In this document: positions 1 through 64,000 of the stretch, piece by piece | Layout of the letters: every line of letters begins with the position of its first letter | How positions within the stretch are numbered: the stretch's first letter is position 1 | Assembly: GCA_905197115.1 (NCBI GenBank) | Contig: CAJJXN010000001.1 | Coordinates: 1,463-65,462, forward strand | From: an uncultured Bacillota bacterium | Lineage (GTDB): Bacteria; Bacillota_I; Bacilli_A; RFN20; CAG-631 | DNA length: 64,000 nucleotides | Direction of reading: 5' to 3' | Made by a program: the position numbers and the translations under genes | Notes under the pieces: generated by a model | What the model was told of the DNA's origin: nothing | Database searches by the model: none | Seen by the model: only the letters and a program-made list of their open reading frames with translations

Positions 1-700
1 CTAGCAGTGACATTTGAGTCTAATAAAATTTTATATTTTTTAGATTTTACTGGTTCTGCTCCTAATTGACTTAATGCTTCTTTAATCGCTTCAAGTGCGA
101 CTGCTTGAGGATTAAATTCATCAAAAGAAGAGATAATTTGATATTTAAAACCGGTTTTTGCATCTTCATTTTCCTTGACAAAAGCTTCACAATAACACAT
201 TGCATCAACTGTCTTATGTGAAAGATTCACATTTTTGGAGTTGATAATGGAAATTTTATTTTCTTCTTCCTCATAAGACATCGTTACTTCTGCTACTTTT
301 GGATCATAAGATAAACCGACTTCTTCGGCTTTTAATAAAGCAGCAATTTTATCTTTAACAGGTGCATTTTCAAAAGAATCATTATACGTTTTCATCTTTT
401 TATATTTTTGACTTCCTTCAAAAATAGCAACATCTTTATTTTCTTCAATAATTTGAGCATTATTAATAATTGAGTTTAAAATGAAATCAATGGAATCAGA
501 AGTTAAGTTTTCGGTATAAACACAACCCATTTTTCCGTTATAAATTCCACGAGCAGAAATTACTTCATTTTCAGCTACATTATAACTTTCAACTTTTTTA
601 TGAAAAATGGTTATGGAAAGTTTTTTGCTTTGTGAGATATAAAATTCTAAATCTTCAATGCCTTTTTCTTTCGCTAAAGCAAATATTTTTTTATAATTCA
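1..700 (-). CDS. pmbA: PmbA/TldE-family metallopeptidase modulator, 5'-partial in window (start ATG at 700, gene continues past coordinate 1)
   Basis: Reverse translation from 700 gives MNYKKIFALAKEKGIEDLEFYISQSKKLSITIFHK..., typical of PmbA/TldE. It sits directly downstream of tldD on the same strand. No in-frame stop occurs before the window edge. Confidence 0.7.
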
Positions 701-702
701 TC

Positions 703-2097
703 TTAGTTCCCTCCTCTTCCACCAACAGTCATGCTAGAAACACGAATAGTTGGTTGACCGACATCAGCAGGAATGCTACCACTAGAAGCACCACACATAC
801 CTTGTGCACGTTTTAAATTGTTAGCAACCATATCAATTTTAAGTAATACATTTGCCCCATTTCCAATTAAAGTAGCTCCTTTTACTGGAGTGGTAATTTT
901 ACCATTATTTACAATATAACCTTCGCTTACTGAAAAGTTAAAGTCACCTGTTGCCGGATTAACACTGCCACCACCTAACGATTTTGCATATAAACCATAT
1001 TTCGTGTTGGCGATAATTTCTTCAAATGTAGATTTGCCATTGTCAATAAAAGTATTTGACATTCTTGAAGTTGGCTCATATTTATAAGATTCACGACGGC
1101 AAGCACCATTTCCTTCTCGATTCATGGCTCTACCATTAAAGTTATCAATTAAATAATTTTGTAAAATACCATCTTTAATTAAAACGTTACGATAAGTTTT
1201 ATTTCCTTCATCATCAAAGTTTGCTGATCCCCAACCACCTTCAATTGTTCCATCATCAATAGCAGTTACTACATCACTTGCAATTTTAGTGCCTAATTTA
1301 TTGGTGAAAATAGATAAATTTCTTGAAACGGCTGATGCTTCAAGAGGATGACCACAAGCTTCATGGAAGATTACGCCACCAAATCCATTGTCAATAATAA
1401 CAGGCATAACTTTGGCAGGACATTCTTCAGCTTCAAGCATTGTAATAGCACTTTTTGCTGTTTCTTTAGCTAATGCTTCAATATCAATTTCGTCTTTGAA
1501 AAATTCAAAGCCTTTTTGAGCGCCAGGACCTACTCCTTGTGCTTCCATTTGTTCATCATTTTTTGCAATTGCCGTTAAATAGAGGCGACCTCTACAACGT
1601 GTATCATTAACAATTTTCCCATCTGTATTAAAAATGGTAATGTATTGACAAGAATTTGAAAAACGAATATCTACTTTCGCAATTTTTTCATCATATTCTT
1701 TCGCTGCTTTATAACCTCTTTTTAATAATTCCAATTGTTCTTGTAAAGGAACTTGATCATAAGGAATTTTTGGCAAATGTTTTTTAGGATTACGAACAAC
1801 CTTTAAAGGTTTTACTTCGTATTGTTTTTCTCCTTCAAAACTATCTTTTAATGTTGTTGCTAATTTAATTAAACTTTTAAAAGATAAATCATTGGTATAA
1901 CCATATACACATTTATCTTTTTTCAAAATGCGAATACCGCATCCATATTCATTGCCACTATTTGCTTTTGAAACAATTCCATTTTCTAAGGCAAGACTGG
2001 ATTCAAATGTATTTTCAAAAAAGAGTTCTCCAAAATCAGCACCAGTTTGTAAGGTGATATCAAGAATCTTTTTTGCTTTTTCTTTACTAATCATCAT
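703..2097 (-). CDS. tldD: TldD-family metalloprotease
   Basis: 464-aa ORF with the HEACGHPLE zinc-binding motif and a Gly-rich C-terminus characteristic of TldD. Paired with pmbA. Confidence 0.8.
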   Translation of the reverse strand: MMISKEKAKKILDITLQTGADFGELFFENTFESSLALENGIVSKANSGNEYGCGIRILKKDKCVYGYTNDLSFKSLIKLATTLKDSFEGEKQYEVKPLKVVRNPKKHLPKIPYDQVPLQEQLELLKRGYKAAKEYDEKIAKVDIRFSNSCQYITIFNTDGKIVNDTRCRGRLYLTAIAKNDEQMEAQGVGPGAQKGFEFFKDEIDIEALAKETAKSAITMLEAEECPAKVMPVIIDNGFGGVIFHEACGHPLEASAVSRNLSIFTNKLGTKIASDVVTAIDDGTIEGGWGSANFDDEGNKTYRNVLIKDGILQNYLIDNFNGRAMNREGNGACRRESYKYEPTSRMSNTFIDNGKSTFEEIIANTKYGLYAKSLGGGSVNPATGDFNFSVSEGYIVNNGKITTPVKGATLIGNGANVLLKIDMVANNLKRAQGMCGASSGSIPADVGQPTIRVSSMTVGGRGGN

Positions 2098-2227
2098 ATC
2101 GGCTCCTTTCTTATTGATTTCATTATATCACTTTTTATATTTTTTTATAGAAAAATATAATAAAAGTTTATTGAAGAAAAAAGCAGAATAGGTTATTCTT
2201 TATTTGAGAAAGATAGGAGAAATTGAA

Positions 2228-4216
2228 ATGGAAATAAAAAAAGAACTTGTTTATAAAGTTGATTATATAAATCCTACTGAAAAAACGAATCCAAGTTGTG
2301 CTTATGTTCCTGCTTTTAGAGGGCAAGATCAATTAATTATTTATACTTATGATTATTGTTATAAAACAAAAAATGGAATGAGTGGGACAAATCCGTGGGG
2401 ACTTGAAATAGCAATTAATGAGGATGGAATTGCGACAGAAATCAGTGATCGTTTAGTAATTCCTCAAAAAGGATTTTTATTAAGTGGCAACTCAAAAGCA
2501 CATACATTTTTATTAGAAAATGTAGAATTAGGAACAAAAGTTAGTTTTGATGAAAAAAGTATGTTATTAACAGTCCATGTAAATAAAATCAAATCGGCTT
2601 TATATACTTTAAATATAAAAATTCAAGAAATTCAAAATAGAGTTAAAGAAGCGTTTAAAGATGTTTTACTTTTTGATCGACACGTAGTGCAAGAAAATGT
2701 AAAATGGATTGAAACAAATTTTTTGAAATTAAACCAAATGCAAGCAAATGATTTAGATGAAAAAACAATAAATGAATTTTTTGAAATAAATGATAAAATT
2801 CAAAAAAAGATAACGGAAGTATATTGTGCAACAATGCCTAGTTATAGTGTCGAATCAAGAGGTGTTTGGTTCCGACCAGAAGAAAAGACTTTGCAAGAAA
2901 TCATACATAATTTAGATATTATGCAAGAATGCAATTTAAATACGTTATATGTTGAATCATTTTATAACGGAAACATTCCAGGAATTTCAAAAATCACTGA
3001 TACTTGTGAAGAAGTTAAAGAGGGAGATTATGGAATTTATAAAAAAGATTATTTAAAAGCTTTAATTGCCGAAGCACATAAAAGAAATATCGAAGTTCAT
3101 GCTTGGGTTGAAAACTTTTTTGTGGGAGAACATATTCGTTTTGACAAGGATTATCCTGATGAGTTTAGAATGGTGAATTATGATGGTACGACGATGCAAG
3201 GACCTGGAGATGGAAATAGTGAAATTATGGAAAACGGTTTTATTTTCTTAGATCCAGCGAATCCTAAAGTTCATGAATATGTGCTATCTATTTATGAAGA
3301 AATGTTAACTAATTATGATTTTGATGGCTTCCATATTGATTATGTACGTTATCCAAATGGTAATTTAGATATTTTAACAAGTAATGGCTATAGTGAATAT
3401 GCAATGGAAGAATTTAAAAAACGATATGGTTATGCTGAAACAGAAAATGTAAGAGAGTTGGTAAAAGATGACAAAGTGAATCAACAATGGATTCAATATC
3501 GATGCGATAAAATTACTTTAATGGTAAAAGAAGTTTACGAACTAGTTCATAAAATCAAGCCAAATTGTAAAATCTCAATGGCTGTTGTTCCAGAAACTGA
3601 TTATGCAATCAAAAATAAAATGCAAGACTGGGTTAAATGGGTAAAAAATGGTTGGATTGATATTACATTGCCAATGGCTTATTATTTTGGAACGAGCGAA
3701 ATTGAAAACGCAACGAGAAATTTAGTTACTTTTAATGAAAATAAAGCTTTTAGTTACACGGGAATTTCGCCAAACTATCCAGGGGCACCTAGTGTCGTAA
3801 ATGCTTATCAAATCGAGGCTTGTATTAAAAATAAAGCTCAAGGATATGCGATCTTTGCTTTACACAATATTTTACCTTATCCTTCTATTCAACATGTTTT
3901 AAAAATTGGACCAAATCGGAATGCTGCCGTTTTACCTCATGGTGATTTTAATAAAATATTAAATGCTTATAAAAGTGATTTATTAGAAAAAATCATTTAT
4001 TTTGAAGAAAATAACGAATTAGTTCATAAAAAAGAATTTCTTCATAAAATAAATGCTTTAAAAGCCGATAATTTAGAGGATTTAATTAATAAATTGAATT
4101 ATTTTATAGAAGAAGTTAAAAAAGATCTTGTGGGAAATTCTTATCAAGCCTTCATAAAACAAACACAACATATTTTAACAATTTTAAAAATTCAAGAATA
4201 TCAAGCGACAAAATGA
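2228..4216 (+). CDS. DUF187/GHL10 (YngK-like, family-10-like glycoside hydrolase) protein
   Basis: About 660 aa; the central region (RGVWFRPEE..., FDGFHIDYVRYP) resembles the YngK/GHL10 TIM-barrel family. GGAG RBS 10 nt before the ATG at 2228; the ORF track begins at 2204. Confidence 0.45.
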   Translation: MEIKKELVYKVDYINPTEKTNPSCAYVPAFRGQDQLIIYTYDYCYKTKNGMSGTNPWGLEIAINEDGIATEISDRLVIPQKGFLLSGNSKAHTFLLENVELGTKVSFDEKSMLLTVHVNKIKSALYTLNIKIQEIQNRVKEAFKDVLLFDRHVVQENVKWIETNFLKLNQMQANDLDEKTINEFFEINDKIQKKITEVYCATMPSYSVESRGVWFRPEEKTLQEIIHNLDIMQECNLNTLYVESFYNGNIPGISKITDTCEEVKEGDYGIYKKDYLKALIAEAHKRNIEVHAWVENFFVGEHIRFDKDYPDEFRMVNYDGTTMQGPGDGNSEIMENGFIFLDPANPKVHEYVLSIYEEMLTNYDFDGFHIDYVRYPNGNLDILTSNGYSEYAMEEFKKRYGYAETENVRELVKDDKVNQQWIQYRCDKITLMVKEVYELVHKIKPNCKISMAVVPETDYAIKNKMQDWVKWVKNGWIDITLPMAYYFGTSEIENATRNLVTFNENKAFSYTGISPNYPGAPSVVNAYQIEACIKNKAQGYAIFALHNILPYPSIQHVLKIGPNRNAAVLPHGDFNKILNAYKSDLLEKIIYFEENNELVHKKEFLHKINALKADNLEDLINKLNYFIEEVKKDLVGNSYQAFIKQTQHILTILKIQEYQATK

Positions 4217-4253
4217 AAAAAAAGGTTTATAATAAAAAAGGAAAGAGGGAATA

Positions 4254-4973
4254 ATGATGGAAATTAAAATTATGAATTCTAAAAAAATAGATGAAGAAAT
4301 TGCAAATTTATTTATTAAAACAGTAAATGACAACCCAAAATGTATTTTAGGATTAGCAACAGGGTCAAGTCCTTTAGGTGTCTACCAATTATTAGTGAAA
4401 GCATGTGAAGAAAAAAAAGTTTCTTTTAAAGATGTTACTACTTTTAATTTAGATGAATATGTGGGCTTAGATGGAGATCATGACCAATCATATCGTTATT
4501 TTATGAACCACAATTTATTTAATCACATTGATATCGATAAAGCGCATACACATGTACCTTCAGGATTAAATATTGAAGCTGCTAGTCAATATGATAAAGA
4601 TATTGAAGCTGCTGGAGGAATTGATCTTCAAATCTTAGGTATCGGTTCAAATGGACATATTGCCTTTAATGAACCAGGAACACCATTAGATTCTTTAACT
4701 CATGTAGTTAAATTAGATGATTCTACACGTAAAGATAACGCTCGTTTCTTTACAAGCATTGATGAAGTTCCAACGCATGCAGTTAGCATGGGACTTGCTT
4801 CAATTATGAAAGCTAAAAAAATAGTATTAATTGCAACAGGTGCTAAAAAAGCACAAGCGATTAAAGCCTTAGTAGATGGTGAAGTTACTTCATCTTTACC
4901 TGTAAGTATTTTAAAAAATCATAAAGATGCAACAATTTATGTAGATGAAGAAGCAGCTTCATTATTAGGATAA
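4254..4973 (+). CDS. nagB: glucosamine-6-phosphate deaminase
   Basis: GLATGSSPLGVYQ and NLDEYVGL motifs, 239 aa. GAAAGAGGGA RBS. Confidence 0.9.
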   Translation: MMEIKIMNSKKIDEEIANLFIKTVNDNPKCILGLATGSSPLGVYQLLVKACEEKKVSFKDVTTFNLDEYVGLDGDHDQSYRYFMNHNLFNHIDIDKAHTHVPSGLNIEAASQYDKDIEAAGGIDLQILGIGSNGHIAFNEPGTPLDSLTHVVKLDDSTRKDNARFFTSIDEVPTHAVSMGLASIMKAKKIVLIATGAKKAQAIKALVDGEVTSSLPVSILKNHKDATIYVDEEAASLLG

Positions 4974-4976
4974 AAT

Positions 4977-5300
4977 ATGTGTAAATGTTTAGTTTGCCAC
5001 CAAGATGCACAAGTCATAACAAAAGATTTTTTAATTGAAGAAGTGACTTGTCCTCATTGTGGACATTATCATTATGAAAAACCATTCAAGACATCTTATG
5101 ATTATTTTTTGTCTCAACAAAATCAAGAAGATGTGAATAAAATCATCAAGCAAATGAAAAAAATTATCAAAAAAGAAAATGTATGTTTTGTAGATGATTT
5201 CGAAAAATCATTAGCGGATGGTTGTGCTCTTTATGAACTATTGCAAATGTTTATTATGAAGCAGAAAATACGGAAGGAAAGACCGTTGCAGATCTTATGA
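4977..5300 (+). CDS. small Cys-rich (CxxC...CxxC zinc-ribbon) hypothetical protein
   Basis: 107 aa with CLVCH...CPHCGH. Translationally coupled 3 nt after the nagB stop. Confidence 0.4.
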   Translation: MCKCLVCHQDAQVITKDFLIEEVTCPHCGHYHYEKPFKTSYDYFLSQQNQEDVNKIIKQMKKIIKKENVCFVDDFEKSLADGCALYELLQMFIMKQKIRKERPLQIL

Positions 5301-5324
5301 CTGAATTACAGAAAATGAAAGAAA

Positions 5325-5358
5325 TAAAAAAATGATGATTTTCATCATTTTTTTCTTT
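5325..5358 (+). terminator. rho-independent terminator (aatgatgaTTTTcatcatt plus T-tract)
   Basis: Perfect 8-bp stem and T run after the nagB/zinc-ribbon operon. Confidence 0.6.
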
Positions 5359-5390
5359 ATAATAAATTTAGATTGGATTGAGGTATGAAA

Positions 5391-6296
5391 ATGAAATCAA
5401 AATATAAACGTTGGATAGATAAAAAAATTGATAATTTGTCGAATAAAACGATTATTATTACAGGTTGCAATTCAGGAATAGGATTTTATACGGCATTATT
5501 TTTATCTTATAAGAATGCAAAAATTATTATGGCTTGTAGAAATTTAAATAAAGCTCAAGAAGCAAAAGAAAAAATATTACTTGAAAATCCTTGTGCTCAA
5601 TTAGAAATTTATAAATTAGATGTGTCTTCTTTAGAAAGTATTCAAGAATTTGTGAAAAATATAAAGAAAAACTATCATTCTATCGACATTTTAATTAATA
5701 ATGCGGGTGTTTTTCATCTAAAACAAACTTGGACAGAAAATCATTTTGATATTATTATGGCAACGAATTATTTGGGACCTTACTTATTAAGTGAATTACT
5801 CATGCCGATTTTAAAAGAAAAGATAATATTTACAACGTCTATTGCCCATAAATGGGGTAAAATAAATTATGAAGATTTTTATAGTATCAAACATTATAAG
5901 CATATTCCAGTGTATGCAAATTCAAAATTAGCTATATCTAAATACTTTATGTACTTAGTTTCAAATGAAAAAAGAAAAATACAAGTTTTAGCAGCACATC
6001 CAGGCATTAGTTCAACTAATTTATTAGATCCAAGCAAGGGTGGTGTATCAAAGGCTTTTTCTAGATGTGGGAATGCTTTCTTACGATTATTTATGCATTC
6101 TGCGGTTAAAGCTTCTCTATCACTTGTTTATGCTGCAGGTTCAAATAAAACTTTAAATGGAGATGTTTATGGACCTCGTGGACTTTTTGAAATATCTGGT
6201 TACCCTAAAAAAAGAAAATTAAGCAAAAAAGTTTGTGTGAATGTGGAAGAATTTATCGAGTATACTCAAAAAATACTTCAATTAGATAAAAATTAA
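5391..6296 (+). CDS. short-chain dehydrogenase/reductase (SDR) family oxidoreductase
   Basis: TGCNSGIG Rossmann motif, NNAG, YANSK catalytic YxxxK. ATG at 5391 has better SD spacing than 5385. Confidence 0.8.
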   Translation: MKSKYKRWIDKKIDNLSNKTIIITGCNSGIGFYTALFLSYKNAKIIMACRNLNKAQEAKEKILLENPCAQLEIYKLDVSSLESIQEFVKNIKKNYHSIDILINNAGVFHLKQTWTENHFDIIMATNYLGPYLLSELLMPILKEKIIFTTSIAHKWGKINYEDFYSIKHYKHIPVYANSKLAISKYFMYLVSNEKRKIQVLAAHPGISSTNLLDPSKGGVSKAFSRCGNAFLRLFMHSAVKASLSLVYAAGSNKTLNGDVYGPRGLFEISGYPKKRKLSKKVCVNVEEFIEYTQKILQLDKN

Positions 6297-6369
6297 TTGC
6301 ATTTTAGATGCTTTCAGCATATGATAAAATGTATCTAATAGATAATAGCCTATATAGGAGGTTTAATAT

Positions 6370-7506
6370 ATGCTTACAAAAAAAGACTTACAAGAAATTT
6401 TTGAAAACTATAATTTAGATTTTTCAAAATATGTGAATAAAAAGCAAATTAAAATTGGACATATTAATAATACTTATAAACTTTACTTTGACTTGGGAAG
6501 TAAAATGAAACGTTATTTATTACAAGAAATTAATACCAATGTATTTCAAAACCCTGTGGAATTAATGGAAAATATTGAAAGAACAACTTCTTTTTTAAGC
6601 GAAAAAGTCAAAGACGAAAAAAACGCAGAAAATCGATGCTTGAGAGTTTTAAAAACAAAAAACAATCGCTCGTATATGATTTCAAGTAAAAATCGTTTTT
6701 ATCGTATTTATTATTTTATTGAAAATGCGAAAACTTATCAAAAAACAAGTGATTTAAAATTATTTTATAATGCTGGAAGAGCAATCGGTGATTTCCAAAA
6801 CTTATTATCTGATTTTGATGCTTCTTCTTTGCATGAAACGATTCCTAATTTTCACAATACTCCTTACCGATTTGAAACCTTTTTAAGAATTCTAAAAAAA
6901 GATCCATGTAATCGTGCGAAAACTTGTAACGAAGAAATCCAATTTGTATTAGGAATGAAAGATTTTAGCAATATTATTACATCTTTAATTGAAAAAAAGA
7001 AAATACCATTAAAAGTAACACACAATGATACAAAATTAAATAATATTATGTTTGATTGTGATACGAAAGAAGAACTATGCTTAGTTGATTTAGATACTGT
7101 TATGCCAGGATCTATTTTATATGATTTTGGGGACGCAATTCGCTCAGGTTGTAATAAAGCAGCAGAAGATGAAAAAGATTTAAGTAAAGTTATTTTTTCT
7201 ACAGAATTATTTCAAGCATTTACCGAAGGATATTTATCAAGAGTAGTTCAATCAATCACAAAAATTGAATTAGAACATTTAGTAGATAGTGCTATTTTAA
7301 TGACTTTTGAATGTGGCATGCGTTTTTTAACGGACCATATAGATGGTGACCATTATTTTAAAATTCATTATGAAGGACATAACTTAGTTCGTTGCCGTAC
7401 ACAATTCCATTTGGTAAAACAAATGTTAAAACAAAAAGAATTATTGGAAGATATGGTTCATACAGCTTATCAAAAAGCATTAAAAGAATCGAAAATCACT
7501 TTATAA
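6370..7506 (+). CDS. APH-family sugar kinase, NahK-like (N-acetylhexosamine 1-kinase family)
   Basis: VTHNDTKLNNIMFD catalytic loop and LVDLDTVMPGSILYDFGD (DFG-like). Additional blocks (FGDFQNLLSDFDASSLHETIPNFHNTPYRFE, ECGMRFLTDHIDGD, EGHNLVRCRTQ) match my recollection of Bifidobacterium NahK. Confidence 0.55.
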   Translation: MLTKKDLQEIFENYNLDFSKYVNKKQIKIGHINNTYKLYFDLGSKMKRYLLQEINTNVFQNPVELMENIERTTSFLSEKVKDEKNAENRCLRVLKTKNNRSYMISSKNRFYRIYYFIENAKTYQKTSDLKLFYNAGRAIGDFQNLLSDFDASSLHETIPNFHNTPYRFETFLRILKKDPCNRAKTCNEEIQFVLGMKDFSNIITSLIEKKKIPLKVTHNDTKLNNIMFDCDTKEELCLVDLDTVMPGSILYDFGDAIRSGCNKAAEDEKDLSKVIFSTELFQAFTEGYLSRVVQSITKIELEHLVDSAILMTFECGMRFLTDHIDGDHYFKIHYEGHNLVRCRTQFHLVKQMLKQKELLEDMVHTAYQKALKESKITL

Positions 7507-7555
7507 AAGTGATTTTTTTGTTATAATAGGAAAGTAATAGTAAGAAGGTAGAGTT

Positions 7556-8341
7556 ATGAATCAATTTAAAATTATAAAAATAAATGAAGAAATTACGTGC
7601 ATTAATGATGATCAATTATGCAGTGTATATGTTGTGGTTGGAACAAAAAAGGCTTTAATAATAGATACGGGAATGAGTACTACACCATCTTTGTTAAACG
7701 AAATTAAAAAAATTACAAATAAAGAATTAATCGTTGTTTTAACGCATGGTCATTTTGATCATACGGGTCATATTTGTGAATTTGATGAAATTTATATGGA
7801 TAAAGATGATTTTGAATGTTTAATCAAACAAGAAGAATTAAAAACTTGTTTATCAAAAATAAAGTTTGTTGAAAATGAACAAGAATTTGACTTAGGTAAT
7901 TATACGATTAAAGTTTTAAAAACGCCAGGTCATACTCAAGGAAGTATCGTACTTATCGATGAATTTCATCATATTTTATTTACCGGTGATCAATTTGGCT
8001 CAGGCTGTGGTGTTTGGATGCAAGTAAATGAAGCATTACCTTTGTCTAAATATATTGAATCTATCGAAAATTTTAAAAACTATATTATTAATAATTATAA
8101 TTATGATTATTATAAATGGAATTATTTAGGTGGTCATTTAGGACAAGAAACCACCGGTAGAATGGGATTTAATCCTTTAAATAGTGAAATGATTGAGAAT
8201 TTAAAAACATTATCACAACTTACTTTAGAGCATAAAGTGATGTTACAATCGACAAGTGCAACTGAATTCAATAATGAAAAATCTTATTATGTATGCTATA
8301 AAAACGCCGAAATGGTTATAAGAAAATCTTTGATAAAATAA
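7556..8341 (+). CDS. MBL-fold metallo-hydrolase
   Basis: THGHFDHTGH metal-binding motif; 261 aa. Confidence 0.7.
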   Translation: MNQFKIIKINEEITCINDDQLCSVYVVVGTKKALIIDTGMSTTPSLLNEIKKITNKELIVVLTHGHFDHTGHICEFDEIYMDKDDFECLIKQEELKTCLSKIKFVENEQEFDLGNYTIKVLKTPGHTQGSIVLIDEFHHILFTGDQFGSGCGVWMQVNEALPLSKYIESIENFKNYIINNYNYDYYKWNYLGGHLGQETTGRMGFNPLNSEMIENLKTLSQLTLEHKVMLQSTSATEFNNEKSYYVCYKNAEMVIRKSLIK

Positions 8342-8383
8342 AAAAGTAGACAATGTTCTTTAAAAACATTGTCTATTTTATTC
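8342..8383. terminator. bidirectional rho-independent terminator between convergent genes
   Basis: tagacaatgtt...aacattgtcta 11-bp stem flanked by an A-run and a T-run. Confidence 0.6.
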
Positions 8384-8402
8384 ATTGAATTTAAGTAATT
8401 TT

Positions 8403-8954
8403 TTAGAACTGTTGAAGTAATTCTTCTACTGTAAAAACTTGAGCACCATATACATCTTTTAAATATTTTATACCATACGTATAATCTTCTAAAGTAAAGG
8501 AATCGGTTGCATCCCTAGCTACAACAACATTATATCCGAGACAATAAGCATCAGCAGCAGTGTGACGGACACACATATGAGTATGTAAACCAGTTAAGAT
8601 AACCGTATCTATATTTAATTCCTTTAATAATAAATCTAAATCTGTATGAAAAAAGCCACTATAGCGACGTTTAGGAACAATATAATCTTTTTCATTTACT
8701 TCAAGTTCAGGAATTACTTCTGCTCCTTTTGTTCCTGCGATTGCGTGTTCACCCCAAAGTTGTAATTCATGGTCAATTCCTTTTACATGGGCATCGTTAC
8801 AAAAAATAATTGGTATATTTTTTTCTCTAGCACCTTTTAATAATTTTGCATTTGTTGCTACAATAGCTAACCCACGATCGCATTTTAAAGCACCTGTAAC
8901 AAAATCGTTTAACATATCTACAACTAAAATAGCTGTTTTATTTTTATCTATCAT
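8403..8954 (-). CDS. isochorismatase-family cysteine hydrolase (nicotinamidase-like)
   Basis: ILVVDMLNDF and a conserved catalytic Cys region. Start moved to the ATG at 8954 (MIDKNKTA), which has an AGGGAGGA RBS; the ORF-track 5' extension is low-complexity. Confidence 0.7.
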   Translation of the reverse strand: MIDKNKTAILVVDMLNDFVTGALKCDRGLAIVATNAKLLKGAREKNIPIIFCNDAHVKGIDHELQLWGEHAIAGTKGAEVIPELEVNEKDYIVPKRRYSGFFHTDLDLLLKELNIDTVILTGLHTHMCVRHTAADAYCLGYNVVVARDATDSFTLEDYTYGIKYLKDVYGAQVFTVEELLQQF

Positions 8955-9041
8955 TTTAAAATCCTCCCTTTTTAAAAATTTTATCATATTCAAAAAAAAG
9001 TTAATACTAAAAGTATTAATAAAAAAAAAGTCGAATGTGTA

Positions 9042-9070
9042 TTGCAATACTATGTAATGCATAATATAAT
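9042..9070 (+). promoter_or_regulatory. sigma-A-like promoter TTGCAA-17-TATAAT upstream of the padR operon
   Basis: Consensus-like hexamers with 17-bp spacing about 25 nt upstream of the padR RBS. Confidence 0.4.
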
Positions 9071-9093
9071 ATAATGCGTAAGGAGGAGATAAA

Positions 9094-9420
9094 ATGGATT
9101 CGCAATTAAAAAAAGGGTTAATTGAAGTGTGCGTATTAGCCTCTTTATTACGTAAAGAATCTTATGGGTATAAAATTATTGATGATTTAAAAGATTACAT
9201 TGAGATTTCTGAATCCACTTTATATCCAATTTTAAAAAGGTTAGAAGCAAGAGGGGCCTTAAGAACACGTTCTGTTGCGATTAATGGAAGACTTCGAAAA
9301 TATTATATGATTAGTGAAAAGGGAAAAAAAGAAATTGATGATTTTTTAGAAGAAATAAAAGAATTTAATAGAGTCGCTGATTATATTCAAAAAGCTTCAG
9401 GGGGTTATATACATGACTAA
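9094..9420 (+). CDS. PadR-family transcriptional regulator
   Basis: 108 aa with LYPILKRLEARG winged-helix signature. Confidence 0.85.
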   Translation: MDSQLKKGLIEVCVLASLLRKESYGYKIIDDLKDYIEISESTLYPILKRLEARGALRTRSVAINGRLRKYYMISEKGKKEIDDFLEEIKEFNRVADYIQKASGGYIHD

Positions 9421-10003
9421 GAAAGAATGGTTTGAAGATTTTAAAGGTAGATTAGATCGCTTACCAAATAAGGATTGCCAAGAAGCAATCAATTTTTATG
9501 AAGAACTTTATCAAGATAAATTAGATCAAGGATTAGATCCAAAAAGTATTATTGAAGGGTTTCCTCTTCCAGAAGATGCAGCTAAAAAAATTCTTGATGA
9601 AGTTAAAGAAGAAAATTTAGAAAACACGCCAGAAATTAAAACATATAAAGAAAAAAAAGTAAAAGAAAAGAAAGAAAAACCTGAAAAAGTCAAAAAAGAA
9701 AAAAGAGGAAAACCTATGTGGTTAAAAATTGTTTCAATTCTTATTGCATTTCCTATTTTTATCGTTTTGTTTTCTTTAAGTATTGCTTTTATTTGTGTGT
9801 TTTTGTCGGGATTTGCTGTTGTAGTTTATGGTTTTGTTTCTTTAATTTATTATATTATTATTTATTTTAAATCCATGGGAGATTTAATATTAAATAGTGG
9901 TTTTGCACTCATCGTTATTGCTAGTGGCTTTTTACTTATTACTTTATTTGGAAATTTGACTCGATTATGCTTTAAAGGTGTCGGTCAATTATGCAAAAGA
10001 TAG
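9413..10003 (+). CDS. DUF1700-family membrane protein (PadR-associated)
   Basis: N-terminal MTKKEWFEDFKGRLDRLP motif typical of DUF1700, with C-terminal TM helices. ATGA overlap with padR. Confidence 0.6.
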   Translation: MTKKEWFEDFKGRLDRLPNKDCQEAINFYEELYQDKLDQGLDPKSIIEGFPLPEDAAKKILDEVKEENLENTPEIKTYKEKKVKEKKEKPEKVKKEKRGKPMWLKIVSILIAFPIFIVLFSLSIAFICVFLSGFAVVVYGFVSLIYYIIIYFKSMGDLILNSGFALIVIASGFLLITLFGNLTRLCFKGVGQLCKR

Positions 10004-10015
10004 GAGGGGTATAAA

Positions 10016-10879
10016 ATGAAATTCAAAAAATCTTTATTCTTTTTTATCTTATTTTTAATTTTAGGATCGGTATGTTTATTAGTAGCGCATGAAAAATATA
10101 ATATGAGTATAAAAAATAGTTTTAAAAATTATGAATTAAAAACAATAACATATACCGAAAATGAATCAATACTGAATTTAAAAATTGATACACGTACACA
10201 AGGAATTCAATTTTTAAAAAGTGAGAATAATGAGTTAAAAATAGATTATTATCAACATAATCGTGCAAAATGGACATTTGAATTAAATGAAAATACGCTA
10301 ACCATTCAAGAAAAATTTCAAATGATCGATATTTTTTTCTTTCGAGGCTATAATCAACAACCAATGAAAATATATTTACCTAATTTAGTATTGGATCAAT
10401 GTGAAATAAAAGTATTGAATGGAGAAGTAAAATCATCCCTTGAATTACAAACAAAAAAATTTAGTTTAGATATTAAAAATGGAAGAATAGAACTTTCAAA
10501 TTTAAAAGCAATGCAAATGAATATGAAAATGACTAATGGTCAAATCAAATTAAATCATATCACTTGCGAAGACTTATTAGAAATCAAGCAAACAAACGGA
10601 CAATTGATTTTAAATTCCTCTATTGCTGATAAAGTTAAAATTAATCTTACAAATGGAGAAATTAATTTAAAACAAATAGAAGCAAATCACTTTGATTTAG
10701 ACTTAGTAAATGGAGATATTTTAGGTACAATAAAAGGAAATCAAAATGATTACGTAATAGAATGTAATGTAACAAATGGAAAAATTGTTTCACCTAAAAA
10801 TCAAAGCAATGAATCATTAAAAACTTTTTATGCCAATGTTACCAACGGAAAGATCAAAGTTTATTTTGAAAATAACTAA
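10016..10879 (+). CDS. DUF4097-family beta-helix protein (putative adhesin-like, PadR operon member)
   Basis: Signal/TM N-terminus and repeated TNG(Q/K/E)I beta-helix rungs. Third member of the conserved PadR-DUF1700-DUF4097 triad. Confidence 0.6.
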   Translation: MKFKKSLFFFILFLILGSVCLLVAHEKYNMSIKNSFKNYELKTITYTENESILNLKIDTRTQGIQFLKSENNELKIDYYQHNRAKWTFELNENTLTIQEKFQMIDIFFFRGYNQQPMKIYLPNLVLDQCEIKVLNGEVKSSLELQTKKFSLDIKNGRIELSNLKAMQMNMKMTNGQIKLNHITCEDLLEIKQTNGQLILNSSIADKVKINLTNGEINLKQIEANHFDLDLVNGDILGTIKGNQNDYVIECNVTNGKIVSPKNQSNESLKTFYANVTNGKIKVYFENN

Positions 10880-10907
10880 AAAAACAATCGAAAGATTGTT
10901 TTTTTAA
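10879..10907. terminator. bidirectional rho-independent terminator
   Basis: aacaatc-gaaa-gattgtt stem flanked by A and T runs. Confidence 0.6.
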
Positions 10908-11839
10908 TCAAATTTATCTCCTTGAAAGATATCAAGCTCTTCCATTTTTTTATCAATTTTATTTACAACATTCATTTTCTTTAAAATCCATTGAGGAGCG
11001 ACTAAAAGCATTGGATCACTATCACCGCCAATGCGGTGAATAATAACATTACCTTTTAAATATTGAAGCTGTTCAATGACAATGTCAATAAATTCTTCTT
11101 CTGTTAATAAATGAAATTTATTTTGCTGATATAATTGTTCCATGCGAGTATCTTTTATAATATTTAACATGTGAATTTTTAAACCAAATATCGGCAATTT
11201 ATTCAATTTTTTTATCGTTTGAATCATCATTTTAGGAGTTTCTTTTGGTAGACCGTTGATGATATGAACAACAACATCAATACCTGCTGTATGTAACATT
11301 TTTACGGCTGTTTCAAATGTTTCGTAAGGATAGCATCGATTAAAAGCTTCAGCTGTTTTGTCATGAGCAGTTTGAAGACCTAATTCAACCCAAAATTCTT
11401 TAAAATGCGTTTTTAATTCTTTTAAGTAAAATACAATTTCTTCGTTAATACAATCAGGACGTGTCGCAATTGACATTCCAATTACATTTTCTTTATCAAT
11501 AAAAGGAGTAAATACTCTTTGTAAATTATCAATCGTGCTATATGTATTTGTATAAGCTTGAAAATAAACAATATAATATGCGTCGTGCCATTTTCTTCTC
11601 ATAATTGACATGACTTCGCTAAATTGTGTTTCTAAACCATGAGCAGGATTTCCAGCAAAATCTCCAGAACCTTTAGCAGAGCAAAAACTACAACCACCTA
11701 ATCCTTTAGTGCCATCGCGATTAGGACAAGTAAAAGAAGCGTTTAAAGGAATTTTAAACACTTTTTTACCATATTTTGTTTTTAAATAATAATCTAATGT
11801 GTGATATCTTTTATTTGTTACATAATATTCAAATGCCAT
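10904..11839 (-). CDS. TIGR01212-family radical SAM protein
   Basis: CPNRDGTKGLGGCSFCS cluster-binding motif. 311 aa. Confidence 0.8.
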   Translation of the reverse strand: MAFEYYVTNKRYHTLDYYLKTKYGKKVFKIPLNASFTCPNRDGTKGLGGCSFCSAKGSGDFAGNPAHGLETQFSEVMSIMRRKWHDAYYIVYFQAYTNTYSTIDNLQRVFTPFIDKENVIGMSIATRPDCINEEIVFYLKELKTHFKEFWVELGLQTAHDKTAEAFNRCYPYETFETAVKMLHTAGIDVVVHIINGLPKETPKMMIQTIKKLNKLPIFGLKIHMLNIIKDTRMEQLYQQNKFHLLTEEEFIDIVIEQLQYLKGNVIIHRIGGDSDPMLLVAPQWILKKMNVVNKIDKKMEELDIFQGDKFD

Positions 11840-11845
11840 CTTAAT

Positions 11846-13531
11846 TTAAATCATAGATAAAATAAAATTCTTCATTTTATCGTGCCTTTCTGTTGCTTCT
11901 TTTAAAGTATGTCCGCAGAATGCGAAATAAAATTTACATTTTGGTTCCGTTCCTGATGGTCGAATTGCAATAAAAGAGCCATCTTTAAATAAATAACGAA
12001 GAACGTTTGACTTTTCGAAGTCTAAATCTTTTTTTTCTTTTTCAGATACACTTGTAAGAGTCAAATAATCTTCTTTGATTTCAACCTTTTCTCCTCCAAT
12101 AAAGTGTAGTGGAGTATGACGTAATTTTTCCATTAATTCATTGATTTTAGCAAGACCTTCACTGCCTTCAACTTTATAAGAATACTGAGATTCAATATGA
12201 TATTGTAATTTTTGTTGCAATTCTTCAAATACATCTAATAACGTTTTTTGTTGATGTTTATAATAACTTGCCATTTCGCAAATTAATAAAACAGATTGAA
12301 CGCCATCTTTATCTCTTACATTTGGATTAAATAAATAACCATAAGATTCCTCATAACCCATTTGAAAAATAGGACCTTTATTTTGTAAAGATTGGGCAAT
12401 TTTATCGCCAATATATTTAAAACCAGTTAATGTTTGTTCGCAAGCCACATGATACATATGAGCTACTTTCGCACCTAAAGGTGAGGTAACAATGGTATTA
12501 TATATAATGCTATTTTCATCAAGAGTGCCTTGTTCTTTTTTAGAACTTAGCACATAATCCATTAAAATAGATCCCGTTTGATTACCCGTTAAATAAATTG
12601 GATTTTGCTCTTTATCAAATACGACAACACCAACTCGATCACAATCAGGGTCTGTAGTTACAACAATATCTGCATTTACTTTTTTAGCTAAAGAAATGGC
12701 AGCAATGTAAGCTTCTTTTTCTTCTGGATTAGGGGTAATTGTGTTTTTAAATTCTGGGCTTGGAAAAGATTGTTCTTCAACTTCTATAATATCAAATCCA
12801 GCTTTTTTTAAAACAGTCATTACAGGAACATAGCCTGTTCCATGTTGTGGAGAATAAACAATTTTAAGGTTTGAAACATCCAAATTTTTACGAATACGAG
12901 TGTCTAAAACCATTTGGTAATAGGCTTCATCGATTTCTTTGGTTAAAGTTTGGATGAAAGAAGATGATTCTACAAAAGGAATAGCTAGGTCATCTTCAAT
13001 TTGATTAATCTTTTCTAAAACTTTATTTGATTGTTCTAAAATTAATTGGCATCCATCGCTATTATAAATTTTATAGCCATTATATTCTTTTGGATTATGG
13101 CTTGCTGTGATGACAATCCCACCTGCTGCATGTAAATATCGGACAGCAAAAGATAATTCTGGTGTAGGACGAAGACTATCAAAAATATAAGTTTTAATAC
13201 CTAAAGCAGCTAAAACTTTTGCGGCATCTAAAGTAAAGACATCACTATTTTTTCGATTGTCATGTGCAATTACAACACCTTTAGTGGAAGCCTCTTTGTC
13301 ATTTTCAAGTAAATATAAACCAAAACCATAAGTTGCCTTTTTAACAACAATAGAATTCATGTTATTTGTACCAGCTCCCATAATGCCACGTAACCCACCT
13401 GTACCAAATTCAAGATCTTTATAAAATGCTTCTTGAATTTGCTTTTCATTCATGTTTTTTAATTCTTCTTTTAAAACTTCATCTACAGCATTACTTCTTA
13501 ACCATTTTTGATATTTTTTGCTTGCATTCAT
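11846..13531 (-). CDS. pgcA: phosphoglucomutase/phospho-sugar mutase (alpha-D-phosphohexomutase)
   Basis: TASHNPKEYNGYK active-site serine loop and GTGGLRG. Start set at the ATG at 13531 (MNASKKYQKW), which has an AAGGAG RBS and a 4-nt overlap with the upstream gene. Confidence 0.85.
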   Translation of the reverse strand: MNASKKYQKWLRSNAVDEVLKEELKNMNEKQIQEAFYKDLEFGTGGLRGIMGAGTNNMNSIVVKKATYGFGLYLLENDKEASTKGVVIAHDNRKNSDVFTLDAAKVLAALGIKTYIFDSLRPTPELSFAVRYLHAAGGIVITASHNPKEYNGYKIYNSDGCQLILEQSNKVLEKINQIEDDLAIPFVESSSFIQTLTKEIDEAYYQMVLDTRIRKNLDVSNLKIVYSPQHGTGYVPVMTVLKKAGFDIIEVEEQSFPSPEFKNTITPNPEEKEAYIAAISLAKKVNADIVVTTDPDCDRVGVVVFDKEQNPIYLTGNQTGSILMDYVLSSKKEQGTLDENSIIYNTIVTSPLGAKVAHMYHVACEQTLTGFKYIGDKIAQSLQNKGPIFQMGYEESYGYLFNPNVRDKDGVQSVLLICEMASYYKHQQKTLLDVFEELQQKLQYHIESQYSYKVEGSEGLAKINELMEKLRHTPLHFIGGEKVEIKEDYLTLTSVSEKEKKDLDFEKSNVLRYLFKDGSFIAIRPSGTEPKCKFYFAFCGHTLKEATERHDKMKNFILSMI

Positions 13532-14490
13532 TTTGTGTTCTCCTTTGTTAATTTTTTTATTAAATCTTTTTGCCATTGATAAAGTGGAGCGACAAAACTT
13601 TGATTGTTTAAATATTGAAGTTCCCCTTTTAATGACTTAAAAGTAATTTCTTTCGCATGTAAGAAATAGTTTTTCATTTGATAAAGTTTAGCTAAATCAT
13701 CGGTTTCTTTATTACCATACTTTTTGTCCCCAATTAACGGATGTTTAATGGATTGCATATGCACACGAATTTGATGCGTTCGCCCAGTCAAAATGGTCAG
13801 TTCAATTAAAGAGCAATGATTGAATTTTTGAATAGGTTGATATAAAGTTTTAGCAAAAAGACCTTGTGGGTGCACATATACTTTTTTTAGTTTTTCATCT
13901 TTAAGTAAAGGTGCATTGATTTCTCCTGCTTGATTTATTTGCCCAGCTACTAAGGCAATATATTTTTTAGAAAGAGAATCATGATTTTTAAAAGCTTCAA
14001 ATAATAATTGTAATGCTATATTTGTTTTGCCAAAAATTACGATACCACTTGTGTTTCGATCAATTCGATGAGCTAAAGAAGGCACGAAAGTGTTTTCTTT
14101 GTTGGGATCATATTCTTTTTTTTCGATCAAATAATTTAGCACTTGACGAGAAAGTGTATCTTCTGAAATGTTTTCTCCATCATGCACAAGTAAATGAATA
14201 GGCTTATTAACGATTAAAATATTAGCATCTTCATAAAGAATATCAAATTCTTTTTTATGAGAAATTTTGATGTTTTTTTGTACATGCAAATCTTCTTCAT
14301 TTACATAAATGGTGATTATATCATTTAATTGTGTGATATATTCTGGTTTGGCTGGCTTTTTATTTACTTTTATATCTTTTTTTCGAAAAAGTTTATAGAT
14401 ATAAGATAAAGGTGCATTGTTCAAATATTTTTTGATAAAATTGTCTAAACGTTTATTTTGATCATTTGTTTGTATGGTTATTTGAATCAT
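13528..14490 (-). CDS. RluA-family 23S rRNA pseudouridine synthase (RluD-like)
   Basis: HRIDRNTSGIVIFGKT catalytic Asp motif and S4-like N-terminus. Confidence 0.85.
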   Translation of the reverse strand: MIQITIQTNDQNKRLDNFIKKYLNNAPLSYIYKLFRKKDIKVNKKPAKPEYITQLNDIITIYVNEEDLHVQKNIKISHKKEFDILYEDANILIVNKPIHLLVHDGENISEDTLSRQVLNYLIEKKEYDPNKENTFVPSLAHRIDRNTSGIVIFGKTNIALQLLFEAFKNHDSLSKKYIALVAGQINQAGEINAPLLKDEKLKKVYVHPQGLFAKTLYQPIQKFNHCSLIELTILTGRTHQIRVHMQSIKHPLIGDKKYGNKETDDLAKLYQMKNYFLHAKEITFKSLKGELQYLNNQSFVAPLYQWQKDLIKKLTKENTK

Positions 14491-14549
14491 CTTATCACCT
14501 TCTTTTTTATTGTATCAAATTTTTAAAAAAATACAAAGAAAGTCATTCG

Positions 14550-14588
14550 ACAAAACAAAAACTGTTAAACATTTTGTCTAACAGTTTT
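14550..14588 (-). terminator. rho-independent terminator after the lipoprotein pair
   Basis: 9-bp stem aaactgtta/taacagttt followed on the minus strand by a T-tract. Confidence 0.55.
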
Positions 14589-14596
14589 AAATATAA

Positions 14597-15172
14597 TTAT
14601 ATTGTAAAAATGACGTGTTGTTCTTGTTTTTGATAATGAATTGTAAATGAAGACATTTTTTGTTCACTTTCATCTATATGATTGAGGGAATAAAAACTTA
14701 AATCTAAATCTCCATTTAAAGTCATATCTAAATCTAAAAAAAGTAAAAAAGATATCTCTAGTTTATTAATGTTTTGAATAGAATCTTCTTTTAAAAATTT
14801 TTTTTGAATAAAATAACTTGTTTGATTATTATAAGTTAATGAAAATTTAACTCCATCATTGATATTTAAAAAAGTTTGTGTATAAAAAATTTCAATTGAA
14901 GCATGAATGATAGAAGAAGAACCATTAGGAATTTCTAAATGCTCATTTTCTATATAAATAATGGGTGAAGTTTCTAACAGAGAACATTCAAAAAGATATT
15001 CATTTTCAACTAAATGTGAAGATGTAATCAAAGATTCATTTGTGGGAGTAGATGTACTGGTTGAAATAGAAGGAAAAGAAGAAATAGAAGTTGAATTACA
15101 ACCTGTTAAAAAAACAATAACAATAATAAATAAAGTATAAAATTTTTTAATCATAATGTTACTCCTTTTCAT
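14597..15172 (-). CDS. hypothetical lipoprotein (Ser/Thr-rich linker)
   Basis: Signal peptide with LTGC lipobox; no recognisable domain. Confidence 0.5.
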   Translation of the reverse strand: MKRSNIMIKKFYTLFIIVIVFLTGCNSTSISSFPSISTSTSTPTNESLITSSHLVENEYLFECSLLETSPIIYIENEHLEIPNGSSSIIHASIEIFYTQTFLNINDGVKFSLTYNNQTSYFIQKKFLKEDSIQNINKLEISFLLFLDLDMTLNGDLDLSFYSLNHIDESEQKMSSFTIHYQKQEQHVIFTI

Positions 15173-15728
15173 AAAAAGTTAGAATCTGATTTTCAATCGA
15201 ATAGAAAATACGCATGGAACAAATTTCGTTTTCATTTAAATTCGTATCTATTTGTGTCGCATTTATTATCAAAACTTGAGTATTGTTTTGTGTTAAATCT
15301 AAAGAAAGATGAACAGGAATATTAAAGACTGCATCTAAAACAAATAAATTATTTGTAGATTCAATTTGCGTGTCAAAAAGATGATTTTGCATAAAGTTAA
15401 AGTGTTGGCTTCCATGTGTAATGTCTATTTTTATTGAATGATTCTTATCAAAATTAATAATTGGGTATAATGGATTATTAAAATAATAGTGAAAAGATAA
15501 TTCAAAAGAAAAATTGAAACTAGTTTCATCAATTATAGAATGTTGTTTTTGGATTAAATAAGACATAATTAGATTTGGAATTAAAGAAGGTTCTTCTTTT
15601 TCTAAATACATTTCATTTTGAGTAGAAATAGTGGATGAAGAAGATGAAGTTTTTACTTGCTTAGTTTGACAACTTGTAAGACAAAGAATGGAAATAACTA
15701 AAAATAATAATTTTTTAAATAATTTCAT
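15159..15728 (-). CDS. hypothetical lipoprotein, tandem partner of the 14597-15172 gene
   Basis: Signal peptide with LTSC lipobox and an SSSST linker; overlaps the downstream gene. Confidence 0.5.
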   Translation of the reverse strand: MKLFKKLLFLVISILCLTSCQTKQVKTSSSSSTISTQNEMYLEKEEPSLIPNLIMSYLIQKQHSIIDETSFNFSFELSFHYYFNNPLYPIINFDKNHSIKIDITHGSQHFNFMQNHLFDTQIESTNNLFVLDAVFNIPVHLSLDLTQNNTQVLIINATQIDTNLNENEICSMRIFYSIENQILTFYEKE

Positions 15729-15871
15729 TTATAATCCTCCTTGAAAAATAAAACTCTAAAAATAAGCAAATTAAATTACCATTTTATCTTCATTCCCTTC
15801 AAAAACGCACTTTCTATCTTTATAATATAATAAATTTAAAAAATAATAAAGAAAATAAATTATACATTCCT

Positions 15872-15904
15872 AATAAAAAAGCCTTGTTTTTTTAAACAAG
15901 GCTA
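15872..15904 (-). terminator. rho-independent terminator
   Basis: agccttgtt...aacaaggct stem with flanking A/T runs. Confidence 0.55.
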
Positions 15905-15909
15905 TATAT

Positions 15910-16362
15910 TTATTGAATAAGTTGCTTAATCCAAGCTTTTTCTTTTAAAGATACTTTTCCATCAATGGCACAAATCATTAAACAAACCAAAATAAGATCA
16001 TTTTTTAAATCATCTGATAGTTTGCCTAAAATGTCTATCATTTCATTGACTAATTTTTTTAGTTCTTTATTTTCAGCCTTCATTTTTTTAAGAAGGAGTT
16101 GACAATCTTTATAATTTACTTCTTCTTTAAAGAAAACTTTTAGTAATGGATAGCATAATAAATATTCTTCTTCAGACAATTTTCCATCACAAGTAATTGC
16201 ACTTAAAATAAAAGTGGCAAAAATGGCTGTTCCCGCAAGACCATCTTCCGTAATTAAAGATAATGCAGGAATAATATCTAATGATTTTTTGGTTAAAATG
16301 GCACTATATTGAATGATATCTAAATTTTCAAATTCTTTGCATATTTGATTAAACTCTTTCAT
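15910..16362 (-). CDS. TerB-like (tellurite-resistance TerB family) protein
   Basis: Two repeats of the DGK(L/V)SxxE motif (ITCDGKLSEEE; ICAIDGKVSLKEKAWIKQL). Confidence 0.4.
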   Translation of the reverse strand: MKEFNQICKEFENLDIIQYSAILTKKSLDIIPALSLITEDGLAGTAIFATFILSAITCDGKLSEEEYLLCYPLLKVFFKEEVNYKDCQLLLKKMKAENKELKKLVNEMIDILGKLSDDLKNDLILVCLMICAIDGKVSLKEKAWIKQLIQ

Positions 16363-16375
16363 GTTTCTTTCTCCT

Positions 16376-16960
16376 TTATTTTTCTAAACTTTTTATTCCA
16401 TACAAAACAAGTTCTCCTACTTCTTTTGAAAGTTCTTCAAGTGGTTGTAAACGATTGGAATTAAACCAATATTGGTAAGCTGCCACCATTCCCGAAGTAA
16501 TAAATTGGGCGACTAAATCTAATTTTTTTTCGTCTAATTTTTCATAAGGAAGAGTTTGTAATTCTTGTTTTACACGGATGATTAAAGATTTCATAATTTT
16601 TCTGACAATGTAAGATTTAGCTTCTAATTTAAAAAGATTACTGTATAATTCAAGATTACTATTGATAATATCAGTTAGTATTTCAAAAATTTCTAAAGGA
16701 TTACTAATGTGTTGTTTGAAATTAATTTTTTGAGTGGCCTCATCTAATAGTTTGATGAGATCATTTTCTAATTCTTCACGTATTTCATAGATACCACTAT
16801 AATAATTATAAACTGTTTTGCGATCAACATCGGCTTCATCGGCAATATTTTTAATAGTAATTTCGTTGTAATCTTTTTGAGCTAATAATTTAATAAAAGC
16901 ATTACGAATGGCTTTTTTGGTTTTAATGACTCTACGATCGTTTTTTTTGATTTCTTGCAT
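16376..16960 (-). CDS. TetR/AcrR-family transcriptional regulator
   Basis: N-terminal HTH FIKLLAQKDYNEITIKNIADEADVDRKTVYNYY. Confidence 0.85.
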   Translation of the reverse strand: MQEIKKNDRRVIKTKKAIRNAFIKLLAQKDYNEITIKNIADEADVDRKTVYNYYSGIYEIREELENDLIKLLDEATQKINFKQHISNPLEIFEILTDIINSNLELYSNLFKLEAKSYIVRKIMKSLIIRVKQELQTLPYEKLDEKKLDLVAQFITSGMVAAYQYWFNSNRLQPLEELSKEVGELVLYGIKSLEK

Positions 16961-17007
16961 AAGTACAACTCCTTATTATAATAATTATATCATTTTTTGA
17001 TAAAAAT

Positions 17008-18576
17008 CTATAAAGGTAAATCTTTTTTCTCGAATTTAGCACTTCCAAGAATAAAACAAATAACGCCAATAACAAGTAAAATAGCAAGTTTCCAAATAAA
17101 TGTAGTAGTACCTTCTAAAATGGATACGACATCAAACAAAGAAATAATGGTTACATAGTTAAAAGCATTTAAAGCTTTCATGCGAATAATTGATGGTAAA
17201 ACAGCAGATCCAAAAAGACCTAACATAGTAGCTACTAAAAAGAACATGTTTAAACCGCCACCAATACTCATTGAATATTTACTACGATTAAACCAACAAG
17301 AAGCTAAAAAGCATATGCCACTCATAGCAAACATAACAATAAAAGCGCCTAAATTAATTAATAAAAGTTTTCCTATATTTAATCCTGTGTCAACATCTAC
17401 AATTGCATAACAAATTAAACTTGTAATGGTTGTACAAATAAACATTGCTAATAAAGATCCGACTAAATAAAAAGCTTGAGTAAAGGTTACTTCTTTTCTT
17501 TTTGTAGAAGAAGATAAAACATAAGCCATAGAGCCACTATCTACTTGACCAGCGATTAAAGCATTGGCTGTCATAATCATATAAATAATTGGAAGAAGAA
17601 GGCCAGCCATTTTAAAGAAAATAGAACCAACTAAAACACCATATAAGTCGCTACTTCCAATTTCTTGCAATGCATCAGAAACTTCTTTTGGAAGCGAAGA
17701 AAGCATACTTTTTGAAAATTTTGCGGATAATTCTTGTTTGATTCCTTCGACTGTTTCGTTTTCTTTCATGTTTTCTAAACGATAGTTTAAATTAACTTGA
17801 TAATTGATAAGCGCACTAATTGCAATTTCTTTGACTTTTTGATAGTCAGTAAAGCCAAATTCTTCGTATTGCTCTTTGGTTACACCATAATCTTTTAAAG
17901 CATCTAAAACACGTTGTATGTTTTCATCTAAAACCATATTACTTGCTAAAAAAATCGGTACATTCGTTAATATGTATTGTTGCAAATAATTTTTTCTAGA
18001 CCCTTGGCCAATGGTAGTTAAATCATAACGAGGTGCCTCTTCATTGACATTTTTATAAAATGAATCAAATAAGTAAGTGACTTTTCCTTCGTTGTTTACA
18101 GACATTAAATTGAAAGTATAAAATACAAGTCCTTTAATTTCTAGAGCTTCATTTGAATTTTGATGATATCCTTGTGAAGTAATGAATTGATCCACATATT
18201 GCTGTAAATTTAAAGCGGCTGTTTTATAAGCAAGAGTTGTTGCATATTGCATTGCTTTTTCTTGCCCTTGAGCTTGTAATATTTGTGAAAATTCTTCGGT
18301 TTGAGCGACTTTTTTCATCTCTTCTTCAAATATGGTATCAAAATGTGTGAATGCATCATAAGTGATTTCGTAATAATTAATTGCTCGTGCTTGAGTTTGT
18401 GCCTCTAATTCTCCTTGGATAATATTGTCTTGGATGGCTACTTTAGTTGCTCCTAAATTTCCATTGCCTGCAATTAACATTACACAGCACAACATAAAAC
18501 AAACGGCGAAAGTAATAATTCCCCACATGGTTCCATTTGCTTTACATGACTGTTTAAAAAGTGATTTATTAAACAT
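17008..18576 (-). CDS. ABC transporter permease with large extracytoplasmic domain
   Basis: N-terminal TM, an extracytoplasmic domain of about 280 aa and a C-terminal multi-TM bundle. Operon with two ABC ATPases. Confidence 0.6.
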   Translation of the reverse strand: MFNKSLFKQSCKANGTMWGIITFAVCFMLCCVMLIAGNGNLGATKVAIQDNIIQGELEAQTQARAINYYEITYDAFTHFDTIFEEEMKKVAQTEEFSQILQAQGQEKAMQYATTLAYKTAALNLQQYVDQFITSQGYHQNSNEALEIKGLVFYTFNLMSVNNEGKVTYLFDSFYKNVNEEAPRYDLTTIGQGSRKNYLQQYILTNVPIFLASNMVLDENIQRVLDALKDYGVTKEQYEEFGFTDYQKVKEIAISALINYQVNLNYRLENMKENETVEGIKQELSAKFSKSMLSSLPKEVSDALQEIGSSDLYGVLVGSIFFKMAGLLLPIIYMIMTANALIAGQVDSGSMAYVLSSSTKRKEVTFTQAFYLVGSLLAMFICTTITSLICYAIVDVDTGLNIGKLLLINLGAFIVMFAMSGICFLASCWFNRSKYSMSIGGGLNMFFLVATMLGLFGSAVLPSIIRMKALNAFNYVTIISLFDVVSILEGTTTFIWKLAILLVIGVICFILGSAKFEKKDLPL

Positions 18577-19486
18577 GTTTACTTTCCTCCTTTTTTAGAT
18601 TACTTAAAACATTTTTGAAATGCTTTTCTAAATTAAATGTGTTTTCAGTGATAAATTTAACATCTAAATTTTTTAAAGATTTAAAAAGTTGATTTAATTC
18701 TTTATTTTTAATTTTAATTGTTACTTGATTAAATTGTGGTTGATCACGTGTGATTAAATAATTTAAACTTTTAAATTTTTGATAATCTAGATTGTTTTTA
18801 AATTCAATTTTATATTCTTTTTCTTGTGGATTTTTGATTTCGTGAATACTTGCTACATCAACGATGTGACCATTGCAAATTAATGCAACTTTATCACATG
18901 TGCTTTCTAATTCTTCAAACATATGACTGCTCATAAAAATTGTTTTCCCTTTTTTATGTTCTTCCTTGATGATATCTAAAAAAGCATCTCGCATTAAAGG
19001 ATCAAGTCCAGTTGTTGGTTCATCTAAGATAATAATTTCGGGATTTGCCATTAATGCTGCTACAATAGCTGTTTTTTGCTTCATCCCTTTACTCATTCTT
19101 TTTAATGACGCTCTAGGATCTAATTGAAGCTTTTGGATTAAATAATTCGCATAAGTCATATCTTTTAAATGCATAAAGTTAGCTTGACTTTTTAAAAACT
19201 CTATTCCTGTTTTCAAATCCGGAAAAGCGATTTCTCCTGGAACATATCCGATATGTTTTGCGATTTCACTCGCATTTTGCCATGATTCAAGACCATTAAC
19301 ATAAGCATGTCCTTCACTTGGTTTTAAAAAGCCCATAATGTGTCGTATGGTGGTTGTTTTGCCACTTCCATTTGTTCCGGCAAATCCGATCATCTCTCCT
19401 TTTTGAATCGTTAGATTTAAATTAAATATGCCTTTGTTTTCACCATAATCTTTAGTTAAATTGGTTAATTCAATAATTGGACTCAT
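18569..19486 (-). CDS. ABC transporter ATP-binding protein
   Basis: Walker A GTNGSGKTT, signature MSKGMKQK, Walker B ILDEP. Confidence 0.85.
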   Translation of the reverse strand: MSPIIELTNLTKDYGENKGIFNLNLTIQKGEMIGFAGTNGSGKTTTIRHIMGFLKPSEGHAYVNGLESWQNASEIAKHIGYVPGEIAFPDLKTGIEFLKSQANFMHLKDMTYANYLIQKLQLDPRASLKRMSKGMKQKTAIVAALMANPEIIILDEPTTGLDPLMRDAFLDIIKEEHKKGKTIFMSSHMFEELESTCDKVALICNGHIVDVASIHEIKNPQEKEYKIEFKNNLDYQKFKSLNYLITRDQPQFNQVTIKIKNKELNQLFKSLKNLDVKFITENTFNLEKHFKNVLSNLKKEESKHV

Positions 19487-20415
19487 TTTGCAAAAGCACC
19501 TCCGAAATCTTTTTCTTCTTTGTAATAGCTCATAAAATAATCTTCTAAGGTTTCTTTTAAATGGCTAAAACTTTTAATAGAATAGTTAGAGAACAACTGA
19601 ATAACTTCATTGATATGTGTATCATGAGTAGAAATTATTACTTTATTGTGAGTTTCGTCTTGCTTTAATAATTCAAAGAAATTTGATTGACTTTGTTCTT
19701 TGATAAATTGGTGATATACATCAAAGGTTGAAAAAACAATTTCATAATTTTTGATAGCTGAATGCTTTAAATCGTTTGCAACGAAATCAGAAACGATTTT
19801 CCCATCTTTAATAATGGCGATTCGATCACAAGTAGCATCTACTTCTGAAAAAATATGACTAGATAATAAAATAGTTTTTCCTCTTTCTTTTTCTTTTTTG
19901 ATAAATTCAATAAATTTTTCTTGCATTACTGGATCTAACCCACTAGTAGGTTCGTCTAAAATTAAAACATCAGGATCACTCATAAAAGCCGTAACAATGG
20001 CGAGTTTTCTTTTGGAACCAAGACTCATTCGTTTCGTCTCCATGGAAGGATCTAGTTGGAATAATTCAAGTAAATATTTTAATTGTTCATCATTTTTACA
20101 TTTTTGTAGATTTTGCATCATATGTATAAATTCCCATCCCGTTAGTCCAGCAGGTAATGCGATTTCACCGGGAATATAACCAACATGATTTAAAATTCGA
20201 TAATATTGATCAAAAGTTTCCTCGTTGAAAATTTTGGTTTGTCCTGATTGTGGCTTAGAAAATCCCATTAAATGACGAATGGTAGTAGATTTTCCTGCCC
20301 CATTAGGTCCTAAAAATCCAAATACTTCTCCTTTGTTAACATGAAAAGAGATATCAAACACACCTCGTCCTGAACCATAATCTTTTGTTAAATGAGAGAC
20401 TTCAATTACCTTCAT
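19483..20415 (-). CDS. ABC transporter ATP-binding protein
   Basis: Walker A GPNGAGKST, LSGG-like LSLGSKRKL, ILDEPTSGLD. Start set at MKVIEVSHL (ATG 20415) with an AAGGGGG RBS. Confidence 0.85.
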   Translation of the reverse strand: MKVIEVSHLTKDYGSGRGVFDISFHVNKGEVFGFLGPNGAGKSTTIRHLMGFSKPQSGQTKIFNEETFDQYYRILNHVGYIPGEIALPAGLTGWEFIHMMQNLQKCKNDEQLKYLLELFQLDPSMETKRMSLGSKRKLAIVTAFMSDPDVLILDEPTSGLDPVMQEKFIEFIKKEKERGKTILLSSHIFSEVDATCDRIAIIKDGKIVSDFVANDLKHSAIKNYEIVFSTFDVYHQFIKEQSQSNFFELLKQDETHNKVIISTHDTHINEVIQLFSNYSIKSFSHLKETLEDYFMSYYKEEKDFGGAFAK

Positions 20416-20569
20416 GTAAATAACCCCCTTTTTTATAAATAATCTACATTTGAGAATTATATCCTTATAAAGAAATAAAAAAACAACAAAAAAAGAACTA
20501 TTTGAGAATTTGTTCGCATAATAGGTTCTCATAGTATAATTATTCTACAAATAAGACAAAAAGTGAGTA

Positions 20570-20595
20570 TAAAAAAAGGCACTAAAAAGTGCCTA
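20570..20595 (-). terminator. rho-independent terminator of hpf
   Basis: aggcact-aaaaa-gtgcct stem followed by a T-tract on the minus strand. Confidence 0.6.
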
Positions 20596-20600
20596 ATATT

Positions 20601-21140
20601 TTATTCTTCGATTTCAATTACTCCATATCCACCATCGTGTCTTTTATAAACAACAGATACAGATTGATCTTCTTGATCCAAATAAATAAAGAAGTTATGA
20701 CCTAATGCATCCATTGACATAATAGCATCATCTAAAGTCATTGGCGTTGGACGTAAAGTCTTTGTACGAACGAAGATATCTTCTTGTTTTTCATTTTCCG
20801 ATAAAATTTCATTTAAAACAAAAGCTTTTCCTAGATTTGTTTTAGAATTGGTTCTATCTAATTTTGTTTTTACCTTACGAATTTGTGATTCTAATTTTTC
20901 TTTAGCAATGTCTATTGCCTCTAAAACATCTTCTGCTTCTACTTCACTACGTAGAACAAGAAATTTTGTTGGTATGGTAATTTCCACCTTTTCTTTCACA
21001 CCATGGCTTTTGACAACTACTCTACATTCTAATTCTTCACTTTTATAAAGAATTTTTTCTAAACGCGAAAGTTTTGCAATTACACTTTCTTCAACTTGCT
21101 TTGATAAGCGCACACCATTTTTAACAACTGTATATTTCAT
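20601..21140 (-). CDS. hpf: ribosome hibernation-promoting factor, long form
   Basis: S30EA/YfiA N-domain plus a C-terminal dimerisation domain (LDDAIMSMDALGHNFFIY...VYKRHDGGYGVIE). Confidence 0.85.
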   Translation of the reverse strand: MKYTVVKNGVRLSKQVEESVIAKLSRLEKILYKSEELECRVVVKSHGVKEKVEITIPTKFLVLRSEVEAEDVLEAIDIAKEKLESQIRKVKTKLDRTNSKTNLGKAFVLNEILSENEKQEDIFVRTKTLRPTPMTLDDAIMSMDALGHNFFIYLDQEDQSVSVVYKRHDGGYGVIEIEE

Positions 21141-21205
21141 AACAAAATCTCCCTTCTTTCTAATTTTATTATAACATGAAATTAAAAAGAATAGACAATT
21201 TATTT

Positions 21206-22213
21206 TTAATAGTGAATTTCTTCAATGTTTTTGATATCAATCGTTCTTGTTTTATTTTCTATTTCTTTAATCATTGAAACTAATGCTTTATTTAATGGAG
21301 TAGGAACCTTATATTCTGTTCCAAGCTTTGCAATATAGCCATTGAAAAAGTCAATTTCAGTTTTTTGACCTCTTTCTAAAGATTGTAAAGAAGAAGATTT
21401 TAAGTGACGATATTTTTTTCCAACGATCTTAATAATTAGATGGTTGATAAAGTTCCCTATTTTTGAATTGCGATGGTATAACTTATAATAATTTAATTTT
21501 CCTCCATATGGTGGTATTTGAATGCCTTTAGCGATGGCTACAGCGGTTGCTTCTTTAATAATATCTAAAAATAAATTACGAATGGATTTATGTTTCATCA
21601 TTTCACCTAATGTAATGCCTGTAATCGCTCCTAAAGAGGTAATGCATGAATTAATAATTAATTTAGAATATAAAAATTCATAGATATTGTCGACAATTTC
21701 GGTTTCAAAAGTAGTAGATAAACATTGTTTTACAACATTTAAATCTCCCTTGAAAGTTTTTGAAATCGTACCGATTACAAAGTTGCCAGTACTTGTAATT
21801 TCGATATGTCCTCTTTGTGTCATTGTAGAACCATATCCAACTACACAACCTACGCTACGATCTTTTCCCACTATTTCTTCATAAATATCTGTGCAAATAC
21901 CATTTTGTAAAGAGACAACACTACTATTATCTTTTAAAAATGGCAATAGTTTAATTAAACTTTCTTTGACATCATATGCTTTTGTTGCAATCAAAGCTAT
22001 ATCATAAAGCCCTTCTAATTCTTCAATCGTTGCTACAGCTTTCATGGTTTGGGTAAAACTTCCTTTTACCCCGGTTATGGATAATCCTTCATTTTGAATT
22101 AAATCAACATAATCTTGATGTTTTGCAACTACTGTAATATCATAATTTTCTTTTTTTAAACAAGCAGCGATGGAACCTCCAATAGCACCAACACCAATTA
22201 AAACAATTCTCAT
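21206..22213 (-). CDS. ketopantoate reductase family (ApbA/PanE) oxidoreductase
   Basis: MRIVLIGVGAIGG Rossmann N-terminus. 335 aa. Confidence 0.7.
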   Translation of the reverse strand: MRIVLIGVGAIGGSIAACLKKENYDITVVAKHQDYVDLIQNEGLSITGVKGSFTQTMKAVATIEELEGLYDIALIATKAYDVKESLIKLLPFLKDNSSVVSLQNGICTDIYEEIVGKDRSVGCVVGYGSTMTQRGHIEITSTGNFVIGTISKTFKGDLNVVKQCLSTTFETEIVDNIYEFLYSKLIINSCITSLGAITGITLGEMMKHKSIRNLFLDIIKEATAVAIAKGIQIPPYGGKLNYYKLYHRNSKIGNFINHLIIKIVGKKYRHLKSSSLQSLERGQKTEIDFFNGYIAKLGTEYKVPTPLNKALVSMIKEIENKTRTIDIKNIEEIHY

Positions 22214-22225
22214 CTTAATTTCCCC

Positions 22226-23371
22226 CTATGAATGTAAATATTTTTTTAGTATTTCAACTTTGTCTAATTCTTCCCAACGAACAGAAATGTCATGACGTCC
22301 AATATGTCCATAACTTGCAAGTTGTCTAAATTGAGGCTTTCTTAGATCAAGTTCTTGAATAATTTCTTGTGGTTTAAGTGGAAAATTTTCAAATATAGCT
22401 TGTAATATTTTTTCTTCTGGAATCGCATTTGTGTGGAATGTATCAATCATAACGGAAGCAGGTTCAGCTTTACCAATAATATAAGCTAATTGAATTTCGC
22501 ATTTTTTTGCTAATTTGGCGGCGACGATATTTTTAGCAATGTAGCGAGCCATATAAGCCGCGCTACGATCTACTTTAGTGCAATCTTTACCACTAAATGC
22601 ACCACCACCATGGCGCGCACTGCCACCATAGGTGTCAACTATGATTTTTCTACCTGTTAATCCAACATCGCCTTTTGGTCCTCCAATGACAAATTTTCCT
22701 GTTGGATTGATTTCGACTTTGAAGTCTGTGTTCATATTAAAAGATTTTGCAACTTCTATCATTATTTTTTCTTTAATAAATTGTTTGAATTCTCTTTTTT
22801 TATAATCAGGGTCATGTTGAACAGACATTAAAACAGTGAGTAACTTAGGATGATTTGGGTCGGTATAGTCCACTGTCACTTGAGATTTCATATCAGGACG
22901 AGCCCATTTAAATTGACCATTTTTGCGTAAATTAGTAGCAACTCTAACCAATTTATGAGCCATAACAATTGGTAAAGGCATATATCCTTTTGTTTCATCT
23001 GTTGCATAGCCAAACATAATTCCTTGATCCCCAGCGCCTTGAGCATCCACCCCTCTTGCTATATCGGGAGATTGTTGTTTGACATAAACATCAATTTTAC
23101 ATGTTTTTGCATCTAAACCATACTTTTTATCGGTATAGCCTACATCTTCCATAACTTTTCGTGCGATTTGTTTATAGTCAATTTGTGCTTTTGTTGTGAT
23201 TTCACCGCCAATAATTAAGTGATTTGTTGTAACATAGCATTCACAAGCAACACGACTATAAGGGTCTTGTTTTAAACATTCGTCTAAAATAGCATCAGAA
23301 ATTTGATCACATAGTTTGTCTGGATGTCCTTCTGATACAGATTCAGACGTAAATACTTTTTTTAAATTCAT
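22226..23371 (-). CDS. metK: S-adenosylmethionine synthetase
   Basis: GGGAFSGKD and DAQGAGDQGIMFGYA signature blocks. Confidence 0.95.
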   Translation of the reverse strand: MNLKKVFTSESVSEGHPDKLCDQISDAILDECLKQDPYSRVACECYVTTNHLIIGGEITTKAQIDYKQIARKVMEDVGYTDKKYGLDAKTCKIDVYVKQQSPDIARGVDAQGAGDQGIMFGYATDETKGYMPLPIVMAHKLVRVATNLRKNGQFKWARPDMKSQVTVDYTDPNHPKLLTVLMSVQHDPDYKKREFKQFIKEKIMIEVAKSFNMNTDFKVEINPTGKFVIGGPKGDVGLTGRKIIVDTYGGSARHGGGAFSGKDCTKVDRSAAYMARYIAKNIVAAKLAKKCEIQLAYIIGKAEPASVMIDTFHTNAIPEEKILQAIFENFPLKPQEIIQELDLRKPQFRQLASYGHIGRHDISVRWEELDKVEILKKYLHS

Positions 23372-23391
23372 GTTAATTCTCTCTCCTCATT

Positions 23392-23550
23392 CTAAATAAA
23401 AAAGCTCTCCTAAGAGGAAAGCTCAGTTTTAGAAATAAGCTTTCTCTTATCGTTCGAAGTTGCCTTCGCTGAGGATAAAGCACCTACTTTTTCAAGGGTT
23501 GCTACCACGTCATCGATTCCTTCAATCTAGTGGTTCTAAATAAGAGTCTT
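23392..23550 (-). promoter_or_regulatory. SAM-I (S-box) riboswitch with intrinsic terminator, leader of metK
   Basis: Minus-strand RNA reads CTCTTATTTAGAACCAC...GTGGTAGCAACCC...GTAGGTGCTTTATCCTCAGCG...GATAAGAGA. This matches the S-box P1 to P4 consensus blocks (CTCTTATC, GCAACC, GGTGC..ATCC.GCAG, AGATGAGAG), then GAGCTTTCCTCTTAGGAGAGCTTTTTT. Confidence 0.75.
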
Positions 23551-23568
23551 TTTTATTTTGCTTAGTTA

Positions 23569-23775
23569 TTATATATCTTTTTTATTAGAAGAGTCAAGAC
23601 TTGTATGTTTTGATGATTCTTTTTCATTGCGAAAACGCAAAACTTGATCCATTTCAATTTTTGTGATTGCGGTAATGACATCATCTTCAACGCCTAATTC
23701 ATATAAAGTATTGGCGATTTGCATTTGTCTTTTTTGGTATAGTTCTTTTTCGTTAAGTTCTTTCATTTTTATCAC
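23569..23775 (-). CDS. small hypothetical protein (68 aa)
   Basis: ORF only; no recognisable motif. Confidence 0.3.
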   Translation of the reverse strand: MIKMKELNEKELYQKRQMQIANTLYELGVEDDVITAITKIEMDQVLRFRNEKESSKHTSLDSSNKKDI

Positions 23776-23817
23776 CTAATTTTAGTGTCTCCTAAAACAA
23801 AGTGATTAAACAAGAAA

Positions 23818-24069
23818 TTATAAATTTTTTAAAGCTTTACTTAATTGATCGGGGCAAGATGTTTGTTTAAAACCACATTTGATATCCTTTAATCGAGAGA
23901 TTACTTCTTCAATTGGCATTCCTTCTACTAACTTTCCAATTCCTTGAAGATTACCATTGCATCCACCTAAAAATTGAACATTGTAAACTTTTCCGTCTTG
24001 TACATCAAAATCAATCATTTTTGAGCAAGTTCCATTTGTTTGATAGCGATAGTGTTTCATTTTCATCAT
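23818..24069 (-). CDS. TIGR03905-family TSCPD-domain small protein
   Basis: 83 aa, MKHYRYQTNGTCS...QTSCPDQL, matching the TSCPD signature. Confidence 0.6.
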   Translation of the reverse strand: MMKMKHYRYQTNGTCSKMIDFDVQDGKVYNVQFLGGCNGNLQGIGKLVEGMPIEEVISRLKDIKCGFKQTSCPDQLSKALKNL

Positions 24070-24166
24070 CCTTTTTAAATATTATACTTTGTTTCTTTTT
24101 TTAAAAAAAGAGTTTTGTATGTTTTATTTGATTCATATGATGGTATTAGTAAAAGGGGATTATAAT

Positions 24167-24856
24167 ATGAAAAAATTTTTTTTATTTATTCTTTCGTTTT
24201 TTTTATTATGTAGTTGTCAAAAACAAGAGCAACCTGTAGATGGTGCTGTTTATGCAAAAGTATATAGTCATTATAAAACATTAGAACCTTATTTATGTTT
24301 GACATTTGATGATGGACCGGATAAAGTTCAAACACCAAAAGTCTTAGAATTATTAAAAAAATATAATGTAAAAGCTACTTTTTTTGTTTTAGGTGAAGAA
24401 GTAGAGTATCAAAAGAAAATGTTAAAAACAGTTTATGATGCGGGTCATGAAATTGGAAATCATTTCTTTACACATGTTAATATTCATAAATTAACACAAA
24501 AAGAAATCAAAGATGCTATTATAAAAAACAATGAATTAATTGAAGAAGTAATAGGTGTAAAACCGACATTAGTTCGTCCTCCATATGGTATTGTTACGGA
24601 TAATTTAAAAAAAGTTTGTAAAGAATTAGATATGGACATTATATTATGGAATAAAGACTCAAAAGATTGGGATAAAACGCCAGATTCTACAATCATTAAA
24701 CAAATGTTAAACAAACCATCTAATGGTGATATCATGTTGTTTCATGATGGAAGTAAAACATATACTAACACTTTGTCATCTTTAGATGTGATTATCCCGA
24801 CTTTGCAAAAGAAAAACTTTGAATTTGTTAGTGTTTCAAAGCTTCTTTCTCATTAA
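24167..24856 (+). CDS. polysaccharide deacetylase (NodB-homology) lipoprotein
   Basis: LLCSC lipobox, TFDDGPD motif, HFFTH. Start set at the ATG at 24167 with an AAAGGGGA RBS. Confidence 0.8.
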   Translation: MKKFFLFILSFFLLCSCQKQEQPVDGAVYAKVYSHYKTLEPYLCLTFDDGPDKVQTPKVLELLKKYNVKATFFVLGEEVEYQKKMLKTVYDAGHEIGNHFFTHVNIHKLTQKEIKDAIIKNNELIEEVIGVKPTLVRPPYGIVTDNLKKVCKELDMDIILWNKDSKDWDKTPDSTIIKQMLNKPSNGDIMLFHDGSKTYTNTLSSLDVIIPTLQKKNFEFVSVSKLLSH

Positions 24857-25427
24857 TATATTTTTGGTATTGTTCTTTTATTTTCAAAGAAATTGTATAA
24901 TACAAGTCTTTTGTATTCTCGTAGTTATTTGTTTCGTTTGTTTGATAAGGGAAGGTCTCTTCATAAATTTTTCCTTCGTCAAATAAAATAAGGCATTCAT
25001 TTTTAGAAAAATAAACGTCTAACAAGACGAGGTCTTTTTTAGAATTGCTCAACAAAGTATGATAATAAATGGCAACTTCTTTTTGATAATCAATAACAGG
25101 CTGAATGGTTACTTTTTCAATTAAATCTAATTCTAAACAAACGTTATGTTCTTTAAAGTCACAAAAGATATAGTCAATAAATAAAACGGGATTAATTATG
25201 GCTTGATTTATACGTGTGTCTATAATTTTTTTTCGAATGAAGTGTAATTGAATCAAAGGAGTGAAAGAAAAAATCACGGCTAGCATTAAAAAGATTAATG
25301 CTAGGATGTCTAAAATACCCCAGTATTTTTTAAAATGTGCAAAGATAGCTAAAGTAACACTTATAACCATAAAAAGAATTGCAAAACAATAAAAAATGTT
25401 TATTTTAATTTTTTTTTCATTTTTCAT
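24828..25427 (-). CDS. hypothetical membrane protein
   Basis: Two N-terminal TM helices; no known domain. Confidence 0.4.
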   Translation of the reverse strand: MKNEKKIKINIFYCFAILFMVISVTLAIFAHFKKYWGILDILALIFLMLAVIFSFTPLIQLHFIRKKIIDTRINQAIINPVLFIDYIFCDFKEHNVCLELDLIEKVTIQPVIDYQKEVAIYYHTLLSNSKKDLVLLDVYFSKNECLILFDEGKIYEETFPYQTNETNNYENTKDLYYTISLKIKEQYQKYINEKEALKH

Positions 25428-25763
25428 ACTACCATCCCCTATATAACTAATAATTATAGCATATTTTAAAGGATTTTAATCGATTTTTATTTTCAATTAA
25501 TTCTCTTTCTTCCTTTATTATACCATTAAAAATAAAAAAGCAAGTTTTTTCTTGCTTTTTTGTCAAATTAAATTATCAACTTTATATTTTTTAATACTAA
25601 TTTTTGAATAAATTAGTATTTTTGTTTGATTTAAAAAATAAAAAAAGACTTTTTTTAAAATAAATATATTTTTTAAATAGAGAGGCTTTAAAGAAAGGAT
25701 GAAAGTAATGGCATAAATTTAAAAAGTAAAAAAAACAAAAAAAGAGAGAAAGGAACTATAAAT

Positions 25764-27509
25764 ATGAAACAACGCTTTTTAATGAATGTATTATTTTTAC
25801 TGAATGTAGTAGTTAATCAAAATATTGAATTTGGATTAAATAAAAATGAAGTTTGGCAGTTTAAAAGTAATTTAAGTTATCATGAAAAAAAGAGACAGAC
25901 AAATAAATTAATTAAGGGAGAGAAGTTAAATTTAATCGATTTATCTGAAAATACAGGAGATTTTTTATATTCAGATGCAGTGTTATTAAAAGATAGAAGT
26001 TATGTTCTAGCGTTAGCTGTAGACAAAGGATTAGCAATTGAAAATATAGAACTTGAAATTGTCCAAAAGGATCAAACATCTATAACCATTAATGGTAAAC
26101 CTTTAAAAGTCGATGTTGAAGAAGATATTGGTTATCCAACTGGCGGTGGTACTTATATTGGTACAGAATGTGAATGGCTTTGTGTTCCTTTTGAATCTTT
26201 AACTGAAACACTTTTTTTGTATAGTATTGAATTTATAAATCCAACCTTAGATGATATTCAAGCTTTAATGTTATATGAAGGAATTGAGTTAATGCAAGAT
26301 AGTTTTTATTCAGACTATGAAAAAATATCAGGTCCTTTAATATCTGGAAGCGTAGGAACTTATTACGCCAACGTGGATAATCCTGTAACTGTCGAATATT
26401 TGCAATCTTTATTGACTGCCATAGATGAAACGGATGGAGATATAACAGATAAAATTATAATAGTAAAAGATACGTATTCAAGCAATAAGAATAAAATTGG
26501 CGAATATGAGATTGTGTTTAGTGTAAGTGATTCGGCCGGTAATACTTCCACTTTTACATTGATTGTTTATGTACAAGACAAGACAGCTCCCATTATTAAT
26601 GGTCCTGATTATTTAAACTATAGTTATACAAATTTAGTGGATATAGAAGAAATCAAAAACAACTTTAGTGTAACAGATAACGTAGATGAAAATGTAGAAT
26701 TATTAGTTGAAAGTGATCACTATACAGCGAATGCGAATGTACCAGGAACGTATGAAATTGTTTTTTCAGCGATAGATAGTTTGGGGAATAAGTCAGCAAA
26801 AAAAGTTGAGATAAGAGTAATAGATGATGTTGAACCTATAATTAATGGCCCAGACAAAATAGAAAAATCTTTGTCTAGTTATGTATCAATTCAAGAAATC
26901 TTAGCTAATTACACGGCTGAAGATGATATTGATGGAATATTAGAACTGAATATTATTAAAGATACTTATACAGATAACAATAAAAAAGTTGGAGTTTATT
27001 CAATTACCATTTCAGCAACTGATTATTCTAATAATGCAGCAACTAAAACTATCCAAGTAGAAGTGTTTGATGATATCAAACCGATTTGGTATATTCAAGG
27101 AGAAAGCAATTTACTTATTAATGTTGATTATTCTTTGAAACTGGATGAAATAGATATAAAAAGAGTTTTATCTCGTGAGAAAAAAATTAGATTAGAAGAT
27201 TTTGAACTTATTTTAATAGAAGATAAAGATGATTATTTTGTGACTGAAGTTCCTGAAATAAGAAAATATAAATTGACGTTTTTAATTCAAACTCTAAAAA
27301 TGAAAGAAGAACTAAATGTTATATTAAATGTTGTGGAAATGAAAAAAACAGACCAAGACTTACCTACCTCAAAAAGTGAACCATCATGGTTTATAAAAGT
27401 TTTCGATTTCAAACATCAGTCTTATGGAGCAATTGGAGTAGAATGTCTTGCTATTTTATTATTAGGATATTTAATTTATGTGTTGAATAAAAGGCATGAA
27501 AAACAATAA
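25764..27509 (+). CDS. cell-surface protein with tandem Ig-like (DUF5011-type) domains and C-terminal TM anchor
   Basis: Three repeats of the pattern DxxxPIINGPD...Y...I...V.A.D..GN (about 90 aa each). C-terminal hydrophobic anchor followed by KRHEKQ. Confidence 0.55.
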   Translation: MKQRFLMNVLFLLNVVVNQNIEFGLNKNEVWQFKSNLSYHEKKRQTNKLIKGEKLNLIDLSENTGDFLYSDAVLLKDRSYVLALAVDKGLAIENIELEIVQKDQTSITINGKPLKVDVEEDIGYPTGGGTYIGTECEWLCVPFESLTETLFLYSIEFINPTLDDIQALMLYEGIELMQDSFYSDYEKISGPLISGSVGTYYANVDNPVTVEYLQSLLTAIDETDGDITDKIIIVKDTYSSNKNKIGEYEIVFSVSDSAGNTSTFTLIVYVQDKTAPIINGPDYLNYSYTNLVDIEEIKNNFSVTDNVDENVELLVESDHYTANANVPGTYEIVFSAIDSLGNKSAKKVEIRVIDDVEPIINGPDKIEKSLSSYVSIQEILANYTAEDDIDGILELNIIKDTYTDNNKKVGVYSITISATDYSNNAATKTIQVEVFDDIKPIWYIQGESNLLINVDYSLKLDEIDIKRVLSREKKIRLEDFELILIEDKDDYFVTEVPEIRKYKLTFLIQTLKMKEELNVILNVVEMKKTDQDLPTSKSEPSWFIKVFDFKHQSYGAIGVECLAILLLGYLIYVLNKRHEKQ

Positions 27510-27943
27510 TAAAGAGGATATTGACTTATCCTCTTTTTAATAGATATTTATAATAAATACTTATAACTATGAAAGATATGAAGTAGATGAATCGATTTCA
27601 TTATGGTTGAAATATTTAAAAGAATATATAGATAAAGTTCTTCCAAGCCCAAAAACTTTATTAAAAGAAAAAAAGAAATCAAATAGCTAATTTAGGTTTA
27701 ACTCATTCATCAAAGAGAGGTCATCATAGCAATATTAAATTAGATAAAAATCCGAATCCATTATCCCAAGAAAAGCATATTTAAGAGATGAATTTCCAGT
27801 TTGATGATGAAATTTACTTAAAACTAATGTATTGAAAAGGTATAAGATTGCAGATTCAGATATACCAAAAGTATTGAAAAATAAAAAAAAGATAAGCATT
27901 AGGTGGTAGTCATTAGCTACCACAGGCTATATCCAATAATATT

Positions 27944-28062
27944 TGAATTAATATTATGAAAAAAATCAAATAAAAAGATTTAATCAAGATGGTTTATGGA
28001 AAAAAGTAATAAAAAAGCAATAAGCGATGATAAAAAATCTTGTTTAAATACTGCCGTAAAGT
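27944..28062. repeat. about 110-bp direct repeat, copy 1 (partner at 28749-28862)
   Basis: aatcaaataaaaagatttaatcaagatggtttatggaaaaaagtaataaaaaagca...atgataaaaaatcttgtttaaatac versus the second copy; about 90% identity by eye. Confidence 0.6.
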
Positions 28063-28338
28063 AGTAATAAGGAAATGCCAAATAAAAGAAGGAAGAGATT
28101 CATTTTGTTGAATTATATTTTAACCAAATTTTAAATAAAACGATTATTTTAAATGATTTAGAAATTGAAATTCTAAAACAAATAGGTTTGTTTGAATAAA
28201 TTGATTAGATGCTAAAGTAATAAAGGGGCGTTTATTTATGAAATGAATAGAATTTTATCTTTATGAAAAAAAAGAAATAGAAAAGACTTATCCAGATTCA
28301 TTTACTAGTTTAATTGAGTATTTAAAGGATGTGGCTTA

Positions 28339-28686
28339 ATGGGAAAGAAACGTTATCAAGAGGGAAAAATTTATATAACCAATGATAGTCTGTTTTCTCA
28401 TGATGGTTATTCAAAGGCTAATAGAAGAGTGGTTGTTCTAAATAATGATAAAACGCAAGCTACAGTTTGTAGAATTAAGTCATTAAAGGATAAAGATGGT
28501 AAAGTTCGAGAAAAATTAATTCCCATAGAAAATTATCCATGTTTAACAAAACCTAGTGGAGTAGAACCATATCTCAAAAAACAAACGGTTAGAGGTAGTA
28601 AATTTAATGTTAATAAAATGAAGCCTACAACAAGTCGCTTGAATAAGTGGGATATGAAGAAAGTTAAAAATGGAATTAAAAAATAA
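28339..28686 (+). CDS. small basic protein with weak PemK/MazF-like core (putative solitary toxin homolog)
   Basis: 115 aa. AAGGATG RBS. GKIYITND...RRVVVLNNDKTQATVCRIKS resembles GD(I/V)Y.VD...RP.LVVSND...V.VVPLTS of MazF/PemK. Confidence 0.3.
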   Translation: MGKKRYQEGKIYITNDSLFSHDGYSKANRRVVVLNNDKTQATVCRIKSLKDKDGKVREKLIPIENYPCLTKPSGVEPYLKKQTVRGSKFNVNKMKPTTSRLNKWDMKKVKNGIKK

Positions 28687-28748
28687 AAAGTGCCCTATAA
28701 CCATCTATAGGGCTCGGTAGATATAAATTAATATCTACTTAAAATCAT

Positions 28749-28862
28749 TATTATTATATGCAAAAAATTAAAAAAAATCAAATAAAAAGCTTTAATCAAG
28801 ATGTTTTATGAAAAAAGTAATAAAAAAGCAGTAAATAATGATAAAACATCTTGTTTAAATAC
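28749..28862. repeat. about 110-bp direct repeat, copy 2
   Basis: See copy 1; the two copies flank the 28339-28686 ORF. Confidence 0.6.
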
Positions 28863-28989
28863 AGATATAGTGAAGAGTCAATGACCATGCATTATATCCA
28901 ATCACAAAGGGAAGATTAGTTAAAAATGATAAGAGAAATGGAAAATTCGATACAAAAAAAATAATAAAATTTACATTAATTTACATTCG

Positions 28990-29021
28990 AAAAAATGAAA
29001 AAGCCCTAAATTTAGGGCTTA
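28990..29021 (-). terminator. rho-independent terminator downstream of tRNA-Thr
   Basis: aagccctaaa/tttagggctt perfect 10-bp stem, followed by a T-tract on the minus strand. Confidence 0.7.
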
Positions 29022-29030
29022 TTTTAAAAA

Positions 29031-29104
29031 TGGTGCCACTACGGTGAATCGAACACCGAACTAATCCTTACCATGGATTTGTTATGCCATTTAACTATAG
29101 TGGC
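29031..29104 (-). tRNA. tRNA-Thr (anticodon GGT)
   Basis: Manual fold: 7-bp acceptor GCCACTA/TAGTGGC, D-stem GTTA/TAAC with GG in the loop, anticodon stem AATCC/GGATT with loop ATGGTAA, T-arm CGGTG-TTCGATT-CACCG, discriminator A, encoded CCA. Confidence 0.9.
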
Positions 29105-29144
29105 GCAAATACTATTTTATAGATATTTGCATCATTTGTCAAAA

Positions 29145-29687
29145 CTATATGAAATTTTCTTTCATAAAATCACTAATTTTGGAAATAATTTCTGGTTCTA
29201 AAATAATTTTGCCATTTTCGTGTTTATTCATGCGATTAATTCTTCGCTTGCAAATAGATCGTATTGCATCTAATTTTAAATAAGAATGAGCATGGTTATG
29301 ATTCTCAATATTTAATTCTTCAATAACGCCTAAATCAAGAGAAAGTTTTGAACCTTGTATAGGTTTACTTGATAAAGGTATTACAATTACATTTCCAAGA
29401 TCAATAGCCCATACTACAGCATAATGTCCTTTTTTGTTTCTATCAGATAACTCCGTACCTACATTTATGCCAAACTCTACCCACACGACATCTCCTTTTT
29501 TTAAATCGTCGGGTTGAGGACAATAACTACTTTTTTGTGATGTTTGTTTTAAATAATTTGCTTTTTTCTCGAACCAGTCGACAAATTCTAAAGCAACTTC
29601 AGAATCAATGGAAGCTAATTTCTTTTCTATATTTTTTGTGATTTTTAAAAATTTCTGTTGCGCTTTAAAATCACTTTGAAATTTCAA
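29145..29687 (-). CDS. PemK/MazF-family toxin-like protein with about 60-aa N-terminal extension, no adjacent antitoxin gene
   Basis: KKGDVVWVEFGINVGTELSDRNKKGHYAVVWAID..NVIVIPLSS...LDAIRSICKRRI parallels EndoA/MazF [29 protein letters not shown]...AIVAAITAQ...EQIRTIDKQRL. Apparent TTG start with an AAGGTGAT SD. Confidence 0.5.
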   Translation of the reverse strand: MKFQSDFKAQQKFLKITKNIEKKLASIDSEVALEFVDWFEKKANYLKQTSQKSSYCPQPDDLKKGDVVWVEFGINVGTELSDRNKKGHYAVVWAIDLGNVIVIPLSSKPIQGSKLSLDLGVIEELNIENHNHAHSYLKLDAIRSICKRRINRMNKHENGKIILEPEIISKISDFMKENFI

Positions 29688-29708
29688 ACAAACATCACCT
29701 TCTTTGCA

Positions 29709-31001
29709 TTAATTGAGAGCCTCTCCTTCTATATCATATGCATAAGCTTTAGTGATTTTAACTTTAACATAATCACCTATAAAAAGTTTCTTCTCACTTT
29801 TAACGATGACAAAACCATCTACATCATCTGGTGCATAGACATAACTGCGGCCATAATAATTATTGCCATCATAATCTTCAATTAAAACAAGTTGTGTTTG
29901 ATTGATTCGATTTTTATTTTTTTGATAAGAAATTTGTTGTTGAATTTTCATGATTTCATTTTTTCTTTGAGTTGCTATTTTTTTACTTACTTTTGGCTTC
30001 ATTGTAAATGCTTTTGTATCCTCTTCATTTGAAAAAACAAATGCACCCAAATGATCAAATTCAACTTCTTTTATAAATTGTTTAACATCTTCAAAATCTT
30101 CTTGTGTTTCGCCAGGAAAACCTAATATTAAGGTTGTACGGAAAACAGCATGTGGAATTTCTTTTTTTATTTTTTGAATAACTTCTAAATATAATTCTCT
30201 ATTTCCTGTTCGATTCATTTGTTTTAATAAAGAATTCGAACTATGTTGAATAGGAATATCAAAATATGGGAAAATATTATCATTTTGTTTGAAAACTTGA
30301 ATGAGTTCATCACTAATACGATCAGGATATAAATAAAGTAAGCGAATATAAACTTTTTTATCTAACGAAGCAATATCTTGTAATAAATGATGTAAATGAT
30401 AGTTACAGTAAATATCTTTACCATATCGAGTCGTATCTTGGGCGATAATGACAAGTTCTTTGACACCAATTGAAATTAAATATTGAGCTTCATTTAAAAT
30501 ATCTTCTTTTTTATAACTATAATAAGGACCACGAATAAGAGGAATTGCACAATAAGCACAACAATTGGAACATCCTTCTCCAATTTTTAAGTAGGCAATA
30601 GGAAGGTAAGAAGATAAAACTCTATTCTGTGTATTAAAAGTAGAAGGCAAAGAAGTTTTTAAAACTGAGTTTAATAACGAACCTATGTGAGCATATTCAT
30701 CTACACCAATAATTAAATCAATTTCGGGAATTTCTTTTAAAAGTTCTTCTTTATATCTTTTAGCTAAGCAACCAATTACAATTAAAAAAGCGTTATCTTG
30801 TTTTTTATCAATAACATCAAAAATTGTTTGGATAGACTCTTTTTTAGAATCAACGATAAATCCACACGTATTGATGATAATCGCATCTGCGACTTCAATT
30901 TCATCAATGATTTGATGTCCCTCTTTTTTTAATAAACCAAGAACCCATTCGCTATCTACTAAATTTTTTGCACATCCTAAAGAAATCATTCCTATCTTCA
31001 T
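29709..31001 (-). CDS. rimO: ribosomal protein S12 methylthiotransferase
   Basis: MKIGMISLGCAKNLVDSE MTTase N-domain, radical SAM CxxxCxxC (CAYC), C-terminal TRAM domain. Start at the ATG at 31001 with an AAGGTGAG RBS. Confidence 0.85.
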   Translation of the reverse strand: MKIGMISLGCAKNLVDSEWVLGLLKKEGHQIIDEIEVADAIIINTCGFIVDSKKESIQTIFDVIDKKQDNAFLIVIGCLAKRYKEELLKEIPEIDLIIGVDEYAHIGSLLNSVLKTSLPSTFNTQNRVLSSYLPIAYLKIGEGCSNCCAYCAIPLIRGPYYSYKKEDILNEAQYLISIGVKELVIIAQDTTRYGKDIYCNYHLHHLLQDIASLDKKVYIRLLYLYPDRISDELIQVFKQNDNIFPYFDIPIQHSSNSLLKQMNRTGNRELYLEVIQKIKKEIPHAVFRTTLILGFPGETQEDFEDVKQFIKEVEFDHLGAFVFSNEEDTKAFTMKPKVSKKIATQRKNEIMKIQQQISYQKNKNRINQTQLVLIEDYDGNNYYGRSYVYAPDDVDGFVIVKSEKKLFIGDYVKVKITKAYAYDIEGEALN

Positions 31002-31011
31002 ACTTCTCACC

Positions 31012-31959
31012 TTATTTTAATAATTCATCTAATTCTTTTACGATTTGTAAAGTTTCTTCAAAAGTTTGAGCTTTTGCACCAGAGGCATTTGCATGTCCTC
31101 CGCCATTGTGTTTTGAAGCCACTTCGTTAATTGCAATTTTTCGACTTCGTATACTTACTGTCCATAAATTTTTTTCGGCATCTTCTGTAAATGTTACCCA
31201 AATACGGGATTCTTTGTAACCAGAAAATAAATTGACGTAAGCTTTCATTCTTTCTTTTTCCACGCCTAATTCCGCTAATGCTTCTTTGCTTGTATGTGTA
31301 TAAATAACGCCATTTTCCGAAATTTTAAAATTGTTATATAAATATTTTAAAATTTTAATGTCATCTAAACTTTTAGAATACATTTTTTCATAAATATCAG
31401 AAAAATCAATTCCTGTTTCAATTAATTTAGCCGCCACATCGAAAGAACGTTTAGAAGTAGAACTATATTGGAAACGGCCATTATCTCCTACTAAACCGCT
31501 ATATAAATAATATGCTGTTTTTTGACTAATCACATATTTTTTAAATCCAATTAACATTTCACCAATGAGTTCACAAGCAGCACTATAATTACTTTTAACA
31601 ATTTCAATATCTCCAAATGTTTCACAATGAATGTGATGATCTATTTTAATAGTATAACTTGCATTTTTAATAACCTCTTTGCAATCAATACGGTCAAAAT
31701 TTGCTACGTCTAAAATAATAACTAAATAGTCAGTTAAAAATTCTTTAAGAATATCTGTCTTAGGATATAAAGTATCACTAAAAAATTTATGACTTTCACC
31801 GAGAGCATATACCTTTTTATTTTCAAAATTATCTAATATCCAACTTTTTAACCCAAATTGACTTCCTGAAGCATCAAAGTCAGGTATTTCATGTCGTAAA
31901 ATAATAATATTGTCATATTTTTTGATTGCTTTTAAAACATTTTTGTATTGTTTATCCAT
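31012..31959 (-). CDS. nrnA: DHH/DHHA1 phosphoesterase (NrnA-type oligoribonuclease/pAp phosphatase)
   Basis: DHH motif region IDHHIH and DHHA1 GGGH; 315 aa. Confidence 0.8.
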   Translation of the reverse strand: MDKQYKNVLKAIKKYDNIIILRHEIPDFDASGSQFGLKSWILDNFENKKVYALGESHKFFSDTLYPKTDILKEFLTDYLVIILDVANFDRIDCKEVIKNASYTIKIDHHIHCETFGDIEIVKSNYSAACELIGEMLIGFKKYVISQKTAYYLYSGLVGDNGRFQYSSTSKRSFDVAAKLIETGIDFSDIYEKMYSKSLDDIKILKYLYNNFKISENGVIYTHTSKEALAELGVEKERMKAYVNLFSGYKESRIWVTFTEDAEKNLWTVSIRSRKIAINEVASKHNGGGHANASGAKAQTFEETLQIVKELDELLK

Positions 31960-33145
31960 TTTTAATCACCAAATCATATGTGTCTCTTGCAATCATTATT
32001 TCTTCGTTTGTAGGAATAATGTAAACTTTTACTTTTGAATTTGGAGTAGAAATTAATTTTCCTTTACCTAAATCAATGGCTTTGCTTTCATCCACTTCAA
32101 TACCAAGTGCTTCAGCAATCATAGGCATTAATCTTGTACGTGTGCTAACTGAATTTTCTCCCACACCAGCGGTGAATACTAATACATCGCAACCGCCCAA
32201 TTCAACAAAATAAGAACCAATATATTGAGCAACACGATGGCAATAAACTTTTTGTGCGAGTAAGCAACGATGATCATTTTTAGCAATTCCTTTATCAATG
32301 TCGCGCATATCACTTGATATTCCAGAAACACCAAGTAATCCTGATTTTTTATTCAAAACATCGTTTGCTTTCGTATAATCTAATTGGTCTTTTTCCATCA
32401 TATATAAAACAGCTGATGGATCTGTATCGCCACAACGAGTCCCCATCATAATGCCTCCTAAAGGAGTGAAACCCATAGAAGTATCTACACATTTTCCATT
32501 TTTAATTGCACATAAAGATGCTCCTGAACCTAAATGGCATGAAATTAAACGATAATTCTTTGTTTTTTCAAATTCTTCTACGACAGAAGCGATATATTTA
32601 TGAGATGTTCCGTGTGCTCCGTAGCGACGAATTGAATGTTTTTGATAATATTCATATGGAATCGGAAAAATAAATTTTTCTTCTTCAATGGTTTGATGAA
32701 AAGCAGTATCAAACACAAAAGTATGAACGACATTTGGTAATAATTCATGGAAAGCTTCATATCCTTGCAAATTCGCTTTATTATGCAAAGGAGCAAATTG
32801 AGCTAAATAAGCAACTTTATCAGCGGCTTCCTTTGTAACCACAACTGTACGGTCAAATAATTCTCCCCCTTGAACAACACGATGGCCGACACCTTTTATT
32901 TCATTTATGTCTTTTACAATACCCATTTCTAAAACAGTTTTTAACACTAAATTAACTGCATCTTTTTGTGTTTTAACAGGTAAAATTGTTTCATTTTTCT
33001 TTCCTTGATATTTAATTGTAAAAACAGAATCTTCAAATCCAATTCTTTCAACTTGGCCTACCGTAATAACTTCTTCTTCAGGCATTTCAATTAGTTGAAA
33101 TTTTAATGATGAACTTCCAGCGTTGACAGCAAATATTTTTTTCAT
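31952..33145 (-). CDS. ackA: acetate kinase
   Basis: MKKIFAVNAGSSSLKFQL N-terminus, VHRVVQGG and FDTAFHQT motifs. Start at the ATG at 33145 with a GGAGG RBS. Confidence 0.9.
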   Translation of the reverse strand: MKKIFAVNAGSSSLKFQLIEMPEEEVITVGQVERIGFEDSVFTIKYQGKKNETILPVKTQKDAVNLVLKTVLEMGIVKDINEIKGVGHRVVQGGELFDRTVVVTKEAADKVAYLAQFAPLHNKANLQGYEAFHELLPNVVHTFVFDTAFHQTIEEEKFIFPIPYEYYQKHSIRRYGAHGTSHKYIASVVEEFEKTKNYRLISCHLGSGASLCAIKNGKCVDTSMGFTPLGGIMMGTRCGDTDPSAVLYMMEKDQLDYTKANDVLNKKSGLLGVSGISSDMRDIDKGIAKNDHRCLLAQKVYCHRVAQYIGSYFVELGGCDVLVFTAGVGENSVSTRTRLMPMIAEALGIEVDESKAIDLGKGKLISTPNSKVKVYIIPTNEEIMIARDTYDLVIKNG

Positions 33146-33214
33146 ATTTTTAATCCTCCAATAAAAAAATAACAATAGTATTTTACTATTGTTGAGGTAA
33201 AAAGTCAAAAAATG

Positions 33215-34051
33215 TTAAAGAGGGAGTAAAATATAAAAACCAGTATAATCATCATTGCTAATCGTTCGGATTTGTCCATGATGTTTTTCAATTAAACGTT
33301 TAACACAATTTAATCCAATGCCTGTACCCGCTAATTCATCACGTTTTTCTTGAGTTGTAGTTGTACTAGAATATAAAAGATTTTCGTAAGAATTTAAAAC
33401 TTTATTTTTTTCTTTGGCTTTTTTAATTAATTTTGGATAATTAATTCGAAGACCATCATTAATAATTTTTAATTTAAGCTGCAAAGGATTGTAATGAACA
33501 TTCATTTTTATAATCATTTCTTTATTAAAATACCCATGTTTGATTGCATTTTTAATGATTTGATAAGCAATTTGGTAAACATCTTGTGCTAAACTTTTAC
33601 AAAGATGTCCACCATTATGAATTAGCATAATTTTTATTTTTTTATTTTGTGTATGATTTAATACATCAAATTCATTTTTAATGGTTGAAAACAATTCTTT
33701 GATTGAAATTGCATCTTTATCTATTAGTACATCAATTGTATCCACTATATTTTTTAAAACTTGAGCTACTTTTAAATTTAGTAAATAGAGATCATCTTTT
33801 GTAGTAGGATTTTTAATTAACTTTAAATATAGTTCTTCCAAAAGATGTAATTGCTTCATTTCAGCATTTAACTTTAAAAAGCCTAACGTTCCTTTCATCG
33901 TGTGAATCAAACGAAAACTTTCTTCTAAAACATCATCTACATCCATTAAATTAAAATTATGCGCGTCGGATAATAATTCATTAATTTTAATGAATCGTTG
34001 ATAGTCATTATACAAACATTGAACAAAAAAAGAATCTGCAACCATGGGCAA
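33215..34051 (-). CDS. Hpt-like domain fused to HATPase_c (GHKL) domain; mini-CheA-like orphan kinase
   Basis: Hpt-like block SFRLIHTMKGTLGFLKL (CheA P1 consensus H.(L/M)KGs.g..G). GHKL N-box AYQIIKNAIKHG and G-box DELAGTGIGL. No TM, HisKA or receiver domain. Confidence 0.5.
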   Translation of the reverse strand: MPMVADSFFVQCLYNDYQRFIKINELLSDAHNFNLMDVDDVLEESFRLIHTMKGTLGFLKLNAEMKQLHLLEELYLKLIKNPTTKDDLYLLNLKVAQVLKNIVDTIDVLIDKDAISIKELFSTIKNEFDVLNHTQNKKIKIMLIHNGGHLCKSLAQDVYQIAYQIIKNAIKHGYFNKEMIIKMNVHYNPLQLKLKIINDGLRINYPKLIKKAKEKNKVLNSYENLLYSSTTTTQEKRDELAGTGIGLNCVKRLIEKHHGQIRTISNDDYTGFYILLPL

Positions 34052-34149
34052 TCCTTCCTTTCAGTGCAGATTCATTGTAACTTATTTTTTATAATAATTA
34101 TGTCGATAAGTGAAAGATTTGTTCGACAAAAAATGACATTTTAAAAGAA

Positions 34150-35067
34150 TTATAGTTGATTTTGTAGATTTGCGTATTCTTTTGCGATTTTTGCGCCAAT
34201 TTTCGCATTATTATAGATTAAAGCAATATTGGCTTTTAAACTATCACCTTTTGTTTCTTCAACAATTTTTTTAAGTAAAAAAGGAGTTACTTCTTTTCCT
34301 TTAATTCCTTGTTTTTTAGCTTCGTTTAATGCTTGCGATATAAAAAAGTTAATTTTATCATTTGGAATAGAATCTTTTAAAGGGATTGGATTTGAAATTA
34401 AAATTCCACCTTGTAATTGAAGTTGTCTTTTTACAAAAATAGCTTGCGCAATTTCTTTTTCATTATCCATTTTATAATCTAATTTTAAGCCGCTTGATTG
34501 GCTATAAAAAGCAGCTAATTCTTCACTTTGATATCCTAAAACAGGAACACCCATTGTTTCTAAATATTCTAAAGTAAGTTCTAAATCTAAAATGGCTTTT
34601 GCGCCAGCACACACAACACTTACATTCGTGTGAGCAAGTTCTTGTAAATCAGCACTAATATCAAATGTTTCTTGGGCTCCTTTATGGACGCCCCCTATTC
34701 CACCAGTAACAAATACCTCGATATTAGCCATATTTGCAAAAATCATAGTTGTAGCAACTGTAGTCGCTCCCCACATTTTTTTAGCAAGAATGACGGGCAA
34801 ATCTCTCCTACTTGCTTTGACAATATTTGGTCGCTTTCCAAATAATTCAATTTCTTCTTTGCTCATTCCTACGACAGCCACACCATCAATTATGCCAATA
34901 GTGGCTGGAATGGCACCATTTTCTCTTACAATGCGTTCTACTTCTAAGGCTGTCTTGACATTGTCAGGGTAAGGCATTCCATGAGAAATAATTGTCGATT
35001 CTAACGCTACGACCGGTTTTTTTTCTAAAATAGCTTGTTTCACTTCATCGCTTATTTTAATATACAT
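34150..35067 (-). CDS. psuG: pseudouridine-5'-phosphate glycosidase
   Basis: MYIKISDEVKQAILEKKPVVALESTIISHGMPYP, indigoidine synthase A-like family. Confidence 0.85.
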   Translation of the reverse strand: MYIKISDEVKQAILEKKPVVALESTIISHGMPYPDNVKTALEVERIVRENGAIPATIGIIDGVAVVGMSKEEIELFGKRPNIVKASRRDLPVILAKKMWGATTVATTMIFANMANIEVFVTGGIGGVHKGAQETFDISADLQELAHTNVSVVCAGAKAILDLELTLEYLETMGVPVLGYQSEELAAFYSQSSGLKLDYKMDNEKEIAQAIFVKRQLQLQGGILISNPIPLKDSIPNDKINFFISQALNEAKKQGIKGKEVTPFLLKKIVEETKGDSLKANIALIYNNAKIGAKIAKEYANLQNQL

Positions 35068-35190
35068 ATCTTTCAACCTTCTTTCAAAAGTATTGTACCT
35101 TATTTTTTAAAAAAAGAGAAATATATTTAAAAGATTTGCATTTTATAAAAAAAATTATTATAATATGTAATTGATTTGGAGGATAAAAAA

Positions 35191-35370
35191 ATGGCAAAAG
35201 TTAGAGTTGAAGATACTTGTATTGGTTGCGGTATGTGCGTTAGCTTAGCATCTGCAGTATTTGCTTTTGATGCTTCTGGAGAAAAAGCTGAAGTTATCAA
35301 TAATGAAGTAGATAGTACTGTTGAAGAAGCTGCTGCTAGTTGTCCAGTTGCTGCAATTGTTATTGAATAA
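35191..35370 (+). CDS. 4Fe-4S ferredoxin
   Basis: CIGCGMC...CPVAAI; GGAGG RBS. Confidence 0.8.
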   Translation: MAKVRVEDTCIGCGMCVSLASAVFAFDASGEKAEVINNEVDSTVEEAAASCPVAAIVIE

Positions 35371-35371
35371 T

Positions 35372-35400
35372 TAAAAAGAGGAGAAACTCCTCTTTTTAAT
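35372..35400. terminator. bidirectional rho-independent terminator
   Basis: aaagaggag-aaac-tcctcttt perfect stem between convergent ferredoxin and ribU. Confidence 0.7.
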
Positions 35401-35401
35401 T

Positions 35402-35953
35402 TTAAAATTTTTGTAATAAAGTAGAAATTCTCTTATACACTAAGAAAGTAATACAAGCAACCGCAATTGATAAGATTGCGTTAAATGGTAAGACATTAGC
35501 AAATAAGTAAGAATTCATAAATTGTTTATTATGAAGTGATTGTGCATCAAAAAACATCGGTGCTAATACAAAAGCATTCATTAATAATGCTACTATTATC
35601 CAAACAAGAGTGCCTATTAATAAAGCAAGAATAGCACTTTTTTTTGTTTTATTCTTGTAATAAATAAATGAAGCAATTCCAACGGCAAAAATCCCAATGG
35701 CTAAATCGGCTAATTCTCCTACTACTCCCGTGTTAGACATTGGAAGTTTAATTAAAAATCGAATCATAACGACAAGCATTCCACCCCATGGGTTTAATGC
35801 AAATCCTGCTAAATAAGCAGGTAAATTTGAAAATTGAATTTTTAAAAACGACGCAAAAATAGGCAAAGGAAAACTAATAAAATACAAAACAATTGAAAGA
35901 GCCGAAAACATGGCAACTTTCACAGAAAATGACACGGCTTTATTTCTCATCAT
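35402..35953 (-). CDS. ribU: ECF-transporter S component, riboflavin-specific (RibU)
   Basis: LKIQFSNLPAYLAGFALNPWGG resembles RibU LKIDFSDVPAII. Immediately downstream of an FMN riboswitch. Confidence 0.75.
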   Translation of the reverse strand: MMRNKAVSFSVKVAMFSALSIVLYFISFPLPIFASFLKIQFSNLPAYLAGFALNPWGGMLVVMIRFLIKLPMSNTGVVGELADLAIGIFAVGIASFIYYKNKTKKSAILALLIGTLVWIIVALLMNAFVLAPMFFDAQSLHNKQFMNSYLFANVLPFNAILSIAVACITFLVYKRISTLLQKF

Positions 35954-35967
35954 AACACTCCTTTAAA

Positions 35968-36108
35968 ATAAAAAAAGACCGCATCAGGGTGGTCAAAAAG
36001 ATTCTTCTTTTATCCAGACTTTAACTGTCGGCACTAGAATTTAACTAGTTCTGCTTTCGCTCGCGGGCTTTACCGCCGATTAGGAATTACACCTGACCCT
36101 GAAGATAA
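35968..36108 (-). promoter_or_regulatory. FMN riboswitch (RFN element) plus terminator, leader of ribU
   Basis: Minus-strand RNA reads CTTCAGGGTCAGGTGTAATTCCTAATCGGCGGTAAAGCCCGCGAGCG...GTGCCGACAGTTAAAGTCTGGATAAAAGAAGA, matching the RFN conserved blocks. This is followed by GACCACCCTGATGCGGTCTTTTTT. Confidence 0.85.
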
Positions 36109-36183
36109 TATCATTATACACCATTTTTTTAGAAAGTGAATATTTTCTCATTAATTTGAATATATTTTGATGAGGTGTGTAAA

Positions 36184-37674
36184 ATGGATAATAAAAAAAA
36201 CACAAATATAACGAATAATTATGGTCGTTTTGTTGAAAATGATATTAGTTCTTTAACTGTAGGAGAATTAGGACCCACTTTAATTGAGGATACGCAATTA
36301 ATTCAAAAATTAGCTCATTTTAATCGTGAAAGAATTCCCGAACGCGTAGCTTTTGCAAGAGGAGCAGGAGCAATGGGATATTTTGAAGTGGAAGAGAGTA
36401 TGAAACAATATACGAAAGCTCGCTTTTTACAAAACAAAGGAGAAAGGACAAAAGTTTTTGTACGTTTTTCAACATTTGTATTGTCAAAAGGTTCCTCGGA
36501 AGTAGTCAGAGATATTCGAGGTATGAATATAAAGTTTTATACTAATGAAGGTAATTATGATTTAGTTAATATTCATTTACCTGTATTTTATGTACGTGAT
36601 GCCATGCGTTTGCCAGATTTATTGCATGCTTTAAAGCCTTCCCCTGTTACGAATTTAATTCTACCAGAAAGAACATGGCAATATTTTTCTTTGCTTCCTG
36701 AAACTTTACATGCAATTACTTATTTATATGCTAAGTATGGTATTCCTGCAAGTTATACACAAATGGAAGGACATTCAGTGTGTGCTTATAAATGGATTAA
36801 TGAAAACAATGATGTTAGCTATGTAAAATATCATTTTATTCCTAAAAATAAAGCAGCTTATTTGACCAAACAAGAAGCACAAGAAATTCAAAAAAACACA
36901 TCTGCTTCAGCAACGAATAATTTATATGCAAATATTTTTAATAAAAATTATCCAAAATGGGATGTTTATGTCCAAATCATGGACGAAAAAGCTTTAGATA
37001 CTTTTCCTTTCCACCCATTTGATCCAACAAAAGTTTGGAGTGAAGAAGTTCTCCCACTACAAAAAGTAGGAACCCTTACTTTAAACGAAATTCCCGACAA
37101 TTTTTATGAATATAGTGAACAAGTTGCTTTTGATCCTGGTTCTTTTGTTCCTGGTATTGAAGCTTCTGAAAGTAAACTTTTACAAGGCTTATTATTTGCT
37201 TATCCAGATGCCAATCGTTATCGCTTAGGGATTAATTACCCATATTTAAAAGTCAATATGCCATTAGATGGCATTCATAATTATCAACAAAATGGAAGAA
37301 TGGATATTCGAAATCAAAAAGGAGAAATTAATTTTTTCCCTAATAGAGATCCGAATTCATTAAAAGAAGCAACGGATAGTCATTATAGTGAAGGAAAATA
37401 TTTTATTAAAGGCGTGGTTATTTCTCGCTTTAAGAATGAATATAATGATAACTTTGAACAAGTAGGCGAATTATATAGAAGTTATACAAAACAAGAACAA
37501 GATCAATTAATTGAAAATCTTACGAATGCTTTACAAGGCGTTAGCCGACCTATTGTAGAACAAATGGTATTTTATTTTTATTCAGCCGATTCAGAATATG
37601 GACAACGAATGGCAGACAATTTTAATTTAAATATGCAAAATATTATTTTAAAATATGATCAAACCTTAAACTAA
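36184..37674 (+). CDS. katA: monofunctional heme catalase
   Basis: FNRERIPERVAFARGAGAMGYFEV and further catalase core blocks. GAGGTG RBS before the ATG at 36184. Confidence 0.9.
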   Translation: MDNKKNTNITNNYGRFVENDISSLTVGELGPTLIEDTQLIQKLAHFNRERIPERVAFARGAGAMGYFEVEESMKQYTKARFLQNKGERTKVFVRFSTFVLSKGSSEVVRDIRGMNIKFYTNEGNYDLVNIHLPVFYVRDAMRLPDLLHALKPSPVTNLILPERTWQYFSLLPETLHAITYLYAKYGIPASYTQMEGHSVCAYKWINENNDVSYVKYHFIPKNKAAYLTKQEAQEIQKNTSASATNNLYANIFNKNYPKWDVYVQIMDEKALDTFPFHPFDPTKVWSEEVLPLQKVGTLTLNEIPDNFYEYSEQVAFDPGSFVPGIEASESKLLQGLLFAYPDANRYRLGINYPYLKVNMPLDGIHNYQQNGRMDIRNQKGEINFFPNRDPNSLKEATDSHYSEGKYFIKGVVISRFKNEYNDNFEQVGELYRSYTKQEQDQLIENLTNALQGVSRPIVEQMVFYFYSADSEYGQRMADNFNLNMQNIILKYDQTLN

Positions 37675-37699
37675 AACTCCAATCTTTGGAGTTTTTTGC
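37673..37699 (+). terminator. rho-independent terminator after catalase
   Basis: aaactccaa-tctt-tggagttt followed by a T-tract. Confidence 0.65.
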
Positions 37700-37753
37700 T
37701 TTTTACTCTTTCTAAAATAAATAAAAAGAGATAAAATAAAAATGGTGATGAAG

Positions 37754-39079
37754 ATGAGTGAAACAATTGTATCTTTAAGTAGTGGGGCGATAAAAGCAGC
37801 TATTTCAATTATTCGTTTAAGTGGGGATAATTGCTTTGAAGTTGTTCAAAGTATCTTTTCAAATAAAACGAAGTATGAACATCAAAAAATATATTATGGT
37901 TATATTCAAGATCATAGTGAAATAATAGATGAAGTAATGATTTCTTTTTTTTATGCTCCTAAAAGTTTTACCTGTGAAAATATGGCAGAAATAAATTGTC
38001 ATGGAAATCCTTATATTGTTCAAAAAATTATTGCATTGTGTATTCAACATGGAGCTAGACTAGCTCAACGAGGAGAATTTACAAAAAGAGCTTTTTTAAA
38101 TGGTCGTATTGATTTAATTAAAGCTGAATCAGTGAATGATTTAATTAATGCGAGCAATCAACAAGCTGTAAAATTAGCTTTAAGTGGATTAAAAGGTTTG
38201 ACTTCTAAATATGTTGTAGATTTGAGCGAACAATTGTTAGATGTAATTACTACAATTGAAGTGAATATAGATTATCCAGAATATGATGATGTAGAGGAAC
38301 TAACCCATAAAACGATTTTGCCAAAAATAGAAGGCTTTTTAAAATTGTTAGAAAAAGTGATTGATGATACCAAACGAGGACAGACCATTAAAGATGGTAT
38401 TCATACAGTTATTTTAGGAAAGCCGAATGTGGGAAAATCAAGTTTGTTAAATGCTTTGTTGAAAGAAGACAAGGCAATTGTGACTGAAATTGCAGGAACA
38501 ACAAGAGATATTGTTGAAGGAAGTATTGATTTTAATGGCATTACGCTTCATTTAATTGATACAGCTGGAATTCATAAAGGCAATGATAAAATAGAAGAAA
38601 TAGGTATTCAAAAATCTTATAATGCTTTGCAAAATGCGCAATTAGTTTTATTGGTTTTAGATGGTTCAGCCCCTTTAACTTTAGAAGATGAAGAATTGAT
38701 AGAATTAACCAAAAACACACAACGCATTATTGTTTTAAATAAGAATGACGAAGAAACTGTCGTTTCTATCGATAATAGTGTATCTGTAAGTGCAAAAGAA
38801 GGTAATTTAAAAGAATTAGAAAATAAAATAAAAGAAATGTTTAATCAACTCATCTATAATGATGATCCATTATTATTTAATGCTCGCCAATTAGGACTAT
38901 TACAAAAAGCTCAGATGCATTTAGTTGAAGCTCAATCACAAGCACTTCAACATCAAGTGATTGATTTGATTTCTATTGATATTCATCAAGCATATCAATG
39001 TATATTAGAAATTCTTGGAAAAAGAAATAAAATTGATTTATTGACTCATATCTTTTCTAAGTTTTGTTTGGGGAAATAA
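37754..39079 (+). CDS. mnmE: tRNA modification GTPase MnmE (TrmE)
   Basis: GKPNVGKSSLLNALL G1 motif, DTAG, NKND, C-terminal CLGK. Confidence 0.9.
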   Translation: MSETIVSLSSGAIKAAISIIRLSGDNCFEVVQSIFSNKTKYEHQKIYYGYIQDHSEIIDEVMISFFYAPKSFTCENMAEINCHGNPYIVQKIIALCIQHGARLAQRGEFTKRAFLNGRIDLIKAESVNDLINASNQQAVKLALSGLKGLTSKYVVDLSEQLLDVITTIEVNIDYPEYDDVEELTHKTILPKIEGFLKLLEKVIDDTKRGQTIKDGIHTVILGKPNVGKSSLLNALLKEDKAIVTEIAGTTRDIVEGSIDFNGITLHLIDTAGIHKGNDKIEEIGIQKSYNALQNAQLVLLVLDGSAPLTLEDEELIELTKNTQRIIVLNKNDEETVVSIDNSVSVSAKEGNLKELENKIKEMFNQLIYNDDPLLFNARQLGLLQKAQMHLVEAQSQALQHQVIDLISIDIHQAYQCILEILGKRNKIDLLTHIFSKFCLGK

Positions 39080-39081
39080 AT

Positions 39082-39840
39082 ATGATATTCAATACGCATA
39101 CACATTTAAATGATTCACGAGTAGAAAATGTCGCTGAATTGGTAAAAAATGCAAACAATTTAGGAGTTACACATATGGCCGTTGTAGGAAGTGATTTATT
39201 AACTTCTAAAAAAGCAATTGAAATAGCTAAGCAATATAATCATATTTATGCCATATGTGGTATACATCCTTGTGATATTCCTTCTTTTTTGAATCAATAT
39301 GAAGTTTTAAAATCTTATATTGAAGATTTGAAGACAATTGGAATAGGAGAGATTGGTTTAGATTATCATTATGATGATGTGCCGAAAGAAACGCAATTAT
39401 TTTACTTCGAAGAATTTTTAAAATTAGCTTGTTTGTATAAAAAACCTGTGATTATTCATTGCCGAGAAGCGTATAATGATACATTTCAATTGTTAGAAAA
39501 ATACCATAAACAATTAGATGGAATTATTATGCATTGTTATAGTGGTAGTGTTGAAATGATGCAACGATTTTTAAAATTAGGTTGTTATATCTCCATTGCT
39601 GGAACAGTAACTTTTAAAAATGCCAAAGAAATTAAAGAAGTGGCTAAGACTGTTCCACTTGACAAATTACTAGTAGAAACGGATGATCCATATTTAACAC
39701 CCGTTCCTTTTAGAGGACAACAAAACCAACCTGCTTATGTAACTTACGTTATAGAAGAAATTGCTTCTTTAAGAAATATGACCAAAGAAGAAATAAGTAA
39801 GCAAACTTATTTAAATGCTTGTGAGGTATTTCATTTATGA
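39082..39840 (+). CDS. tatD: TatD-family deoxyribonuclease
   Basis: MIFNTHTHLND N-terminal metal-binding motif. Starts 3 nt after the mnmE stop. Confidence 0.85.
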   Translation: MIFNTHTHLNDSRVENVAELVKNANNLGVTHMAVVGSDLLTSKKAIEIAKQYNHIYAICGIHPCDIPSFLNQYEVLKSYIEDLKTIGIGEIGLDYHYDDVPKETQLFYFEEFLKLACLYKKPVIIHCREAYNDTFQLLEKYHKQLDGIIMHCYSGSVEMMQRFLKLGCYISIAGTVTFKNAKEIKEVAKTVPLDKLLVETDDPYLTPVPFRGQQNQPAYVTYVIEEIASLRNMTKEEISKQTYLNACEVFHL

Positions 39841-40373
39841 TGGAGGTCAAAGAAGTGATTGTGGTAGAAGGAACAAGTGATAAAAATCATTTATTAACTT
39901 TTATAAAAGCAGATATTTTGACATGTAATGGTTCGGCTATAGATGGTTTTTCTTTGTCATACTTAGAAGAATTATCGAAAACAAGAGGGGTTATCTTATT
40001 AACTGATCCTGATTATCCAGGAACACGAATCCGTAATGAAATTAGCTTAAAAGTTCCTTTATGCAAACATGCTTTTATTGATAAAAAAAAGGCGGTAAAA
40101 AGGAATAAAGTTGGCGTTGCAGAATGCGAAAAAGAAGAAATTATTAAAGCTTTAAAACACCTCATTACACCAAGGACGGATGTTTTAAAAAAGAATTTAT
40201 TAATAGAAAGTGATTTGTTTTCTTTAAATTTAATGGGAGAAAATAGTCAAAAGAATAAAGAAAAAATATGTGCTTTTTTTCATTTAGGACATTGCAATAG
40301 TAAAACTTTATTAAAAAGATTGAATCTTTTAGGAATTAGTAAGAAGCAATTAATGGAGGCATTGTATGATTAG
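39837..40373 (+). CDS. rnmV: ribonuclease M5 (TOPRIM)
   Basis: VIVVEGTSDKNHL TOPRIM motif. Conserved position between tatD and rsmA. Confidence 0.85.
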   Translation: MMEVKEVIVVEGTSDKNHLLTFIKADILTCNGSAIDGFSLSYLEELSKTRGVILLTDPDYPGTRIRNEISLKVPLCKHAFIDKKKAVKRNKVGVAECEKEEIIKALKHLITPRTDVLKKNLLIESDLFSLNLMGENSQKNKEKICAFFHLGHCNSKTLLKRLNLLGISKKQLMEALYD

Positions 40374-41205
40374 TAGTAAAAAATATGTGGATCAAACTCT
40401 AAAAAAATACCAATTAGTTGCTAATAAAGCACTAGGACAAAACTTTTTAATTGAGGAAGCAATTGTAGATTCTATTATCAAACAATCAAATATCACAAAA
40501 AACACTTATGTTATGGAAATTGGTCCTGGATTAGGTGCATTGACCGAGAAATTAGTTCAAAAAGCCAAATTTGTAAAAGTTTTTGAAATTGATCAAAATA
40601 TGTGCATGATTTTAAAAAACACATTTAAAGAAACGAAAAATTTAGAAATTTGTCATGTGGATTTTTTAAAAGTAGACTTAAGTCAAGAATTTTTTAAATT
40701 AAAAGATGAACAAGATATTAAAATTATTTCCAATTTACCTTATTATATTACTACTCAAATATTGTCTAAAATTCTTTTTTCAAATTATTCGATTCATTCA
40801 TTAATCGTAATGATGCAAAAGGAAGTAGGAATGAAATTATATCGACCTCAATTAAAAGAAAAAAGTCCTTTGACAACCATTCTACAATATCAATATCAAG
40901 TCGATATTATTCAACATGTTTCTAAAAATGCGTATTTGCCACGTCCAGAAATTGATTCAATGGTCTTAAAGATAAAAAAACGAATGCCTACCATTCAAGC
41001 AAAAGATGAAAAAATATTGTTTGATATCATCAAAGAATTATTTAAAAATAGAAGAAAAACAATTGCTAATAATTTGCAATCGTATTTTAAAAAGAAAGAA
41101 GATGTTTTAACTTTTTTAAAAGATTTGTCTATTGCAGAAAATAAAAGAATTGAACAATTATCTTTGTCAGAAATCATATTAATTGCCGATCACTTGGGCG
41201 AATAA
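40366..41205 (+). CDS. rsmA: 16S rRNA (adenine1518/1519-N6)-dimethyltransferase
   Basis: LGQNFLI and EIGPGLGALT SAM-binding motifs. Confidence 0.9.
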   Translation: MISSKKYVDQTLKKYQLVANKALGQNFLIEEAIVDSIIKQSNITKNTYVMEIGPGLGALTEKLVQKAKFVKVFEIDQNMCMILKNTFKETKNLEICHVDFLKVDLSQEFFKLKDEQDIKIISNLPYYITTQILSKILFSNYSIHSLIVMMQKEVGMKLYRPQLKEKSPLTTILQYQYQVDIIQHVSKNAYLPRPEIDSMVLKIKKRMPTIQAKDEKILFDIIKELFKNRRKTIANNLQSYFKKKEDVLTFLKDLSIAENKRIEQLSLSEIILIADHLGE

Positions 41206-41251
41206 CCAAAAGACAAATAAACGTTTTCATATATTAGTCTAGGTGATAGTA

Positions 41252-42001
41252 ATGAAAATAGGCGATTATGTGACAAGAAAAAAATACAACCATGATATTG
41301 TTTTTAAGATTATACAAATAAAAGATGATAAAGCATATTTGCATGGTGAAATGATTCGTTTAGTAGCAGATGCTTCCATAGATGACTTACAAATTTATAA
41401 TGTTGAAGATGGAAATGAAGAAGTAGATGTCACTTTAGATCAAGATAATCATTTGATTAAAGGAAAAATTCTTCATGTTGATGGGGATAAAACATACCTT
41501 AGAAAATGTATGGAATTTTATAAAGAAAATCATACACCCGTAGTAGGATGTTATTTACAAGAAGACAAAATGAAAGAAAATATTATTCCATTGTTAAAAA
41601 AACATTGCCCTGATATCTTAATTATTACAGGACATGATTCGTTTAGTTTTAAACGAGAAAGCGATGAATACGAAGGATATAAAAATTCCCATCATTTTAT
41701 GGATACAGTAAAGCAAGCAAGACTTTACCAACCGAATAAAGATGCTTTGATTATTATTGCAGGGGCGTGTCAATCAAATTATGAAGGGCTTATAAAAAGT
41801 GGTGCCAATTTTGCAAGTTCACCCACAAAAATCAATATTCATGCTTTAGATCCTGCTTGTATTGCAATCTCGATTGCAAATACACATGTAAATCAATACG
41901 TTGAAGTTGAAAAAGTTTTGCAAGATACCGTTTCAAAAGGAAAAGGAATGGGCGGTATTGATAGCAAAGGTGTAGCAAGAAAAATTTATAGTTCAAAATA
42001 A
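41252..42001 (+). CDS. yabG: sporulation-specific protease YabG
   Basis: MKIGDYVTRKKYNHDIVFKI... is highly similar to the YabG family. Conserved location after rsmA. AGGTGATAG RBS. Confidence 0.8.
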   Translation: MKIGDYVTRKKYNHDIVFKIIQIKDDKAYLHGEMIRLVADASIDDLQIYNVEDGNEEVDVTLDQDNHLIKGKILHVDGDKTYLRKCMEFYKENHTPVVGCYLQEDKMKENIIPLLKKHCPDILIITGHDSFSFKRESDEYEGYKNSHHFMDTVKQARLYQPNKDALIIIAGACQSNYEGLIKSGANFASSPTKINIHALDPACIAISIANTHVNQYVEVEKVLQDTVSKGKGMGGIDSKGVARKIYSSK

Positions 42002-42040
42002 AACCATTAAAAGAATTTTTTAATTGGTTTTTTTATTTTT
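42002..42040 (+). terminator. rho-independent terminator after yabG
   Basis: aaccattaaaa...ttttaattggtt stem plus T-tract. Confidence 0.5.
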
Positions 42041-42084
42041 TTTCAATCTTTTATAAAATATAAAAAATGAATAGTAAAAGAAAA

Positions 42085-42100
42085 TTTGTAGTGTTATAAT
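42085..42100 (+). promoter_or_regulatory. extended -10 promoter element TGtTATAAT upstream of the BIG2 lipoprotein operon
   Basis: tgtagtgttataat about 55 nt upstream of the ATG at 42156. Confidence 0.4.
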
Positions 42101-42155
42101 CTAGAACGTGAGTGCTTAAAGCATTCATAATTTAAAACAAACGAAAGGGAGAAGT

Positions 42156-44213
42156 ATGAAGAAAAAAATTTTAATGTACGCAGCTTTAGCAGCAGCAACT
42201 ACGTTTACTTATGGTTGTAACAAATCAGAAGAAAACAATCAAGTCGTTGTAAGTGGAATTACAATCACTTCAAAAAACAATGTAAGAGAAATTAAAGTTG
42301 ATGAAACCCTTCAATTAACAGCTACGGTTTATCCAAAAGGTGCATCTCAAGAAATTGCTTGGACATCGAATGATGAAACAAAAGCGAGTGTTGATGGTAA
42401 AGGGTTAGTGACGGCATTAAATGATGGAATGGTAAGCATTAAAGCTACATCTGTTGTGGCTCCATCTATTTCGCAAGTTTTTTCGTTAGTTATTAAAGAA
42501 AAGGACGTTGTAGTTGTTAATCCTACTTCTGTTTCAATTCAGTCAGAAGGAAATGTAACAGCTTTGAAAGCAGGAGAAAAATTAGTTTTGACTGCTACAG
42601 TTTATCCCTCAGATGCTTCTCAAAATGTAGAATGGTCTTCTAGTGATGAAACGATTGCTACAGTAAAAAGAGGAGAAGTAACGGGTTTAAAAGAAGGAAA
42701 TGTTACAATTAAAGCTACCGCAAAAGATAAGAGTGACATTTTTGGAACGATTCAATTAGAAGTTACAAAATCAGACGATCCAATTATTACAAAAGATTGG
42801 GCAGCAATGAGTTATACAACACATGAAGCATTTATGGCAAGTGAAAATGAAACACCTACAAAAATCAAAGGAATAGTCACATATGTCATTCCGAGTGCCG
42901 ATACAAATGTTTCCTACTATATTCAAAATGGTGTAGATGGATATTATATTTATCAACAAAATAAATCTACTTTCCCAGTTGAACTTGGAAAATGTTACGA
43001 AGTGGGTGGATTTAAAAAATACTATAATGGTTTAAATGAAATTATTAATGTAGAATATTTTAAAGAATTAAATGAAACTTTAAGTTATTCAGTAACAGAT
43101 TTAAATGATAAAGACCCATCTTTAAAAGAAGCAATGGATCCATACCATAATTCTTATGTAAGTGGAAAAGGACAATTAAATAGAATTCCATCAATTGGAA
43201 CAAAAGCGTATAATGTTGAATTAAATGTCAATGAACATACGACTACTTTACGCGTAGACCCAGCAAATATGTTGAAAGCTGAATTCGATGCTATCAGTCA
43301 AGAATTTGCGAAATTAGTAGTTGGATCAACGGTTGAATTTAAAGGATTTATGTCTGCTTATGGTTATGGAAAACCATCTAACCAAATTCAAATTGTAAAA
43401 TTAGAAGATTTAAAATTTGAAGAAGTAAAACCAGCCGATATGCTTAATGCAGCAAAAGATGCATTAGCAATTAAAACTTCATTTATGGTAGAAGAAACGA
43501 GTATTGAACTTCCTACCACAATGAGTTTATCTGAAGATATTGTTATTTCTTGGGAAAGTGACAATGCTATTATAGATGTGACAAATAAGACGATAACACA
43601 TCCAAATGATGACACAATTGTGACATTAACAGCAACTTTAACACATAAAAAAGATACAAGTTTAAGTGTTTCTAAAGAATTTAAGGTAAGTGTATTTGGA
43701 ACTGTATTTGAACATGAAGAATTAATTTCATTTGATTTAGACGATGCAGAAGCAGCAAATGACCAATCTTATGGTAATTCTCCAACAAAAAGTAGTTATA
43801 AAGCAGGTGTGGTTAATCTTGGAACGCCAAAAGCTAATTGGTTATTACAAAATGCTTTAATTTCTTCTACTAGTAGTGATCGTTATGAAGGTATATTTTC
43901 TATTCGTGCTCAAGCAGGAAAAACACATGCTGAAACAGGTAGAGTAGAAATTCAACAAGATGGAGAATATAACTATATTCAATTTTTAGCTGCAGTATAT
44001 GGAAATGACCCAATGGGAGTACAACTTGGCATTGAATATTCTCTTGATTCAGGTACTACTTGGGTAGATACAAACTCTATTATTACGTTGACAAGTGCAC
44101 AATTACAATTAACTCGTTTAGCTTTGCCAGGTGGTGTAAAACGAGTAGCTATTTATGTTGTAGCTAATTCTGGAAAACGAGTAAATATTGATAGTATCAA
44201 ATTATTTAAATAG
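42156..44213 (+). CDS. lipoprotein with two BIG2 Ig-like domains, an OB-fold (nucleic-acid-binding-like) domain and C-terminal beta-rich domains
   Basis: Signal peptide plus TYGC lipobox. Two repeats of about 80 aa, T(A/L)TVYP.(G/D)ASQ...W.SSDET.A(S/T)V (BIG2). KIKGIVTYVIP...YYIQNGVDGYYIYQ...CYEVGGFKKYYNGLNEI resembles an OB-fold as found in extracellular nucleases. Confidence 0.5.
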   Translation: MKKKILMYAALAAATTFTYGCNKSEENNQVVVSGITITSKNNVREIKVDETLQLTATVYPKGASQEIAWTSNDETKASVDGKGLVTALNDGMVSIKATSVVAPSISQVFSLVIKEKDVVVVNPTSVSIQSEGNVTALKAGEKLVLTATVYPSDASQNVEWSSSDETIATVKRGEVTGLKEGNVTIKATAKDKSDIFGTIQLEVTKSDDPIITKDWAAMSYTTHEAFMASENETPTKIKGIVTYVIPSADTNVSYYIQNGVDGYYIYQQNKSTFPVELGKCYEVGGFKKYYNGLNEIINVEYFKELNETLSYSVTDLNDKDPSLKEAMDPYHNSYVSGKGQLNRIPSIGTKAYNVELNVNEHTTTLRVDPANMLKAEFDAISQEFAKLVVGSTVEFKGFMSAYGYGKPSNQIQIVKLEDLKFEEVKPADMLNAAKDALAIKTSFMVEETSIELPTTMSLSEDIVISWESDNAIIDVTNKTITHPNDDTIVTLTATLTHKKDTSLSVSKEFKVSVFGTVFEHEELISFDLDDAEAANDQSYGNSPTKSSYKAGVVNLGTPKANWLLQNALISSTSSDRYEGIFSIRAQAGKTHAETGRVEIQQDGEYNYIQFLAAVYGNDPMGVQLGIEYSLDSGTTWVDTNSIITLTSAQLQLTRLALPGGVKRVAIYVVANSGKRVNIDSIKLFK

Positions 44214-44231
44214 TTTTAAAGGTAGTATTTT

Positions 44232-45722
44232 ATGAAAAAAAGAACATTATTATTAATTACTTCTTTATTATTTGCAAGTTCATGCAATCAACAAAATTCT
44301 TCAAAAGAGAGTAATGTGCAACCCCCTTTAACATCTATCGATATTTTAAAAGATACTTATTCTGTTAACGAATTAAATGTCTTAGTTGGAGATACTTTTA
44401 AATTAGAAGTAAATTCTTCAATCAATTCAAATGATTTAAAATGGGAAAGTTCAAATCAAAATATTATTAAAATTGATGATAAAGGAAATGTGGAAGTTTT
44501 AGAGAAAGGAACGGCAATTATTACCGTAACTTTAAAAGATTTTGCTTATATTACAGATAGTATTTATGTCATTGCGACAAGAAAAGTAGAACAATTAGGC
44601 GTGGGCTCAGGTAAATCAAAAGAAGATCCTATATTTAAAGGAAACGAAGGAGAAGACGAGCCTATTGAAGTTTATTTTATTGAAATGCAACATATCTATG
44701 CGGATTCTATCTTTATTAAAAAAGGAAATGTAGAAGTTTTAATTGATGCAGGATATGCTTATGATGGAAAATTTGTCAATCAGTTATTGACTGAAAAAGT
44801 CGCCGACAAACGTTTGGATGTATTCATGGCTTCACATAGCGATGGGGATCATGTAGATGGAATTGCCAATGCTTTAGAAACTATGGATGATATTTCTTTA
44901 ATGATTGATTATGGTGGAGTAGGTGGGGGCAATGTTTTAGCTACTCGAAATAAATATAAAGAAAAAGGCATGCAATATTACTCTGCTTATGATTGTGTAA
45001 ATCATGTAAATGGAGCAGTAGATCGTTATTATTTAACGGAAGAATTTTATGTAGATGTATTAAATACAGGAAGTTATATTACAAATGACAAATCCAATGC
45101 ATCTAACCCTGCTTCTTTAGCTGTACTATTTACATATAAAGATTTTAAATTTTTTACTGCAGGAGATTTAACCACAGAATCTGAAAAAAAATTAATGATG
45201 AACGAAGACTTGCCAGAAGTTACCTTATACAAGGCTTCACATCATGGCTCACATGGTTCAAATAGTCAAGAATTACTCGATACGTTAAATCCTAAAGGAG
45301 TGGCAATTTCTGCCGCACGTGCAAACCAATATAATGATACACCAGGTGCTCCTCAACAAAATAAAACTTATAACTTAAATGCTGCGTCAGGACATCCAGC
45401 AGCAGCGGCTATTGAAAGAATATATAAAGCTCCAAATATTTCACAAAATTTAAATGTTTATTGGAGTGCGATTAATGGAACGATGAAATTTACCTCTTTT
45501 GGAAAAGATGAATTCGTATTTAATGGTTCACCAACAAAAAAAGGATATTATGATTTGACTTTAACGGATAATACACCAGTATGGAATGAGACTTTGAAAG
45601 ATTTTGAAAATAAAGTTACTGGTGAAGAAAATTTAAGATTACATGAAACAAAAGTATTTGAATTTAGAAATTATATTCAGTATTTACCTAAGTGGGCACA
45701 AGATGAATACTTTTCTAAATAA
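44232..45722 (+). CDS. lipoprotein with BIG2 domain and ComEC/Rec2-like MBL-fold (metallo-beta-lactamase) domain
   Basis: Signal peptide plus SSC lipobox. BIG2-like segment LKWESSNQNIIKIDDKGNVEV. MBL motifs EVLIDAGYA, MASHSDGDHVDG, KASHHGSHGS as in the ComEC C-terminal domain. Confidence 0.55.
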   Translation: MKKRTLLLITSLLFASSCNQQNSSKESNVQPPLTSIDILKDTYSVNELNVLVGDTFKLEVNSSINSNDLKWESSNQNIIKIDDKGNVEVLEKGTAIITVTLKDFAYITDSIYVIATRKVEQLGVGSGKSKEDPIFKGNEGEDEPIEVYFIEMQHIYADSIFIKKGNVEVLIDAGYAYDGKFVNQLLTEKVADKRLDVFMASHSDGDHVDGIANALETMDDISLMIDYGGVGGGNVLATRNKYKEKGMQYYSAYDCVNHVNGAVDRYYLTEEFYVDVLNTGSYITNDKSNASNPASLAVLFTYKDFKFFTAGDLTTESEKKLMMNEDLPEVTLYKASHHGSHGSNSQELLDTLNPKGVAISAARANQYNDTPGAPQQNKTYNLNAASGHPAAAAIERIYKAPNISQNLNVYWSAINGTMKFTSFGKDEFVFNGSPTKKGYYDLTLTDNTPVWNETLKDFENKVTGEENLRLHETKVFEFRNYIQYLPKWAQDEYFSK

Positions 45723-45827
45723 AATCTAATTATTAAAAGAGTTTTGAAACAACGTTTCAAACTCTTTTTTGATTAAAAATAATCTAGTTTGCTAAAAAAA
45801 GAGTATAATGATAAAGAGGTGAATAAA

Positions 45828-47054
45828 ATGAAAAAAAGTGATTTAAAAAAATACGCAAAAACCATCGTTAAAATGGGTGCAAATATTAAACCAGGACAAG
45901 ATGCAATTATTGTGTCAAGTGTAAATAATGTGGAACTTGTTCGTTTAATTGTTGAAGAAGCATATAAAGCAAAAGCGAGAAAAGTAATTGTAGAATGGAA
46001 CGATGATGCGATTACGAAAATGAATTATACTTATCAAAGTTTAGAAACTTTATCTGAATATCCAAAATATGCAGAAGAAAAATTAAAATATCGCAGTGAA
46101 ACATTACCTGCTATGATTTATATTAAATCAAGTGATCCTGATGCAATGAAAGGTGTGGATCAAGATAAAATTCGTCAAGCACGTATGGCTCAATATCCAA
46201 TTACTAAACCTTACTCAGATGCTATGGATAATAAATATCAATGGACAATTGTGGCGGCTGCAAGTTTAGAATGGGCACAAAAAGTATTTCCAAACGAAAA
46301 GCCTAAAATTGCGGTTAAAAAACTTTGGGATGCGATTTTAAAATCAGCACGTATGGATGGTAAAAATCCAATTCAAGATTGGAAAAAACATAACGAAGAT
46401 TTAGCTAAAAGATGCGAATATCTAAATAATTTAGATATTGACTTTTTGCAATACAACTCAAGTAATGGTACAGATTTGAAATTAAAAATCATGCCAGGAA
46501 CTTTATTTATGGGTGGTGGAGAAACTACTTTAAAAGGACGTTACTTTAATCCAAATATGCCAACAGAGGAATGTTTTGGCATTCCTGATAAAAATGGTGT
46601 AGATGGAATTGTGTATTCGTCTAAACCATTATCCTATAATGGTGAGTTAATTGAAGATTTCAATTTACGATTTGAAAAAGGTAAAGTAGTAGAAGTACAT
46701 GCAAAAAAAGGAGAAGAATTATTAAAGCAAATGGTGAGTATGGATGAAGGAGCATCTCGATTAGGGGAAGTAGCTTTAGTTCCATATGACTCTCCTATTT
46801 CTCAATCTAAAATTTTATTTTACAACACATTATTTGACGAAAACGCAAGTTGTCATTTAGCATTAGGAAGAGCTTTTTCTAATAACATTAAAGGATATGA
46901 AAAGATGAGTCTAGAGGAAATTGAAAAATTTGGTATTAATGATTCCATGATTCATGTCGATTTTATGATTGGAACGAAAGATTTGCAAATTGTGGCAACT
47001 ACAAGAGACCATAAACAAGTCGTGATTTTTAAAGATGGTAATTGGGCTTTTTAA
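45828..47054 (+). CDS. M29-family aminopeptidase (AmpS/PepS-like)
   Basis: About 410 aa, NSSNGTDLKLKIMPGTLFMGGGETT and a C-terminal conserved HVDFMIGT. AAGAGGTG RBS before the ATG at 45828. Confidence 0.8.
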   Translation: MKKSDLKKYAKTIVKMGANIKPGQDAIIVSSVNNVELVRLIVEEAYKAKARKVIVEWNDDAITKMNYTYQSLETLSEYPKYAEEKLKYRSETLPAMIYIKSSDPDAMKGVDQDKIRQARMAQYPITKPYSDAMDNKYQWTIVAAASLEWAQKVFPNEKPKIAVKKLWDAILKSARMDGKNPIQDWKKHNEDLAKRCEYLNNLDIDFLQYNSSNGTDLKLKIMPGTLFMGGGETTLKGRYFNPNMPTEECFGIPDKNGVDGIVYSSKPLSYNGELIEDFNLRFEKGKVVEVHAKKGEELLKQMVSMDEGASRLGEVALVPYDSPISQSKILFYNTLFDENASCHLALGRAFSNNIKGYEKMSLEEIEKFGINDSMIHVDFMIGTKDLQIVATTRDHKQVVIFKDGNWAF

Positions 47055-47090
47055 AAGAGATATTTAAAATTATCTCTTTTTTTTCTTTTT
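47052..47090 (+). terminator. rho-independent terminator
   Basis: aaagagata-tttaaaat-tatctcttt followed by a long T-tract. Confidence 0.65.
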
Positions 47091-47136
47091 TAATTTTGTT
47101 AGAATCAAAAATAGGAAAGATTTAAAGGAGAAAAAA

Positions 47137-48585
47137 ATGAAAACATATGATTATTATTGCACTTGGCAAGCTCAAAATATTTATTGTCAAGTAAAAGGTG
47201 TCAGTAATAGAGATTATTTAGATGAAGAAGCTCTTTTTAAAGAAAATGGACTTGTACATGCATATCCTGAGTTTAGGCAGGATTTGTATTTTGTTTTAGA
47301 TGATGGGTGGGATGTTCCTTATAGTTATAATGTGAAAGAGGAGTATCCATTTGCCTCTCATGAAATAAAAAAAGATCGTTTTAAAAGTTTTAAAGGTACT
47401 CCCCAAGAAAAATTAAAACAAATGGTCGATAAAATTATGTCTTATGGTTGGAAAGGTGTTGGTATTTGGGTATGTGCTCAAGGTAGTAATAAAGCTTATA
47501 AACGCTCTATAAAAGGCTTAAAAAGTTTTTTTAAAAAACGTCTTGAATGGTCCAAGTATGCGAAAATTGCCTATTGGAAAGTTGACTGGGGAATTTATTG
47601 TAATGAATATTCATTTCGAAAAATGTTAACTCAATTGGCTAATGAGATTTATCCAGAATTGATTATTGAAAATTGTATGTGCATAGGGCCAGTTAATGGT
47701 TTTAATGATTCAGAAGAAGAAAATTTAAAATACCAATTTCCATGGAATAAAAATCAAAAAAAATATATCGATAAAGTAAACCAAATTTCAGAAGTTTTTA
47801 GAAGTTATGATGTTACCGAAGAATTATCGTCTACGACAACCTTAGCAAGATTAGCATATTTATTAAAGCAACAACATAGCATCATCAATTGCGAAGATGA
47901 AGTATATATGGGGGCAATTTTAGGATGTTCTTTAGGAATAGAAAGAAACAAGATGTGTATTGAAGCGAATATTGCACCCAAAACTTCCTTTCATTATCGT
48001 AGCAATGAAACTTTAGCGGCTTTACGATATCGAAGAATTTCTCCATGTTTTGCTAAAGGAAAATTACAAATATCTAAAGAAACATTTTTAGATGAGTTTT
48101 TATTTGACTCTTATTGGAGTCCAAGTGTGGATCATCAACTTGTTAAGCAACTTTGTCCGGCAAGAATTGCAAGAAATACAAAATTGCCAAAAGTAATGAA
48201 GATTAAAGAAGTTCCGTATGTTGTTTGCTGCAAAGACTTTAATCATAATTATGCTATAGGAACATTTAAACGACTTAATCATGAAGAAGATGAAAAATAT
48301 GCAGTTAACGTATCCGTTGAAATAGATGAAATTGTGAATCATATTGCAGTTTTTTCTAATCATATTCAAACTCTAAAGATCGCTTTTCCTTCAAATATTA
48401 TAGTAAAGAAATTTATTTTAATTGATTTAATTCATAATACACAAATAGATGTTACGAAAAAAATAAAAGTAAAAAATCAAAAAATGATTTTTCCATTTGG
48501 AGAACTTACAAAAGATTTTTATAGTGATGATGATTCCACGAAAGCGTATATGCTTCAATTCGTAAAAGAGGAATCTAAAATTTAA
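47137..48585 (+). CDS. putative clan GH-D glycoside hydrolase (GH36/GH27-like; alpha-galactosidase-type motifs)
   Basis: YFVLDDGW and AYWKVDWG resemble FVLDDGWF and K(W/Y)DMN of GH36. Otherwise divergent and short (482 aa). Confidence 0.35.
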   Translation: MKTYDYYCTWQAQNIYCQVKGVSNRDYLDEEALFKENGLVHAYPEFRQDLYFVLDDGWDVPYSYNVKEEYPFASHEIKKDRFKSFKGTPQEKLKQMVDKIMSYGWKGVGIWVCAQGSNKAYKRSIKGLKSFFKKRLEWSKYAKIAYWKVDWGIYCNEYSFRKMLTQLANEIYPELIIENCMCIGPVNGFNDSEEENLKYQFPWNKNQKKYIDKVNQISEVFRSYDVTEELSSTTTLARLAYLLKQQHSIINCEDEVYMGAILGCSLGIERNKMCIEANIAPKTSFHYRSNETLAALRYRRISPCFAKGKLQISKETFLDEFLFDSYWSPSVDHQLVKQLCPARIARNTKLPKVMKIKEVPYVVCCKDFNHNYAIGTFKRLNHEEDEKYAVNVSVEIDEIVNHIAVFSNHIQTLKIAFPSNIIVKKFILIDLIHNTQIDVTKKIKVKNQKMIFPFGELTKDFYSDDDSTKAYMLQFVKEESKI

Positions 48586-48635
48586 AATAAAAAGAAAGTA
48601 TAACTTTTGTACTTTCTTTTTTATGTAACTATTTT

Positions 48636-49613
48636 TTAATAGTTTTGATAATGAATATAAGTATCATGAATTAAATGATAATAAATTAATTTAGATGAGT
48701 TTAAATTTTCTAAAAGTAAGTTTACTGCATTATATTGAGTATTATCATAAGTTTTATAATAAAAAACTTTTTCTTGAGGATCCATACAACAAGTATAAAT
48801 TGTATAATCACATAAGTTATCTTGAGTAAAAACGGTTCCTTTTAATACACTTACTGAACTCAAAACTTGAAAACATAATGAAATTGCCGCCATTTTTTCC
48901 TTAACTGGCAAAGCATTATATAATAAAAAAGTTGCTCGTACAAAGCGAGAAGTGGGAGAAAAATCTCCCGGCAAGAACATACTTCCCATTCCATTACCAT
49001 AAGGTTGTAAAGGTAAAGGTTTGAAACTATTACTTGGAAATTTATTCGATAAACCAATATAATTGTTTAAATTTTCTTTATGAAAGGTAAATTGAGGACT
49101 ATTTGTTAGGACATTAAAAGGATTGTCATAAATTTCTAATTTTCCTTGAATCGGTTCTACAACTATCGTTTCTTTTTTATCACTAATCATCCAATGAAGA
49201 GGAGGTAAAGGTAATTCATCATTAAAGGTTCTATCGACTAAATTACAATTTTTGAGTAATTCCCTTGCTTCTAAAACGGTTTTACATTGCAATAAAATAT
49301 AAGGGATAAATTCATATGGAGAAACATTTCTTTTATTTGGCATATAGGGCGGGTAATAAGCATAAATTGGAAAATTTAAAGCAGCGATGCATAGTCCATG
49401 CTCATTCATCCCTTCAGCATATAGAGGATAATCGTTTTCTAATTTTGCCATTCCAATCATAGCATAATGATGCTCTAAATTGGGTTCACAAGAAAATTTG
49501 AATAAATAATTTCTAGGTGTGATGACAATTGTTTCTCCAAAATTAAGAGGATTATCTAAAGTTCGACCAAAATAAAACTCATCATTATTTAACCATTTTA
49601 TACTTGTGCACAT
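48636..49613 (-). CDS. choloylglycine hydrolase family (bile-salt hydrolase/penicillin V acylase, Ntn hydrolase)
   Basis: MCTSI...GRTLD N-terminus with the nucleophile Cys2, typical of BSH/PVA. 325 aa. Confidence 0.8.
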   Translation of the reverse strand: MCTSIKWLNNDEFYFGRTLDNPLNFGETIVITPRNYLFKFSCEPNLEHHYAMIGMAKLENDYPLYAEGMNEHGLCIAALNFPIYAYYPPYMPNKRNVSPYEFIPYILLQCKTVLEARELLKNCNLVDRTFNDELPLPPLHWMISDKKETIVVEPIQGKLEIYDNPFNVLTNSPQFTFHKENLNNYIGLSNKFPSNSFKPLPLQPYGNGMGSMFLPGDFSPTSRFVRATFLLYNALPVKEKMAAISLCFQVLSSVSVLKGTVFTQDNLCDYTIYTCCMDPQEKVFYYKTYDNTQYNAVNLLLENLNSSKLIYYHLIHDTYIHYQNY

Positions 49614-49725
49614 AAAAACACCCTTTCTCTATAAAAGGGTATGAAATAAGAATAGCTAAAATGATAAAAATCTAATTTCTTTTTATATAATAATTTGTTA
49701 GAATTTAATCAATGAAGGTGATTAT

Positions 49726-50295
49726 ATGCAAAATAGAAAATATCTAATTGGAATAGCTGGTGGATCCGCCAGTGGCAAAACAACTTTTAGTGAACAATTC
49801 AAATCAACCTTAAATAAATATCAGGTGAAAATTATTCATATGGATGATTATTTTAAAGAAGACAATTTGCGTCCTATGGTTACTTCATTTTTAAATAATC
49901 AATCATATCGAGACGATAATCACCCAACTTCTTTTAATTTAACTAAATTATACACAGATTTGAATCAATTTAAAGAGGAATCTTATGATATCATTATTAT
50001 TGAAGGTCTTTTTACTTTGTGGGATGAAAATATATATAATCAGTTGGATTTAAAACTTTTCATCGATTGCCCTGCAGATGAAAGAATTGTTCGACGTTTA
50101 AAAAGAAATATGCAAAGAGGGTTAAGTTTTGATGAAATAAGTGAAGTATATTTAAATTTAGTTCGTTTTAGACATGCAGAATATGTTGAACCTTCAAAAT
50201 GGAAAGCAGATATTATTGTTCCGGGTATGAAATCTTTTGATTCCATTATTCAAATTATTTGTGAAAACATAGATAATCAATTAGAAATAAAATAA
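49726..50295 (+). CDS. uridine kinase-family P-loop kinase
   Basis: IGIAGGSASGKTT Walker A and the overall Udk/PRK family pattern. 189 aa. Confidence 0.65.
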   Translation: MQNRKYLIGIAGGSASGKTTFSEQFKSTLNKYQVKIIHMDDYFKEDNLRPMVTSFLNNQSYRDDNHPTSFNLTKLYTDLNQFKEESYDIIIIEGLFTLWDENIYNQLDLKLFIDCPADERIVRRLKRNMQRGLSFDEISEVYLNLVRFRHAEYVEPSKWKADIIVPGMKSFDSIIQIICENIDNQLEIK

Positions 50296-50342
50296 AAAAG
50301 TTCCTTTTAATAGGAACTTTTTGTATAAAAATCACTTGAATA

Positions 50343-50528
50343 TTATAAAACCAATGCTTTTTTTGGACAAAAGTTAGAACATTTTCCGCATCGAATACAT
50401 TTACTATAATCAATTTGTGGTGCTTCATGTTCTTTTTGTATTAAAGCACCAACAGGACAAACCTTTACAGCAGGGCATTTGTGATTTTGAGGGCAGTTTT
50501 CAATAATAATTTTTAATTTTTTTTCCAT
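50343..50528 (-). CDS. small 4Fe-4S ferredoxin-like protein
   Basis: CIRCGKCSNFCP full motif plus a partial second Cys cluster. 61 aa. Confidence 0.4.
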   Translation of the reverse strand: MEKKLKIIIENCPQNHKCPAVKVCPVGALIQKEHEAPQIDYSKCIRCGKCSNFCPKKALVL

Positions 50529-50659
50529 GAATGTTTACTCCTTTAAATAACTACTTTTTTATTATACCAAATATATTATTTTTAGTCATTATTTGAACAA
50601 TTTTAAGTTATTAATTTATGCTACGCTAAACAAAATATTATTATATTTTAATATGTTAA

Positions 50660-51106
50660 TCATTGAGTTTCTATATGTTTATTGTAAATTACAAAATGAT
50701 GAAAACCATTTTTTGTATCTATTAAAAATCTCCATTGCTCTTGTTCTTCAACGTAATGGTGATAGCCATTAGAAACGAAAATTTCTATTGTAATGCCATT
50801 ATCTAAAATCAAGGTTAAGTCATATGTATTGCTAAATAAAACTTTTACAACAATGCCATTTATTATTTCTTTTTTATATTTATTAAAGAAATACCATTCA
50901 TCATTATTAACATCCTCTTTTTCATCCCAACTTTGATAATCATATGTAGTAAACAGGATATCATTCTCTTTTTTTATTCTTGCAAAAGTTTGACAATGAA
51001 TGTTACATTTTCCAAAATCTAATTGTATCATTTGACAAGCTAAATTGATTTTTTCTAATTTCATACCAATTAAATTATTTAAATAATTTTGTAATGTTTT
51101 TTCCAT
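50660..51106 (-). CDS. hypothetical cytoplasmic protein (148 aa)
   Basis: ORF with good coding look; no recognisable domain. Confidence 0.3.
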   Translation of the reverse strand: MEKTLQNYLNNLIGMKLEKINLACQMIQLDFGKCNIHCQTFARIKKENDILFTTYDYQSWDEKEDVNNDEWYFFNKYKKEIINGIVVKVLFSNTYDLTLILDNGITIEIFVSNGYHHYVEEQEQWRFLIDTKNGFHHFVIYNKHIETQ

Positions 51107-51531
51107 AGCAAAAGTTCACTCCTATCTATCCTATTAAATTTATTAATTATATCAAAGCTTGTTTAATATCTTTATTGTTTCGATTTGATATTTTGCAATT
51201 TGGTCTTTCACTTTGTAAATCACCACCAAATATAATTTACTAAATGGTCTATTTTTTCTATATAGCGTTCAAGACAACAAATATTATAGTGAGCATAATC
51301 TTCAATAAAAAATTTATCTGTTTTATTTTATTTGGTTCATTTATACCTTTTATTGAATTCCTCCATTTGGTCTTTTATTTCAGTATAATTAATATGATAA
51401 TGAGTATAATTACAATAACGTTTTTTAAATTTTAAATGTTCATGAAGAACATAAACTTCATGCAAATCTATATAATAAGTAAACTTTTGTTTACCCAGAT
51501 ACCATACTATTTGGTTATCACTAAATTCAAA

Positions 51532-52092
51532 TTATCCTTTTAGACATTTTATATTTATGTAATTTTTTATATCTTCAATAATTACTTTATTGCTTATCCC
51601 AAATTGAACTTCTCTTATCTTATCGACTAATTCACTAATACTAATTGTTAATTCTTCTTTTGGTATATAATAATACGATTGCTTCAATTCTAAAAATATA
51701 TAATTTTTATATGTATAAAACTTAATATATCTTTTTTCTTTTATTTCCACATTATCTTTAAACAACTTGAATTGATCAATTTTGAATTTATGTTTTGTAT
51801 GTATACCTTTTAATTTTAATATTTTATCATCATGCTTATTAAATGAACTAGCAAATAAAACTAACAACATCAAAAAGAAGAATATACCCCAAACATACAA
51901 TAATTCATATAAAGGAATTATGAAAGCAATAATCGAAATTATTAAACATATTAAAGCTATAATCAGAAACATTCTTATTAAATTACGTTTATTAAATGCT
52001 GCTATAGCTCTAGCGTCGTTATACCCATAAAATTCAATCATATGTACACCATTCCTTTTTAATATTATATCATAAAAAGAAATGTTTTTCAT
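51532..52092 (-). CDS. hypothetical membrane protein (2 TM plus C-terminal domain; YcxB-like architecture)
   Basis: Two adjacent TM helices, then a soluble domain of about 100 aa. Confidence 0.3.
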   Translation of the reverse strand: MKNISFYDIILKRNGVHMIEFYGYNDARAIAAFNKRNLIRMFLIIALICLIISIIAFIIPLYELLYVWGIFFFLMLLVLFASSFNKHDDKILKLKGIHTKHKFKIDQFKLFKDNVEIKEKRYIKFYTYKNYIFLELKQSYYYIPKEELTISISELVDKIREVQFGISNKVIIEDIKNYINIKCLKG

Positions 52093-52191
52093 TTATGATG
52101 TATATCGTTATAAGGTTAATTACCCAGTTTTACCTTTTGACCTCTAAAGTAAAAAAGATTAGAAACATATAATTCAACTTCACTCTTAATA

Positions 52192-52692
52192 TTAATTGTG
52201 ATATTTGTCTATAATCTCTCTTTTTTCGATTTGTATATATTTTTCAATAATTTGAATATTATCTTCATTAAAAATAATTTGGATTCTTTTTTTATTTTTT
52301 TTATTAGAACAACCAGATTTAAATTTCGAAAGAATATTTAAATTATTGTCATATAAACAAATCCATTTTTCATCAATACTTGTTGTCCAACTAGAATATG
52401 TTGGTAATACTTCAATATATGCTTTTGCATTATTTAAATCTAATTGGGTAATTATACCAAATATTGATTTGACATATAAAATATTATTTTCAACATAAAA
52501 ATATTGTAAATATAATATTCCTCCCAATGTCATCATTAATGAGAAAAACACCATTATGCTACTGAATAATATTTTAATTACTATACCTTCATTCGTTTTG
52601 ATTACTAAAGGACCAATAGAAAATAACAGTGATACTATTGCTAAAACAAAAGAAATTATATAACTATATTTTGGATAACATCTTTTTTTCAT
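52192..52692 (-). CDS. hypothetical membrane protein (2 TM plus C-terminal domain)
   Basis: Same architecture as the 51532-52092 gene; possible paralog. Confidence 0.3.
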   Translation of the reverse strand: MKKRCYPKYSYIISFVLAIVSLLFSIGPLVIKTNEGIVIKILFSSIMVFFSLMMTLGGILYLQYFYVENNILYVKSIFGIITQLDLNNAKAYIEVLPTYSSWTTSIDEKWICLYDNNLNILSKFKSGCSNKKNKKRIQIIFNEDNIQIIEKYIQIEKREIIDKYHN

Positions 52693-53249
52693 ATTATAAC
52701 CACCCCGAATTTAAACTTGATAATATTGAAGAATATCATATATCTAGTAAGATTACTTGTTGTATTAATCAATAATTGATTTGTTCCCCACAATAAGCAT
52801 AAGTTCAATACATATTATATCATATGAATTATTTTTTTCTAAAGCAATTTGATAGGATAGACAAGTTTAAACCTCGTTAATACTAAAAACGAGCCTTGAA
52901 ATTAAAACCATTTCATTATATTTTAAATTAGACAAATTAGTTTAATATTTCACTTAAAAACAATAAAAAAGTTCTAAAAACACTATGTTTTAGAACGTAG
53001 AACTCTTTTGTTTTACCGAGGCTTTTCTTACAAAAAACATGGCAAAGATATACTATTGTAATACAAAGTGCGTATTTCTACTATTTTTATAGACTCTAAA
53101 AAACGCATACTCCTTTTGATTGTTGTTCATCCCCATTGTTGTACTATTAATAAAGTTGACACTAACAGACATAATGCGTACAGCATTTTCAAAATGACGG
53201 CCAAATTTTATCGAAGGAAGAAAAATTGAAATGAAAAAGTTTACTCAAA

Positions 53250-54632
53250 CTATCTCAAAACTGTTATAGAAGCTGTTTGAGGAGATAATTTGAGTTTATT
53301 AGAATATGGAAATCCATTAACAATCGATAGTATAATAGTGATAACACCACCATGTGTAACTAAAAGAATCTTTTTATTTTGATTGTTTTGAATTAGATTA
53401 AAAAATGCACTTTTAATTCGATAATAAAATTCATTAGGAGATTCACCATTTGGATAATGCTCATTCATATCTAATGAAGAAAAGTATAAATTTGAATACT
53501 TTTCTTTAAATGCCTCTTTTGTTAAATTTGCTAATAAACCATTGTTCATTTCTCGAAAATCATCATTAAAAATAATATCCATATTTAACATTTTATTTAA
53601 AATTAAAGATGTTTCTTCTGCTCGTTTTAGGCTACTAGAAATAAAAAAATCATAGGAAGAATCAATTACTTTACAAAGTTCATTTACATCTTGAACGCCT
53701 TTTTCAGTCAAATGATTATTAGACCAACCACCTGTTTTATTTTGTTCGTCTTCTCCATGTCTTACAAGATGAAGTTCTACGTTATAATTCTTTAAATTCA
53801 ATTTTTCTAAAAAAGTAAGTTTATGAAATATGTTTATTATTGCACTAAAACAATCATTTAATGAAATTCCTTTAGTAAATTCGTGTTTTAAACAATAATT
53901 ATTATATAAATCTTTTATTCTATCAAAGGTAAAAATATCGTTTAAAATATTTTCTATATATTTTTGATCATAAGTAGTTCCCCTTGCATGAAAGGTATTT
54001 ATAATAGATGCATTTAAAAGATCGTTATCTATTTTCATTTTGTTTAATAAATACATATCAAAAAAATTTTTAGCTCTTGAATTATTTACCCCTTTTGAAA
54101 TTAACGTTTCAAATTTTTCAGCTATCATCGTTTTTACTGGATAAGCAAAGAGATTATAAGTTTCTGAACAAAATGGAGAGTGATAATTATAACTTATAGG
54201 ATATGGAGTAATAATATCATCAAAACCAATATCAATAGAAAAAATTTTCTTAACATTGTAAAACTGAGCTTGTATTTTAATTGATTTGCCACCATATTTT
54301 GATTTTTCAGCAATATCGTGCACACTAAGAAAAATGTATCTGATATTATCATAATTTTGATTGCATATATCTTTAAAAATGGATTTCAAATCATTTTCAT
54401 TCAATCTATTTCCAATATATTTTAAATCGATATCCATTGTACTTCGCATTTGAATTCCAACAATACTTTGCAAATAAAATCCTCCTTTTATTGCAAAATT
54501 TTGTGAATATTCACTTTTAGATAATCGATATAAAAAGCTCTCAAAGAAAAATACATCCCATGCCTTTTGAATGGAAATTTTGTTGCTTTTAGAATATATG
54601 GAAACTTTTGTTTTTATTTGACTTAGTTCCAT
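53250..54632 (-). CDS. AbiEii/AbiGii-family nucleotidyltransferase toxin fused to a C-terminal histidine-phosphatase (PGAM-like) domain
   Basis: N-terminal FFFESFLYRLSKSEY..FAIKGGFYL...RSTMDIDL (DUF1814 NTase motifs). C-terminal LVRHGEDE...SSSLKRAEET...LVTHGGVI (RHG and second-His motifs of histidine phosphatases). Confidence 0.65.
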   Translation of the reverse strand: MELSQIKTKVSIYSKSNKISIQKAWDVFFFESFLYRLSKSEYSQNFAIKGGFYLQSIVGIQMRSTMDIDLKYIGNRLNENDLKSIFKDICNQNYDNIRYIFLSVHDIAEKSKYGGKSIKIQAQFYNVKKIFSIDIGFDDIITPYPISYNYHSPFCSETYNLFAYPVKTMIAEKFETLISKGVNNSRAKNFFDMYLLNKMKIDNDLLNASIINTFHARGTTYDQKYIENILNDIFTFDRIKDLYNNYCLKHEFTKGISLNDCFSAIINIFHKLTFLEKLNLKNYNVELHLVRHGEDEQNKTGGWSNNHLTEKGVQDVNELCKVIDSSYDFFISSSLKRAEETSLILNKMLNMDIIFNDDFREMNNGLLANLTKEAFKEKYSNLYFSSLDMNEHYPNGESPNEFYYRIKSAFFNLIQNNQNKKILLVTHGGVITIILSIVNGFPYSNKLKLSPQTASITVLR

Positions 54633-55207
54633 CCAATCACCTCAAAAACATTTTTAATTTCATAATATATATCTAATTGTTTTGCATAATCATACAATTT
54701 TTTTAAATTCAAATAATTCCTTTTATATTCATTTATTGCATATACTTTATCTTCATAATCAAAATCTTCTCTTATAAACAAATCACAGATGCATCTTTCT
54801 TTATCATAGCATTTTACTTTATTTCCAAAAGGAGTCACAACCTCAGTTATACCTAAATAAAATGTAGATTTTCTCGATTGTTTAATAATAAAATTCTCAA
54901 TTTTTGGAAGACTTTTACCATATGCTATTGATGCTTCATATTGCTCATAATCTCTATTGGATAGATTATTTAAATATAATGCTGTATCTCCAGAATAAAC
55001 AAGATTACTGTAAAGAATAGAATTTATAAAAAATATATCTTCTACCGCATTATCAGTAATATAAATTCCACGATGAAGTTTTGTTAATTTTCCTTCTCTA
55101 ACTAGTCTTGTGATGTATATGGTGGGAATTCGATGCTCTTTTATTATATTAGAATACAGATACCCGTTATTCATATTTGCTATTTTAAGTATTGTTTCTT
55201 TATTCAT
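54623..55207 (-). CDS. AbiEi-family antitoxin/transcriptional regulator
   Basis: N-terminal AbiEi_4-like wHTH (ILKIANMNNGYLYSNIIKEHRIPTIYITRLVREGKLTKLHRGIY). 10-nt overlap with the downstream AbiEii gene. Confidence 0.6.
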   Translation of the reverse strand: MNKETILKIANMNNGYLYSNIIKEHRIPTIYITRLVREGKLTKLHRGIYITDNAVEDIFFINSILYSNLVYSGDTALYLNNLSNRDYEQYEASIAYGKSLPKIENFIIKQSRKSTFYLGITEVVTPFGNKVKCYDKERCICDLFIREDFDYEDKVYAINEYKRNYLNLKKLYDYAKQLDIYYEIKNVFEVIGWN

Positions 55208-55280
55208 TTTGTTGTTCCTTTCACACTAACATTATATCATTTTGTCAGCTTATTTACAACATTTTTGTGTTTTAAAAAAG

Positions 55281-55308
55281 TTTGATACAATGAACGTTGT
55301 ATCAAACC
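55281..55308. promoter_or_regulatory. perfect 11-bp inverted repeat GTTTGATACAA-N6-TTGTATCAAAC, candidate AbiEi operator
   Basis: Located about 75-100 bp upstream of the abiEi start on the minus strand. AbiEi proteins are known autorepressors that bind inverted repeats. Confidence 0.45.
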
Positions 55309-55361
55309 TATATGTTTTTAATGGCAAGAGTTATCTAAATTGATACAATTTCCGCACCCTT

Positions 55362-55440
55362 AATTGTCTGGCGTGTTTTCTCTCGCACCCTAGCCTTTTG
55401 CCGTGTTTCCTTTCGCACCCCTACTTATCAGTGAACAAAT
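55362..55440. repeat. about 2.5 tandem GC-rich direct repeats of about 30 bp (CGCACCC...GTGTTT(C/T)CT(C/T)T)
   Basis: ccgcacccttaattgtctggcgtgttttctct / cgcaccctagccttttgccgtgtttccttt / cgcacccctactt. Unusual GC content for this genome. Confidence 0.5.
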
Positions 55441-55453
55441 GTCATCGATAAAT

Positions 55454-56086
55454 TTATCGTACTTGTTTTTCCATTATGTAATTCGTCAAGGCAATTCCAT
55501 TTCGTATTACTAGTTGTTTTTTTACTATGTTAAAACCTCTTTGCATAAAGAAATGTTTAGCGGTTATAGACGAGTGCGTAATGACTTTACTTGTCTTGAC
55601 TTCTTTTTCTAATTCGTTACAGATTGCCGTTGCAATACCACGTCGTTGGTAGTCCTTATGAACATACAGCCTATCAAGATAACCCGTTTTATCTATGTCG
55701 CCAAAGCCAACTATGATATTATTTTCAACTGCAACAACCGTATAATGCTCTGATAAAGACTTATTCCATTCTGTCAAATCAATATTGCCTGTTGCCCACA
55801 CATTCAACTGTTCTTCGGAATAATCTTTGGCATTTACAGTATCGTTTGAACTCCAATTTTTACACACGAAACCCCACCCCGATGTCCACCTATAAATGGT
55901 GTAGAGATTTGACCTCCCCCTACCCTTTTTATAAAAATTATTCTCAATTTTTGCTAAAAAGTTGGTAATTTTTGAGAAAGCTTCGTATACGATTGTATCG
56001 TAATTCAAACGAGATAATAGGCTCATCGCTTGGCTCAAAAAGAAAGTAGACTTGAACCAACTGATGAAACTACAATCTTTATGCAA
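55454..56086 (-). CDS. GNAT-family N-acetyltransferase (5' end abutting or overlapped by the IS21 istB stop; likely true start at the ATG at 56026)
   Basis: C-terminal VVAVENNIIVGFGDID...LYVHKDYQRRGIATAICNELE acetyl-CoA binding motif. The ORF-track start is a TTG 8 nt inside the istB 3' end. Confidence 0.65.
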   Translation of the reverse strand: MHKDCSFISWFKSTFFLSQAMSLLSRLNYDTIVYEAFSKITNFLAKIENNFYKKGRGRSNLYTIYRWTSGWGFVCKNWSSNDTVNAKDYSEEQLNVWATGNIDLTEWNKSLSEHYTVVAVENNIIVGFGDIDKTGYLDRLYVHKDYQRRGIATAICNELEKEVKTSKVITHSSITAKHFFMQRGFNIVKKQLVIRNGIALTNYIMEKQVR

Positions 56087-58206
56087 GTGAAATTATTTGT
56101 GCATTTTGTATTAATCTTTTTTGTAATGTTTCCATCAGATGTGAATCAACCTTCATCTCTTTCCATGAGGATAATGGTCTATTCGTAACAATAATTATGC
56201 TTCGTGTTTCTTGTAAGAACATCATTATCTTATAGATTAAAATAAGTTCTTCTTCTGTAGGAGCAATATAGAATACATCATCGATAATGATTAAATCAGC
56301 ATTTAGAATATTATTCCAAACTTTTTTCTTTATTCTTGATTCAGCTAATAAATCATCAAGTGTTATGTATATCACTTTAGCACCTTTTTCTAATGCATTC
56401 ATACCAAGTGTTGATGCAAGTGATGTCTTACCAGTGGAGCAATCACCAACAATAAATATATTTTGTCTTTTTAAAGCAAAGTCAAATTCCTTTAGTTTAG
56501 ATAATTGCCATTTAAGACCATCTGTGATTCTAGTTTCATCAAATATCAATTGTTTTAGTCTTGAGGATTTCTTGATATCTTTTAGTTTATTGGCATTTCT
56601 AATATTCACTTCCTCAAGTAATATTTTATATAGATATTCTTTGTTGGATATCGTCTCATTATTTAAATCAATTGTTCCATTAGCAATATTCTGTAGATTA
56701 AGAATTTTAGCTAATTCTTGTATTTCTTTAGCATCTGCCATTTTCAATCATCTCCTTTCTAATTTCTTCAGCTCTTGCTTTGTAATGTCTAAAAGTATGT
56801 GTAGGAAGATATTTCTTAGCTGTTTTCTCACCCATTTCCATAAGTAACCATGAGCATAGTTCAAATGCAGTACAAATATCTTTAGTTACACAATATGTCA
56901 TTCCTTTAACCAAAATAGTTCTAGAATAGAATTTCTTTAAGCTTCCTATTTTTCTACATTGAACAAACACATATCTAGGTTTTTGTTCTCGTAATCTCTT
57001 CAAATACTTAGTAGCGAATTCACTATCTTTGTATTCAGTAAGTAACACTTCTTCAATTGTAGGTTCTTCTTTAGTTTCTATATCAAGTGGAATAATATTT
57101 CCAATTCCAGATACTAACCTATGCTTACAAAGTAGTTCGCTTGTACTTGCTAGATAAAAAATTAAGAAATCATCATGTCTTTCAATTCTGATTCTATCGC
57201 CTTCATTGATTTGTCCTGTAGGTAACTTATATAGATTATCTCTATATTCAACTGTATCATGATATACAGAATGAACAACAATTTCATCATTTTTCTTTTC
57301 GTAATACTTTTGAAGTTTTGGATATTCTTTTTTGAACAAATCACGAGGAGACTTCTTAGTTGTATCATTAATCATTCTGTTTCCATCATGATCAAGCCAA
57401 TCAATAAATTCTTGATTTAATCTATCTAAGCCATAATAAATTCTTCCATCAAGAAACTGATGTTTGACAAAATCAACTGTCTTTTCAACCTTACCTTTCG
57501 TAGATGGATCATAACCTTTACATAGATAAATAGAAAATCCAGTATCTTTGATGAATTCTTCAAATTCTTTAACGAAGATTACTTCTCCAAGATTCTCTGA
57601 AACAACCATCGTCTTATCTTGGCCATACATAATCATTTGTGTTGTACCACCAAAATAATGAAATGCAGCAATATGTGCATCAATTGTTGTTTTAGCATCA
57701 AATGGATCTACCGAAAAATATGCAAACTTCATTCTCGAATAAGATAAAGTCATACAAAAGAAATAAATTCTAACATTTCTTTTATAGGCTGTTTGCATCA
57801 CATATTGACCAAAATCAACTTGTGCTTCATACCCAGGCTCTGTCTGTTCTCTTAATATGAATTTTCTTGGTGGTTTAATTAAACCTGTTTGTTCCCTTAC
57901 TTTTTTAACATACCTAAAAAAAGTTGAAGTGGGTATTTCAAAATCTGGAAAGTCTTCTTTTATTCTATTTAATAAAACCGTATTGTTTATTTTAGGACAA
58001 ATCTTTAATATTTCAATAATATATTGCCTGTAATTATCTAAAATGAATTCATGTTCTTTTTGAAATGATTCAAAGAACTTTTCATCCTTATCCCACCAAT
58101 TACAAACTGTTTTATATGATAGATTCAATTTTTCTGATACTTTTAATTTTGAAAGACCTAGTTCTTTTAATTCTTGTAGTTTTTTAAATTGTTCAATTCC
58201 TAACAT
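56079..58206 (-). mobile_element. istAB: IS21-family insertion sequence coding region (istA transposase 56728-58206, istB helper ATPase 56079-56747); terminal inverted repeats not resolved by eye
   Basis: IstA: 492 aa, N-terminal HTH MLGIEQFKKLQELKELGLSKLKVSEKLNLSYKTVCNWW plus integrase-core DDE region. IstB: 222 aa, Walker A GDCSTGKTS, typical IstB. The two overlap by 20 nt as in IS21. Confidence 0.85.
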
Positions 58207-58424
58207 TTATTTTTACACCTCCTATTTGTTATTAGAATTGATTCTTCACACATTCATTAAGCATCACCTCCGTAAATAAAACTATTTTCTTCAATTAAAA
58301 CAAAAATAAAACTTCCATATGATATAAATTAATACTATTAACATTAAAAATCGTTACTGAGTATAGATTTTATATTATTGCACATAAATTATATCAAAAT
58401 ATGGAAGTTTTATCTATTTACACA

Positions 58425-59348
58425 CTATCTTAAAGAACGATTCATTTGATTAATACATTTTTTCTTTTGTTCAAGATTTGGATGAACATACAAATTTAAA
58501 GTTGTGCTTATATTAGAATGTCCTAATATAACACTTACAGTTTTATAATCACACTTTCCTTCAATACACCTAGTTGCAAAACTATGACGTAGTCCATGAA
58601 ACTTTAAATCTGGTATTTCCAATTTTTTCATTAATCTCTTATAATAATTACGATATGTTCTTGGCTCTGTAGGTTTTTCATCATTAGTTAAAACAAAATA
58701 TTCTTTGTTTACAACTTTCTTTAATGGTTTTAATATCCTTAATAAGTCTGTTGTCATAGGAATATCACGAATTGAATTTTTAGTTTTTGGCGTATCAATT
58801 ATTAATTCAGTTCTTTTAACTCCTTCATCAACTATGTAAATTCTTTGAATGGTTCTTCTGACATAAATAACTCCATTATCTACATCGATATCATCCCAAG
58901 TTAAAGCACACAATTCTCCAATTCTCAAACCAGTGCATAGGCACACATAAATACCTAAATTTTTAAATGTGAAATTTTTTTCAATGTAATCCATAATTTT
59001 TCTCTGGCTTGAACGGTTCAGCACGTCTAGCTCTTCGTTATCTCTTTGAGTTGGAAACTTTATATCAATCTCACAATAATCCAAATACTTATGTTTTACA
59101 CCAAACCTAAGTATCATTTTCAAAACAATTAATATATCCTTAATTGTTTTCTGGCTAAGTCCTTGTTCTAATTTTTTAAAAACAAAATCCTGAACATCAG
59201 CCTCCTTCACTTCTTCCTTATTACCAAAATATGGTAATAGATGATTTTCGACTAAAAGCACGTATGCAGAATATGTAGATTTTTTTACATATTGCTTTTT
59301 GTCTTTTTTCCATAAGTCAATAATTTGACTCAAAAATTTTTTGACCAT
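58425..59348 (-). CDS. tyrosine site-specific recombinase (phage-integrase family), candidate hsdS shufflon invertase
   Basis: C-terminal catalytic motifs HGLRHSFAT and LGHSNISTTLNLYVH (R..H..Y). Located directly beside the inverted hsdS cassettes. Confidence 0.85.
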   Translation of the reverse strand: MVKKFLSQIIDLWKKDKKQYVKKSTYSAYVLLVENHLLPYFGNKEEVKEADVQDFVFKKLEQGLSQKTIKDILIVLKMILRFGVKHKYLDYCEIDIKFPTQRDNEELDVLNRSSQRKIMDYIEKNFTFKNLGIYVCLCTGLRIGELCALTWDDIDVDNGVIYVRRTIQRIYIVDEGVKRTELIIDTPKTKNSIRDIPMTTDLLRILKPLKKVVNKEYFVLTNDEKPTEPRTYRNYYKRLMKKLEIPDLKFHGLRHSFATRCIEGKCDYKTVSVILGHSNISTTLNLYVHPNLEQKKKCINQMNRSLR

Positions 59349-59459
59349 GTTTATTTACCTCCTTTACATTAGTCATTTCTTATATACATAAATTTGCATA
59401 TAAATCAATTAGTTAAGCTATTATTTTTTGAATAATTTGAGTGATAGAATATCCTCAAT

Positions 59460-59477
59460 GTTCCCAATTTGAGATTT
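59460..59477. repeat. 18-bp recombination repeat gttcccaatttgagattt at hsdS 5' ends (copies: 59460-59477 direct, 61785-61802 direct, 61744-61761 inverted)
   Basis: Perfect copies read directly from the sequence; they encode VPNLRF on whichever strand they lie. Confidence 0.8.
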
Positions 59478-60647
59478 CCTGAATTTACTGATGAATGGCA
59501 AAAAAGAAAGTTATTTGAAATGGCGAATTTTTACAAAGGATGTGGAATATCTAAAGAACAATTAAGTACTCAAGGTAATGAATGTATTTTATATGGAGAG
59601 CTTTATACAACCTATGATACAGAAACAATCAATGAAATTAAAAGTAAAACAAATATTGATACCAAAGGGCTATTTTTTGGTAAAAAAAATGATGTAATAA
59701 TTCCATCATCTGGAGAAACTCCAATAGACATTGCTACTGCATGTTGTGTATGTAAAGACAATGTTTTGTTTGGTGGTGATCTAAATGTCATTCGCTTAAA
59801 ATCCGATAATGGCGCATTTATTAGCTGTCAATTAAATGGTAAGCGTAAATTTGATATTGCAAAAATAGCTCAGGGTGCATCAATTGTTCATCTACATAAT
59901 GATGATTTAAAAAAACTATCCTTATATACGCCAAAAGTTTTTGAAGAACAAATGAAAATTGTTGAATTATTTACGTTAATTGATATGAGAATCAGATCCC
60001 AAAACAAAATCATTGAGGAATATAAGTCACTTAAAAATTCAATTATAAATCAATTAATTTTTAATAATATAAAATTAAATCAATATGTTAAATTAAGAGA
60101 CTTTGCAGTTTTAAAAAATGGATATGCGTTTAAAAACAAATCATATACTGATGATGGTAAATTTAATATTATCACTATTGCGAATGTTCAAGGTGATAGA
60201 TATATAAACATATCATCTTGTAATAAAATACATCAAATTCCAAAGGATATTCAACCACATCAAATTTTAGATATTGGTGATATTTTAATTTCACTTACTG
60301 GAAACGTTGGTCGTGTTTCTTTAATTAATATTTCTAATTGTTTATTAAATCAACGTGTAGGTGTATTAAAATTTAAGAATAATGATTTGAAAAAGTATAT
60401 ATTTCAAGTGATTTCCAATAAAATATTTGAAAATAAAATGATTTTGAAAGGACAAGGAGCTGCACAAAAGAATATAGGAAATGAGGATATAGAATCATTT
60501 TTAATTCCTTTTTCTCAAGATATTTCATATATAAATGAAATAGTAAAGTTATTAGAATGTTTTGATGAAAAAATAGCCATTGAAAAGCAAATCATCAATG
60601 ACTATTTATATCAAAAAAAATATTTATTAGCTAATATGTTTATATAA
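59469..60647 (+). CDS. hsdS: Type I restriction-modification specificity subunit HsdS, cassette A (no ATG start; begins inside the conserved N-terminus)
   Basis: Conserved N-terminus ..VPNLRFPEFTDEW, central QNKIIEEYKSL, C-terminal YQKKYLLANMFI. In-frame stops at 59442-59447 with no ATG between them and the conserved motif. Confidence 0.8.
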   Translation: MRFPEFTDEWQKRKLFEMANFYKGCGISKEQLSTQGNECILYGELYTTYDTETINEIKSKTNIDTKGLFFGKKNDVIIPSSGETPIDIATACCVCKDNVLFGGDLNVIRLKSDNGAFISCQLNGKRKFDIAKIAQGASIVHLHNDDLKKLSLYTPKVFEEQMKIVELFTLIDMRIRSQNKIIEEYKSLKNSIINQLIFNNIKLNQYVKLRDFAVLKNGYAFKNKSYTDDGKFNIITIANVQGDRYINISSCNKIHQIPKDIQPHQILDIGDILISLTGNVGRVSLINISNCLLNQRVGVLKFKNNDLKKYIFQVISNKIFENKMILKGQGAAQKNIGNEDIESFLIPFSQDISYINEIVKLLECFDEKIAIEKQIINDYLYQKKYLLANMFI

Positions 60648-60700
60648 ACATGTTCTGTAAAAGATATGCTTTTTGCTTTTTATAAAGTGAAAGTATATCT
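60633..60700. repeat. about 68-bp repeat at convergent hsdS 3' junctions (second copy 62981-63050, about 94% identical, same orientation)
   Basis: tatataaacatgttctg(t/c)aaaagatatg(c/a)tttttgctttttataaag(t/c)gaaagtatatctttttc. It contains a palindromic core aacatgtttatataaacatgtt in which both converging genes end ..NMFI-stop. Confidence 0.8.
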
Positions 60701-61806
60701 TTTTCTATTTGTAATTTTTCCTTTAAATCATTAATTATACAAATAAACTTTTCTGCATTCTCATCGCATTGTGGAACTTGAAGTTTTAAAAACCAATCTT
60801 TATTGAGATGTTTTAAACCACTACCTTCAAATCCTATATAATCTATATACTTTTGTAGAACCGAAAATACTATTGAATAGAATTTAGTTAATAAGGAATT
60901 TCTAAATCTTATTACAAGGCAATCTGACATGGTTGTAAATTTTCCATTGTGATATTTAAAATTCGCTTTTCCCCCAGTATTTGCAATGATATATTCACCA
61001 TCAAAATCATAAGTGTTGAAATATTTAACTGTTTCTTCTTCATTTGTAAAGAATGGGTAATTGCCACCAAGCAAACCATCTCCTGATTGATGTTTTGTTT
61101 TTCTTTCAAAAATACAAATCTCTTTTACCGGTATAGTCTTAGAAATAGATTTCACCATTATATAACTTATCGAAAATATTTGAGATTTGATTTCCTCAAT
61201 GATTTTGTTTTGAGTTGATATTAATAAATCCATTTTACTTAAAACAATTCCTATTTTATTTTGAATTTCTAAGGTTGGAAAGTATAAAGAAATTTTTTCT
61301 AAACCATCTTGACTAATATTATAATGCTGAGCTCCTGCACCCATTTTTATAATGATTTTTCTAGCGGTTGGGGTATCTAAAAGATGTTTAAAAAATATAG
61401 GATCGTATTCTCCAATCTTTTTACCTCTAATGATAAAACCACCAAAAACAGATTTATTTACTTTATCCAAATAAACATTAGAGCGTCCAATATCTTCAAT
61501 TGTTTCTGAACTTCTTTGAAAAAGAATATCTCCATATTCAACAATAAAATTATTAAATGTGTCGATATTTATATCAACAAATCCTTTAATGCAATCATAC
61601 ATTATATAATCATTGTTTAAAATATCGGAAACTGAAATATATTTAGTTCCTTTTCCATATTTTTCTTGACTTTCATTTAATCCATTTTGAAATTTTAGTA
61701 ATGTTTTGATTTTTATCAATTTCCACTCACTATTATCATTCTCAAATCTCAAATTGGGAACTTTTGAGATTGTTTTTTTCTTATGTTCCCAATTTGAGAT
61801 TTTCAA
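60640..61806 (-). CDS. hsdS: Type I R-M specificity subunit HsdS, cassette B (inverted orientation, ATG start)
   Basis: MKISNWEHKKKTISKVPNLRFENDNSEW, central QNKIIEEIKSQ, C-terminal YKKQKAYLLQNMFI. Convergent with cassette A, with an 8-bp stop-codon overlap. Confidence 0.85.
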   Translation of the reverse strand: MKISNWEHKKKTISKVPNLRFENDNSEWKLIKIKTLLKFQNGLNESQEKYGKGTKYISVSDILNNDYIMYDCIKGFVDINIDTFNNFIVEYGDILFQRSSETIEDIGRSNVYLDKVNKSVFGGFIIRGKKIGEYDPIFFKHLLDTPTARKIIIKMGAGAQHYNISQDGLEKISLYFPTLEIQNKIGIVLSKMDLLISTQNKIIEEIKSQIFSISYIMVKSISKTIPVKEICIFERKTKHQSGDGLLGGNYPFFTNEEETVKYFNTYDFDGEYIIANTGGKANFKYHNGKFTTMSDCLVIRFRNSLLTKFYSIVFSVLQKYIDYIGFEGSGLKHLNKDWFLKLQVPQCDENAEKFICIINDLKEKLQIEKDILSLYKKQKAYLLQNMFI

Positions 61807-62993
61807 AGTATTCAGAAATAATCAAACTATGGCGATGTTCAGATTTCTTAAAAACATTTTCTACAAATTCTCTTTCTTGGGATCAACTTAGTTATATAGA
61901 TGAATCTGAGTTTAAAAATCTTCACTATGGATTAATACATAATGGAGCACCAACATTAATAAATTGTGAAGAATATCAATTGCCTTTTATGCAAAGCAAA
62001 ATAAAAAATTATACGCTATGCAAAAATGGTGACATTATATTTGCAGATGCCTCCGAAGACACAAAAGATATTTGCAAACCAGTAGAATTCATTAATATTG
62101 CAAACAACAAAGTTGTATCTGGATTACATACAATTCACGCACGAGATATAAAAGAATTAACAGTGATTGGGTTTAAGGGGTATTTATTTTCCTCATATAA
62201 TTTTCATAAACAAGTACATAGATTAACTCAAGGAACAAAAATATTTTCAATTAATCCTGGGAATTTTAAAGAAATGTATGTGGGAATTCCTGATGTAAAT
62301 GAACAAAAAGATATTGTTTATTTATTTAGTAAAATTGACAAGCGTATTGAATCCCAAAACAAAATCATTGAGGATTTAGACACTTTAAAGAAATCAATTA
62401 GTCTATTGATTTTTGGAGATAATAGCGAAATAAAGCTGAACTGGAAATTAGTGAAATTATCTAATGTTTTAAAAGAAAGAAAAACTTATGATATTAAAGA
62501 ATCCAAATATCCACACGCTACCTTATCAAAAGAAGGTATATACGCTAAAATAGATAGATACAATCGTGATTTTTTAGTTAAAGATGAAGAAAAGAATTAT
62601 AAAGTAACCCATCTTAACGACATTTGCTATAATCCGGCTAACTTAAAGTTTGGTGTGATTTGTTTAAATACTTATGGTGATGCTATTTTCTCTCCGATAT
62701 ATGTAACATATGAAGTAAGAGCAGGTAATGATCCTTATTTTATTTCACAATATATCACTAATCCTACATTTATTGGTCATATTAGAAAATATGAACAAGG
62801 AACGGTATATGAAAGAATGGCAGTTTCTTCTGAAGATTTTTTAAAAGGGGAAATCAATTTGCCAACTTATCAAGTTCAACTTTATATTTCTAAAATATTT
62901 AAATCTATCAATGACAAAATGAATTTGGAATTACAAGTTTTAGAAAAATATAAAGAGCAGAAAAAATTCCTACTCTCTAATATGTTTATATAA
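61764..62993 (+). CDS. hsdS: Type I R-M specificity subunit HsdS, cassette C (no ATG start; head-to-head with cassette B)
   Basis: ..VPNLRFS.., central ESQNKIIEDLDTLKK, C-terminal YKEQKKFLLSNMFI. In-frame stop at 61707-61709 and no ATG before the conserved N-terminus. Confidence 0.8.
   Translation: MRLFFSYVPNLRFSKYSEIIKLWRCSDFLKTFSTNSLSWDQLSYIDESEFKNLHYGLIHNGAPTLINCEEYQLPFMQSKIKNYTLCKNGDIIFADASEDTKDICKPVEFINIANNKVVSGLHTIHARDIKELTVIGFKGYLFSSYNFHKQVHRLTQGTKIFSINPGNFKEMYVGIPDVNEQKDIVYLFSKIDKRIESQNKIIEDLDTLKKSISLLIFGDNSEIKLNWKLVKLSNVLKERKTYDIKESKYPHATLSKEGIYAKIDRYNRDFLVKDEEKNYKVTHLNDICYNPANLKFGVICLNTYGDAIFSPIYVTYEVRAGNDPYFISQYITNPTFIGHIRKYEQGTVYERMAVSSEDFLKGEINLPTYQVQLYISKIFKSINDKMNLELQVLEKYKEQKKFLLSNMFI
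62343..62377. repeat. 35-bp mid-gene repeat cgtattgaatcccaaaacaaaatcattgaggattt (perfect inverted copy at 63602-63636; 23-bp core also at 59997-60019 direct and 61193-61214 inverted with 1 mismatch)
   Basis: Encodes the conserved central (R)IESQNKIIE(D/E) coiled-coil linker between the two TRDs in all four hsdS genes. Confidence 0.8.
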
Positions 62994-64000
62994 ACATGTT
63001 CTGCAAAAGATATGATTTTTGCTTTTTATAAAGCGAAAGTATATCTTTTTCTTTTTTGATTTTTTCATCCATTAAAGATAGCAATGAAATAATCAATTTA
63101 TTTTTATAATAACCATAATCAGGAATTGCAATACCTTTTATAAAATCAGCATTAATATTGCTTTGCGTTCCTGTTTCAAGATATCTATGTAATTTTTTTT
63201 CTTTAAAATATGATAGATAATAATATAAAAAATCTAGTATAACTTTATCAGTTATAGTCATCGAAAATATTGCTTGACTTGTTGTTAAAGGGATTTTATT
63301 AATAGCAACTTGTCCTACTGATGCATACATAGACAATACTAATGAATCCTTTGGAACTATCCAAGCAGTTGAGTTTTCTAAGCCTTCTTGAGTTAATGTC
63401 TTCTGAGTCCAATAAATATACTTTCCTTGTTCAGTCATATCAGAGATACTTAAAAAAGGGATTTCTCCAGCATAATATTTTTTATTTGTAGATTTTGGTG
63501 TTCCACCGGCTCTGCCCTTTTCGTAAAAAGAACTCAAAGTGTTTCGGTGCATAGGAATTTGCGAAAAAAGTTTATCGCTAATTATTTTCTTTTTAATAAT
63601 TAAATCCTCAATGATTTTGTTTTGGGATTCAATACGCTTGTCAATTAATCCAAGCATAGTTGATATTTTTGTCATTTCTTCTATAGAATCTGGATACTTA
63701 ATATCTGCATTCGAAACTAAACTCCATTCTGCTCTAGGCATTTTTGTTCCACTCGAAGTGCTTGCTATTTTCATAAAATATTCTGTTTGTAGATAGTAAA
63801 ATAAATAACTATTAAGCATTGCAGAGCTATGCAATGCCCATATTTCTGTAGAGCAAACACCGTTAAAATTTGAAAACAAAAATTTTCTTAAATATGGTCT
63901 TAATTTTCCAAAAAGAACATCTCCTTTGAAAAATTTTGTTTTTATAGATTTTTGATTCTTAGCTTTAAATATTTCTAGCATCCTACAAGAATCTTGTTCT
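62986..64000 (-). CDS. hsdS: Type I R-M specificity subunit HsdS, cassette D, 5'-partial (continues beyond the window end; probably the expressed copy downstream of an off-window hsdM)
   Basis: GDVLFGKLRPYLRK TRD motif near the window edge, central ESQNKIIEDLIIKKK, C-terminal YKKQKSYLLQNMFI. The reading frame is still open at position 64000. Confidence 0.8.
   Translation of the reverse strand, partial: EQDSCRMLEIFKAKNQKSIKTKFFKGDVLFGKLRPYLRKFLFSNFNGVCSTEIWALHSSAMLNSYLFYYLQTEYFMKIASTSSGTKMPRAEWSLVSNADIKYPDSIEEMTKISTMLGLIDKRIESQNKIIEDLIIKKKIISDKLFSQIPMHRNTLSSFYEKGRAGGTPKSTNKKYYAGEIPFLSISDMTEQGKYIYWTQKTLTQEGLENSTAWIVPKDSLVLSMYASVGQVAINKIPLTTSQAIFSMTITDKVILDFLYYYLSYFKEKKLHRYLETGTQSNINADFIKGIAIPDYGYYKNKLIISLLSLMDEKIKKEKDILSLYKKQKSYLLQNMFI

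Follow-up and report, generated by a model that had tools for sequence, protein, structure and literature searches.

A decayed element remnant beside tRNA-Thr in the chromosome of an uncultured Bacillota bacterium carries an intact gene for a basic 115-aa protein, and this gene is faced by that of a predicted small RNA of 69 nt. We favour the reading, with a probability of about 0.45, that the protein would be a MazF-fold toxin under the control of this cis-antisense RNA, and that a 180-aa PemK/MazF-like gene on the other side of the tRNA is separate from it. The pairing of protein gene and small RNA looks like an RNA-restrained toxin and is, as a pairing, undescribed. The sequence features listed in an earlier note on this DNA are all real, yet they represent two unrelated things: both ORFs that had been assigned to one toxin islet do match MazF folds when their predicted models are searched with Foldseek, whereas the single islet did not hold up, the 180-aa gene lying outside the insertion and being linked to rimO in relatives.

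An element remnant is inserted on the 3′ side of tRNA-Thr

All coordinates refer to the window, that is, the whole stretch of 64,000 nucleotides that was analysed. The insertion is framed by the following features:

25764–27509, + strand: 581-aa surface-protein gene with Ig-like domains, signal peptide and C-terminal membrane anchor
29001–29020, − strand: intrinsic terminator of tRNA-Thr
29031–29104, − strand: tRNA-Thr(GGT)
29142→29114, − strand: promoter of tRNA-Thr, TTGACA-17-TAAAAT
29145–29687, − strand: 180-aa long-form PemK/MazF-family gene, two N-terminal helices and a MazF domain

The insertion measures ~3.5 kb (about 25430–29000) and lies between the 3′ end of tRNA-Thr and a 199-aa gene. 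Integration at this side of the tRNA, as proposed before, was confirmed by comparing the rimO–tRNA-Thr junction among relatives. A related genome (L017/L018) shows the empty site, with the order rimO, PemK-like gene, tRNA-Thr, terminator and 195-aa gene and nothing between, and blastn collinearity with it stops at window position 29017 and restarts at 25027. A duplicated attachment site was rejected, as the tRNA 3′ end has no duplicate at the distal border; the tRNA region and that border share no word of 10 nt or longer. Neither an integrase nor any other element gene was found elsewhere in the 64-kb window, which likewise holds no Rep, hydrophobic-ORF or Walker-A element genes and no pseudogene remnants of the Walker-A protein, the Rep or the 470-, 264- and 444-aa element proteins. 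Related intact elements do carry integrases, and the missing att and element genes in the window are consistent with decay.

We conclude that the insertion is what decay has left of an integrated element from a rolling-circle-Rep family of Clostridia and Erysipelotrichales. REP_ORF2-G2P, Rep_1 or Rep_OBD domains were found in the related loci L023, L055, L056 and L026. Related loci also contain hydrophobic ORFs of 32–77 aa, and the 710–760-aa Walker-A protein of the related elements has no Pfam or PHROG match. Judged from the Rep domains of related loci only, the parent family is probably filamentous-phage-like; against this, IMG/VR yielded no relative of the 115-aa protein described below.

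What the remnant keeps is the surface-protein gene and two cassettes, one dead and one intact. The 581-aa protein matches Bact_surface_Ig-like, InlK_D3 and Big_9 in Pfam and is 35% identical (E 5e-67) to a 559-aa InlK_D3 protein that, in L024/L025, shares one element with a MazF-fold gene. Its gene lies inside the stretch that is missing from the empty site and is the probable cargo of the inserted element.

The regions 27510–28338 and 28690–29030, described earlier as poor in ORFs, indeed have no + strand ORF that reaches 40 aa and just two on the minus strand, both implausible. A 33-codon ORF at 28238–28339, which ends in TAATG and is broken by a TGA, was rejected as a remnant antitoxin or a code-4 gene because code 11 leaves the long genes uninterrupted and a near-identical strain (L001) has TAA in place of that TGA.

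The intact cassette encodes a protein with a MazF fold

The intact cassette consists of the following features:

28339–28686, + strand: intact 115-aa basic protein gene, MazF/Kid fold by model
28746→28678, − strand: predicted 69-nt small RNA with 5′ tail, hairpin, terminator hairpin and U-run
28692–28713: hairpin GCCCTATA/TATAGGGC
28717–28738: hairpin GTAGATAT/ATATCTAC
28781→28753, − strand: sigma-70-type promoter of the small RNA, TTGATT-17-TATAAT

The 115-aa protein is rich in lysine and arginine and is predicted to be a soluble beta-barrel. When its AF2 model (pLDDT 88.6, pTM 0.79) was compared with the PDB using Foldseek, the top 15 matches were all MazF, Kid, YdcE or MoxT (probability 0.99–1.00, TM 0.53–0.66), and the matches after these had probabilities below 0.25. 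Searches with the ORF sequence, on the other hand, gave no match in Pfam, NCBIfam (E≤1), PHROG, PADLOC or PDB, and a profile of the family found no MazF among the PDB sequences. A PemK_toxin match was obtained for one of 27 distant relatives, below threshold (E 0.053), while hhalign of the family against the 180-aa PemK family returned a probability of 0.3%. Sequence homology to MazF, to the 180-aa family or to the 96-aa family described below was therefore rejected, all comparisons being non-significant; a collinear A5/A1 alignment seen among them is suggestive only. By its model, the 115-aa protein has a MazF fold with no detectable MazF sequence similarity, and the 'weak MazF-like core' once read from it is undetectable in the sequence itself but was borne out at the level of the fold. 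The sole invariant motif of the family is RR (R29 and R30), placed tentatively at the strand equivalent to that of the catalytic Arg (RP motif) of MazF RNases. The position of their catalytic Thr/Ser (PxTS motif) varies (KIKSL, KIKGL, RITSL).

Although the gene had been regarded as a remnant, it is intact, and a dN/dS of 0.13 against its homologue in L003 shows purifying selection. Word-indexed searching retrieved 31 homologues and an exhaustive search only 70 at E≤1e-3; the protein is absent from IMG/VR, PLSDB plasmids and GenBank phages. Upstream of the family there is no conserved protein partner, the neighbours varying between loci, and in the window neither the 115-aa nor the 180-aa ORF has a neighbouring gene for a protein antitoxin, as had been observed before. 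In intact elements, the gene occupies a fixed slot within a long same-strand operon, just before the hydrophobic protein of 32–77 aa, which is followed by the Walker-A protein of 710–760 aa. A toxin would fit this slot no better than a regulator or DNA-binding protein of the element. For the 115-aa gene itself, the window showed no promoter. This, the operon slot, the variable catalytic Thr and the missing sequence link to MazF were all counted against our favoured reading.

A predicted structured small RNA converges on the 115-aa gene

Two 'stacked hairpins' had been noticed behind the 115-aa gene, and these are the predicted 69-nt small RNA. It would fold into the hairpin GUAGAUAU/AUAUCUAC, followed by the terminator GCCCUAUAG/UUAUAGGGC and a U-run. 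The fold z-score of −4.8 for 28678–28746 is beyond chance, and a T-run comes after the GC hairpin on the minus strand only. The 3′ end overlaps the final 9 nt of the 115-aa ORF. In L003, L024 and L035 the small RNA is kept with compensatory changes in its stems. In Rfam searches of the window region (E≤10) and of 11 related loci (gathering score), tRNA was the sole match, with no ctRNA family among the results. The idea that the small RNAs might pair with their protein gene at its 5′ UTR or ribosome-binding site was rejected, as 15 loci gave no signal of complementarity there (mean z +0.18).

The terminator of tRNA-Thr at 29001–29020 is T-rich on its + side too and is therefore likely to form the end of the 115-aa mRNA. 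No terminator belonging to this mRNA precedes that point, and transcription would thus continue through the small-RNA gene.

The protein gene and the small RNA occur together in related loci

A convergent small RNA accompanies the 115-aa gene family in ~33 of 36 loci from gut bacteria. These share a near-consensus promoter (usually TTGACT-17-TATAAT, 90–122 nt from the stop codon), two to four hairpins and a terminator that overlaps the ORF end by 2–22 nt. The small RNAs of the cassettes measure 55–90 nt, and their terminators abut or overlap the stop codon of the protein gene. A promoter score of at least 10/12 was reached by 22 of 30 distinct sequences, compared with 2.6% of background windows. 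In 12 Clostridial loci, 96.7% of the cells were paired, as against 38–48% in slid controls, and compensatory changes were present in 11 of 23 pairs versus 5.5±1.4 in shuffles (0/500). Fourteen G·U cells assign the structure to the minus-strand RNA. A covariance model run over 361 kb placed the RNA only directly downstream of 115-aa-family genes. In two lineages the protein gene has become a pseudogene, by a nonsense mutation (L033/34) or frameshifts (L035), and the small RNA and its promoter are kept. The earlier note had offered an RNA or cis-encoded antitoxin as an alternative, and a convergent structured small-RNA gene in nearly all family loci makes this the suggestion that best fits the anatomy.

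The direct repeats hold promoter-region DNA of two small-RNA genes, one of them in a decayed cassette

Upstream of the 115-aa gene lies a further set of features; the second repeat lies behind that gene:

27677–27783, + strand: pseudogene remnant of a basic family of 96–109 aa (FPHFR...KHPALI...NPNP), the dead protein gene of cassette 1
27877–27934, − strand: small RNA A, outer stem GATAtAGC/GCTTATC, inner hairpin GTGGTAG/CTACCAC, U-run
27903–27923: the inner hairpin of small RNA A
27934–28062: direct repeat R1, the -35 (TTGATT) and ~80 nt of upstream DNA of small-RNA gene A
28746–28862: direct repeat R2, the promoter of the 69-nt small RNA and ~80 nt upstream
28791–28809 and 28841–28859: 19-bp inverted repeat in R2

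In tblastn comparisons, the remnant at 27677–27783 was 67% identical over 21 aa (E 7e-6) to a 96-aa ORF in L009 and matched a 102-aa ORF in L016 (E 0.007). Its frame is broken by stop codons; the intact 96-aa family has at least 127 members. Small RNA A has a fold z-score of −3.7 for 27877–27934, which also exceeds chance, and is 85% identical to positions 6528–6594 of L003, where the flanks do not align. The L003 copy has TTGACA-17-TAAAAT upstream, and the -10 of the copy in the window is degraded to TCAAAT. A convergent RNA of this kind accompanies each of the intact 96-aa-family genes in L009, L016, L053/55 and L056, and in the window small RNA A has this place opposite the decayed gene. 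This second family repeats the same protein-gene/small-RNA architecture in the same operon slot.

The ~110-bp direct repeats reported earlier exist: 27934–28015 aligns with 28746–28827 at 76% identity, and 27992–28051 with 28803–28862 at 87%, with a register shift of 1 nt. A 33-nt core of the repeat has exactly two occurrences in the 64 kb, where 0 were expected. TRF detected short A-rich repeats only, the sole long repeats being the two dispersed copies 812 bp apart, and no tandem repeats of the kind expected for a type III-like array. The three hairpins of the earlier note are present, within ~3 nt of where it had placed them. Its view of the non-coding DNA as pseudogene debris is right for a part, namely the remnant at 27677–27783, but not for the hairpins and repeats, which are instead small-RNA bodies, terminators and promoter regions.

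Proposed mechanism and comparison with type I systems

Our favoured model is that the remnant holds two copies of one kind of cassette, in each of which a small basic protein gene faces a strongly promoted gene for a structured small RNA. Cassette 1 is dead, with a 96-aa-family pseudogene and a small RNA A whose -10 is damaged, and cassette 2 is intact, with the 115-aa MazF-fold gene and the 69-nt small RNA. The latter, as an abundant countertranscript, may pair with the 115-aa mRNA at its 3′ end and 3′ UTR and limit its stability or expression, and a MazF-fold, presumably RNA-targeting toxin could thereby be kept silent. We infer the transcription of the small RNA, its antisense action and the toxicity of the protein from this anatomy. 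The arrangement would be type I-like and the toxin fold type II/III-like, and cassette 2 is proposed to have outlived the rest of the element because of an addictive property.

Convergent, 3′-overlapping antitoxin RNAs are known from the B. subtilis type I systems txpA/RatA and bsrG/SR4. Clostridial type I toxin-antitoxin systems have been reviewed (PMC6563280). The cassette resembles type I systems in the short, strongly promoted cis antisense RNA (predicted here) that is directed towards the gene and overlaps its 3′ end, in its location in prophage remnants or mobile elements of Firmicutes, and in the absence of a protein antitoxin. It differs from them in that the overlapping cis antisense RNA gene is an in silico finding, the RNA and its action being predictions, and in that the protein, which is basic, 115 aa long and predicted to be soluble and to have a MazF/Kid fold, is not a small hydrophobic membrane-active peptide of <60 aa. 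In the type I-like SymE-SymR pair of E. coli, a cis-antisense RNA represses SymE (PMC1891008), which is likewise a soluble nucleic-acid-binding 'toxin' of ~113 aa with evolutionary links to MazEF systems. However, SymE has the AbrB/MazE fold and not the MazF fold, and the overlap of SymR is with the 5′ end, including the ribosome-binding site, and not with the 3′ end as predicted for the 69-nt RNA.

If the small RNA is an antidote, a MazF-fold toxin with a convergent antisense RNA would fall outside the current definitions of types I, II and III. Pfam, NCBIfam, PADLOC, PHROGs and Rfam all miss this combination of MazF-fold protein and small RNA. The analysis yields a testable small-RNA family with covariation support and a second, analogous cassette in the 96-aa family, and it gives access to an unannotated family of rolling-circle elements in gut Firmicutes, which are probably filamentous phages of Gram-positive bacteria. 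Conceivably, though this goes further and is doubtful, the 115-aa and, in parallel, the 96-aa families form an undescribed class of toxin-antitoxin or immunity cassettes, in which a MazF-fold protein that lacks sequence similarity to known MazF is neutralised by a dedicated convergent structured RNA in a type I layout with type III chemistry; these would be accessory modules of uncharacterised elements, rolling-circle and filamentous-phage-like, in gut Clostridia and Erysipelotrichales, and could outlive the elements in the chromosome.

Alternative explanations

A serious rival, possible if tentative, sees in the cassette a non-toxic regulatory module of the mobile element. A small basic beta-barrel protein that binds nucleic acid, be it a repressor of the Cop kind, a regulator that binds RNA or a single-strand-DNA-binding protein resembling gene V, would act with a countertranscript that damps read-through into the morphogenesis and Rep genes, and the copy in the window would be a leftover that is still undecayed or has been co-opted by the host. 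Comparable phage countertranscripts are the OOP RNA of lambda, with cII, and the sar RNA of P22. The layout also resembles copG-RNAII-repB of rolling-circle plasmids, as in pMV158 with CopG and the countertranscript RNAII (PMC5717011). As in all of these, a small protein gene is followed, inside a rolling-circle or phage operon, by a strong-promoter countertranscript made up of a hairpin and an intrinsic terminator. The fixed slot before the hydrophobic and Walker-A proteins, and then the RCR Rep, would suit such a module, as would the use of that slot by an unrelated second small basic family with the same kind of small RNA and the unconserved canonical catalytic Thr. However, the backbone element L023 lacks both the 115-aa-family gene and the small RNA, and could hardly do so if the protein were an essential regulator or needed for binding single strands. 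Moreover, the cassette persists alone in chromosomes and has stayed intact, at the dN/dS given above, in remnants that lack Rep, Walker-A and other element genes. In contrast to CopG/RNAII, OOP and sar, the small RNA leaves the ribosome-binding site of the downstream gene uncovered; it matches no Rfam ctRNA family, and the fold matches of the protein are confined to MazF toxins, with neither OB-fold gene V proteins nor RHH repressors such as CopG among them.

Rather unlikely, in our view, is a type III-like mode of action, by which the structured small RNA would bind and neutralise the MazF-fold protein directly and not by antisense. ToxN-type toxins share the Kid/MazF-like fold. As in ToxIN, CptIN and TenpIN, an RNA is the sole candidate antitoxin for a toxin of this fold, and there is an association with mobile elements. 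Within the 12-locus clade, P1, P3 and P4 covary while the sequence of the P2 hairpin (GUCGG...CCGAC-C) does not change, a pattern that suits a protein-recognition element; a hairpin ending in ...GAC-C is common to many small RNAs of the family, and L003 has two small-RNA copies. Unlike in type III systems, however, there is no repeat array upstream, nor any upstream co-oriented RNA gene, but a single convergent RNA gene with its own promoter and terminator. The layout itself gives full antisense complementarity to the read-through mRNA, and the RNA sequence is highly variable from clade to clade.

The view that both ORFs are solitary type II toxins left over from decayed MazEF/PemIK systems at the tRNA site, with the hairpins and repeats as debris, is very improbable and, given the comparative data, appears largely refuted. 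It would account for the genuine pseudogene debris, for a predicted 115-aa fold matching MazF, Kid and YdcE, for the membership of the 180-aa protein in Pfam PemK_toxin, and for the absence of adjacent protein antitoxin genes. Yet such systems have a MazE/PemI-type gene, and none stands beside either ORF; a conserved protein partner is absent throughout the 115-aa family, which matches PemK_toxin in no sequence test and does not conserve the catalytic Thr, while in the 180-aa family the catalytic Arg is apparently replaced (GHY). In addition, the hairpins and promoter are conserved and covary across two bacterial classes, and the 180-aa gene is rimO-linked, outside the insertion, in all relatives examined.

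Single-strand origins of Ff phages and RCR plasmids are hairpins that mimic promoters, and the related elements encode rolling-circle Reps, but it is hardly credible that the promoter-like element and hairpins are a DNA signal of a single-stranded-DNA element (minus-strand origin or packaging) and not an RNA gene, as the -35 and -10 hexamers are linear, 17 nt apart and not made by fold-back, a canonical intrinsic terminator (GC hairpin and U-run) closes the unit in every locus, and the unit is missing from the L023 backbone and kept in chromosomal remnants without Rep.

The 180-aa gene is a conserved neighbour of rimO

The earlier description of the 180-aa ORF as PemK/MazF-like, with a TTG start and rimO adjoining, proved accurate. 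The start codon is preceded by AGAAGGTGA, and residues 63–153 match Pfam PF02452 (PemK_toxin) with 31 bits, above the cut-off of 23.1; PHROG 1412 is matched at E 4e-17. The N-terminal extension is kept in at least 437 homologues. Only 21 nt separate the gene from the end of rimO, which lies upstream in the same orientation. In every relative examined (L017–L022, three lineages; 57–81% identity) the gene directly follows rimO, independently of the downstream content, and its flanks in all of these lineages are rimO and tRNA or other genes, with no antitoxin gene. We therefore conclude that the 180-aa gene is a conserved core gene outside the insertion, which was not horizontally inserted, and it may be co-transcribed with rimO as a lineage-conserved gene. 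All three lineages keep a long-form PemK next to rimO with no antitoxin gene, and one may ask which role a MazF domain could have as a housekeeping partner of a ribosomal-protein-modifying enzyme. The AF2 model of the 180-aa protein was of moderate quality (pLDDT 77.5), and its top six Foldseek matches were MazF.

Organization of the tRNA-Thr locus

The surroundings of tRNA-Thr had been described in an earlier note as one islet, with two orphan toxin genes embedded in decayed DNA. Read with code 11, the long genes of the window are intact, so this is the code that the genome uses. The following features were located:

29031-29104, minus strand: tRNA-Thr(GGT)
28339-28686, plus strand: 115-aa ORF
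29145-29687, minus strand: 180-aa ORF with a TTG start and a AGAAGGTGA ribosome-binding site; rimO ends 21 nt before it
35998-36110, minus strand: FMN riboswitch (RF00050; 101 bits)

An ORF scan confirmed that the stretches beside the 115-aa gene are free of ORFs, and the three reported hairpins are all present, each within ~3 nt of its reported position. The reported direct repeats of ~110 bp are likewise real: R1 (27934-28062) and R2 (28746-28862) are dispersed and 76-87% identical, and their 33-nt core occurs in exactly 2 copies in the 64 kb, versus 0 expected. The description as a whole was only partly right. An insertion, a gene remnant and MazF folds are indeed there, but the 180-aa gene is linked to rimO and the hairpins belong to predicted small-RNA genes.

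The 180-aa PemK/MazF-family gene is a core gene

The 180-aa gene is a core gene and not islet DNA. It directly follows rimO on the same strand in three lineages (L017/L018, L019/L020 and L021/L022, in which the protein is 81%, 59-61% and 57-58% identical to that of the window, respectively), whatever lies beyond. Its product matches Pfam PemK_toxin over residues 63-153 (31 bits; cut-off 23.1) and PHROG 1412 over residues 15-128. The full N-terminal extension is kept in at least 437 homologues of 173-194 aa and, therefore, is a feature of the family, and the TTG start is right. The AF2 model is of moderate quality (pLDDT 77.5; 1 of 5 models good) and displays N-terminal helices at residues 7-25 and 29-51; the domain after them has MazF structures as its top Foldseek matches. 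By inspection of the family alignment, the catalytic Arg of MazF seems to be replaced (KGHYAVVW versus GHRPAVVL). No antitoxin gene was found next to the 180-aa gene in any lineage examined, and a profile-profile comparison with the 115-aa family gave no match.

An insertion beyond tRNA-Thr

The proposed insertion at tRNA-Thr was verified by an empty site. In the related contigs L017/L018 (GCA_052837625.1), rimO, the PemK gene, tRNA-Thr and a terminator are followed by a 195-aa gene, and the window is collinear with these contigs from 33643 down to 29017 and again from 25027. The window thus carries ~3.5 kb of extra DNA (~25430-29000), consisting of the gene for a 581-aa surface protein, non-coding DNA and the 115-aa gene. 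The 581-aa protein is homologous to a surface protein of the Erysipelotrichales-type element L024/L025; the window retains no further element genes, and neither an att repeat nor an integrase gene is left there.

The 115-aa gene encodes a MazF-fold protein

The 115-aa ORF is a real gene, and the MazF-fold protein that it encodes belongs to a small family without annotation. Searches of Pfam, NCBIfam, PHROGs, PADLOC and the PDB sequences gave no match; a word-indexed search returned 31 homologues, and when 1.84 billion representatives were searched exhaustively with a profile, only 70 reached E<=1e-3. The family shares the motifs NRRVV, IPIExYP, SGV and T..RLNKWDMKK, and comparison with the relative at the tRNA-Leu locus L003 gave a dN/dS of 0.13. 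The top 15 PDB matches of the AF2 model (pLDDT 88.6) were all MazF, Kid, YdcE or MoxT (probability 0.99-1.00; TM 0.53-0.66), with no other credible fold among PDB structures. At the sequence level, the link to MazF was non-significant even with a broadened profile, and the position of the MazF catalytic Thr varies within the family. A conserved protein partner was not found for the family. The exhaustive search also returned a 3470-aa protein (P0298) with 12 separate stretches similar to profile positions 37-74 (E 1.4e-13), which may reflect either a repeat protein or an artefact of composition.

A predicted convergent small RNA accompanies the 115-aa gene

Opposite to the 3′ end of the 115-aa gene lies a predicted small-RNA gene (fold z -4.8), whose product would run from ~28746 to ~28678 on the minus strand (~60-70 nt). 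It has these parts:

28781→28753, minus strand: promoter TTGATT-17-TATAAT
downstream of the promoter, minus strand: hairpin GUAGAUAU/AUAUCUAC
ending 9 nt inside the 115-aa ORF, minus strand: terminator GCCCUAUAG/UUAUAGGGC with a U-run

The GC hairpin lacks a T-run when read on the plus strand, and therefore the 115-aa mRNA should read through to the tRNA terminator. The small RNA would then be fully antisense to the 3′ UTR of this mRNA. An RNA or cis-encoded antitoxin, raised in the earlier note as an alternative, is the best fit to the evidence, with a convergent small-RNA gene accompanying the 115-aa family in ~33 of the 36 Erysipelotrichales and Clostridia loci that could be used. The shared layout comprises a near-consensus promoter with 17-nt spacing on the opposite strand, 90-122 nt from the stop codon, then 2-4 hairpins and a terminator extending 2-22 nt into the end of the ORF. 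Promoter scores of at least 10 of 12 were reached by 22 of 30 distinct cassette sequences, versus 2.6% of background windows.

The stems of the window, L003 and L024 differ by compensatory changes. A consensus of 12 loci from one clade contains four helices with 96.7% of cells paired, while slid controls gave 38-48%; double changes occurred at 11 of 23 pairs, compared to 5.5±1.4 in shuffles (0/500), and 14 G·U cells assign the structure to the RNA of the minus strand. In a search of 361 kb, the covariance model built from this clade matched only sites immediately downstream of these genes and picked up two loci outside the training set. Rfam holds no family for this RNA. A weak match of the model in the window (62943-62998, minus strand; 23.6 bits, E 0.006) is probably just a terminator-like hairpin.

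A second cassette and the origin of the repeats

That the non-coding DNA contains pseudogene debris was borne out at 27677-27783, where we identified a remnant of a basic protein family of 96-109 aa (at least 127 members; motif FPHFRYYKKSKHPALIVGE...NPNPKD; no Pfam match). This family aligns collinearly, not significantly, with the 115-aa family, and in other elements (L053-L056) it fills the operon slot of the MazF-fold gene. Its genes always come with their own convergent small RNA, which has a TTGACT-17-TAnAAT promoter and a Y-shaped body; the terminator is made up of the outer stem of this body together with the U-run. Such gene/small-RNA cassettes were located at:

L009, 6942-7370
L016, 6819-7330
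L053/L055, 6001-6500
L056, 6001-6490

The third hairpin of the window (27877-27934, minus strand; z -3.7) is the predicted small RNA of the remnant. It is 85% identical to its counterpart in L003, where the flanking DNA does not align; its -10 element reads TCAAAT in the window and TAAAAT in L003. Each of R1 and R2 starts from the -35 element of one small-RNA gene and stretches ~80 nt upstream. They are duplicated promoter-proximal DNA and not cassette boundaries; with the hairpins being predicted small RNAs, the view of repeats and hairpins as debris did not hold. Within R2, upstream of the small-RNA promoter, we also noted a 19-bp inverted repeat (28791-28809/28841-28859; 95% complementary, 31-nt loop, fold z -4.1), with a weaker copy in 27979-28048; it may act as an operator or as a hairpin that insulates.

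The cassette in related elements

In Clostridia, the MazF-fold gene lies within a same-strand operon and faces its convergent small RNA. Before it come, in this order, the genes for Flg_new/Ig surface proteins and for a protein of 430-710 aa; after it come those for a hydrophobic protein of 32-77 aa and a Walker-A membrane protein of 710-760 aa. Related elements also encode integrases and a Rep, which is of type REP_ORF2-G2P, Rep_1 or Rep_OBD; the gene content suggests prophages that resemble filamentous phages or plectroviruses. An intact element occurs, for example, in Pumilibacter intestinalis CLA-AA-M10 (L009). IMG/VR yielded no relative of the 115-aa protein. The Walker-A protein has a conserved NGTMGTGKTT motif and no Pfam or PHROG match, its gene adjoins the rolling-circle Rep genes (REP_ORF2-G2P, Rep_1), and it may serve an uncharacterised family of elements as an ATPase for morphogenesis or translocation. 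Its genes were located at:

L009, 4688-6958
L023, 11902-14046
L026, 8561-10786
L056, 6486-8753

The sole GenBank phage match of this protein is the unannotated record MT835493 ('Bacteriophage sp.'; L023). This backbone has neither the MazF-fold gene nor the small RNA, which makes the pair a dispensable cassette. Beyond the downstream end of the element, L023 carries (15724-25225) a Dnd-like cluster for DNA phosphorothioation (PAPS_reduct, DUF4007, a 1202-aa protein and a class-V aminotransferase) and then a PLD/SNF2 helicase.

In an Oscillospiraceae contig (L008, ~3900-4500), direct repeats of ~70 bp, duplicates of the upstream gene's 3′ end (CTATGCGCTGATGTTCGGTAAAAAyGAAAAAACACCGGCC...), flank the MazF-fold gene and small RNA, which suggests that this cassette was inserted as a unit. 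In strain-level variants, the MazF-fold gene is inactivated while the small RNA and its promoter are kept: L033/L034 (3001-3243) carry a TGA nonsense mutation in codon 81, and L035 (~3001-3250) carries frameshifts. The metagenome that yielded L035 also yielded L031, a locus identical to the window.

Proposed function of the cassette

We prefer the view, drawn from the sequences and models, that the 115-aa gene specifies a putative MazF-fold toxin which would be kept silent by an abundant cis-antisense countertranscript. Such a system would resemble type I in layout, and types II and III in the fold of its toxin. It is favoured because the cassette alone outlasts the element under purifying selection at two tRNA loci (tRNA-Thr in the window, tRNA-Leu in L003), because the backbone element does without it, because there is no conserved protein partner, and because in two lineages the protein gene is inactivated, with the small RNA and promoter kept. 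It is weakened by an apparent lack of conservation of the MazF catalytic residues. The cassette is absent from all annotation resources consulted, and no description was found in the literature searched.

Alternatively, the MazF-fold protein would be a regulator or DNA-binding protein, as the fixed operon slot suits, with the RNA acting like the phage RNAs OOP and sar or like RNAII of pMV158 (PMC5717011). A less likely sub-variant of the toxin-RNA model is a type III-like, direct RNA-protein complex, which the invariant P2 hairpin would suit, but a repeat array is missing. A DNA-level origin or packaging signal is unlikely.

Follow-up and report, generated by a model that had tools for sequence, protein, structure and literature searches.

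[quoted passage not shown] Its antitoxin, AbiEi, induces the nucleotidyltransferase (NTase) toxin AbiEii to phosphorylate itself at T65, the mapped phospho-acceptor, and the phosphorylated toxin is inactive; the PP2C phosphatase SaSTP reactivates it, the authors leaving open what phosphatases do in vivo (bioRxiv 10.64898/2026.01.19.700257). The toxins of M. tuberculosis MenAT1 and MenAT3 (TglT/TakA) belong to the same DUF1814 superfamily and are likewise regulated by inducible autophosphorylation, at a residue two positions before the catalytic DxD (T39 in MenT1, S78 in MenT3), and the PstP phosphatase dephosphorylates MenT3-p in vitro. AbiE/MenT toxins of this kind are widespread and serve in phage defence as well as in the physiology of M. 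tuberculosis. They act on tRNA 3' ends, their known substrates being ordinary tRNAs with a 3'-OH. That autophosphorylation silences them has emerged from work of 2024-2026, in which the route to reactivation was explicitly left open.

A tRNA 3'-end NTase and a phosphatase are found in one polypeptide in CCA-adding enzymes with a phosphohydrolase module: this is an HD domain in E. coli Cca, where it has a role in end repair, and a His_Phos_1 insert in the Dojkabacteria type (P0190 family). Our literature search found no paper on the pairing of a CCA-adding enzyme with a histidine phosphatase.

The locus described here, in a 64,000-nucleotide stretch of DNA from an uncultured Bacillota bacterium (the window), encodes an AbiEii-type toxin that continues into a histidine phosphatase. 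We regard this fusion as a new variant of the known AbiE system for which we found no describing paper. Its phosphatase may be the missing "reset" enzyme of a toxin family silenced by phosphorylation.

A two-domain toxin in an AbiE operon

Judged from its sequence, the locus makes up a complete AbiE cassette (AbiEi with AbiEii) of the toxin-antitoxin / abortive-infection kind (Table 1). Both reading frames lie exactly where the original prediction had placed them, antitoxin gene first, with a 10-nt overlap (ATGGAACTAA) that holds the toxin start codon and the abiEi stop; the assignment to the AbiE type is borne out by PADLOC matches to both products. AbiEi matches PADLOC AbiEi PDLC02225 over aa 2-191 (E 1.5e-43), narrowly passes the Pfam AbiEi_4 threshold on aa 27-50 (26.2 bits, cut-off 25) and aligns over its full length with S. 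agalactiae AbiEi (6y8q/9hlo_A, E 1e-24). The surroundings form a defence island, with four hsdS genes and a recombinase, and IS21.

Table 1. Features of the AbiE locus, in window coordinates
Feature	Position	Strand	Description
Third exact copy of ATTGTATCAA	55340-55349	minus	lies 58 nt further upstream than the palindrome's own copy
Palindrome GTTTGATACAA-N6-TTGTATCAAAC	55280-55307	minus	perfect 11-bp inverted repeat; with TTTTTT (55279-55274), predicted intrinsic terminator/insulator, element 55274-55307
Predicted abiE promoter	55231-55259	minus	-35 TTGTAA (55259-55254), 17-nt spacer, extended -10 TGaTATAAT (hexamer 55236-55231)
Candidate AbiEi operator	55226-55248	minus	imperfect inverted repeat CTGACA (55248-55243)-N11-TGTTAG (55231-55226) around the -10 box
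RBS AAAGGAA	55221-55215	minus	
abiEi	54623-55207	minus	194 aa; putative AbiE antitoxin and transcriptional repressor; N-terminal wHTH, C-terminal antitoxin domain
Toxin gene, whole ORF	53250-54632	minus	460 aa
Toxin AbiEii/DUF1814 NTase domain	53787-54632	minus	aa 1-282
Codon ACA, T65	54438-54440	minus	homologous to the S. agalactiae AbiEii phospho-acceptor
Toxin linker, histidine phosphatase domain and stop	53250-53786	minus	linker aa 271-285; branch-1 domain aa 286-460
Codon CAT, H292	53757-53759	minus	predicted nucleophilic His of the RHG motif, read from the sequence

The N-terminal part of the toxin is a pol-beta-type DUF1814 NTase and a close homologue of S. agalactiae AbiEii. Pfam PF08843 matches aa 33-229 (E 1e-27, 98 bits, cut-off 22.5), PADLOC AbiEii aa 4-282 (E 5e-76) and S. 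agalactiae AbiEii (9hlo_B) aa 14-269 (E 1e-44); the MenT toxins are distant in sequence and do not appear among PDB matches at E 0.01. The predicted GG...DIDL motif is present as K49-G50-G51 and D67-I68-D69-L70. Among 97 fusion homologues K49, G50, G51, R63, T65, D67, D69, D134, D139, E172, K173, R186, K188 and D192 are invariant or nearly so, the residues of the NTase catalytic motifs GG, DxD, K and D (G50, G51, D67, D69, K188, D192) strictly so. The segment RSTMDIDL aligns with RSTVDIDF of 9hlo_B, R63-S64-T65 matching residue by residue, and the whole set R63-S64-T65-x-D67-x-D69, K188 and D192 is identical in the two toxins. T65, invariant in 97/97 homologues, stands two residues before the catalytic DxD (T65-M66-D67), the phospho-acceptor position of type VII TA systems and that of MenT1 and MenT3, and falls within a flexible, low-confidence loop of the AF2 model (block 61-70, pLDDT 71). 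Because T65 has a part in NTase activity as well, its conservation does not speak specifically for phosphorylation. By analogy with S. agalactiae AbiE, the toxin would block translation through the addition of nucleotides at the 3' ends of tRNAs, and AbiEi would both repress the abiE operon and neutralise the toxin by inducing it to autophosphorylate at T65.

Whereas S. agalactiae AbiEii ends at 287 aa, the window toxin runs to 460 aa, and its additional part is a histidine phosphatase. PF00300 His_Phos_1 matches aa 287-459 (E 2.7e-34, 119 bits, cut-off 21.7), which with the PF08843 match confirms both domains and fixes the boundary between them. All the motifs that had been noted are there (L289-V290-R291-H292-G293-E294, S332-S333-S334-L335-K336-R337 and L424-V425-T426-H427-G428-G429), and the full catalytic set, the RHG motif (R291, H292, G293), the second Arg (R337), the predicted proton donor E361 and the second His (H427), is conserved at 98% or above in the 97 homologues (H292 in 96/97). 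The fused phosphatase is catalytically intact and apparently active. The locus belongs to a distinct AbiE clade in which the toxin consists of a DUF1814 NTase followed by a histidine phosphatase. In the AF2 model of the toxin (pLDDT 92.4, pTM 0.90; pLDDT >90 across the phosphatase domain) the linker is well ordered, and NTase and phosphatase are accordingly predicted to behave as a single rigid unit. Neither net charge nor pI of the domains was informative.

In its alpha/beta fold of PGM/PhoE type, R-H-G...R...E...H set, size and cap, the domain resembles the small branch-1 phosphatases PhoE/YhfR (1h2e), CobC (6nru/3hjg), PspA (4ij5) and Rv2419c. Foldseek matched it with probability 1.00 to PspA, CobC, PhoE and Rv2419c structures (TM 0.65-0.76 on targets 4ij6, 6nru, 1h2e and 3hjg), the best match being a phosphoserine phosphatase; the closest solved structures are small-molecule phosphatases, and no protein phosphatase (Sts, PGAM5, SixA) is among the top 50 matches. 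Unlike these small enzymes the domain is joined covalently to a toxin and has a subfamily signature of its own (RHG.D...GGWS, RE.NNG). Its scores fall under every curated equivalog cut-off: it falls short of the score set for the alpha-ribazole phosphatase family CobC (TIGR03162; 93.1 bits, cut-off 162.9), and NCBIfam NF005567, matched on aa 285-442 (E 2e-16), gives 60 bits against a family cut-off of 326. The Rv2228c-type bifunctional RNase H / CobC-like acid phosphatases, to which NF005567 relates, also fuse a nucleic-acid enzyme to a CobC-like histidine phosphatase, but with another partner domain and no TA context.

Elsewhere the subfamily consists mainly of stand-alone enzymes (~190 aa) encoded in operons of various kinds; some members are fused or adjacent to nucleotide enzymes, namely NUDIX (P0148), GrpB with NUDIX (P0198) and HIT (beside P0306), and one to GNAT (P0162). 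The stand-alone phosphatases P0127 and P0128/P0305 nest within the fusion clade (99-100% of NJ bootstraps) in unrelated operons, which implies that the domain's activity is useful without AbiEii, and in P0297 the phosphatase domain has been re-used in a fusion to a RelB domain. These stand-alone proteins were considered as possible AbiEii neighbours and rejected as such: P0127 follows two unannotated ORFs without NTase similarity, P0128/P0305 a PF04199 gene.

Spread of the fusion

The survey of how often the fusion occurs returned more than 110 sequence clusters with a protein of ~460 aa and both Pfam domains, at 38-57% identity. It is present in 26 genomes at species level, for the most part MAGs of Bacilli/Acholeplasma-like bacteria from gut or rumen. 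Fusions make up 26 of the best 80 genome loci, with an overlapping abiEi in every one for which upstream DNA is present, and the two-gene arrangement recurs in every related locus that includes such DNA. Identity goes down to 35-38%, with both active sites intact and the length of the linker fixed. A frameshift or sequencing error, named at the outset as the case that would undo the claim, can be dismissed as the source of the 460-aa ORF: a few related loci are indeed frameshifted (L018, L021, L026), but the same junction recurs in the >100 full-length homologues, which come from NCBI, ENA, JGI and Logan assemblies, and an identical protein is encoded on a JGI metagenome contig that spans the region, although that sample may be the window's own.

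A split, three-gene version was not found, none of 54 unfused AbiE loci having a phosphatase homologue within 4 kb, and no gene family recurs in the neighbourhood of the 80 loci. On viral contigs full fusions accounted for 2 of 63 matches, both on short contigs, with no clear phage carriage. Annotation pipelines label the fusion proteins simply "AbiEii family" or "histidine phosphatase family". The original prediction knew of no characterised example of this architecture, and a full-text literature search turned up no paper in which AbiEii/DUF1814 occurs together with either a histidine phosphatase or a phosphoglycerate mutase; nor does a 2026 Abi review mention a phosphatase.

Possible roles of the phosphatase

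The T65 phospho-switch of a close homologue, together with the invariance of T65 here, leads us to prefer the reading that the fused phosphatase erases the inhibitory T65 phosphate; by analogy with the S. agalactiae system we put its probability at roughly 0.4. AbiEi would write the inhibitory phosphate by inducing the toxin to autophosphorylate at T65, and the phosphatase would remove it, in cis or between molecules. A silenced stock of toxin would then stay off just as long as AbiEi is present and bound, and would be turned on quickly when AbiEi is lost or blocked, for instance on phage infection; the cassette would thereby be independent of host Ser/Thr phosphatases.

A phosphatase acting constitutively in cis would oppose the antitoxin unless AbiEi shields pT65, and the loop by which AbiEi reaches T65 differs in the fusion clade. 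This loop is D85-E86-I87 in S. agalactiae and [ST]-[DE]-R-x-P in most unfused loci; in all fusion loci it reads S-N-[KR]-[QS], and in the window N84-R85-D86, equal in length but with the acidic residues replaced. Its partner residue in the toxin, R117 in S. agalactiae, is S117 here. We propose, tentatively, a self-resetting type VII TA, in which AbiEi would write pT65 and shield it through the altered N-K/R loop, and the phosphatase domain would erase it on loss of AbiEi. In keeping with an eraser, the loop is altered in the fusion loci, no separate phosphatase gene recurs beside unfused AbiE cassettes, and the best structural match of the domain is a phosphoserine phosphatase. MenAT1 and MenAT3, in which MenA1 is an unrelated small antitoxin, have no fused phosphatase. 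Against an eraser, the AbiEi loop changed just once, in a single clade, and two unfused loci (L032, L034) show the change too; moreover, the phosphatase subfamily is otherwise stand-alone or tied to nucleotide enzymes, with small-molecule phosphatases as its closest structures.

If erasure of pT65 is its role, the domain would be the first dedicated phosphatase for the AbiE/MenT family, and the fusion a Rosetta-stone argument for dephosphorylation as the physiological activation step of these toxins. A conserved toxin-phosphatase fusion brings the question of reactivation within direct experimental reach, through point mutants such as H292A and T65A.

Somewhat less probable, but a serious rival, is that the phosphatase acts not on the toxin but on the toxin's nucleic-acid or nucleotide substrate, which broadens an idea of the original prediction. 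The T65 phospho-switch, of which the original prediction took no account, offers a more direct reason for fusing a phosphatase. It might strip a 3'-phosphate, an opened 2',3'-cyclic phosphate or a neighbouring 5'-phosphate at the tRNA acceptor end, which the NTase would then extend or further disable, or it might hydrolyse a nucleotide phosphomonoester linked to the NTase reaction. The tRNA 3'-end activity of AbiEii/MenT toxins fits such a role, as do the repeated association of the subfamily with nucleotide-handling enzymes (NUDIX, GrpB with NUDIX, HIT, GNAT), the nucleotide-like or small-molecule character of the nearest curated families and structures (CobC, PhoE, HFP), the service of stand-alone descendants of the fused domain in other operons, and the rigid two-domain model, which suits a shared substrate. 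The fusion of CCA-adding enzymes with a His_Phos_1 insert, independent and recurrent (at least 15 clusters), adds a parallel, but an analogy only: these are housekeeping enzymes rather than toxins, with a PolyA_pol head instead of DUF1814, and their phosphatase is generic, lacking the GGWS/NNG signature. The 3'-OH of the known AbiEii/MenT substrates calls for no phosphatase step, and a role on the substrate leaves the altered AbiEi active-site loop of the fusion clade unexplained. We know of no branch-1 histidine phosphatase that acts on RNA termini; action on tRNA ends would make this a two-step attack on the acceptor stem and, to our knowledge, the first RNA-end role for such an enzyme. Either outcome, erasure of pT65 or a tRNA-end role, would add to what TA and defence effectors are known to do.

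We consider it unlikely that the phosphatase serves as a sensor or gate, or is carried along as an unrelated passenger; it would then bind or hydrolyse a small phospho-metabolite (a stress or phage signal, or a housekeeping compound) and would control the NTase allosterically or have no mechanistic link with it. Defence-system effectors are often joined to ligand-sensing domains, most members of the subfamily are stand-alone enzymes in varied operons, and the domain has become detached from the fusion and found use elsewhere, the RelB-domain protein included. But the fusion has long been kept, through divergence to 35-38% identity, and this, with the rigid interface predicted by the model (pTM 0.90), argues against a chance passenger; the conserved full catalytic set would be superfluous in a pure binding sensor.

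Promoter, candidate operator and upstream palindrome

The predicted abiE promoter scores 10/12 in a promoter scan, with the TG extension, and an alignment of 22 related loci shows this architecture throughout. In 13 of these a strong inverted repeat surrounds the -10 box, from about -50 to -12: the best match is at least 8/9 in 13/22 loci, compared with 11% of shuffles. Perfect or near-perfect examples at the -10 position are ACACTGACA-N11-TGTCAGTGT in L001, ACGATTACA-N11-TGTAATCGT in L004, and arms of 15 bp in L024. The candidate operator of the window, with an outer pair TGTTGT (55261-55256) and ACAACA (55215-55210), matches weakly, at 5/6 (6/9 extended), so that we assign it on the grounds of positional and sequence homology. 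The recognition helix of AbiEi, PTIYITRL, groups with loci that have CT[AG]ACA arms, as in this promoter-proximal site. S. agalactiae AbiE has an inverted-repeat operator in its promoter, composed of two 23-bp repeats 3 bp apart; the candidate site here has its arms on either side of the -10 box, 11 nt from each other.

The palindrome further upstream had been proposed as the AbiEi operator. The perfect 11-bp repeat with its N6 spacer is real, though it begins and ends one base below the 55281-55308 first given; the function assigned to it was not supported. It spans -100 to -73, which places it further upstream than the -35 box and not over the promoter. None of 21 related loci has a counterpart there, their repeats being set around the -10 box (L001 has a different hairpin and T-run). 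Most likely, by prediction, the palindrome is a terminator that insulates abiE from the upstream GNAT and IS21 genes. As RNA it forms a hairpin with a stem of 11-13 bp (-13.5 kcal/mol, z -5.1), followed on the transcribed strand by a T6 tail that resembles this genome's other AT-rich terminators; the T6 run lies 147 nt past the GNAT stop codon. The window contains 12 perfect inverted repeats of 11 bp or more, where shuffles give 0.68, and most of the 11 besides this one stand at gene ends.

A primary or accessory operator within the palindrome is improbable, even though the repeat is perfect and no more than 100 nt from the start codon. Operators published for the AbiEi family are found between -1 and -131 and sometimes comprise several repeat pairs, the half-site has its third exact copy upstream (Table 1), its GATACA is loosely like the GATTACA arms of L003-L007, and the promoter-proximal repeat of the window is degenerate (6/9). 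But the spacing from ACA to TGT is 8 nt in the palindrome and 11 nt in the relatives' arms, the recognition helix points to the proximal site, and the hairpin with its T6 tail matches the terminators of this genome. The palindrome is thus probably not the operator.

An Rfam search of 52600-56200 gave no match, nor did the intergenic region match any plasmid in a distant BLAST search. The IS21 terminal repeats were considered as a source of GGGTGCG direct repeats or of the palindrome and set aside, as there are no inverted copies upstream of istA. The 10-mer ATTGTATCAA occurs three times in the 64 kb, two of the occurrences being here.

A two-domain AbiE toxin and its antitoxin

Every sequence criterion tested places the locus in the AbiE family. 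The 194-aa ORF matches the PADLOC AbiEi profile (E 1.5e-43) and aligns over its full length with S. agalactiae AbiEi (PDB 6y8q/9hlo_A, E 1e-24); the 460-aa ORF comprises an AbiEii/DUF1814 nucleotidyltransferase (NTase) at aa 4-282 (PADLOC E 5e-76; Pfam PF08843 E 1e-27) and a branch-1 histidine phosphatase at aa 287-459 (PF00300, E 2.7e-34). All the motifs on which the original prediction of this fusion was based are present in the ORFs, and the profile search it called for finds both Pfam families, with a clean boundary between them. The AlphaFold2 model of the toxin, built on a 59-sequence alignment, has a pLDDT of 92.4, a pTM of 0.90 and an ordered linker, and the two domains are for this reason predicted to form one rigid body.

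The fusion is genuine. A JGI metagenome contig spanning the same region encodes an identical toxin protein, and a search across 5.8 billion proteins found both domains together in more than 110 clusters with lengths of about 460 aa, at 38-57% identity, which their sources annotate as "AbiEii/AbiGii toxin family", "histidine phosphatase family" or "PhoE". Of the 80 best loci, each species being represented by one genome, 26 have the fusion and the other 54 an ordinary unfused AbiEii; the fusion-bearing genomes are mainly MAGs from rumen or gut with the labels Bacilli, Erysipelotrichaceae or Acholeplasma, and include one Acholeplasmataceae chromosome and one Clostridia MAG (35% identity). An overlapping abiEi is present in every fusion locus for which there is upstream DNA. 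Both catalytic sets are conserved: invariant or nearly so in 97 full-length homologues are K49, G50, G51, R63, T65, D67, D69, D139, E172, K173, R186, K188 and D192 of the NTase, and R291, H292, G293, R337, E361 and H427 of the phosphatase. In three loci (L018, L021, L026) the gene is interrupted by stops or frameshifts, leaving two to four ORFs, and these copies are pseudogenes or assembly errors; that the 460-aa ORF of the window is itself an artificial fusion we regard as next to impossible. We put at above 0.95 the probability that this AbiE toxin is real, conserved and bifunctional and that the AbiEi is its cognate partner.

What makes it a new AbiE variant is the extra enzymatic domain of the toxin together with the altered active-site loop of the antitoxin. 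Our literature search, which covered part of the journals, found no paper that links AbiEii/DUF1814 to a histidine phosphatase or to a phosphoglycerate mutase, and a 2026 review of Abi systems mentions no phosphatase.

Features of the window and of related loci
Feature	Position	Strand	Remarks
Small membrane-protein genes (two)			next beyond the 557-nt gap
Gap downstream of toxin gene	52693-53249		557 nt; no ORF above 53 aa
Toxin, 460 aa	53250-54632	minus	two domains, clean boundary
abiEi, antitoxin, 194 aa	54623-55207	minus	overlaps toxin ORF by 10 nt
Candidate operator	CTGACA 55248-55243, N11, TGTTAG 55231-55226	minus	imperfect repeat
abiE promoter, predicted	55259-55231	minus	good sigma-70-type; TTGTAA, 17 nt, TG-extended TATAAT
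GNAT gene	55454-about 56030		
istA (492 aa) and istB (222 aa)	56079-58206		IS21 family
Tyrosine recombinase	58425-59348		
hsdS (Methylase_S), four, with recombinase	58425-63981		alternating orientation
L001 repeat flanking -10 box			ACACTGACA-N11-TGTCAGTGT
L004 repeat flanking -10 box			ACGATTACA-N11-TGTAATCGT
L017 repeat flanking -10 box			GTGCTATCA-N11-TGATAGCAC
L024 repeat flanking -10 box			15-bp arms, -35 box included
P0127, stand-alone phosphatase	L082:5001-5591		
P0128, stand-alone phosphatase	L085:5001-5570		
P0305, stand-alone phosphatase	L086:5001-5573		
P0297, RelB antitoxin N-terminal domain plus histidine phosphatase	L150:172-897		contig only 1 kb

Possible roles of the fused phosphatase

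S. agalactiae AbiEii (PDB 9hlo_B, E 1e-44) is closely homologous to the NTase domain, and the alignment of RSTMDIDL with RSTVDIDF makes T65 of the window toxin the counterpart of T65 in that protein. According to a 2026 preprint (10.64898/2026.01.19.700257), S. agalactiae AbiEii, when bound by AbiEi, is made to phosphorylate its own T65; the phosphorylation abolishes NTase activity and is the mode of neutralisation in vivo, and the PP2C phosphatase SaSTP strips the phosphate and restores activity in vitro. The same switch is at work in MenT1 and MenT3 (PMC11375011). Since AbiE/MenT toxins are silenced by phosphorylation and this one carries a phosphatase of its own, an obvious candidate role for the added domain is that of a built-in eraser, which would remove the inhibitory phosphate from T65; we hold this reading tentatively, giving it more weight than any other. 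T65 is invariant across the fusion clade and sits in the least confident loop of the toxin model, a loop that is for this reason probably flexible. With this fusion, the way in which phospho-silenced AbiE/MenT toxins are switched back on becomes testable with a few mutants.

The antitoxin provides a lead to the eraser reading. The S. agalactiae AbiEi loop that reaches T65 is D85-E86-I87, whereas its equivalent in the window, at 54944-54958, has N84-R85-D86; the salt-bridge partner in the toxin, R117 in S. agalactiae, is S117 here. The loop reads [ST]-[DE]-R-x-P in about 45 of the 54 unfused loci and S-N-[KR]-[QS] in all 23 fusion loci compared, the D85 position being never acidic in the fusion clade. 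It is a lead rather than proof, because the change is a single-clade event and is also seen in two unfused loci (L032 and L034).

The original prediction suggested that the phosphatase could act on tRNA ends; in the wider form of action on the tRNA acceptor end or on a nucleotide, this is a possibility that we consider somewhat unlikely, with evidence on both sides. Pointing away from the eraser, the solved structures closest to the domain are small-molecule enzymes (phosphoserine phosphatase, CobC, PhoE, Rv2419c, HFP), and no protein phosphatase is found among its top 50 structural matches. When the domain alone was searched against 1.8 billion representatives and the matches aligned, it fell into a subfamily that is marked by a signature of its own (RHG.D...GGWS, RE.NNG, PNGESP). 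The other members are stand-alone proteins of about 190 aa, one followed by a HIT gene, or are fused to NUDIX, GrpB plus NUDIX, GNAT or a RelB antitoxin domain. Stand-alone proteins P0127 and P0128/P0305, and the RelB fusion P0297, nest within the fusion clade in 99-100% of replicates (neighbour-joining, 100 bootstraps); P0297 has the same linker and C-terminal end as the clade. Because P0127, P0128 and P0305 belong to operons that have nothing to do with AbiE (a PF04199 'Cyclase' gene immediately precedes two of them), the domain has an activity of use in the absence of the toxin.

In an independent case, a histidine phosphatase is joined to a tRNA nucleotidyltransferase: CCA-adding enzymes of 654-715 aa with His_Phos_1 inserted after the HD domain (P0190, P0329-P0339, P0341, P0344) recur in at least 15 clusters, their closest unfused relatives being named Candidatus Dojkabacteria, and the literature search turned up no paper on CCA-adding enzymes together with a histidine phosphatase. 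Their phosphatase, however, lacks the GGWS/NNG signature of the AbiEii-fused domain, so they serve as analogy only. These observations together lend the tRNA-end or nucleotide reading some weight; against it, the known substrates of AbiEii/MenT toxins already carry 3'-OH ends. That the domain is a sensor, or has an unrelated small-molecule role, we think improbable. His_Phos_1 matches were also seen inserted at about aa 541-697 of a class I aminoacyl-tRNA synthetase (P0219, 1087 aa).

Promoter, operator and upstream palindrome

When aligned for 22 fusion loci, the 120 nt upstream of abiEi show one conserved layout, with TGTTGC(A) at -35, an extended -10 that lies between the two arms of an inverted repeat, and the RBS GAAAGGAAC. 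Between -70 and -1, the best 9-nt repeat of a locus matches at 8/9 or better in 13 of the 22, six perfectly; among shuffled regions 11% reach 8/9 and 0.3% are perfect. A similar geometry has been published for the Rv2827c operator, where the sigma-factor site lies between repeats spaced 13 bp apart. The homologous site in the window is an imperfect repeat and a candidate operator, its arms matching those of loci whose AbiEi shares the same recognition helix.

The 11-bp perfect palindrome originally proposed as the likely AbiEi operator is real, at 55280-55307, one base lower than first placed, but it is probably not that operator. It lies at -100 to -73, upstream of the site flanking the -10 box, and has no counterpart in the related loci. 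It forms a hairpin of -13.5 kcal/mol (z -5.1), and on the transcribed strand a T6 run comes after it. It is one of twelve perfect inverted repeats of 11-15 bp in the 28% GC window, against 0.68 expected; the other 11 are similar and mostly at gene ends, and the twelve are mostly bordered by A- and T-tracts (e.g. 5326-5354, 8347-8375, 35369-35401, 48589-48621). Collectively they appear to be this genome's AT-rich, often bidirectional, intrinsic terminators, and we lean slightly towards the palindrome serving as terminator for the GNAT/IS21 transcription unit that lies upstream. A role as accessory AbiEi operator is doubtful; in its favour is a third exact copy of the half-site ATTGTATCAA at 55340-55349, 58 nt upstream of that at 55282-55291; elsewhere in the window it occurs once more, at 14509.

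The stretch from the GNAT stop codon to the palindrome also contains two GGGTGCGARAGRAAACACG direct repeats, unique within the window, on the minus strand 30 nt apart (55372-55390 and 55402-55420), and part of a third copy, GGGTGCGGAA, near 55351-55360; no Rfam match was found for 55351-55420.

Genomic surroundings

The abiE cassette sits in a region of defence and mobile genes. The gap downstream of the toxin gene has no Rfam match and is equally empty in the JGI gene calls of the matching contig. On the other side, the ends of the IS21 element are undefined, because no terminal inverted repeats were found and the istB stop is only about 50 nt from the start of the intact GNAT gene. Beyond it, the alternating orientation of the hsdS genes beside a tyrosine recombinase suggests that a shufflon makes the specificity of a type I restriction-modification system phase-variable.

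Follow-up and report, generated by a model that had tools for sequence, protein, structure and literature searches.

Introduction

Phase-variable Type I methyltransferase specificity is a well-studied mechanism, and the described system closest to the locus considered here is Bfa9343I of B. fragilis NCTC 9343, whose recombinase BfiA belongs to invertase clade 3 of Huang et al. 2020 (PMC7672463) and which was also the subject of Ben-Assa et al. 2020 (PMC7641763). Bfa9343I comprises four hsdS genes with the recombinase lying outside the invertible region (PMC7672463, PMC7641763), so that the combination of four hsdS genes and an outside recombinase is not unprecedented.

The present locus brings this mechanism into an uncultured Anaeroplasmataceae lineage. 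It lies at the end of the 64,000-nt stretch of DNA that was analysed (the window), where positions 58425-64000 hold a tyrosine recombinase and four hsdS cassettes packed head-to-head and tail-to-tail. The host is a gut Mollicute of about 26% GC, and the lineage with the locus is known from human and mouse gut metagenomes. Taken together, the evidence points to a four-cassette hsdS shufflon with cassette D in the expression site, cassettes A to C as silent stores, inversion at two repeat classes and an adjacent recombinase, a reading to which we give a probability of roughly 85%.

Architecture of the Locus

The features of the locus, in window coordinates, are as follows (An, Ac and so on denote the N- and C-terminal TRDs of a cassette in the text below).

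58425-59348, minus strand: tyrosine site-specific recombinase, 307 aa (Pfam Phage_integrase, E 1.8e-30; Phage_int_SAM_3)
59460-59477 (+), 61785-61802 (+) and 61744-61761 (-): 5' repeat, the 18-mer GTTCCCAATTTGAGATTT, exact matches
59469-60647, plus strand: hsdS cassette A, predicted silent; N-TRD 59478-59996, C-TRD 60020-60632; Methylase_S E 6.3e-22
60000-60019 (+), 62355-62374 (+), 61193-61212 (-) and 63605-63624 (-): central repeat, the 20-mer CAAAACAAAATCATTGAGGA, exact matches
60631-60719 and 62977-63064: 3' conserved repeat, 89 nt, 93% between the two copies
60636-60651: 16-bp perfect palindrome ATGTTTATATAAACAT at the A/B tail-to-tail junction
60640-61806, minus strand: hsdS cassette B, predicted silent; C-TRD 60648-61192, N-TRD 61213-61743; Methylase_S E 2.3e-18
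61762-61784: 23-nt spacer between two inverted 5' repeats at the B/C head-to-head junction
61764-62993, plus strand: hsdS cassette C, predicted silent; N-TRD 61803-62354, C-TRD 62375-62980; Methylase_S E 5.5e-06
62982-62997: second copy of the palindrome, at the C/D tail-to-tail junction
62986-64000, minus strand: hsdS cassette D, predicted expression-site copy, cut by the window end; C-TRD 62994-63604, N-TRD from 63625; Methylase_S E 1.4e-20

The original prediction, made from the letters of the window, spoke of four complete hsdS genes in alternating orientation beside a recombinase. The gene families and the layout stand, while the completeness of D does not: its frame has no stop upstream of the ATG at 63981 and is open through the window end, and the full gene encodes 394 aa. 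Methylase_S (PF01420) matches all four cassettes, in two stretches in A, B and D and in one in C. All four share the central QNKIIE and the C-terminal LL(x)NMFI, and no two of the eight TRDs exceed about 30% identity over their variable parts.

Three classes of repeat had been placed at the TRD boundaries, and all were found at those positions, with classes (i) and (ii) exceeding chance in their match counts. The 5' repeat (class i), which encodes VPNLRF, has 3 matches against 0.01 expected, a count that none of 100 shuffles reached, and the central repeat (class ii), which encodes QNKIIE, has 4 against 0.04 expected. The complete locus carries four 5' repeats (18-20 nt) and four central repeats (20 nt) in alternating orientation, and the 5' copy at 59460-59477 (+) marks the recombinase-proximal silent position, P1. 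The 23-nt spacing of the two inverted 5' repeats recurs in L005, a Christensenellaceae MAG locus. The 3' repeat (class iii) codes for the C-terminal helix of B and D. The palindrome, identified by reading the sequence and by a pattern scan of the collinear contig L029, carries the overlapping stop codons of both convergent genes and encodes ...NMFI-stop on each strand; L005 has a junction palindrome of the same design. Class (iii) was also considered as a third recombination site and rejected as unnecessary, because classes (i) and (ii) reach every complete arrangement and no isoform breakpoint maps there.

Expression Site and Operon

Contig comparison showed that L029 is 100% collinear with window positions 58001-64000 and extends beyond the window end. 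The expectation that hsdM and hsdR lie beyond 64000 was borne out on this contig, with both genes just past the end. The operon there runs in the order single-TRD hsdS, hsdR, a YgjP-like gene, a DUF2188 gene, hsdM and the expressed hsdS; HsdM matches TIGR00497 with 317 bits (cut-off 243) and HsdR matches TIGR00348 with 496 bits (cut-off 285). The single-TRD hsdS upstream of hsdR was rejected as a shuffling partner, as it has no copy of either repeat at up to 3 mismatches. The 394-aa D gene of L029 lies directly downstream of hsdM and has its own Shine-Dalgarno sequence, an ATG after GAGGAGAGG and the leader MSEKTINKIPN, so that the full D gene would start about 170 nt past the window end.

Cassettes A, B and C, on the other hand, have neither an ATG nor a Shine-Dalgarno sequence. 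The frame of cassette A is closed by a stop four codons upstream of its 5' repeat, and its sole start is a TTG within that repeat, again without a Shine-Dalgarno sequence, and the frames of B and C read into one another over the 23-nt spacer. Because of the missing start signals and the operon context, A, B and C are predicted to be silent cassettes without a credible translation start, and in the window isoform D is the only cassette in the expression site, with its own ATG and ribosome-binding site behind hsdM. Promoter prediction is not the basis for this assignment; a scan of 58200-64000 for sigma-70 promoters and terminators gave 36 promoter-like sites against 44.4 in shuffles and is uninformative at 26% GC. 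An exact-protein look-up of cassette B with its TTG start returned no record, and gene callers pick other starts for the silent copies.

Isoforms in Public Assemblies

The same eight TRDs occur in public assemblies of 99.8-100% identical DNA in differing arrangements, and every breakpoint between these isoforms falls within the 18-20-nt cores of the 5' or central repeats. The structural isoforms that had been foreseen are thus present between assemblies. L028, L030 and L031 differ from the window by an inversion between 5' repeats that spans window position 61783 to about 64137 and brings Cn-Cc into the expression site (in L028 and L030 as the entire cassette C), and the Cn-Dc and Dn-Cc genes of L002 correspond to an inversion between central repeats. 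Further, Bn-Dc stands behind hsdM in L001 and L034-L038. L039 and L040 read recombinase, Dn-Cc, An-Dc, Bn-Ac, Cn-Bc, hsdM, with each of the eight TRDs present once, and in L039 all four cassettes are intact chimeras. In L001, L002, L003 and L039 the recombinase flank is joined to Cn or Dn with the breakpoint at the 5' repeat 59460-59477, and the central repeat at 60000-60019 (+) is the breakpoint of the Bn-Ac and An-Dc chimeras in L039. The chimeric proteins on record, P0002, P0004, P0005, P0008, P0012 and P0125, keep the reading frame over their full length. Among the public assemblies the expression site is occupied by four different alleles, and 10 of the 16 possible N/C combinations occur in public data, the other six not being found in the assemblies and protein records.

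It could be argued that these arrangements are rare events, fixed in different strains by occasional homologous recombination, with no programmed high-frequency switch. Every isoform does come from a different sample or assembly, so that the variation is known at the assembly level, and two strain backgrounds can be told apart by a full IS21 copy or a remnant of it. Against this, a single strain background contains at least five arrangements, the flanks and TRDs are 99.8-100% identical across isoforms, and the breakpoints all lie inside the short repeat cores. Moreover, many contigs stop at or inside the array, and in L002, L032 and L036 the alternative junction, with a second TRD copy, is present solely as a 30-59-nt overhang at the contig end, which fits mixed populations. 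Arrays of this kind are accompanied by a dedicated recombinase family in different phyla, and in cultures of B. fragilis the homologous locus does switch (PMC7672463, PMC7641763). Fixation in separate strains is accordingly judged improbable, and programmed inversion is the preferred explanation of the isoforms.

Two-cassette contigs add a further layer to this picture. In L001/L034 (part of a contig of 421 kb) and in L035 the order is hsdM, Bn-Dc, Cn-Cc, recombinase, and the repeat junctions are exact. Taken at face value, they might suggest that a simpler two-gene locus was misassembled into four cassettes, a proposal that has next to nothing else to commend it: at least five independent assemblies from different sources (ENA L028, L029, L039 and L040 and the NCBI MAG L030) have four cassettes with the eight TRDs once each, and the Christensenellaceae MAG L005 has the same four-cassette design with different TRDs. 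An assembly artefact was therefore rejected. A more serious thought, although still a tentative one, is that excision or deletion between direct 5' repeats acts besides inversion and yields two-cassette loci, possibly with reintegrating circles as in pneumococcal tvr. States with Cn-Cc at P1 and Bn-Dc at P2 are reachable by inversion, and a deletion between the P2 and P4 repeats then gives exactly the structure seen. Chimeric assembly through mixed isoforms would give the same path, however; head-to-head junctions and Dn are present in L002, L032, L036 and L038, which come from other samples of the same series, and no circle junction was seen in the assemblies. The two-cassette contigs L001, L034 and L035 may therefore be chimeric assembly paths through isoform mixtures.

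The Recombinase and Its Relatives

The recombinase is encoded outside the invertible array, with 111 nt between its gene and the first 5' repeat, and it is the same in every isoform. Its best solved relative is the Tn1549 Int (6emy, E 1.6e-20), with which the catalytic R...H-x-x-R...H/W...Y set aligns intact (TGLRIGELC, HGLRHSF and GHSNISTTLNLYVH), and it is the presumed invertase of the array. Homologues with 61-86% identity include those of Bacteroidetes, Christensenellaceae and Mollicutes loci with hsdS arrays; in many Bacteroidetes, homologues of 61-73% identity adjoin such arrays, and two of these loci (L008 and L010) have the full/half/half/full layout described for B. fragilis. An hsdS ORF adjoins the recombinase homologue in 12 of 23 related loci, 10 of which have the array between hsdM and the recombinase. 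In most of the others the contig stops within about 800 nt of the homologue, and in two (L022 and L025), which have full flanks, no hsdS ORF lies beside it. The repeat cores GTTCCnAATTTGAGATT and CAAARCAAAATmATTGA are conserved across the related loci, even where the surrounding DNA has diverged.

Is the adjacent recombinase needed at all? Shuffling could be real and yet be carried out by RecA or by another recombinase acting on the short repeats. The identity of the repeats, at 18-24 nt, is short for RecA; the catalytic set of the adjacent enzyme is intact, and its family is closely linked to hsdS arrays whose repeat cores outlast the divergence around them. Precedent gives the idea some weight, since in S. 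pneumoniae spnIII switching continues in part when all known site-specific recombinases are missing (PMC6620402) and the role of the invertase is, genetically, putative even in B. fragilis (PMC7641763). On balance, a bystander role for the recombinase seems unlikely, although it is somewhat easier to entertain than fixation in separate strains, and catalysis by the adjacent enzyme is retained as part of the proposed mechanism.

Proposed Mechanism

In the mechanism that we favour, only the hsdS copy directly downstream of hsdM, which is D in the window isoform, has a start codon and ribosome-binding site, and A, B and C would serve as full-length, two-TRD silent stores. Inversion between oppositely oriented copies of one repeat class, probably catalysed by the adjacent tyrosine recombinase, would move whole cassettes or single TRDs in frame. 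Any of the four N-TRDs and any of the four C-TRDs could therefore come to stand in the expression site, giving 16 specificities. Switching is expected to be frequent within clonal populations, and each allele would methylate and restrict its own bipartite motif.

A breadth-first search in which inversions were allowed at classes (i) and (ii) only reached 384 configurations, with all 16 expressed alleles within 3 steps and the L039 arrangement in 5 steps. The forecast of up to 4x4 specificity combinations thus holds in the inversion model. The original prediction had also called the locus more complex than layouts with one active gene and partial cassettes; this is right in that the silent copies have two full TRDs, and overstated in that the design is still one of one expressed gene plus silent copies.

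Significance

If the locus works as proposed, subpopulations should differ in their methylome and, through it, in methylation-based binning, in susceptibility to phages and perhaps in gene expression. The locus will also be prone to broken or chimeric assembly. Since the isoforms can be read from existing metagenomes, it offers a convenient natural test case for the in vivo dynamics of invertons. A search of the literature, whose coverage was incomplete, found no prior description of inversions in Anaeroplasma or of hsdS loci with 16 alleles. It is possible, although doubtful when all parts are taken jointly, that this is the highest-capacity single-locus Type I specificity switch yet described, with 16 alleles, about 192 cassette-level configurations, eight full TRDs and two repeat classes, and that it is a BfiA-clade, Bacteroidetes-type inverton probably gained by horizontal transfer and working by inversion and direct-repeat excision.

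Comparison with Known Systems

The likeness to Bfa9343I is extensive. Both operons run through hsdR, an extra gene and hsdM to one expressed hsdS; the four hsdS genes of each alternate in orientation, and only the copy downstream of hsdM is expressed; and in both a tyrosine recombinase sits just outside the invertible region. The inverted repeats lie at the same two places, with the 5' repeat encoding xPxLRF and the central repeat QNKII. The published B. fragilis IR3 reads AATTTCCCAACTTTGCGATTTCC... against AATGTTCCCAATTTGAGATTTCC here, and in our own alignment the published IR2, GAGCGTATCGCAACCCAAAACAAAATAAT, is identical to the central repeat here, AAGCGTATTGAATCCCAAAACAAAATCAT, at 24 of 29 positions. 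The likeness to the BfiA-type (clade 3) locus is one of layout and repeat cores, and the recombinase here is a candidate homologue of BfiA (BF1843). In B. fragilis two of the genes are full and two are half genes, which together provide six TRDs and 8 alleles; here all four cassettes have two TRDs, and the 4x4 = 16 alleles make an allele space twice that of the prototype. Two classes of repeat are enough here, where B. fragilis has four. The host here is a Mollicute of about 26% GC, and an extra, constant single-TRD hsdS heads the operon.

SpnD39III (ivr/cod; Manso 2014, PMC4190663; Li 2016, PMC4948785) likewise combines one expressed hsdS, silent inverted hsdS and a locus-encoded tyrosine recombinase with inversions at short repeats, located at the 5' end and in the central linker, that switch the specificity of the methylome. 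It differs in its partial silent genes, its 6 alleles and its repeats of 15, 33 and 85 bp, and its recombinase (PsrA/CreX, clade 1), encoded within the locus, is too distant to appear among the matches here. For M. pulmonis hsd1/hsd2 with HvsR (clade 6; cited in PMC7672463), the shared traits are a Mollicute host, inverted full-length two-TRD hsdS genes and site-specific inversions at 5' and central sites. At each M. pulmonis locus, however, two hsdS genes flank hsdM/hsdR, and the recombinase, of a different invertase clade, is encoded elsewhere and also serves the vsa genes. Finally, should the two-cassette contigs be real, direct-repeat excision would add variation here as it does in SpnIV tvr (Kwun et al. 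2018, PMC6265443); that system works mainly by excision and reintegration at direct repeats, whereas inversions explain every complete arrangement seen here. Overall, the locus is a higher-capacity form of a known kind of inverton rather than a new category of system.

Gene content and repeats of the array

In the window, four hsdS cassettes of alternating orientation follow in series after a tyrosine recombinase ORF, in an array whose GC content (~23–29%) is the same as that of the surrounding DNA.

Genes of the array
58425–59348, minus strand: tyrosine recombinase, 307 aa (Pfam Phage_integrase, E 1.8e-30, and a SAM-like N-terminal domain)
59469–60647, plus strand: hsdS-like ORF A (Pfam Methylase_S)
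60640–61806, minus strand: hsdS-like ORF B (Pfam Methylase_S)
61764–62993, plus strand: hsdS-like ORF C (Pfam Methylase_S)
62986 to window end, minus strand: hsdS-like ORF D (Pfam Methylase_S)

Among solved structures, Tn1549 Int is the closest to the recombinase, and the motifs TGLRIGELC, HGLRHSF and GHSNISTTLNLYVH align with it. Four complete hsdS ORFs, each with two target-recognition domains (TRDs), had been predicted; four hsdS cassettes are indeed present, all with Methylase_S matches, and D is incomplete in the window: upstream of its ATG at 63981 there is no stop codon, and the frame continues past the window end. Full-length homologues of the An-Ac pair (the N- and C-terminal TRDs of cassette A, 59469–60647) are known from many Bacteroidales, B. 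fragilis among them, at ~53% identity, one being a 'MULTISPECIES' Bacteroidales protein on 343 contigs. This TRD combination appears to be widely conserved, which would fit horizontal spread of the system.

Both short repeats lie at the coordinates first assigned to them, in counts above chance: the 5' 18-mer GTTCCCAATTTGAGATTT, encoding VPNLRF, at 59460 (+), 61785 (+) and 61744 (-) (0.01 expected), and the central 20-mer CAAAACAAAATCATTGAGGA, encoding QNKIIE, at 60000 (+), 62355 (+), 61193 (-) and 63605 (-) (0.04 expected). An 89-nt stretch, 93% identical between its two copies, recurs at both tail-to-tail junctions (60631–60719 and 62977–63064; the 3' repeat). Each junction also holds a perfect 16-bp palindrome, ATGTTTATATAAACAT, that codes for ...NMFI-stop on either strand, which gives the convergent genes an 8-nt overlap. 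Where B and C meet head to head, a 23-nt spacer separates two inverted 5' repeats, and ORFs B and C each read through the other's copy.

The complete operon and its expression site

An exact-protein look-up of cassette A led to contig L029 (ENA ERZ501785), which is 100% identical to window 58001–64000 and extends past the window end. The hsdM and hsdR genes predicted beyond 64000 are both present there (503 aa, TIGR00497, 317 bits, and 1039 aa, TIGR00348, 496 bits, respectively), the order upstream of hsdM being a DUF2188 gene, a YgjP-like gene, hsdR and a single-TRD hsdS. A pattern scan of this complete locus found exactly four copies each of the 5' and central repeats, alternating in orientation, and no copy of either in its other genes.

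The locus has a single expression site. Immediately downstream of hsdM, D is a 394-aa gene on L029 whose ATG start follows GAGGAGAGG and whose leader, MSEKTINKIPN, runs into VPNLRF. For A, B and C, reading of the sequence and the L029 scan found no credible translation start: A has an in-frame TAG four codons upstream of its 5' repeat and, as its sole start codon, a TTG inside VPN-L-RF that lacks a Shine-Dalgarno sequence, and B and C begin at TTG codons within their junction.

The constant single-TRD hsdS (L029 18719–19288, roughly window-equivalent 69.8–70.4 kb; 189–218 aa according to the start chosen) is the first gene of the operon, ahead of hsdR, and has no copy of either shufflon repeat by pattern scan, so that a fixed half-specificity subunit may work together with a variable one in this system. 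The YgjP-like/SprT-like metallohydrolase and DUF2188 genes lie between hsdR and hsdM (L029 14624–15581), and YgjP is kept in the related loci L005 and L007.

The host is an uncultured Anaeroplasmataceae bacterium (Mollicutes). The mouse-gut MAG MGBC122639 encodes a recombinase 100% identical to its own, and human gut metagenomes also contain identical loci. Directly beside the recombinase lies a complete IS21-family element (window 56079–58206, minus strand), made up of istA (492 aa, with an rve domain) and istB (222 aa, IstB_IS21). A different strain background (L003, L004, L039) retains just its first 521 nt (97.7% identity), with MatE, AdhE and an M60 peptidase beyond in place of GNAT and AbiE, a difference suggestive of IS-associated rearrangement bordering the R-M locus. 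At 53250–55207 (minus strand), an AbiEi-like antitoxin (194 aa) overlaps a 460-aa fusion of an AbiEii nucleotidyltransferase toxin to a His_Phos_1 histidine phosphatase, by its predicted domains an unusual form of this type IV toxin-antitoxin/abortive-infection pair.

Recombinant arrangements in metagenomes

The eight TRDs (An, Ac, Bn, Bc, Cn, Cc, Dn, Dc) were used as separate queries and located in every recovered contig.

Arrangements, written from the recombinase (rec) to hsdM
Window, L029: rec, AnAc, BnBc, CnCc, DnDc, hsdM
L028, L030 (GCA_902472695.1), L031: rec, AnAc, BnBc, DnDc, CnCc, hsdM
L002: rec, CnDc, DnCc, ...
L003: rec, CnBc, ...
L001, L034–L038: BnDc in the expression site
L039, L040: rec, DnCc, AnDc, BnAc, CnBc, hsdM

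Recombinant arrangements exist with breakpoints in the repeats and the reading frame preserved. A single clean inversion between two 5' repeats separates the second arrangement from that of the window, L002 reflects inversion between central repeats, and in L039 and L040 all cassettes are chimeric with each TRD present once. Throughout, TRD segments match at 99.8–100%, with precisely the 18–20-nt cores lying between them. Full-length in-frame chimeric HsdS also occur among protein-database matches, each with the leader that its position would predict: that of the expression site, FFSYVPNLRF at the junction, or the start of the recombinase-proximal silent position, P1.

A breadth-first search, allowing inversions only between oppositely oriented copies of one repeat class, yields 384 configurations (192 at the cassette level), brings all 16 alleles into the expression site within three steps and reaches the L039 arrangement in five, never needing the 3' repeat. 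The up to 4x4 combinations anticipated from 5'- and central-repeat inversion are all reached in this model, and 10 of the 16 are on record (AnAc, BnBc, CnCc, DnDc, BnDc, CnDc, DnCc, CnBc, BnAc, AnDc), four of them in the expression site (DnDc, CnCc, BnDc, CnBc). The divergence of the eight TRDs from one another makes 16 distinct specificities plausible.

The 6.6-kb metagenome contig L038 has, in place of the 5' half of hsdM (1568–3601), sequence with guanylate kinase and UvrD_C matches, downstream of yicC, remA and rpoZ; the contig is probably chimeric but could instead reflect a rearrangement truncating hsdM.

Possible switching within populations and proposed mechanism

Indirect signs in the assemblies point toward switching within populations. 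The array is where many contigs begin or end, L004 beginning exactly at the 5' repeat, and contigs from related species often break off ~800 nt or less from the recombinase. L002, L032 and L036 hold one TRD twice, the second copy being only a 30–59-nt overhang at the contig end, as expected of a de Bruijn graph when alternative junctions coexist in a sample. Two-cassette contigs (L001/L034 and L035: hsdM, BnDc, CnCc, recombinase) would represent either chimeric assembly paths or real deletion/excision between direct 5' repeats.

Going by what is known of the family and by the conserved linkage, the adjacent recombinase would pair inverted copies of one repeat class and invert the DNA between them, 5'-repeat inversions moving whole cassettes or N-terminal TRDs from one position to another and central-repeat inversions exchanging C-terminal TRDs. 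The HsdS from the hsdM-proximal copy would set the m6A and restriction motif, and a population could so carry up to 16 methylomes. The shufflon model of the original prediction was, in essence, right.

Relation to known systems

Recombinase homologues (61–86% identity) occur in Bacteroidetes, Christensenellaceae, Clostridia and other Mollicute MAGs. Given enough flank, they usually adjoin an hsdS array following hsdM (10 loci); beside those of L022 and L025, also with enough flank, no such array was found. Most of these arrays have two cassettes, L008 and L010 show a full/half/half/full layout, and L005, a Christensenellaceae MAG, likewise has four full-length cassettes with the 23-nt spacer and palindromic tail junction. 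The inverted-repeat cores kept across related loci, GTTCCnAATTTGAGATT and CAAARCAAAATmATTGA, closely resemble the published IR3 and IR2 of the Bfa9343I inverton of B. fragilis NCTC 9343. Bfa9343I comprises four hsdS genes (two full, two half) giving eight alleles, with a putative tyrosine invertase, BfiA, outside the inverton and one expression site downstream of hsdM, and its inversions and distinct methylation motifs were shown by experiment (PMC7672463; PMC7641763). The ~117 loci of invertase clade 3 listed by Huang et al. already include one from Tenericutes and four from Firmicutes (PMC7672463), and the present locus, which probably falls in this clade, is therefore best placed with these systems as one of higher capacity. 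The class is already well described, and the locus does not found a new one; what sets it apart is that all four cassettes are full and carry two TRDs, that two repeat classes suffice for 16 alleles, and that the host is a Mollicute. Most predicted isoforms are already visible in public metagenomes.
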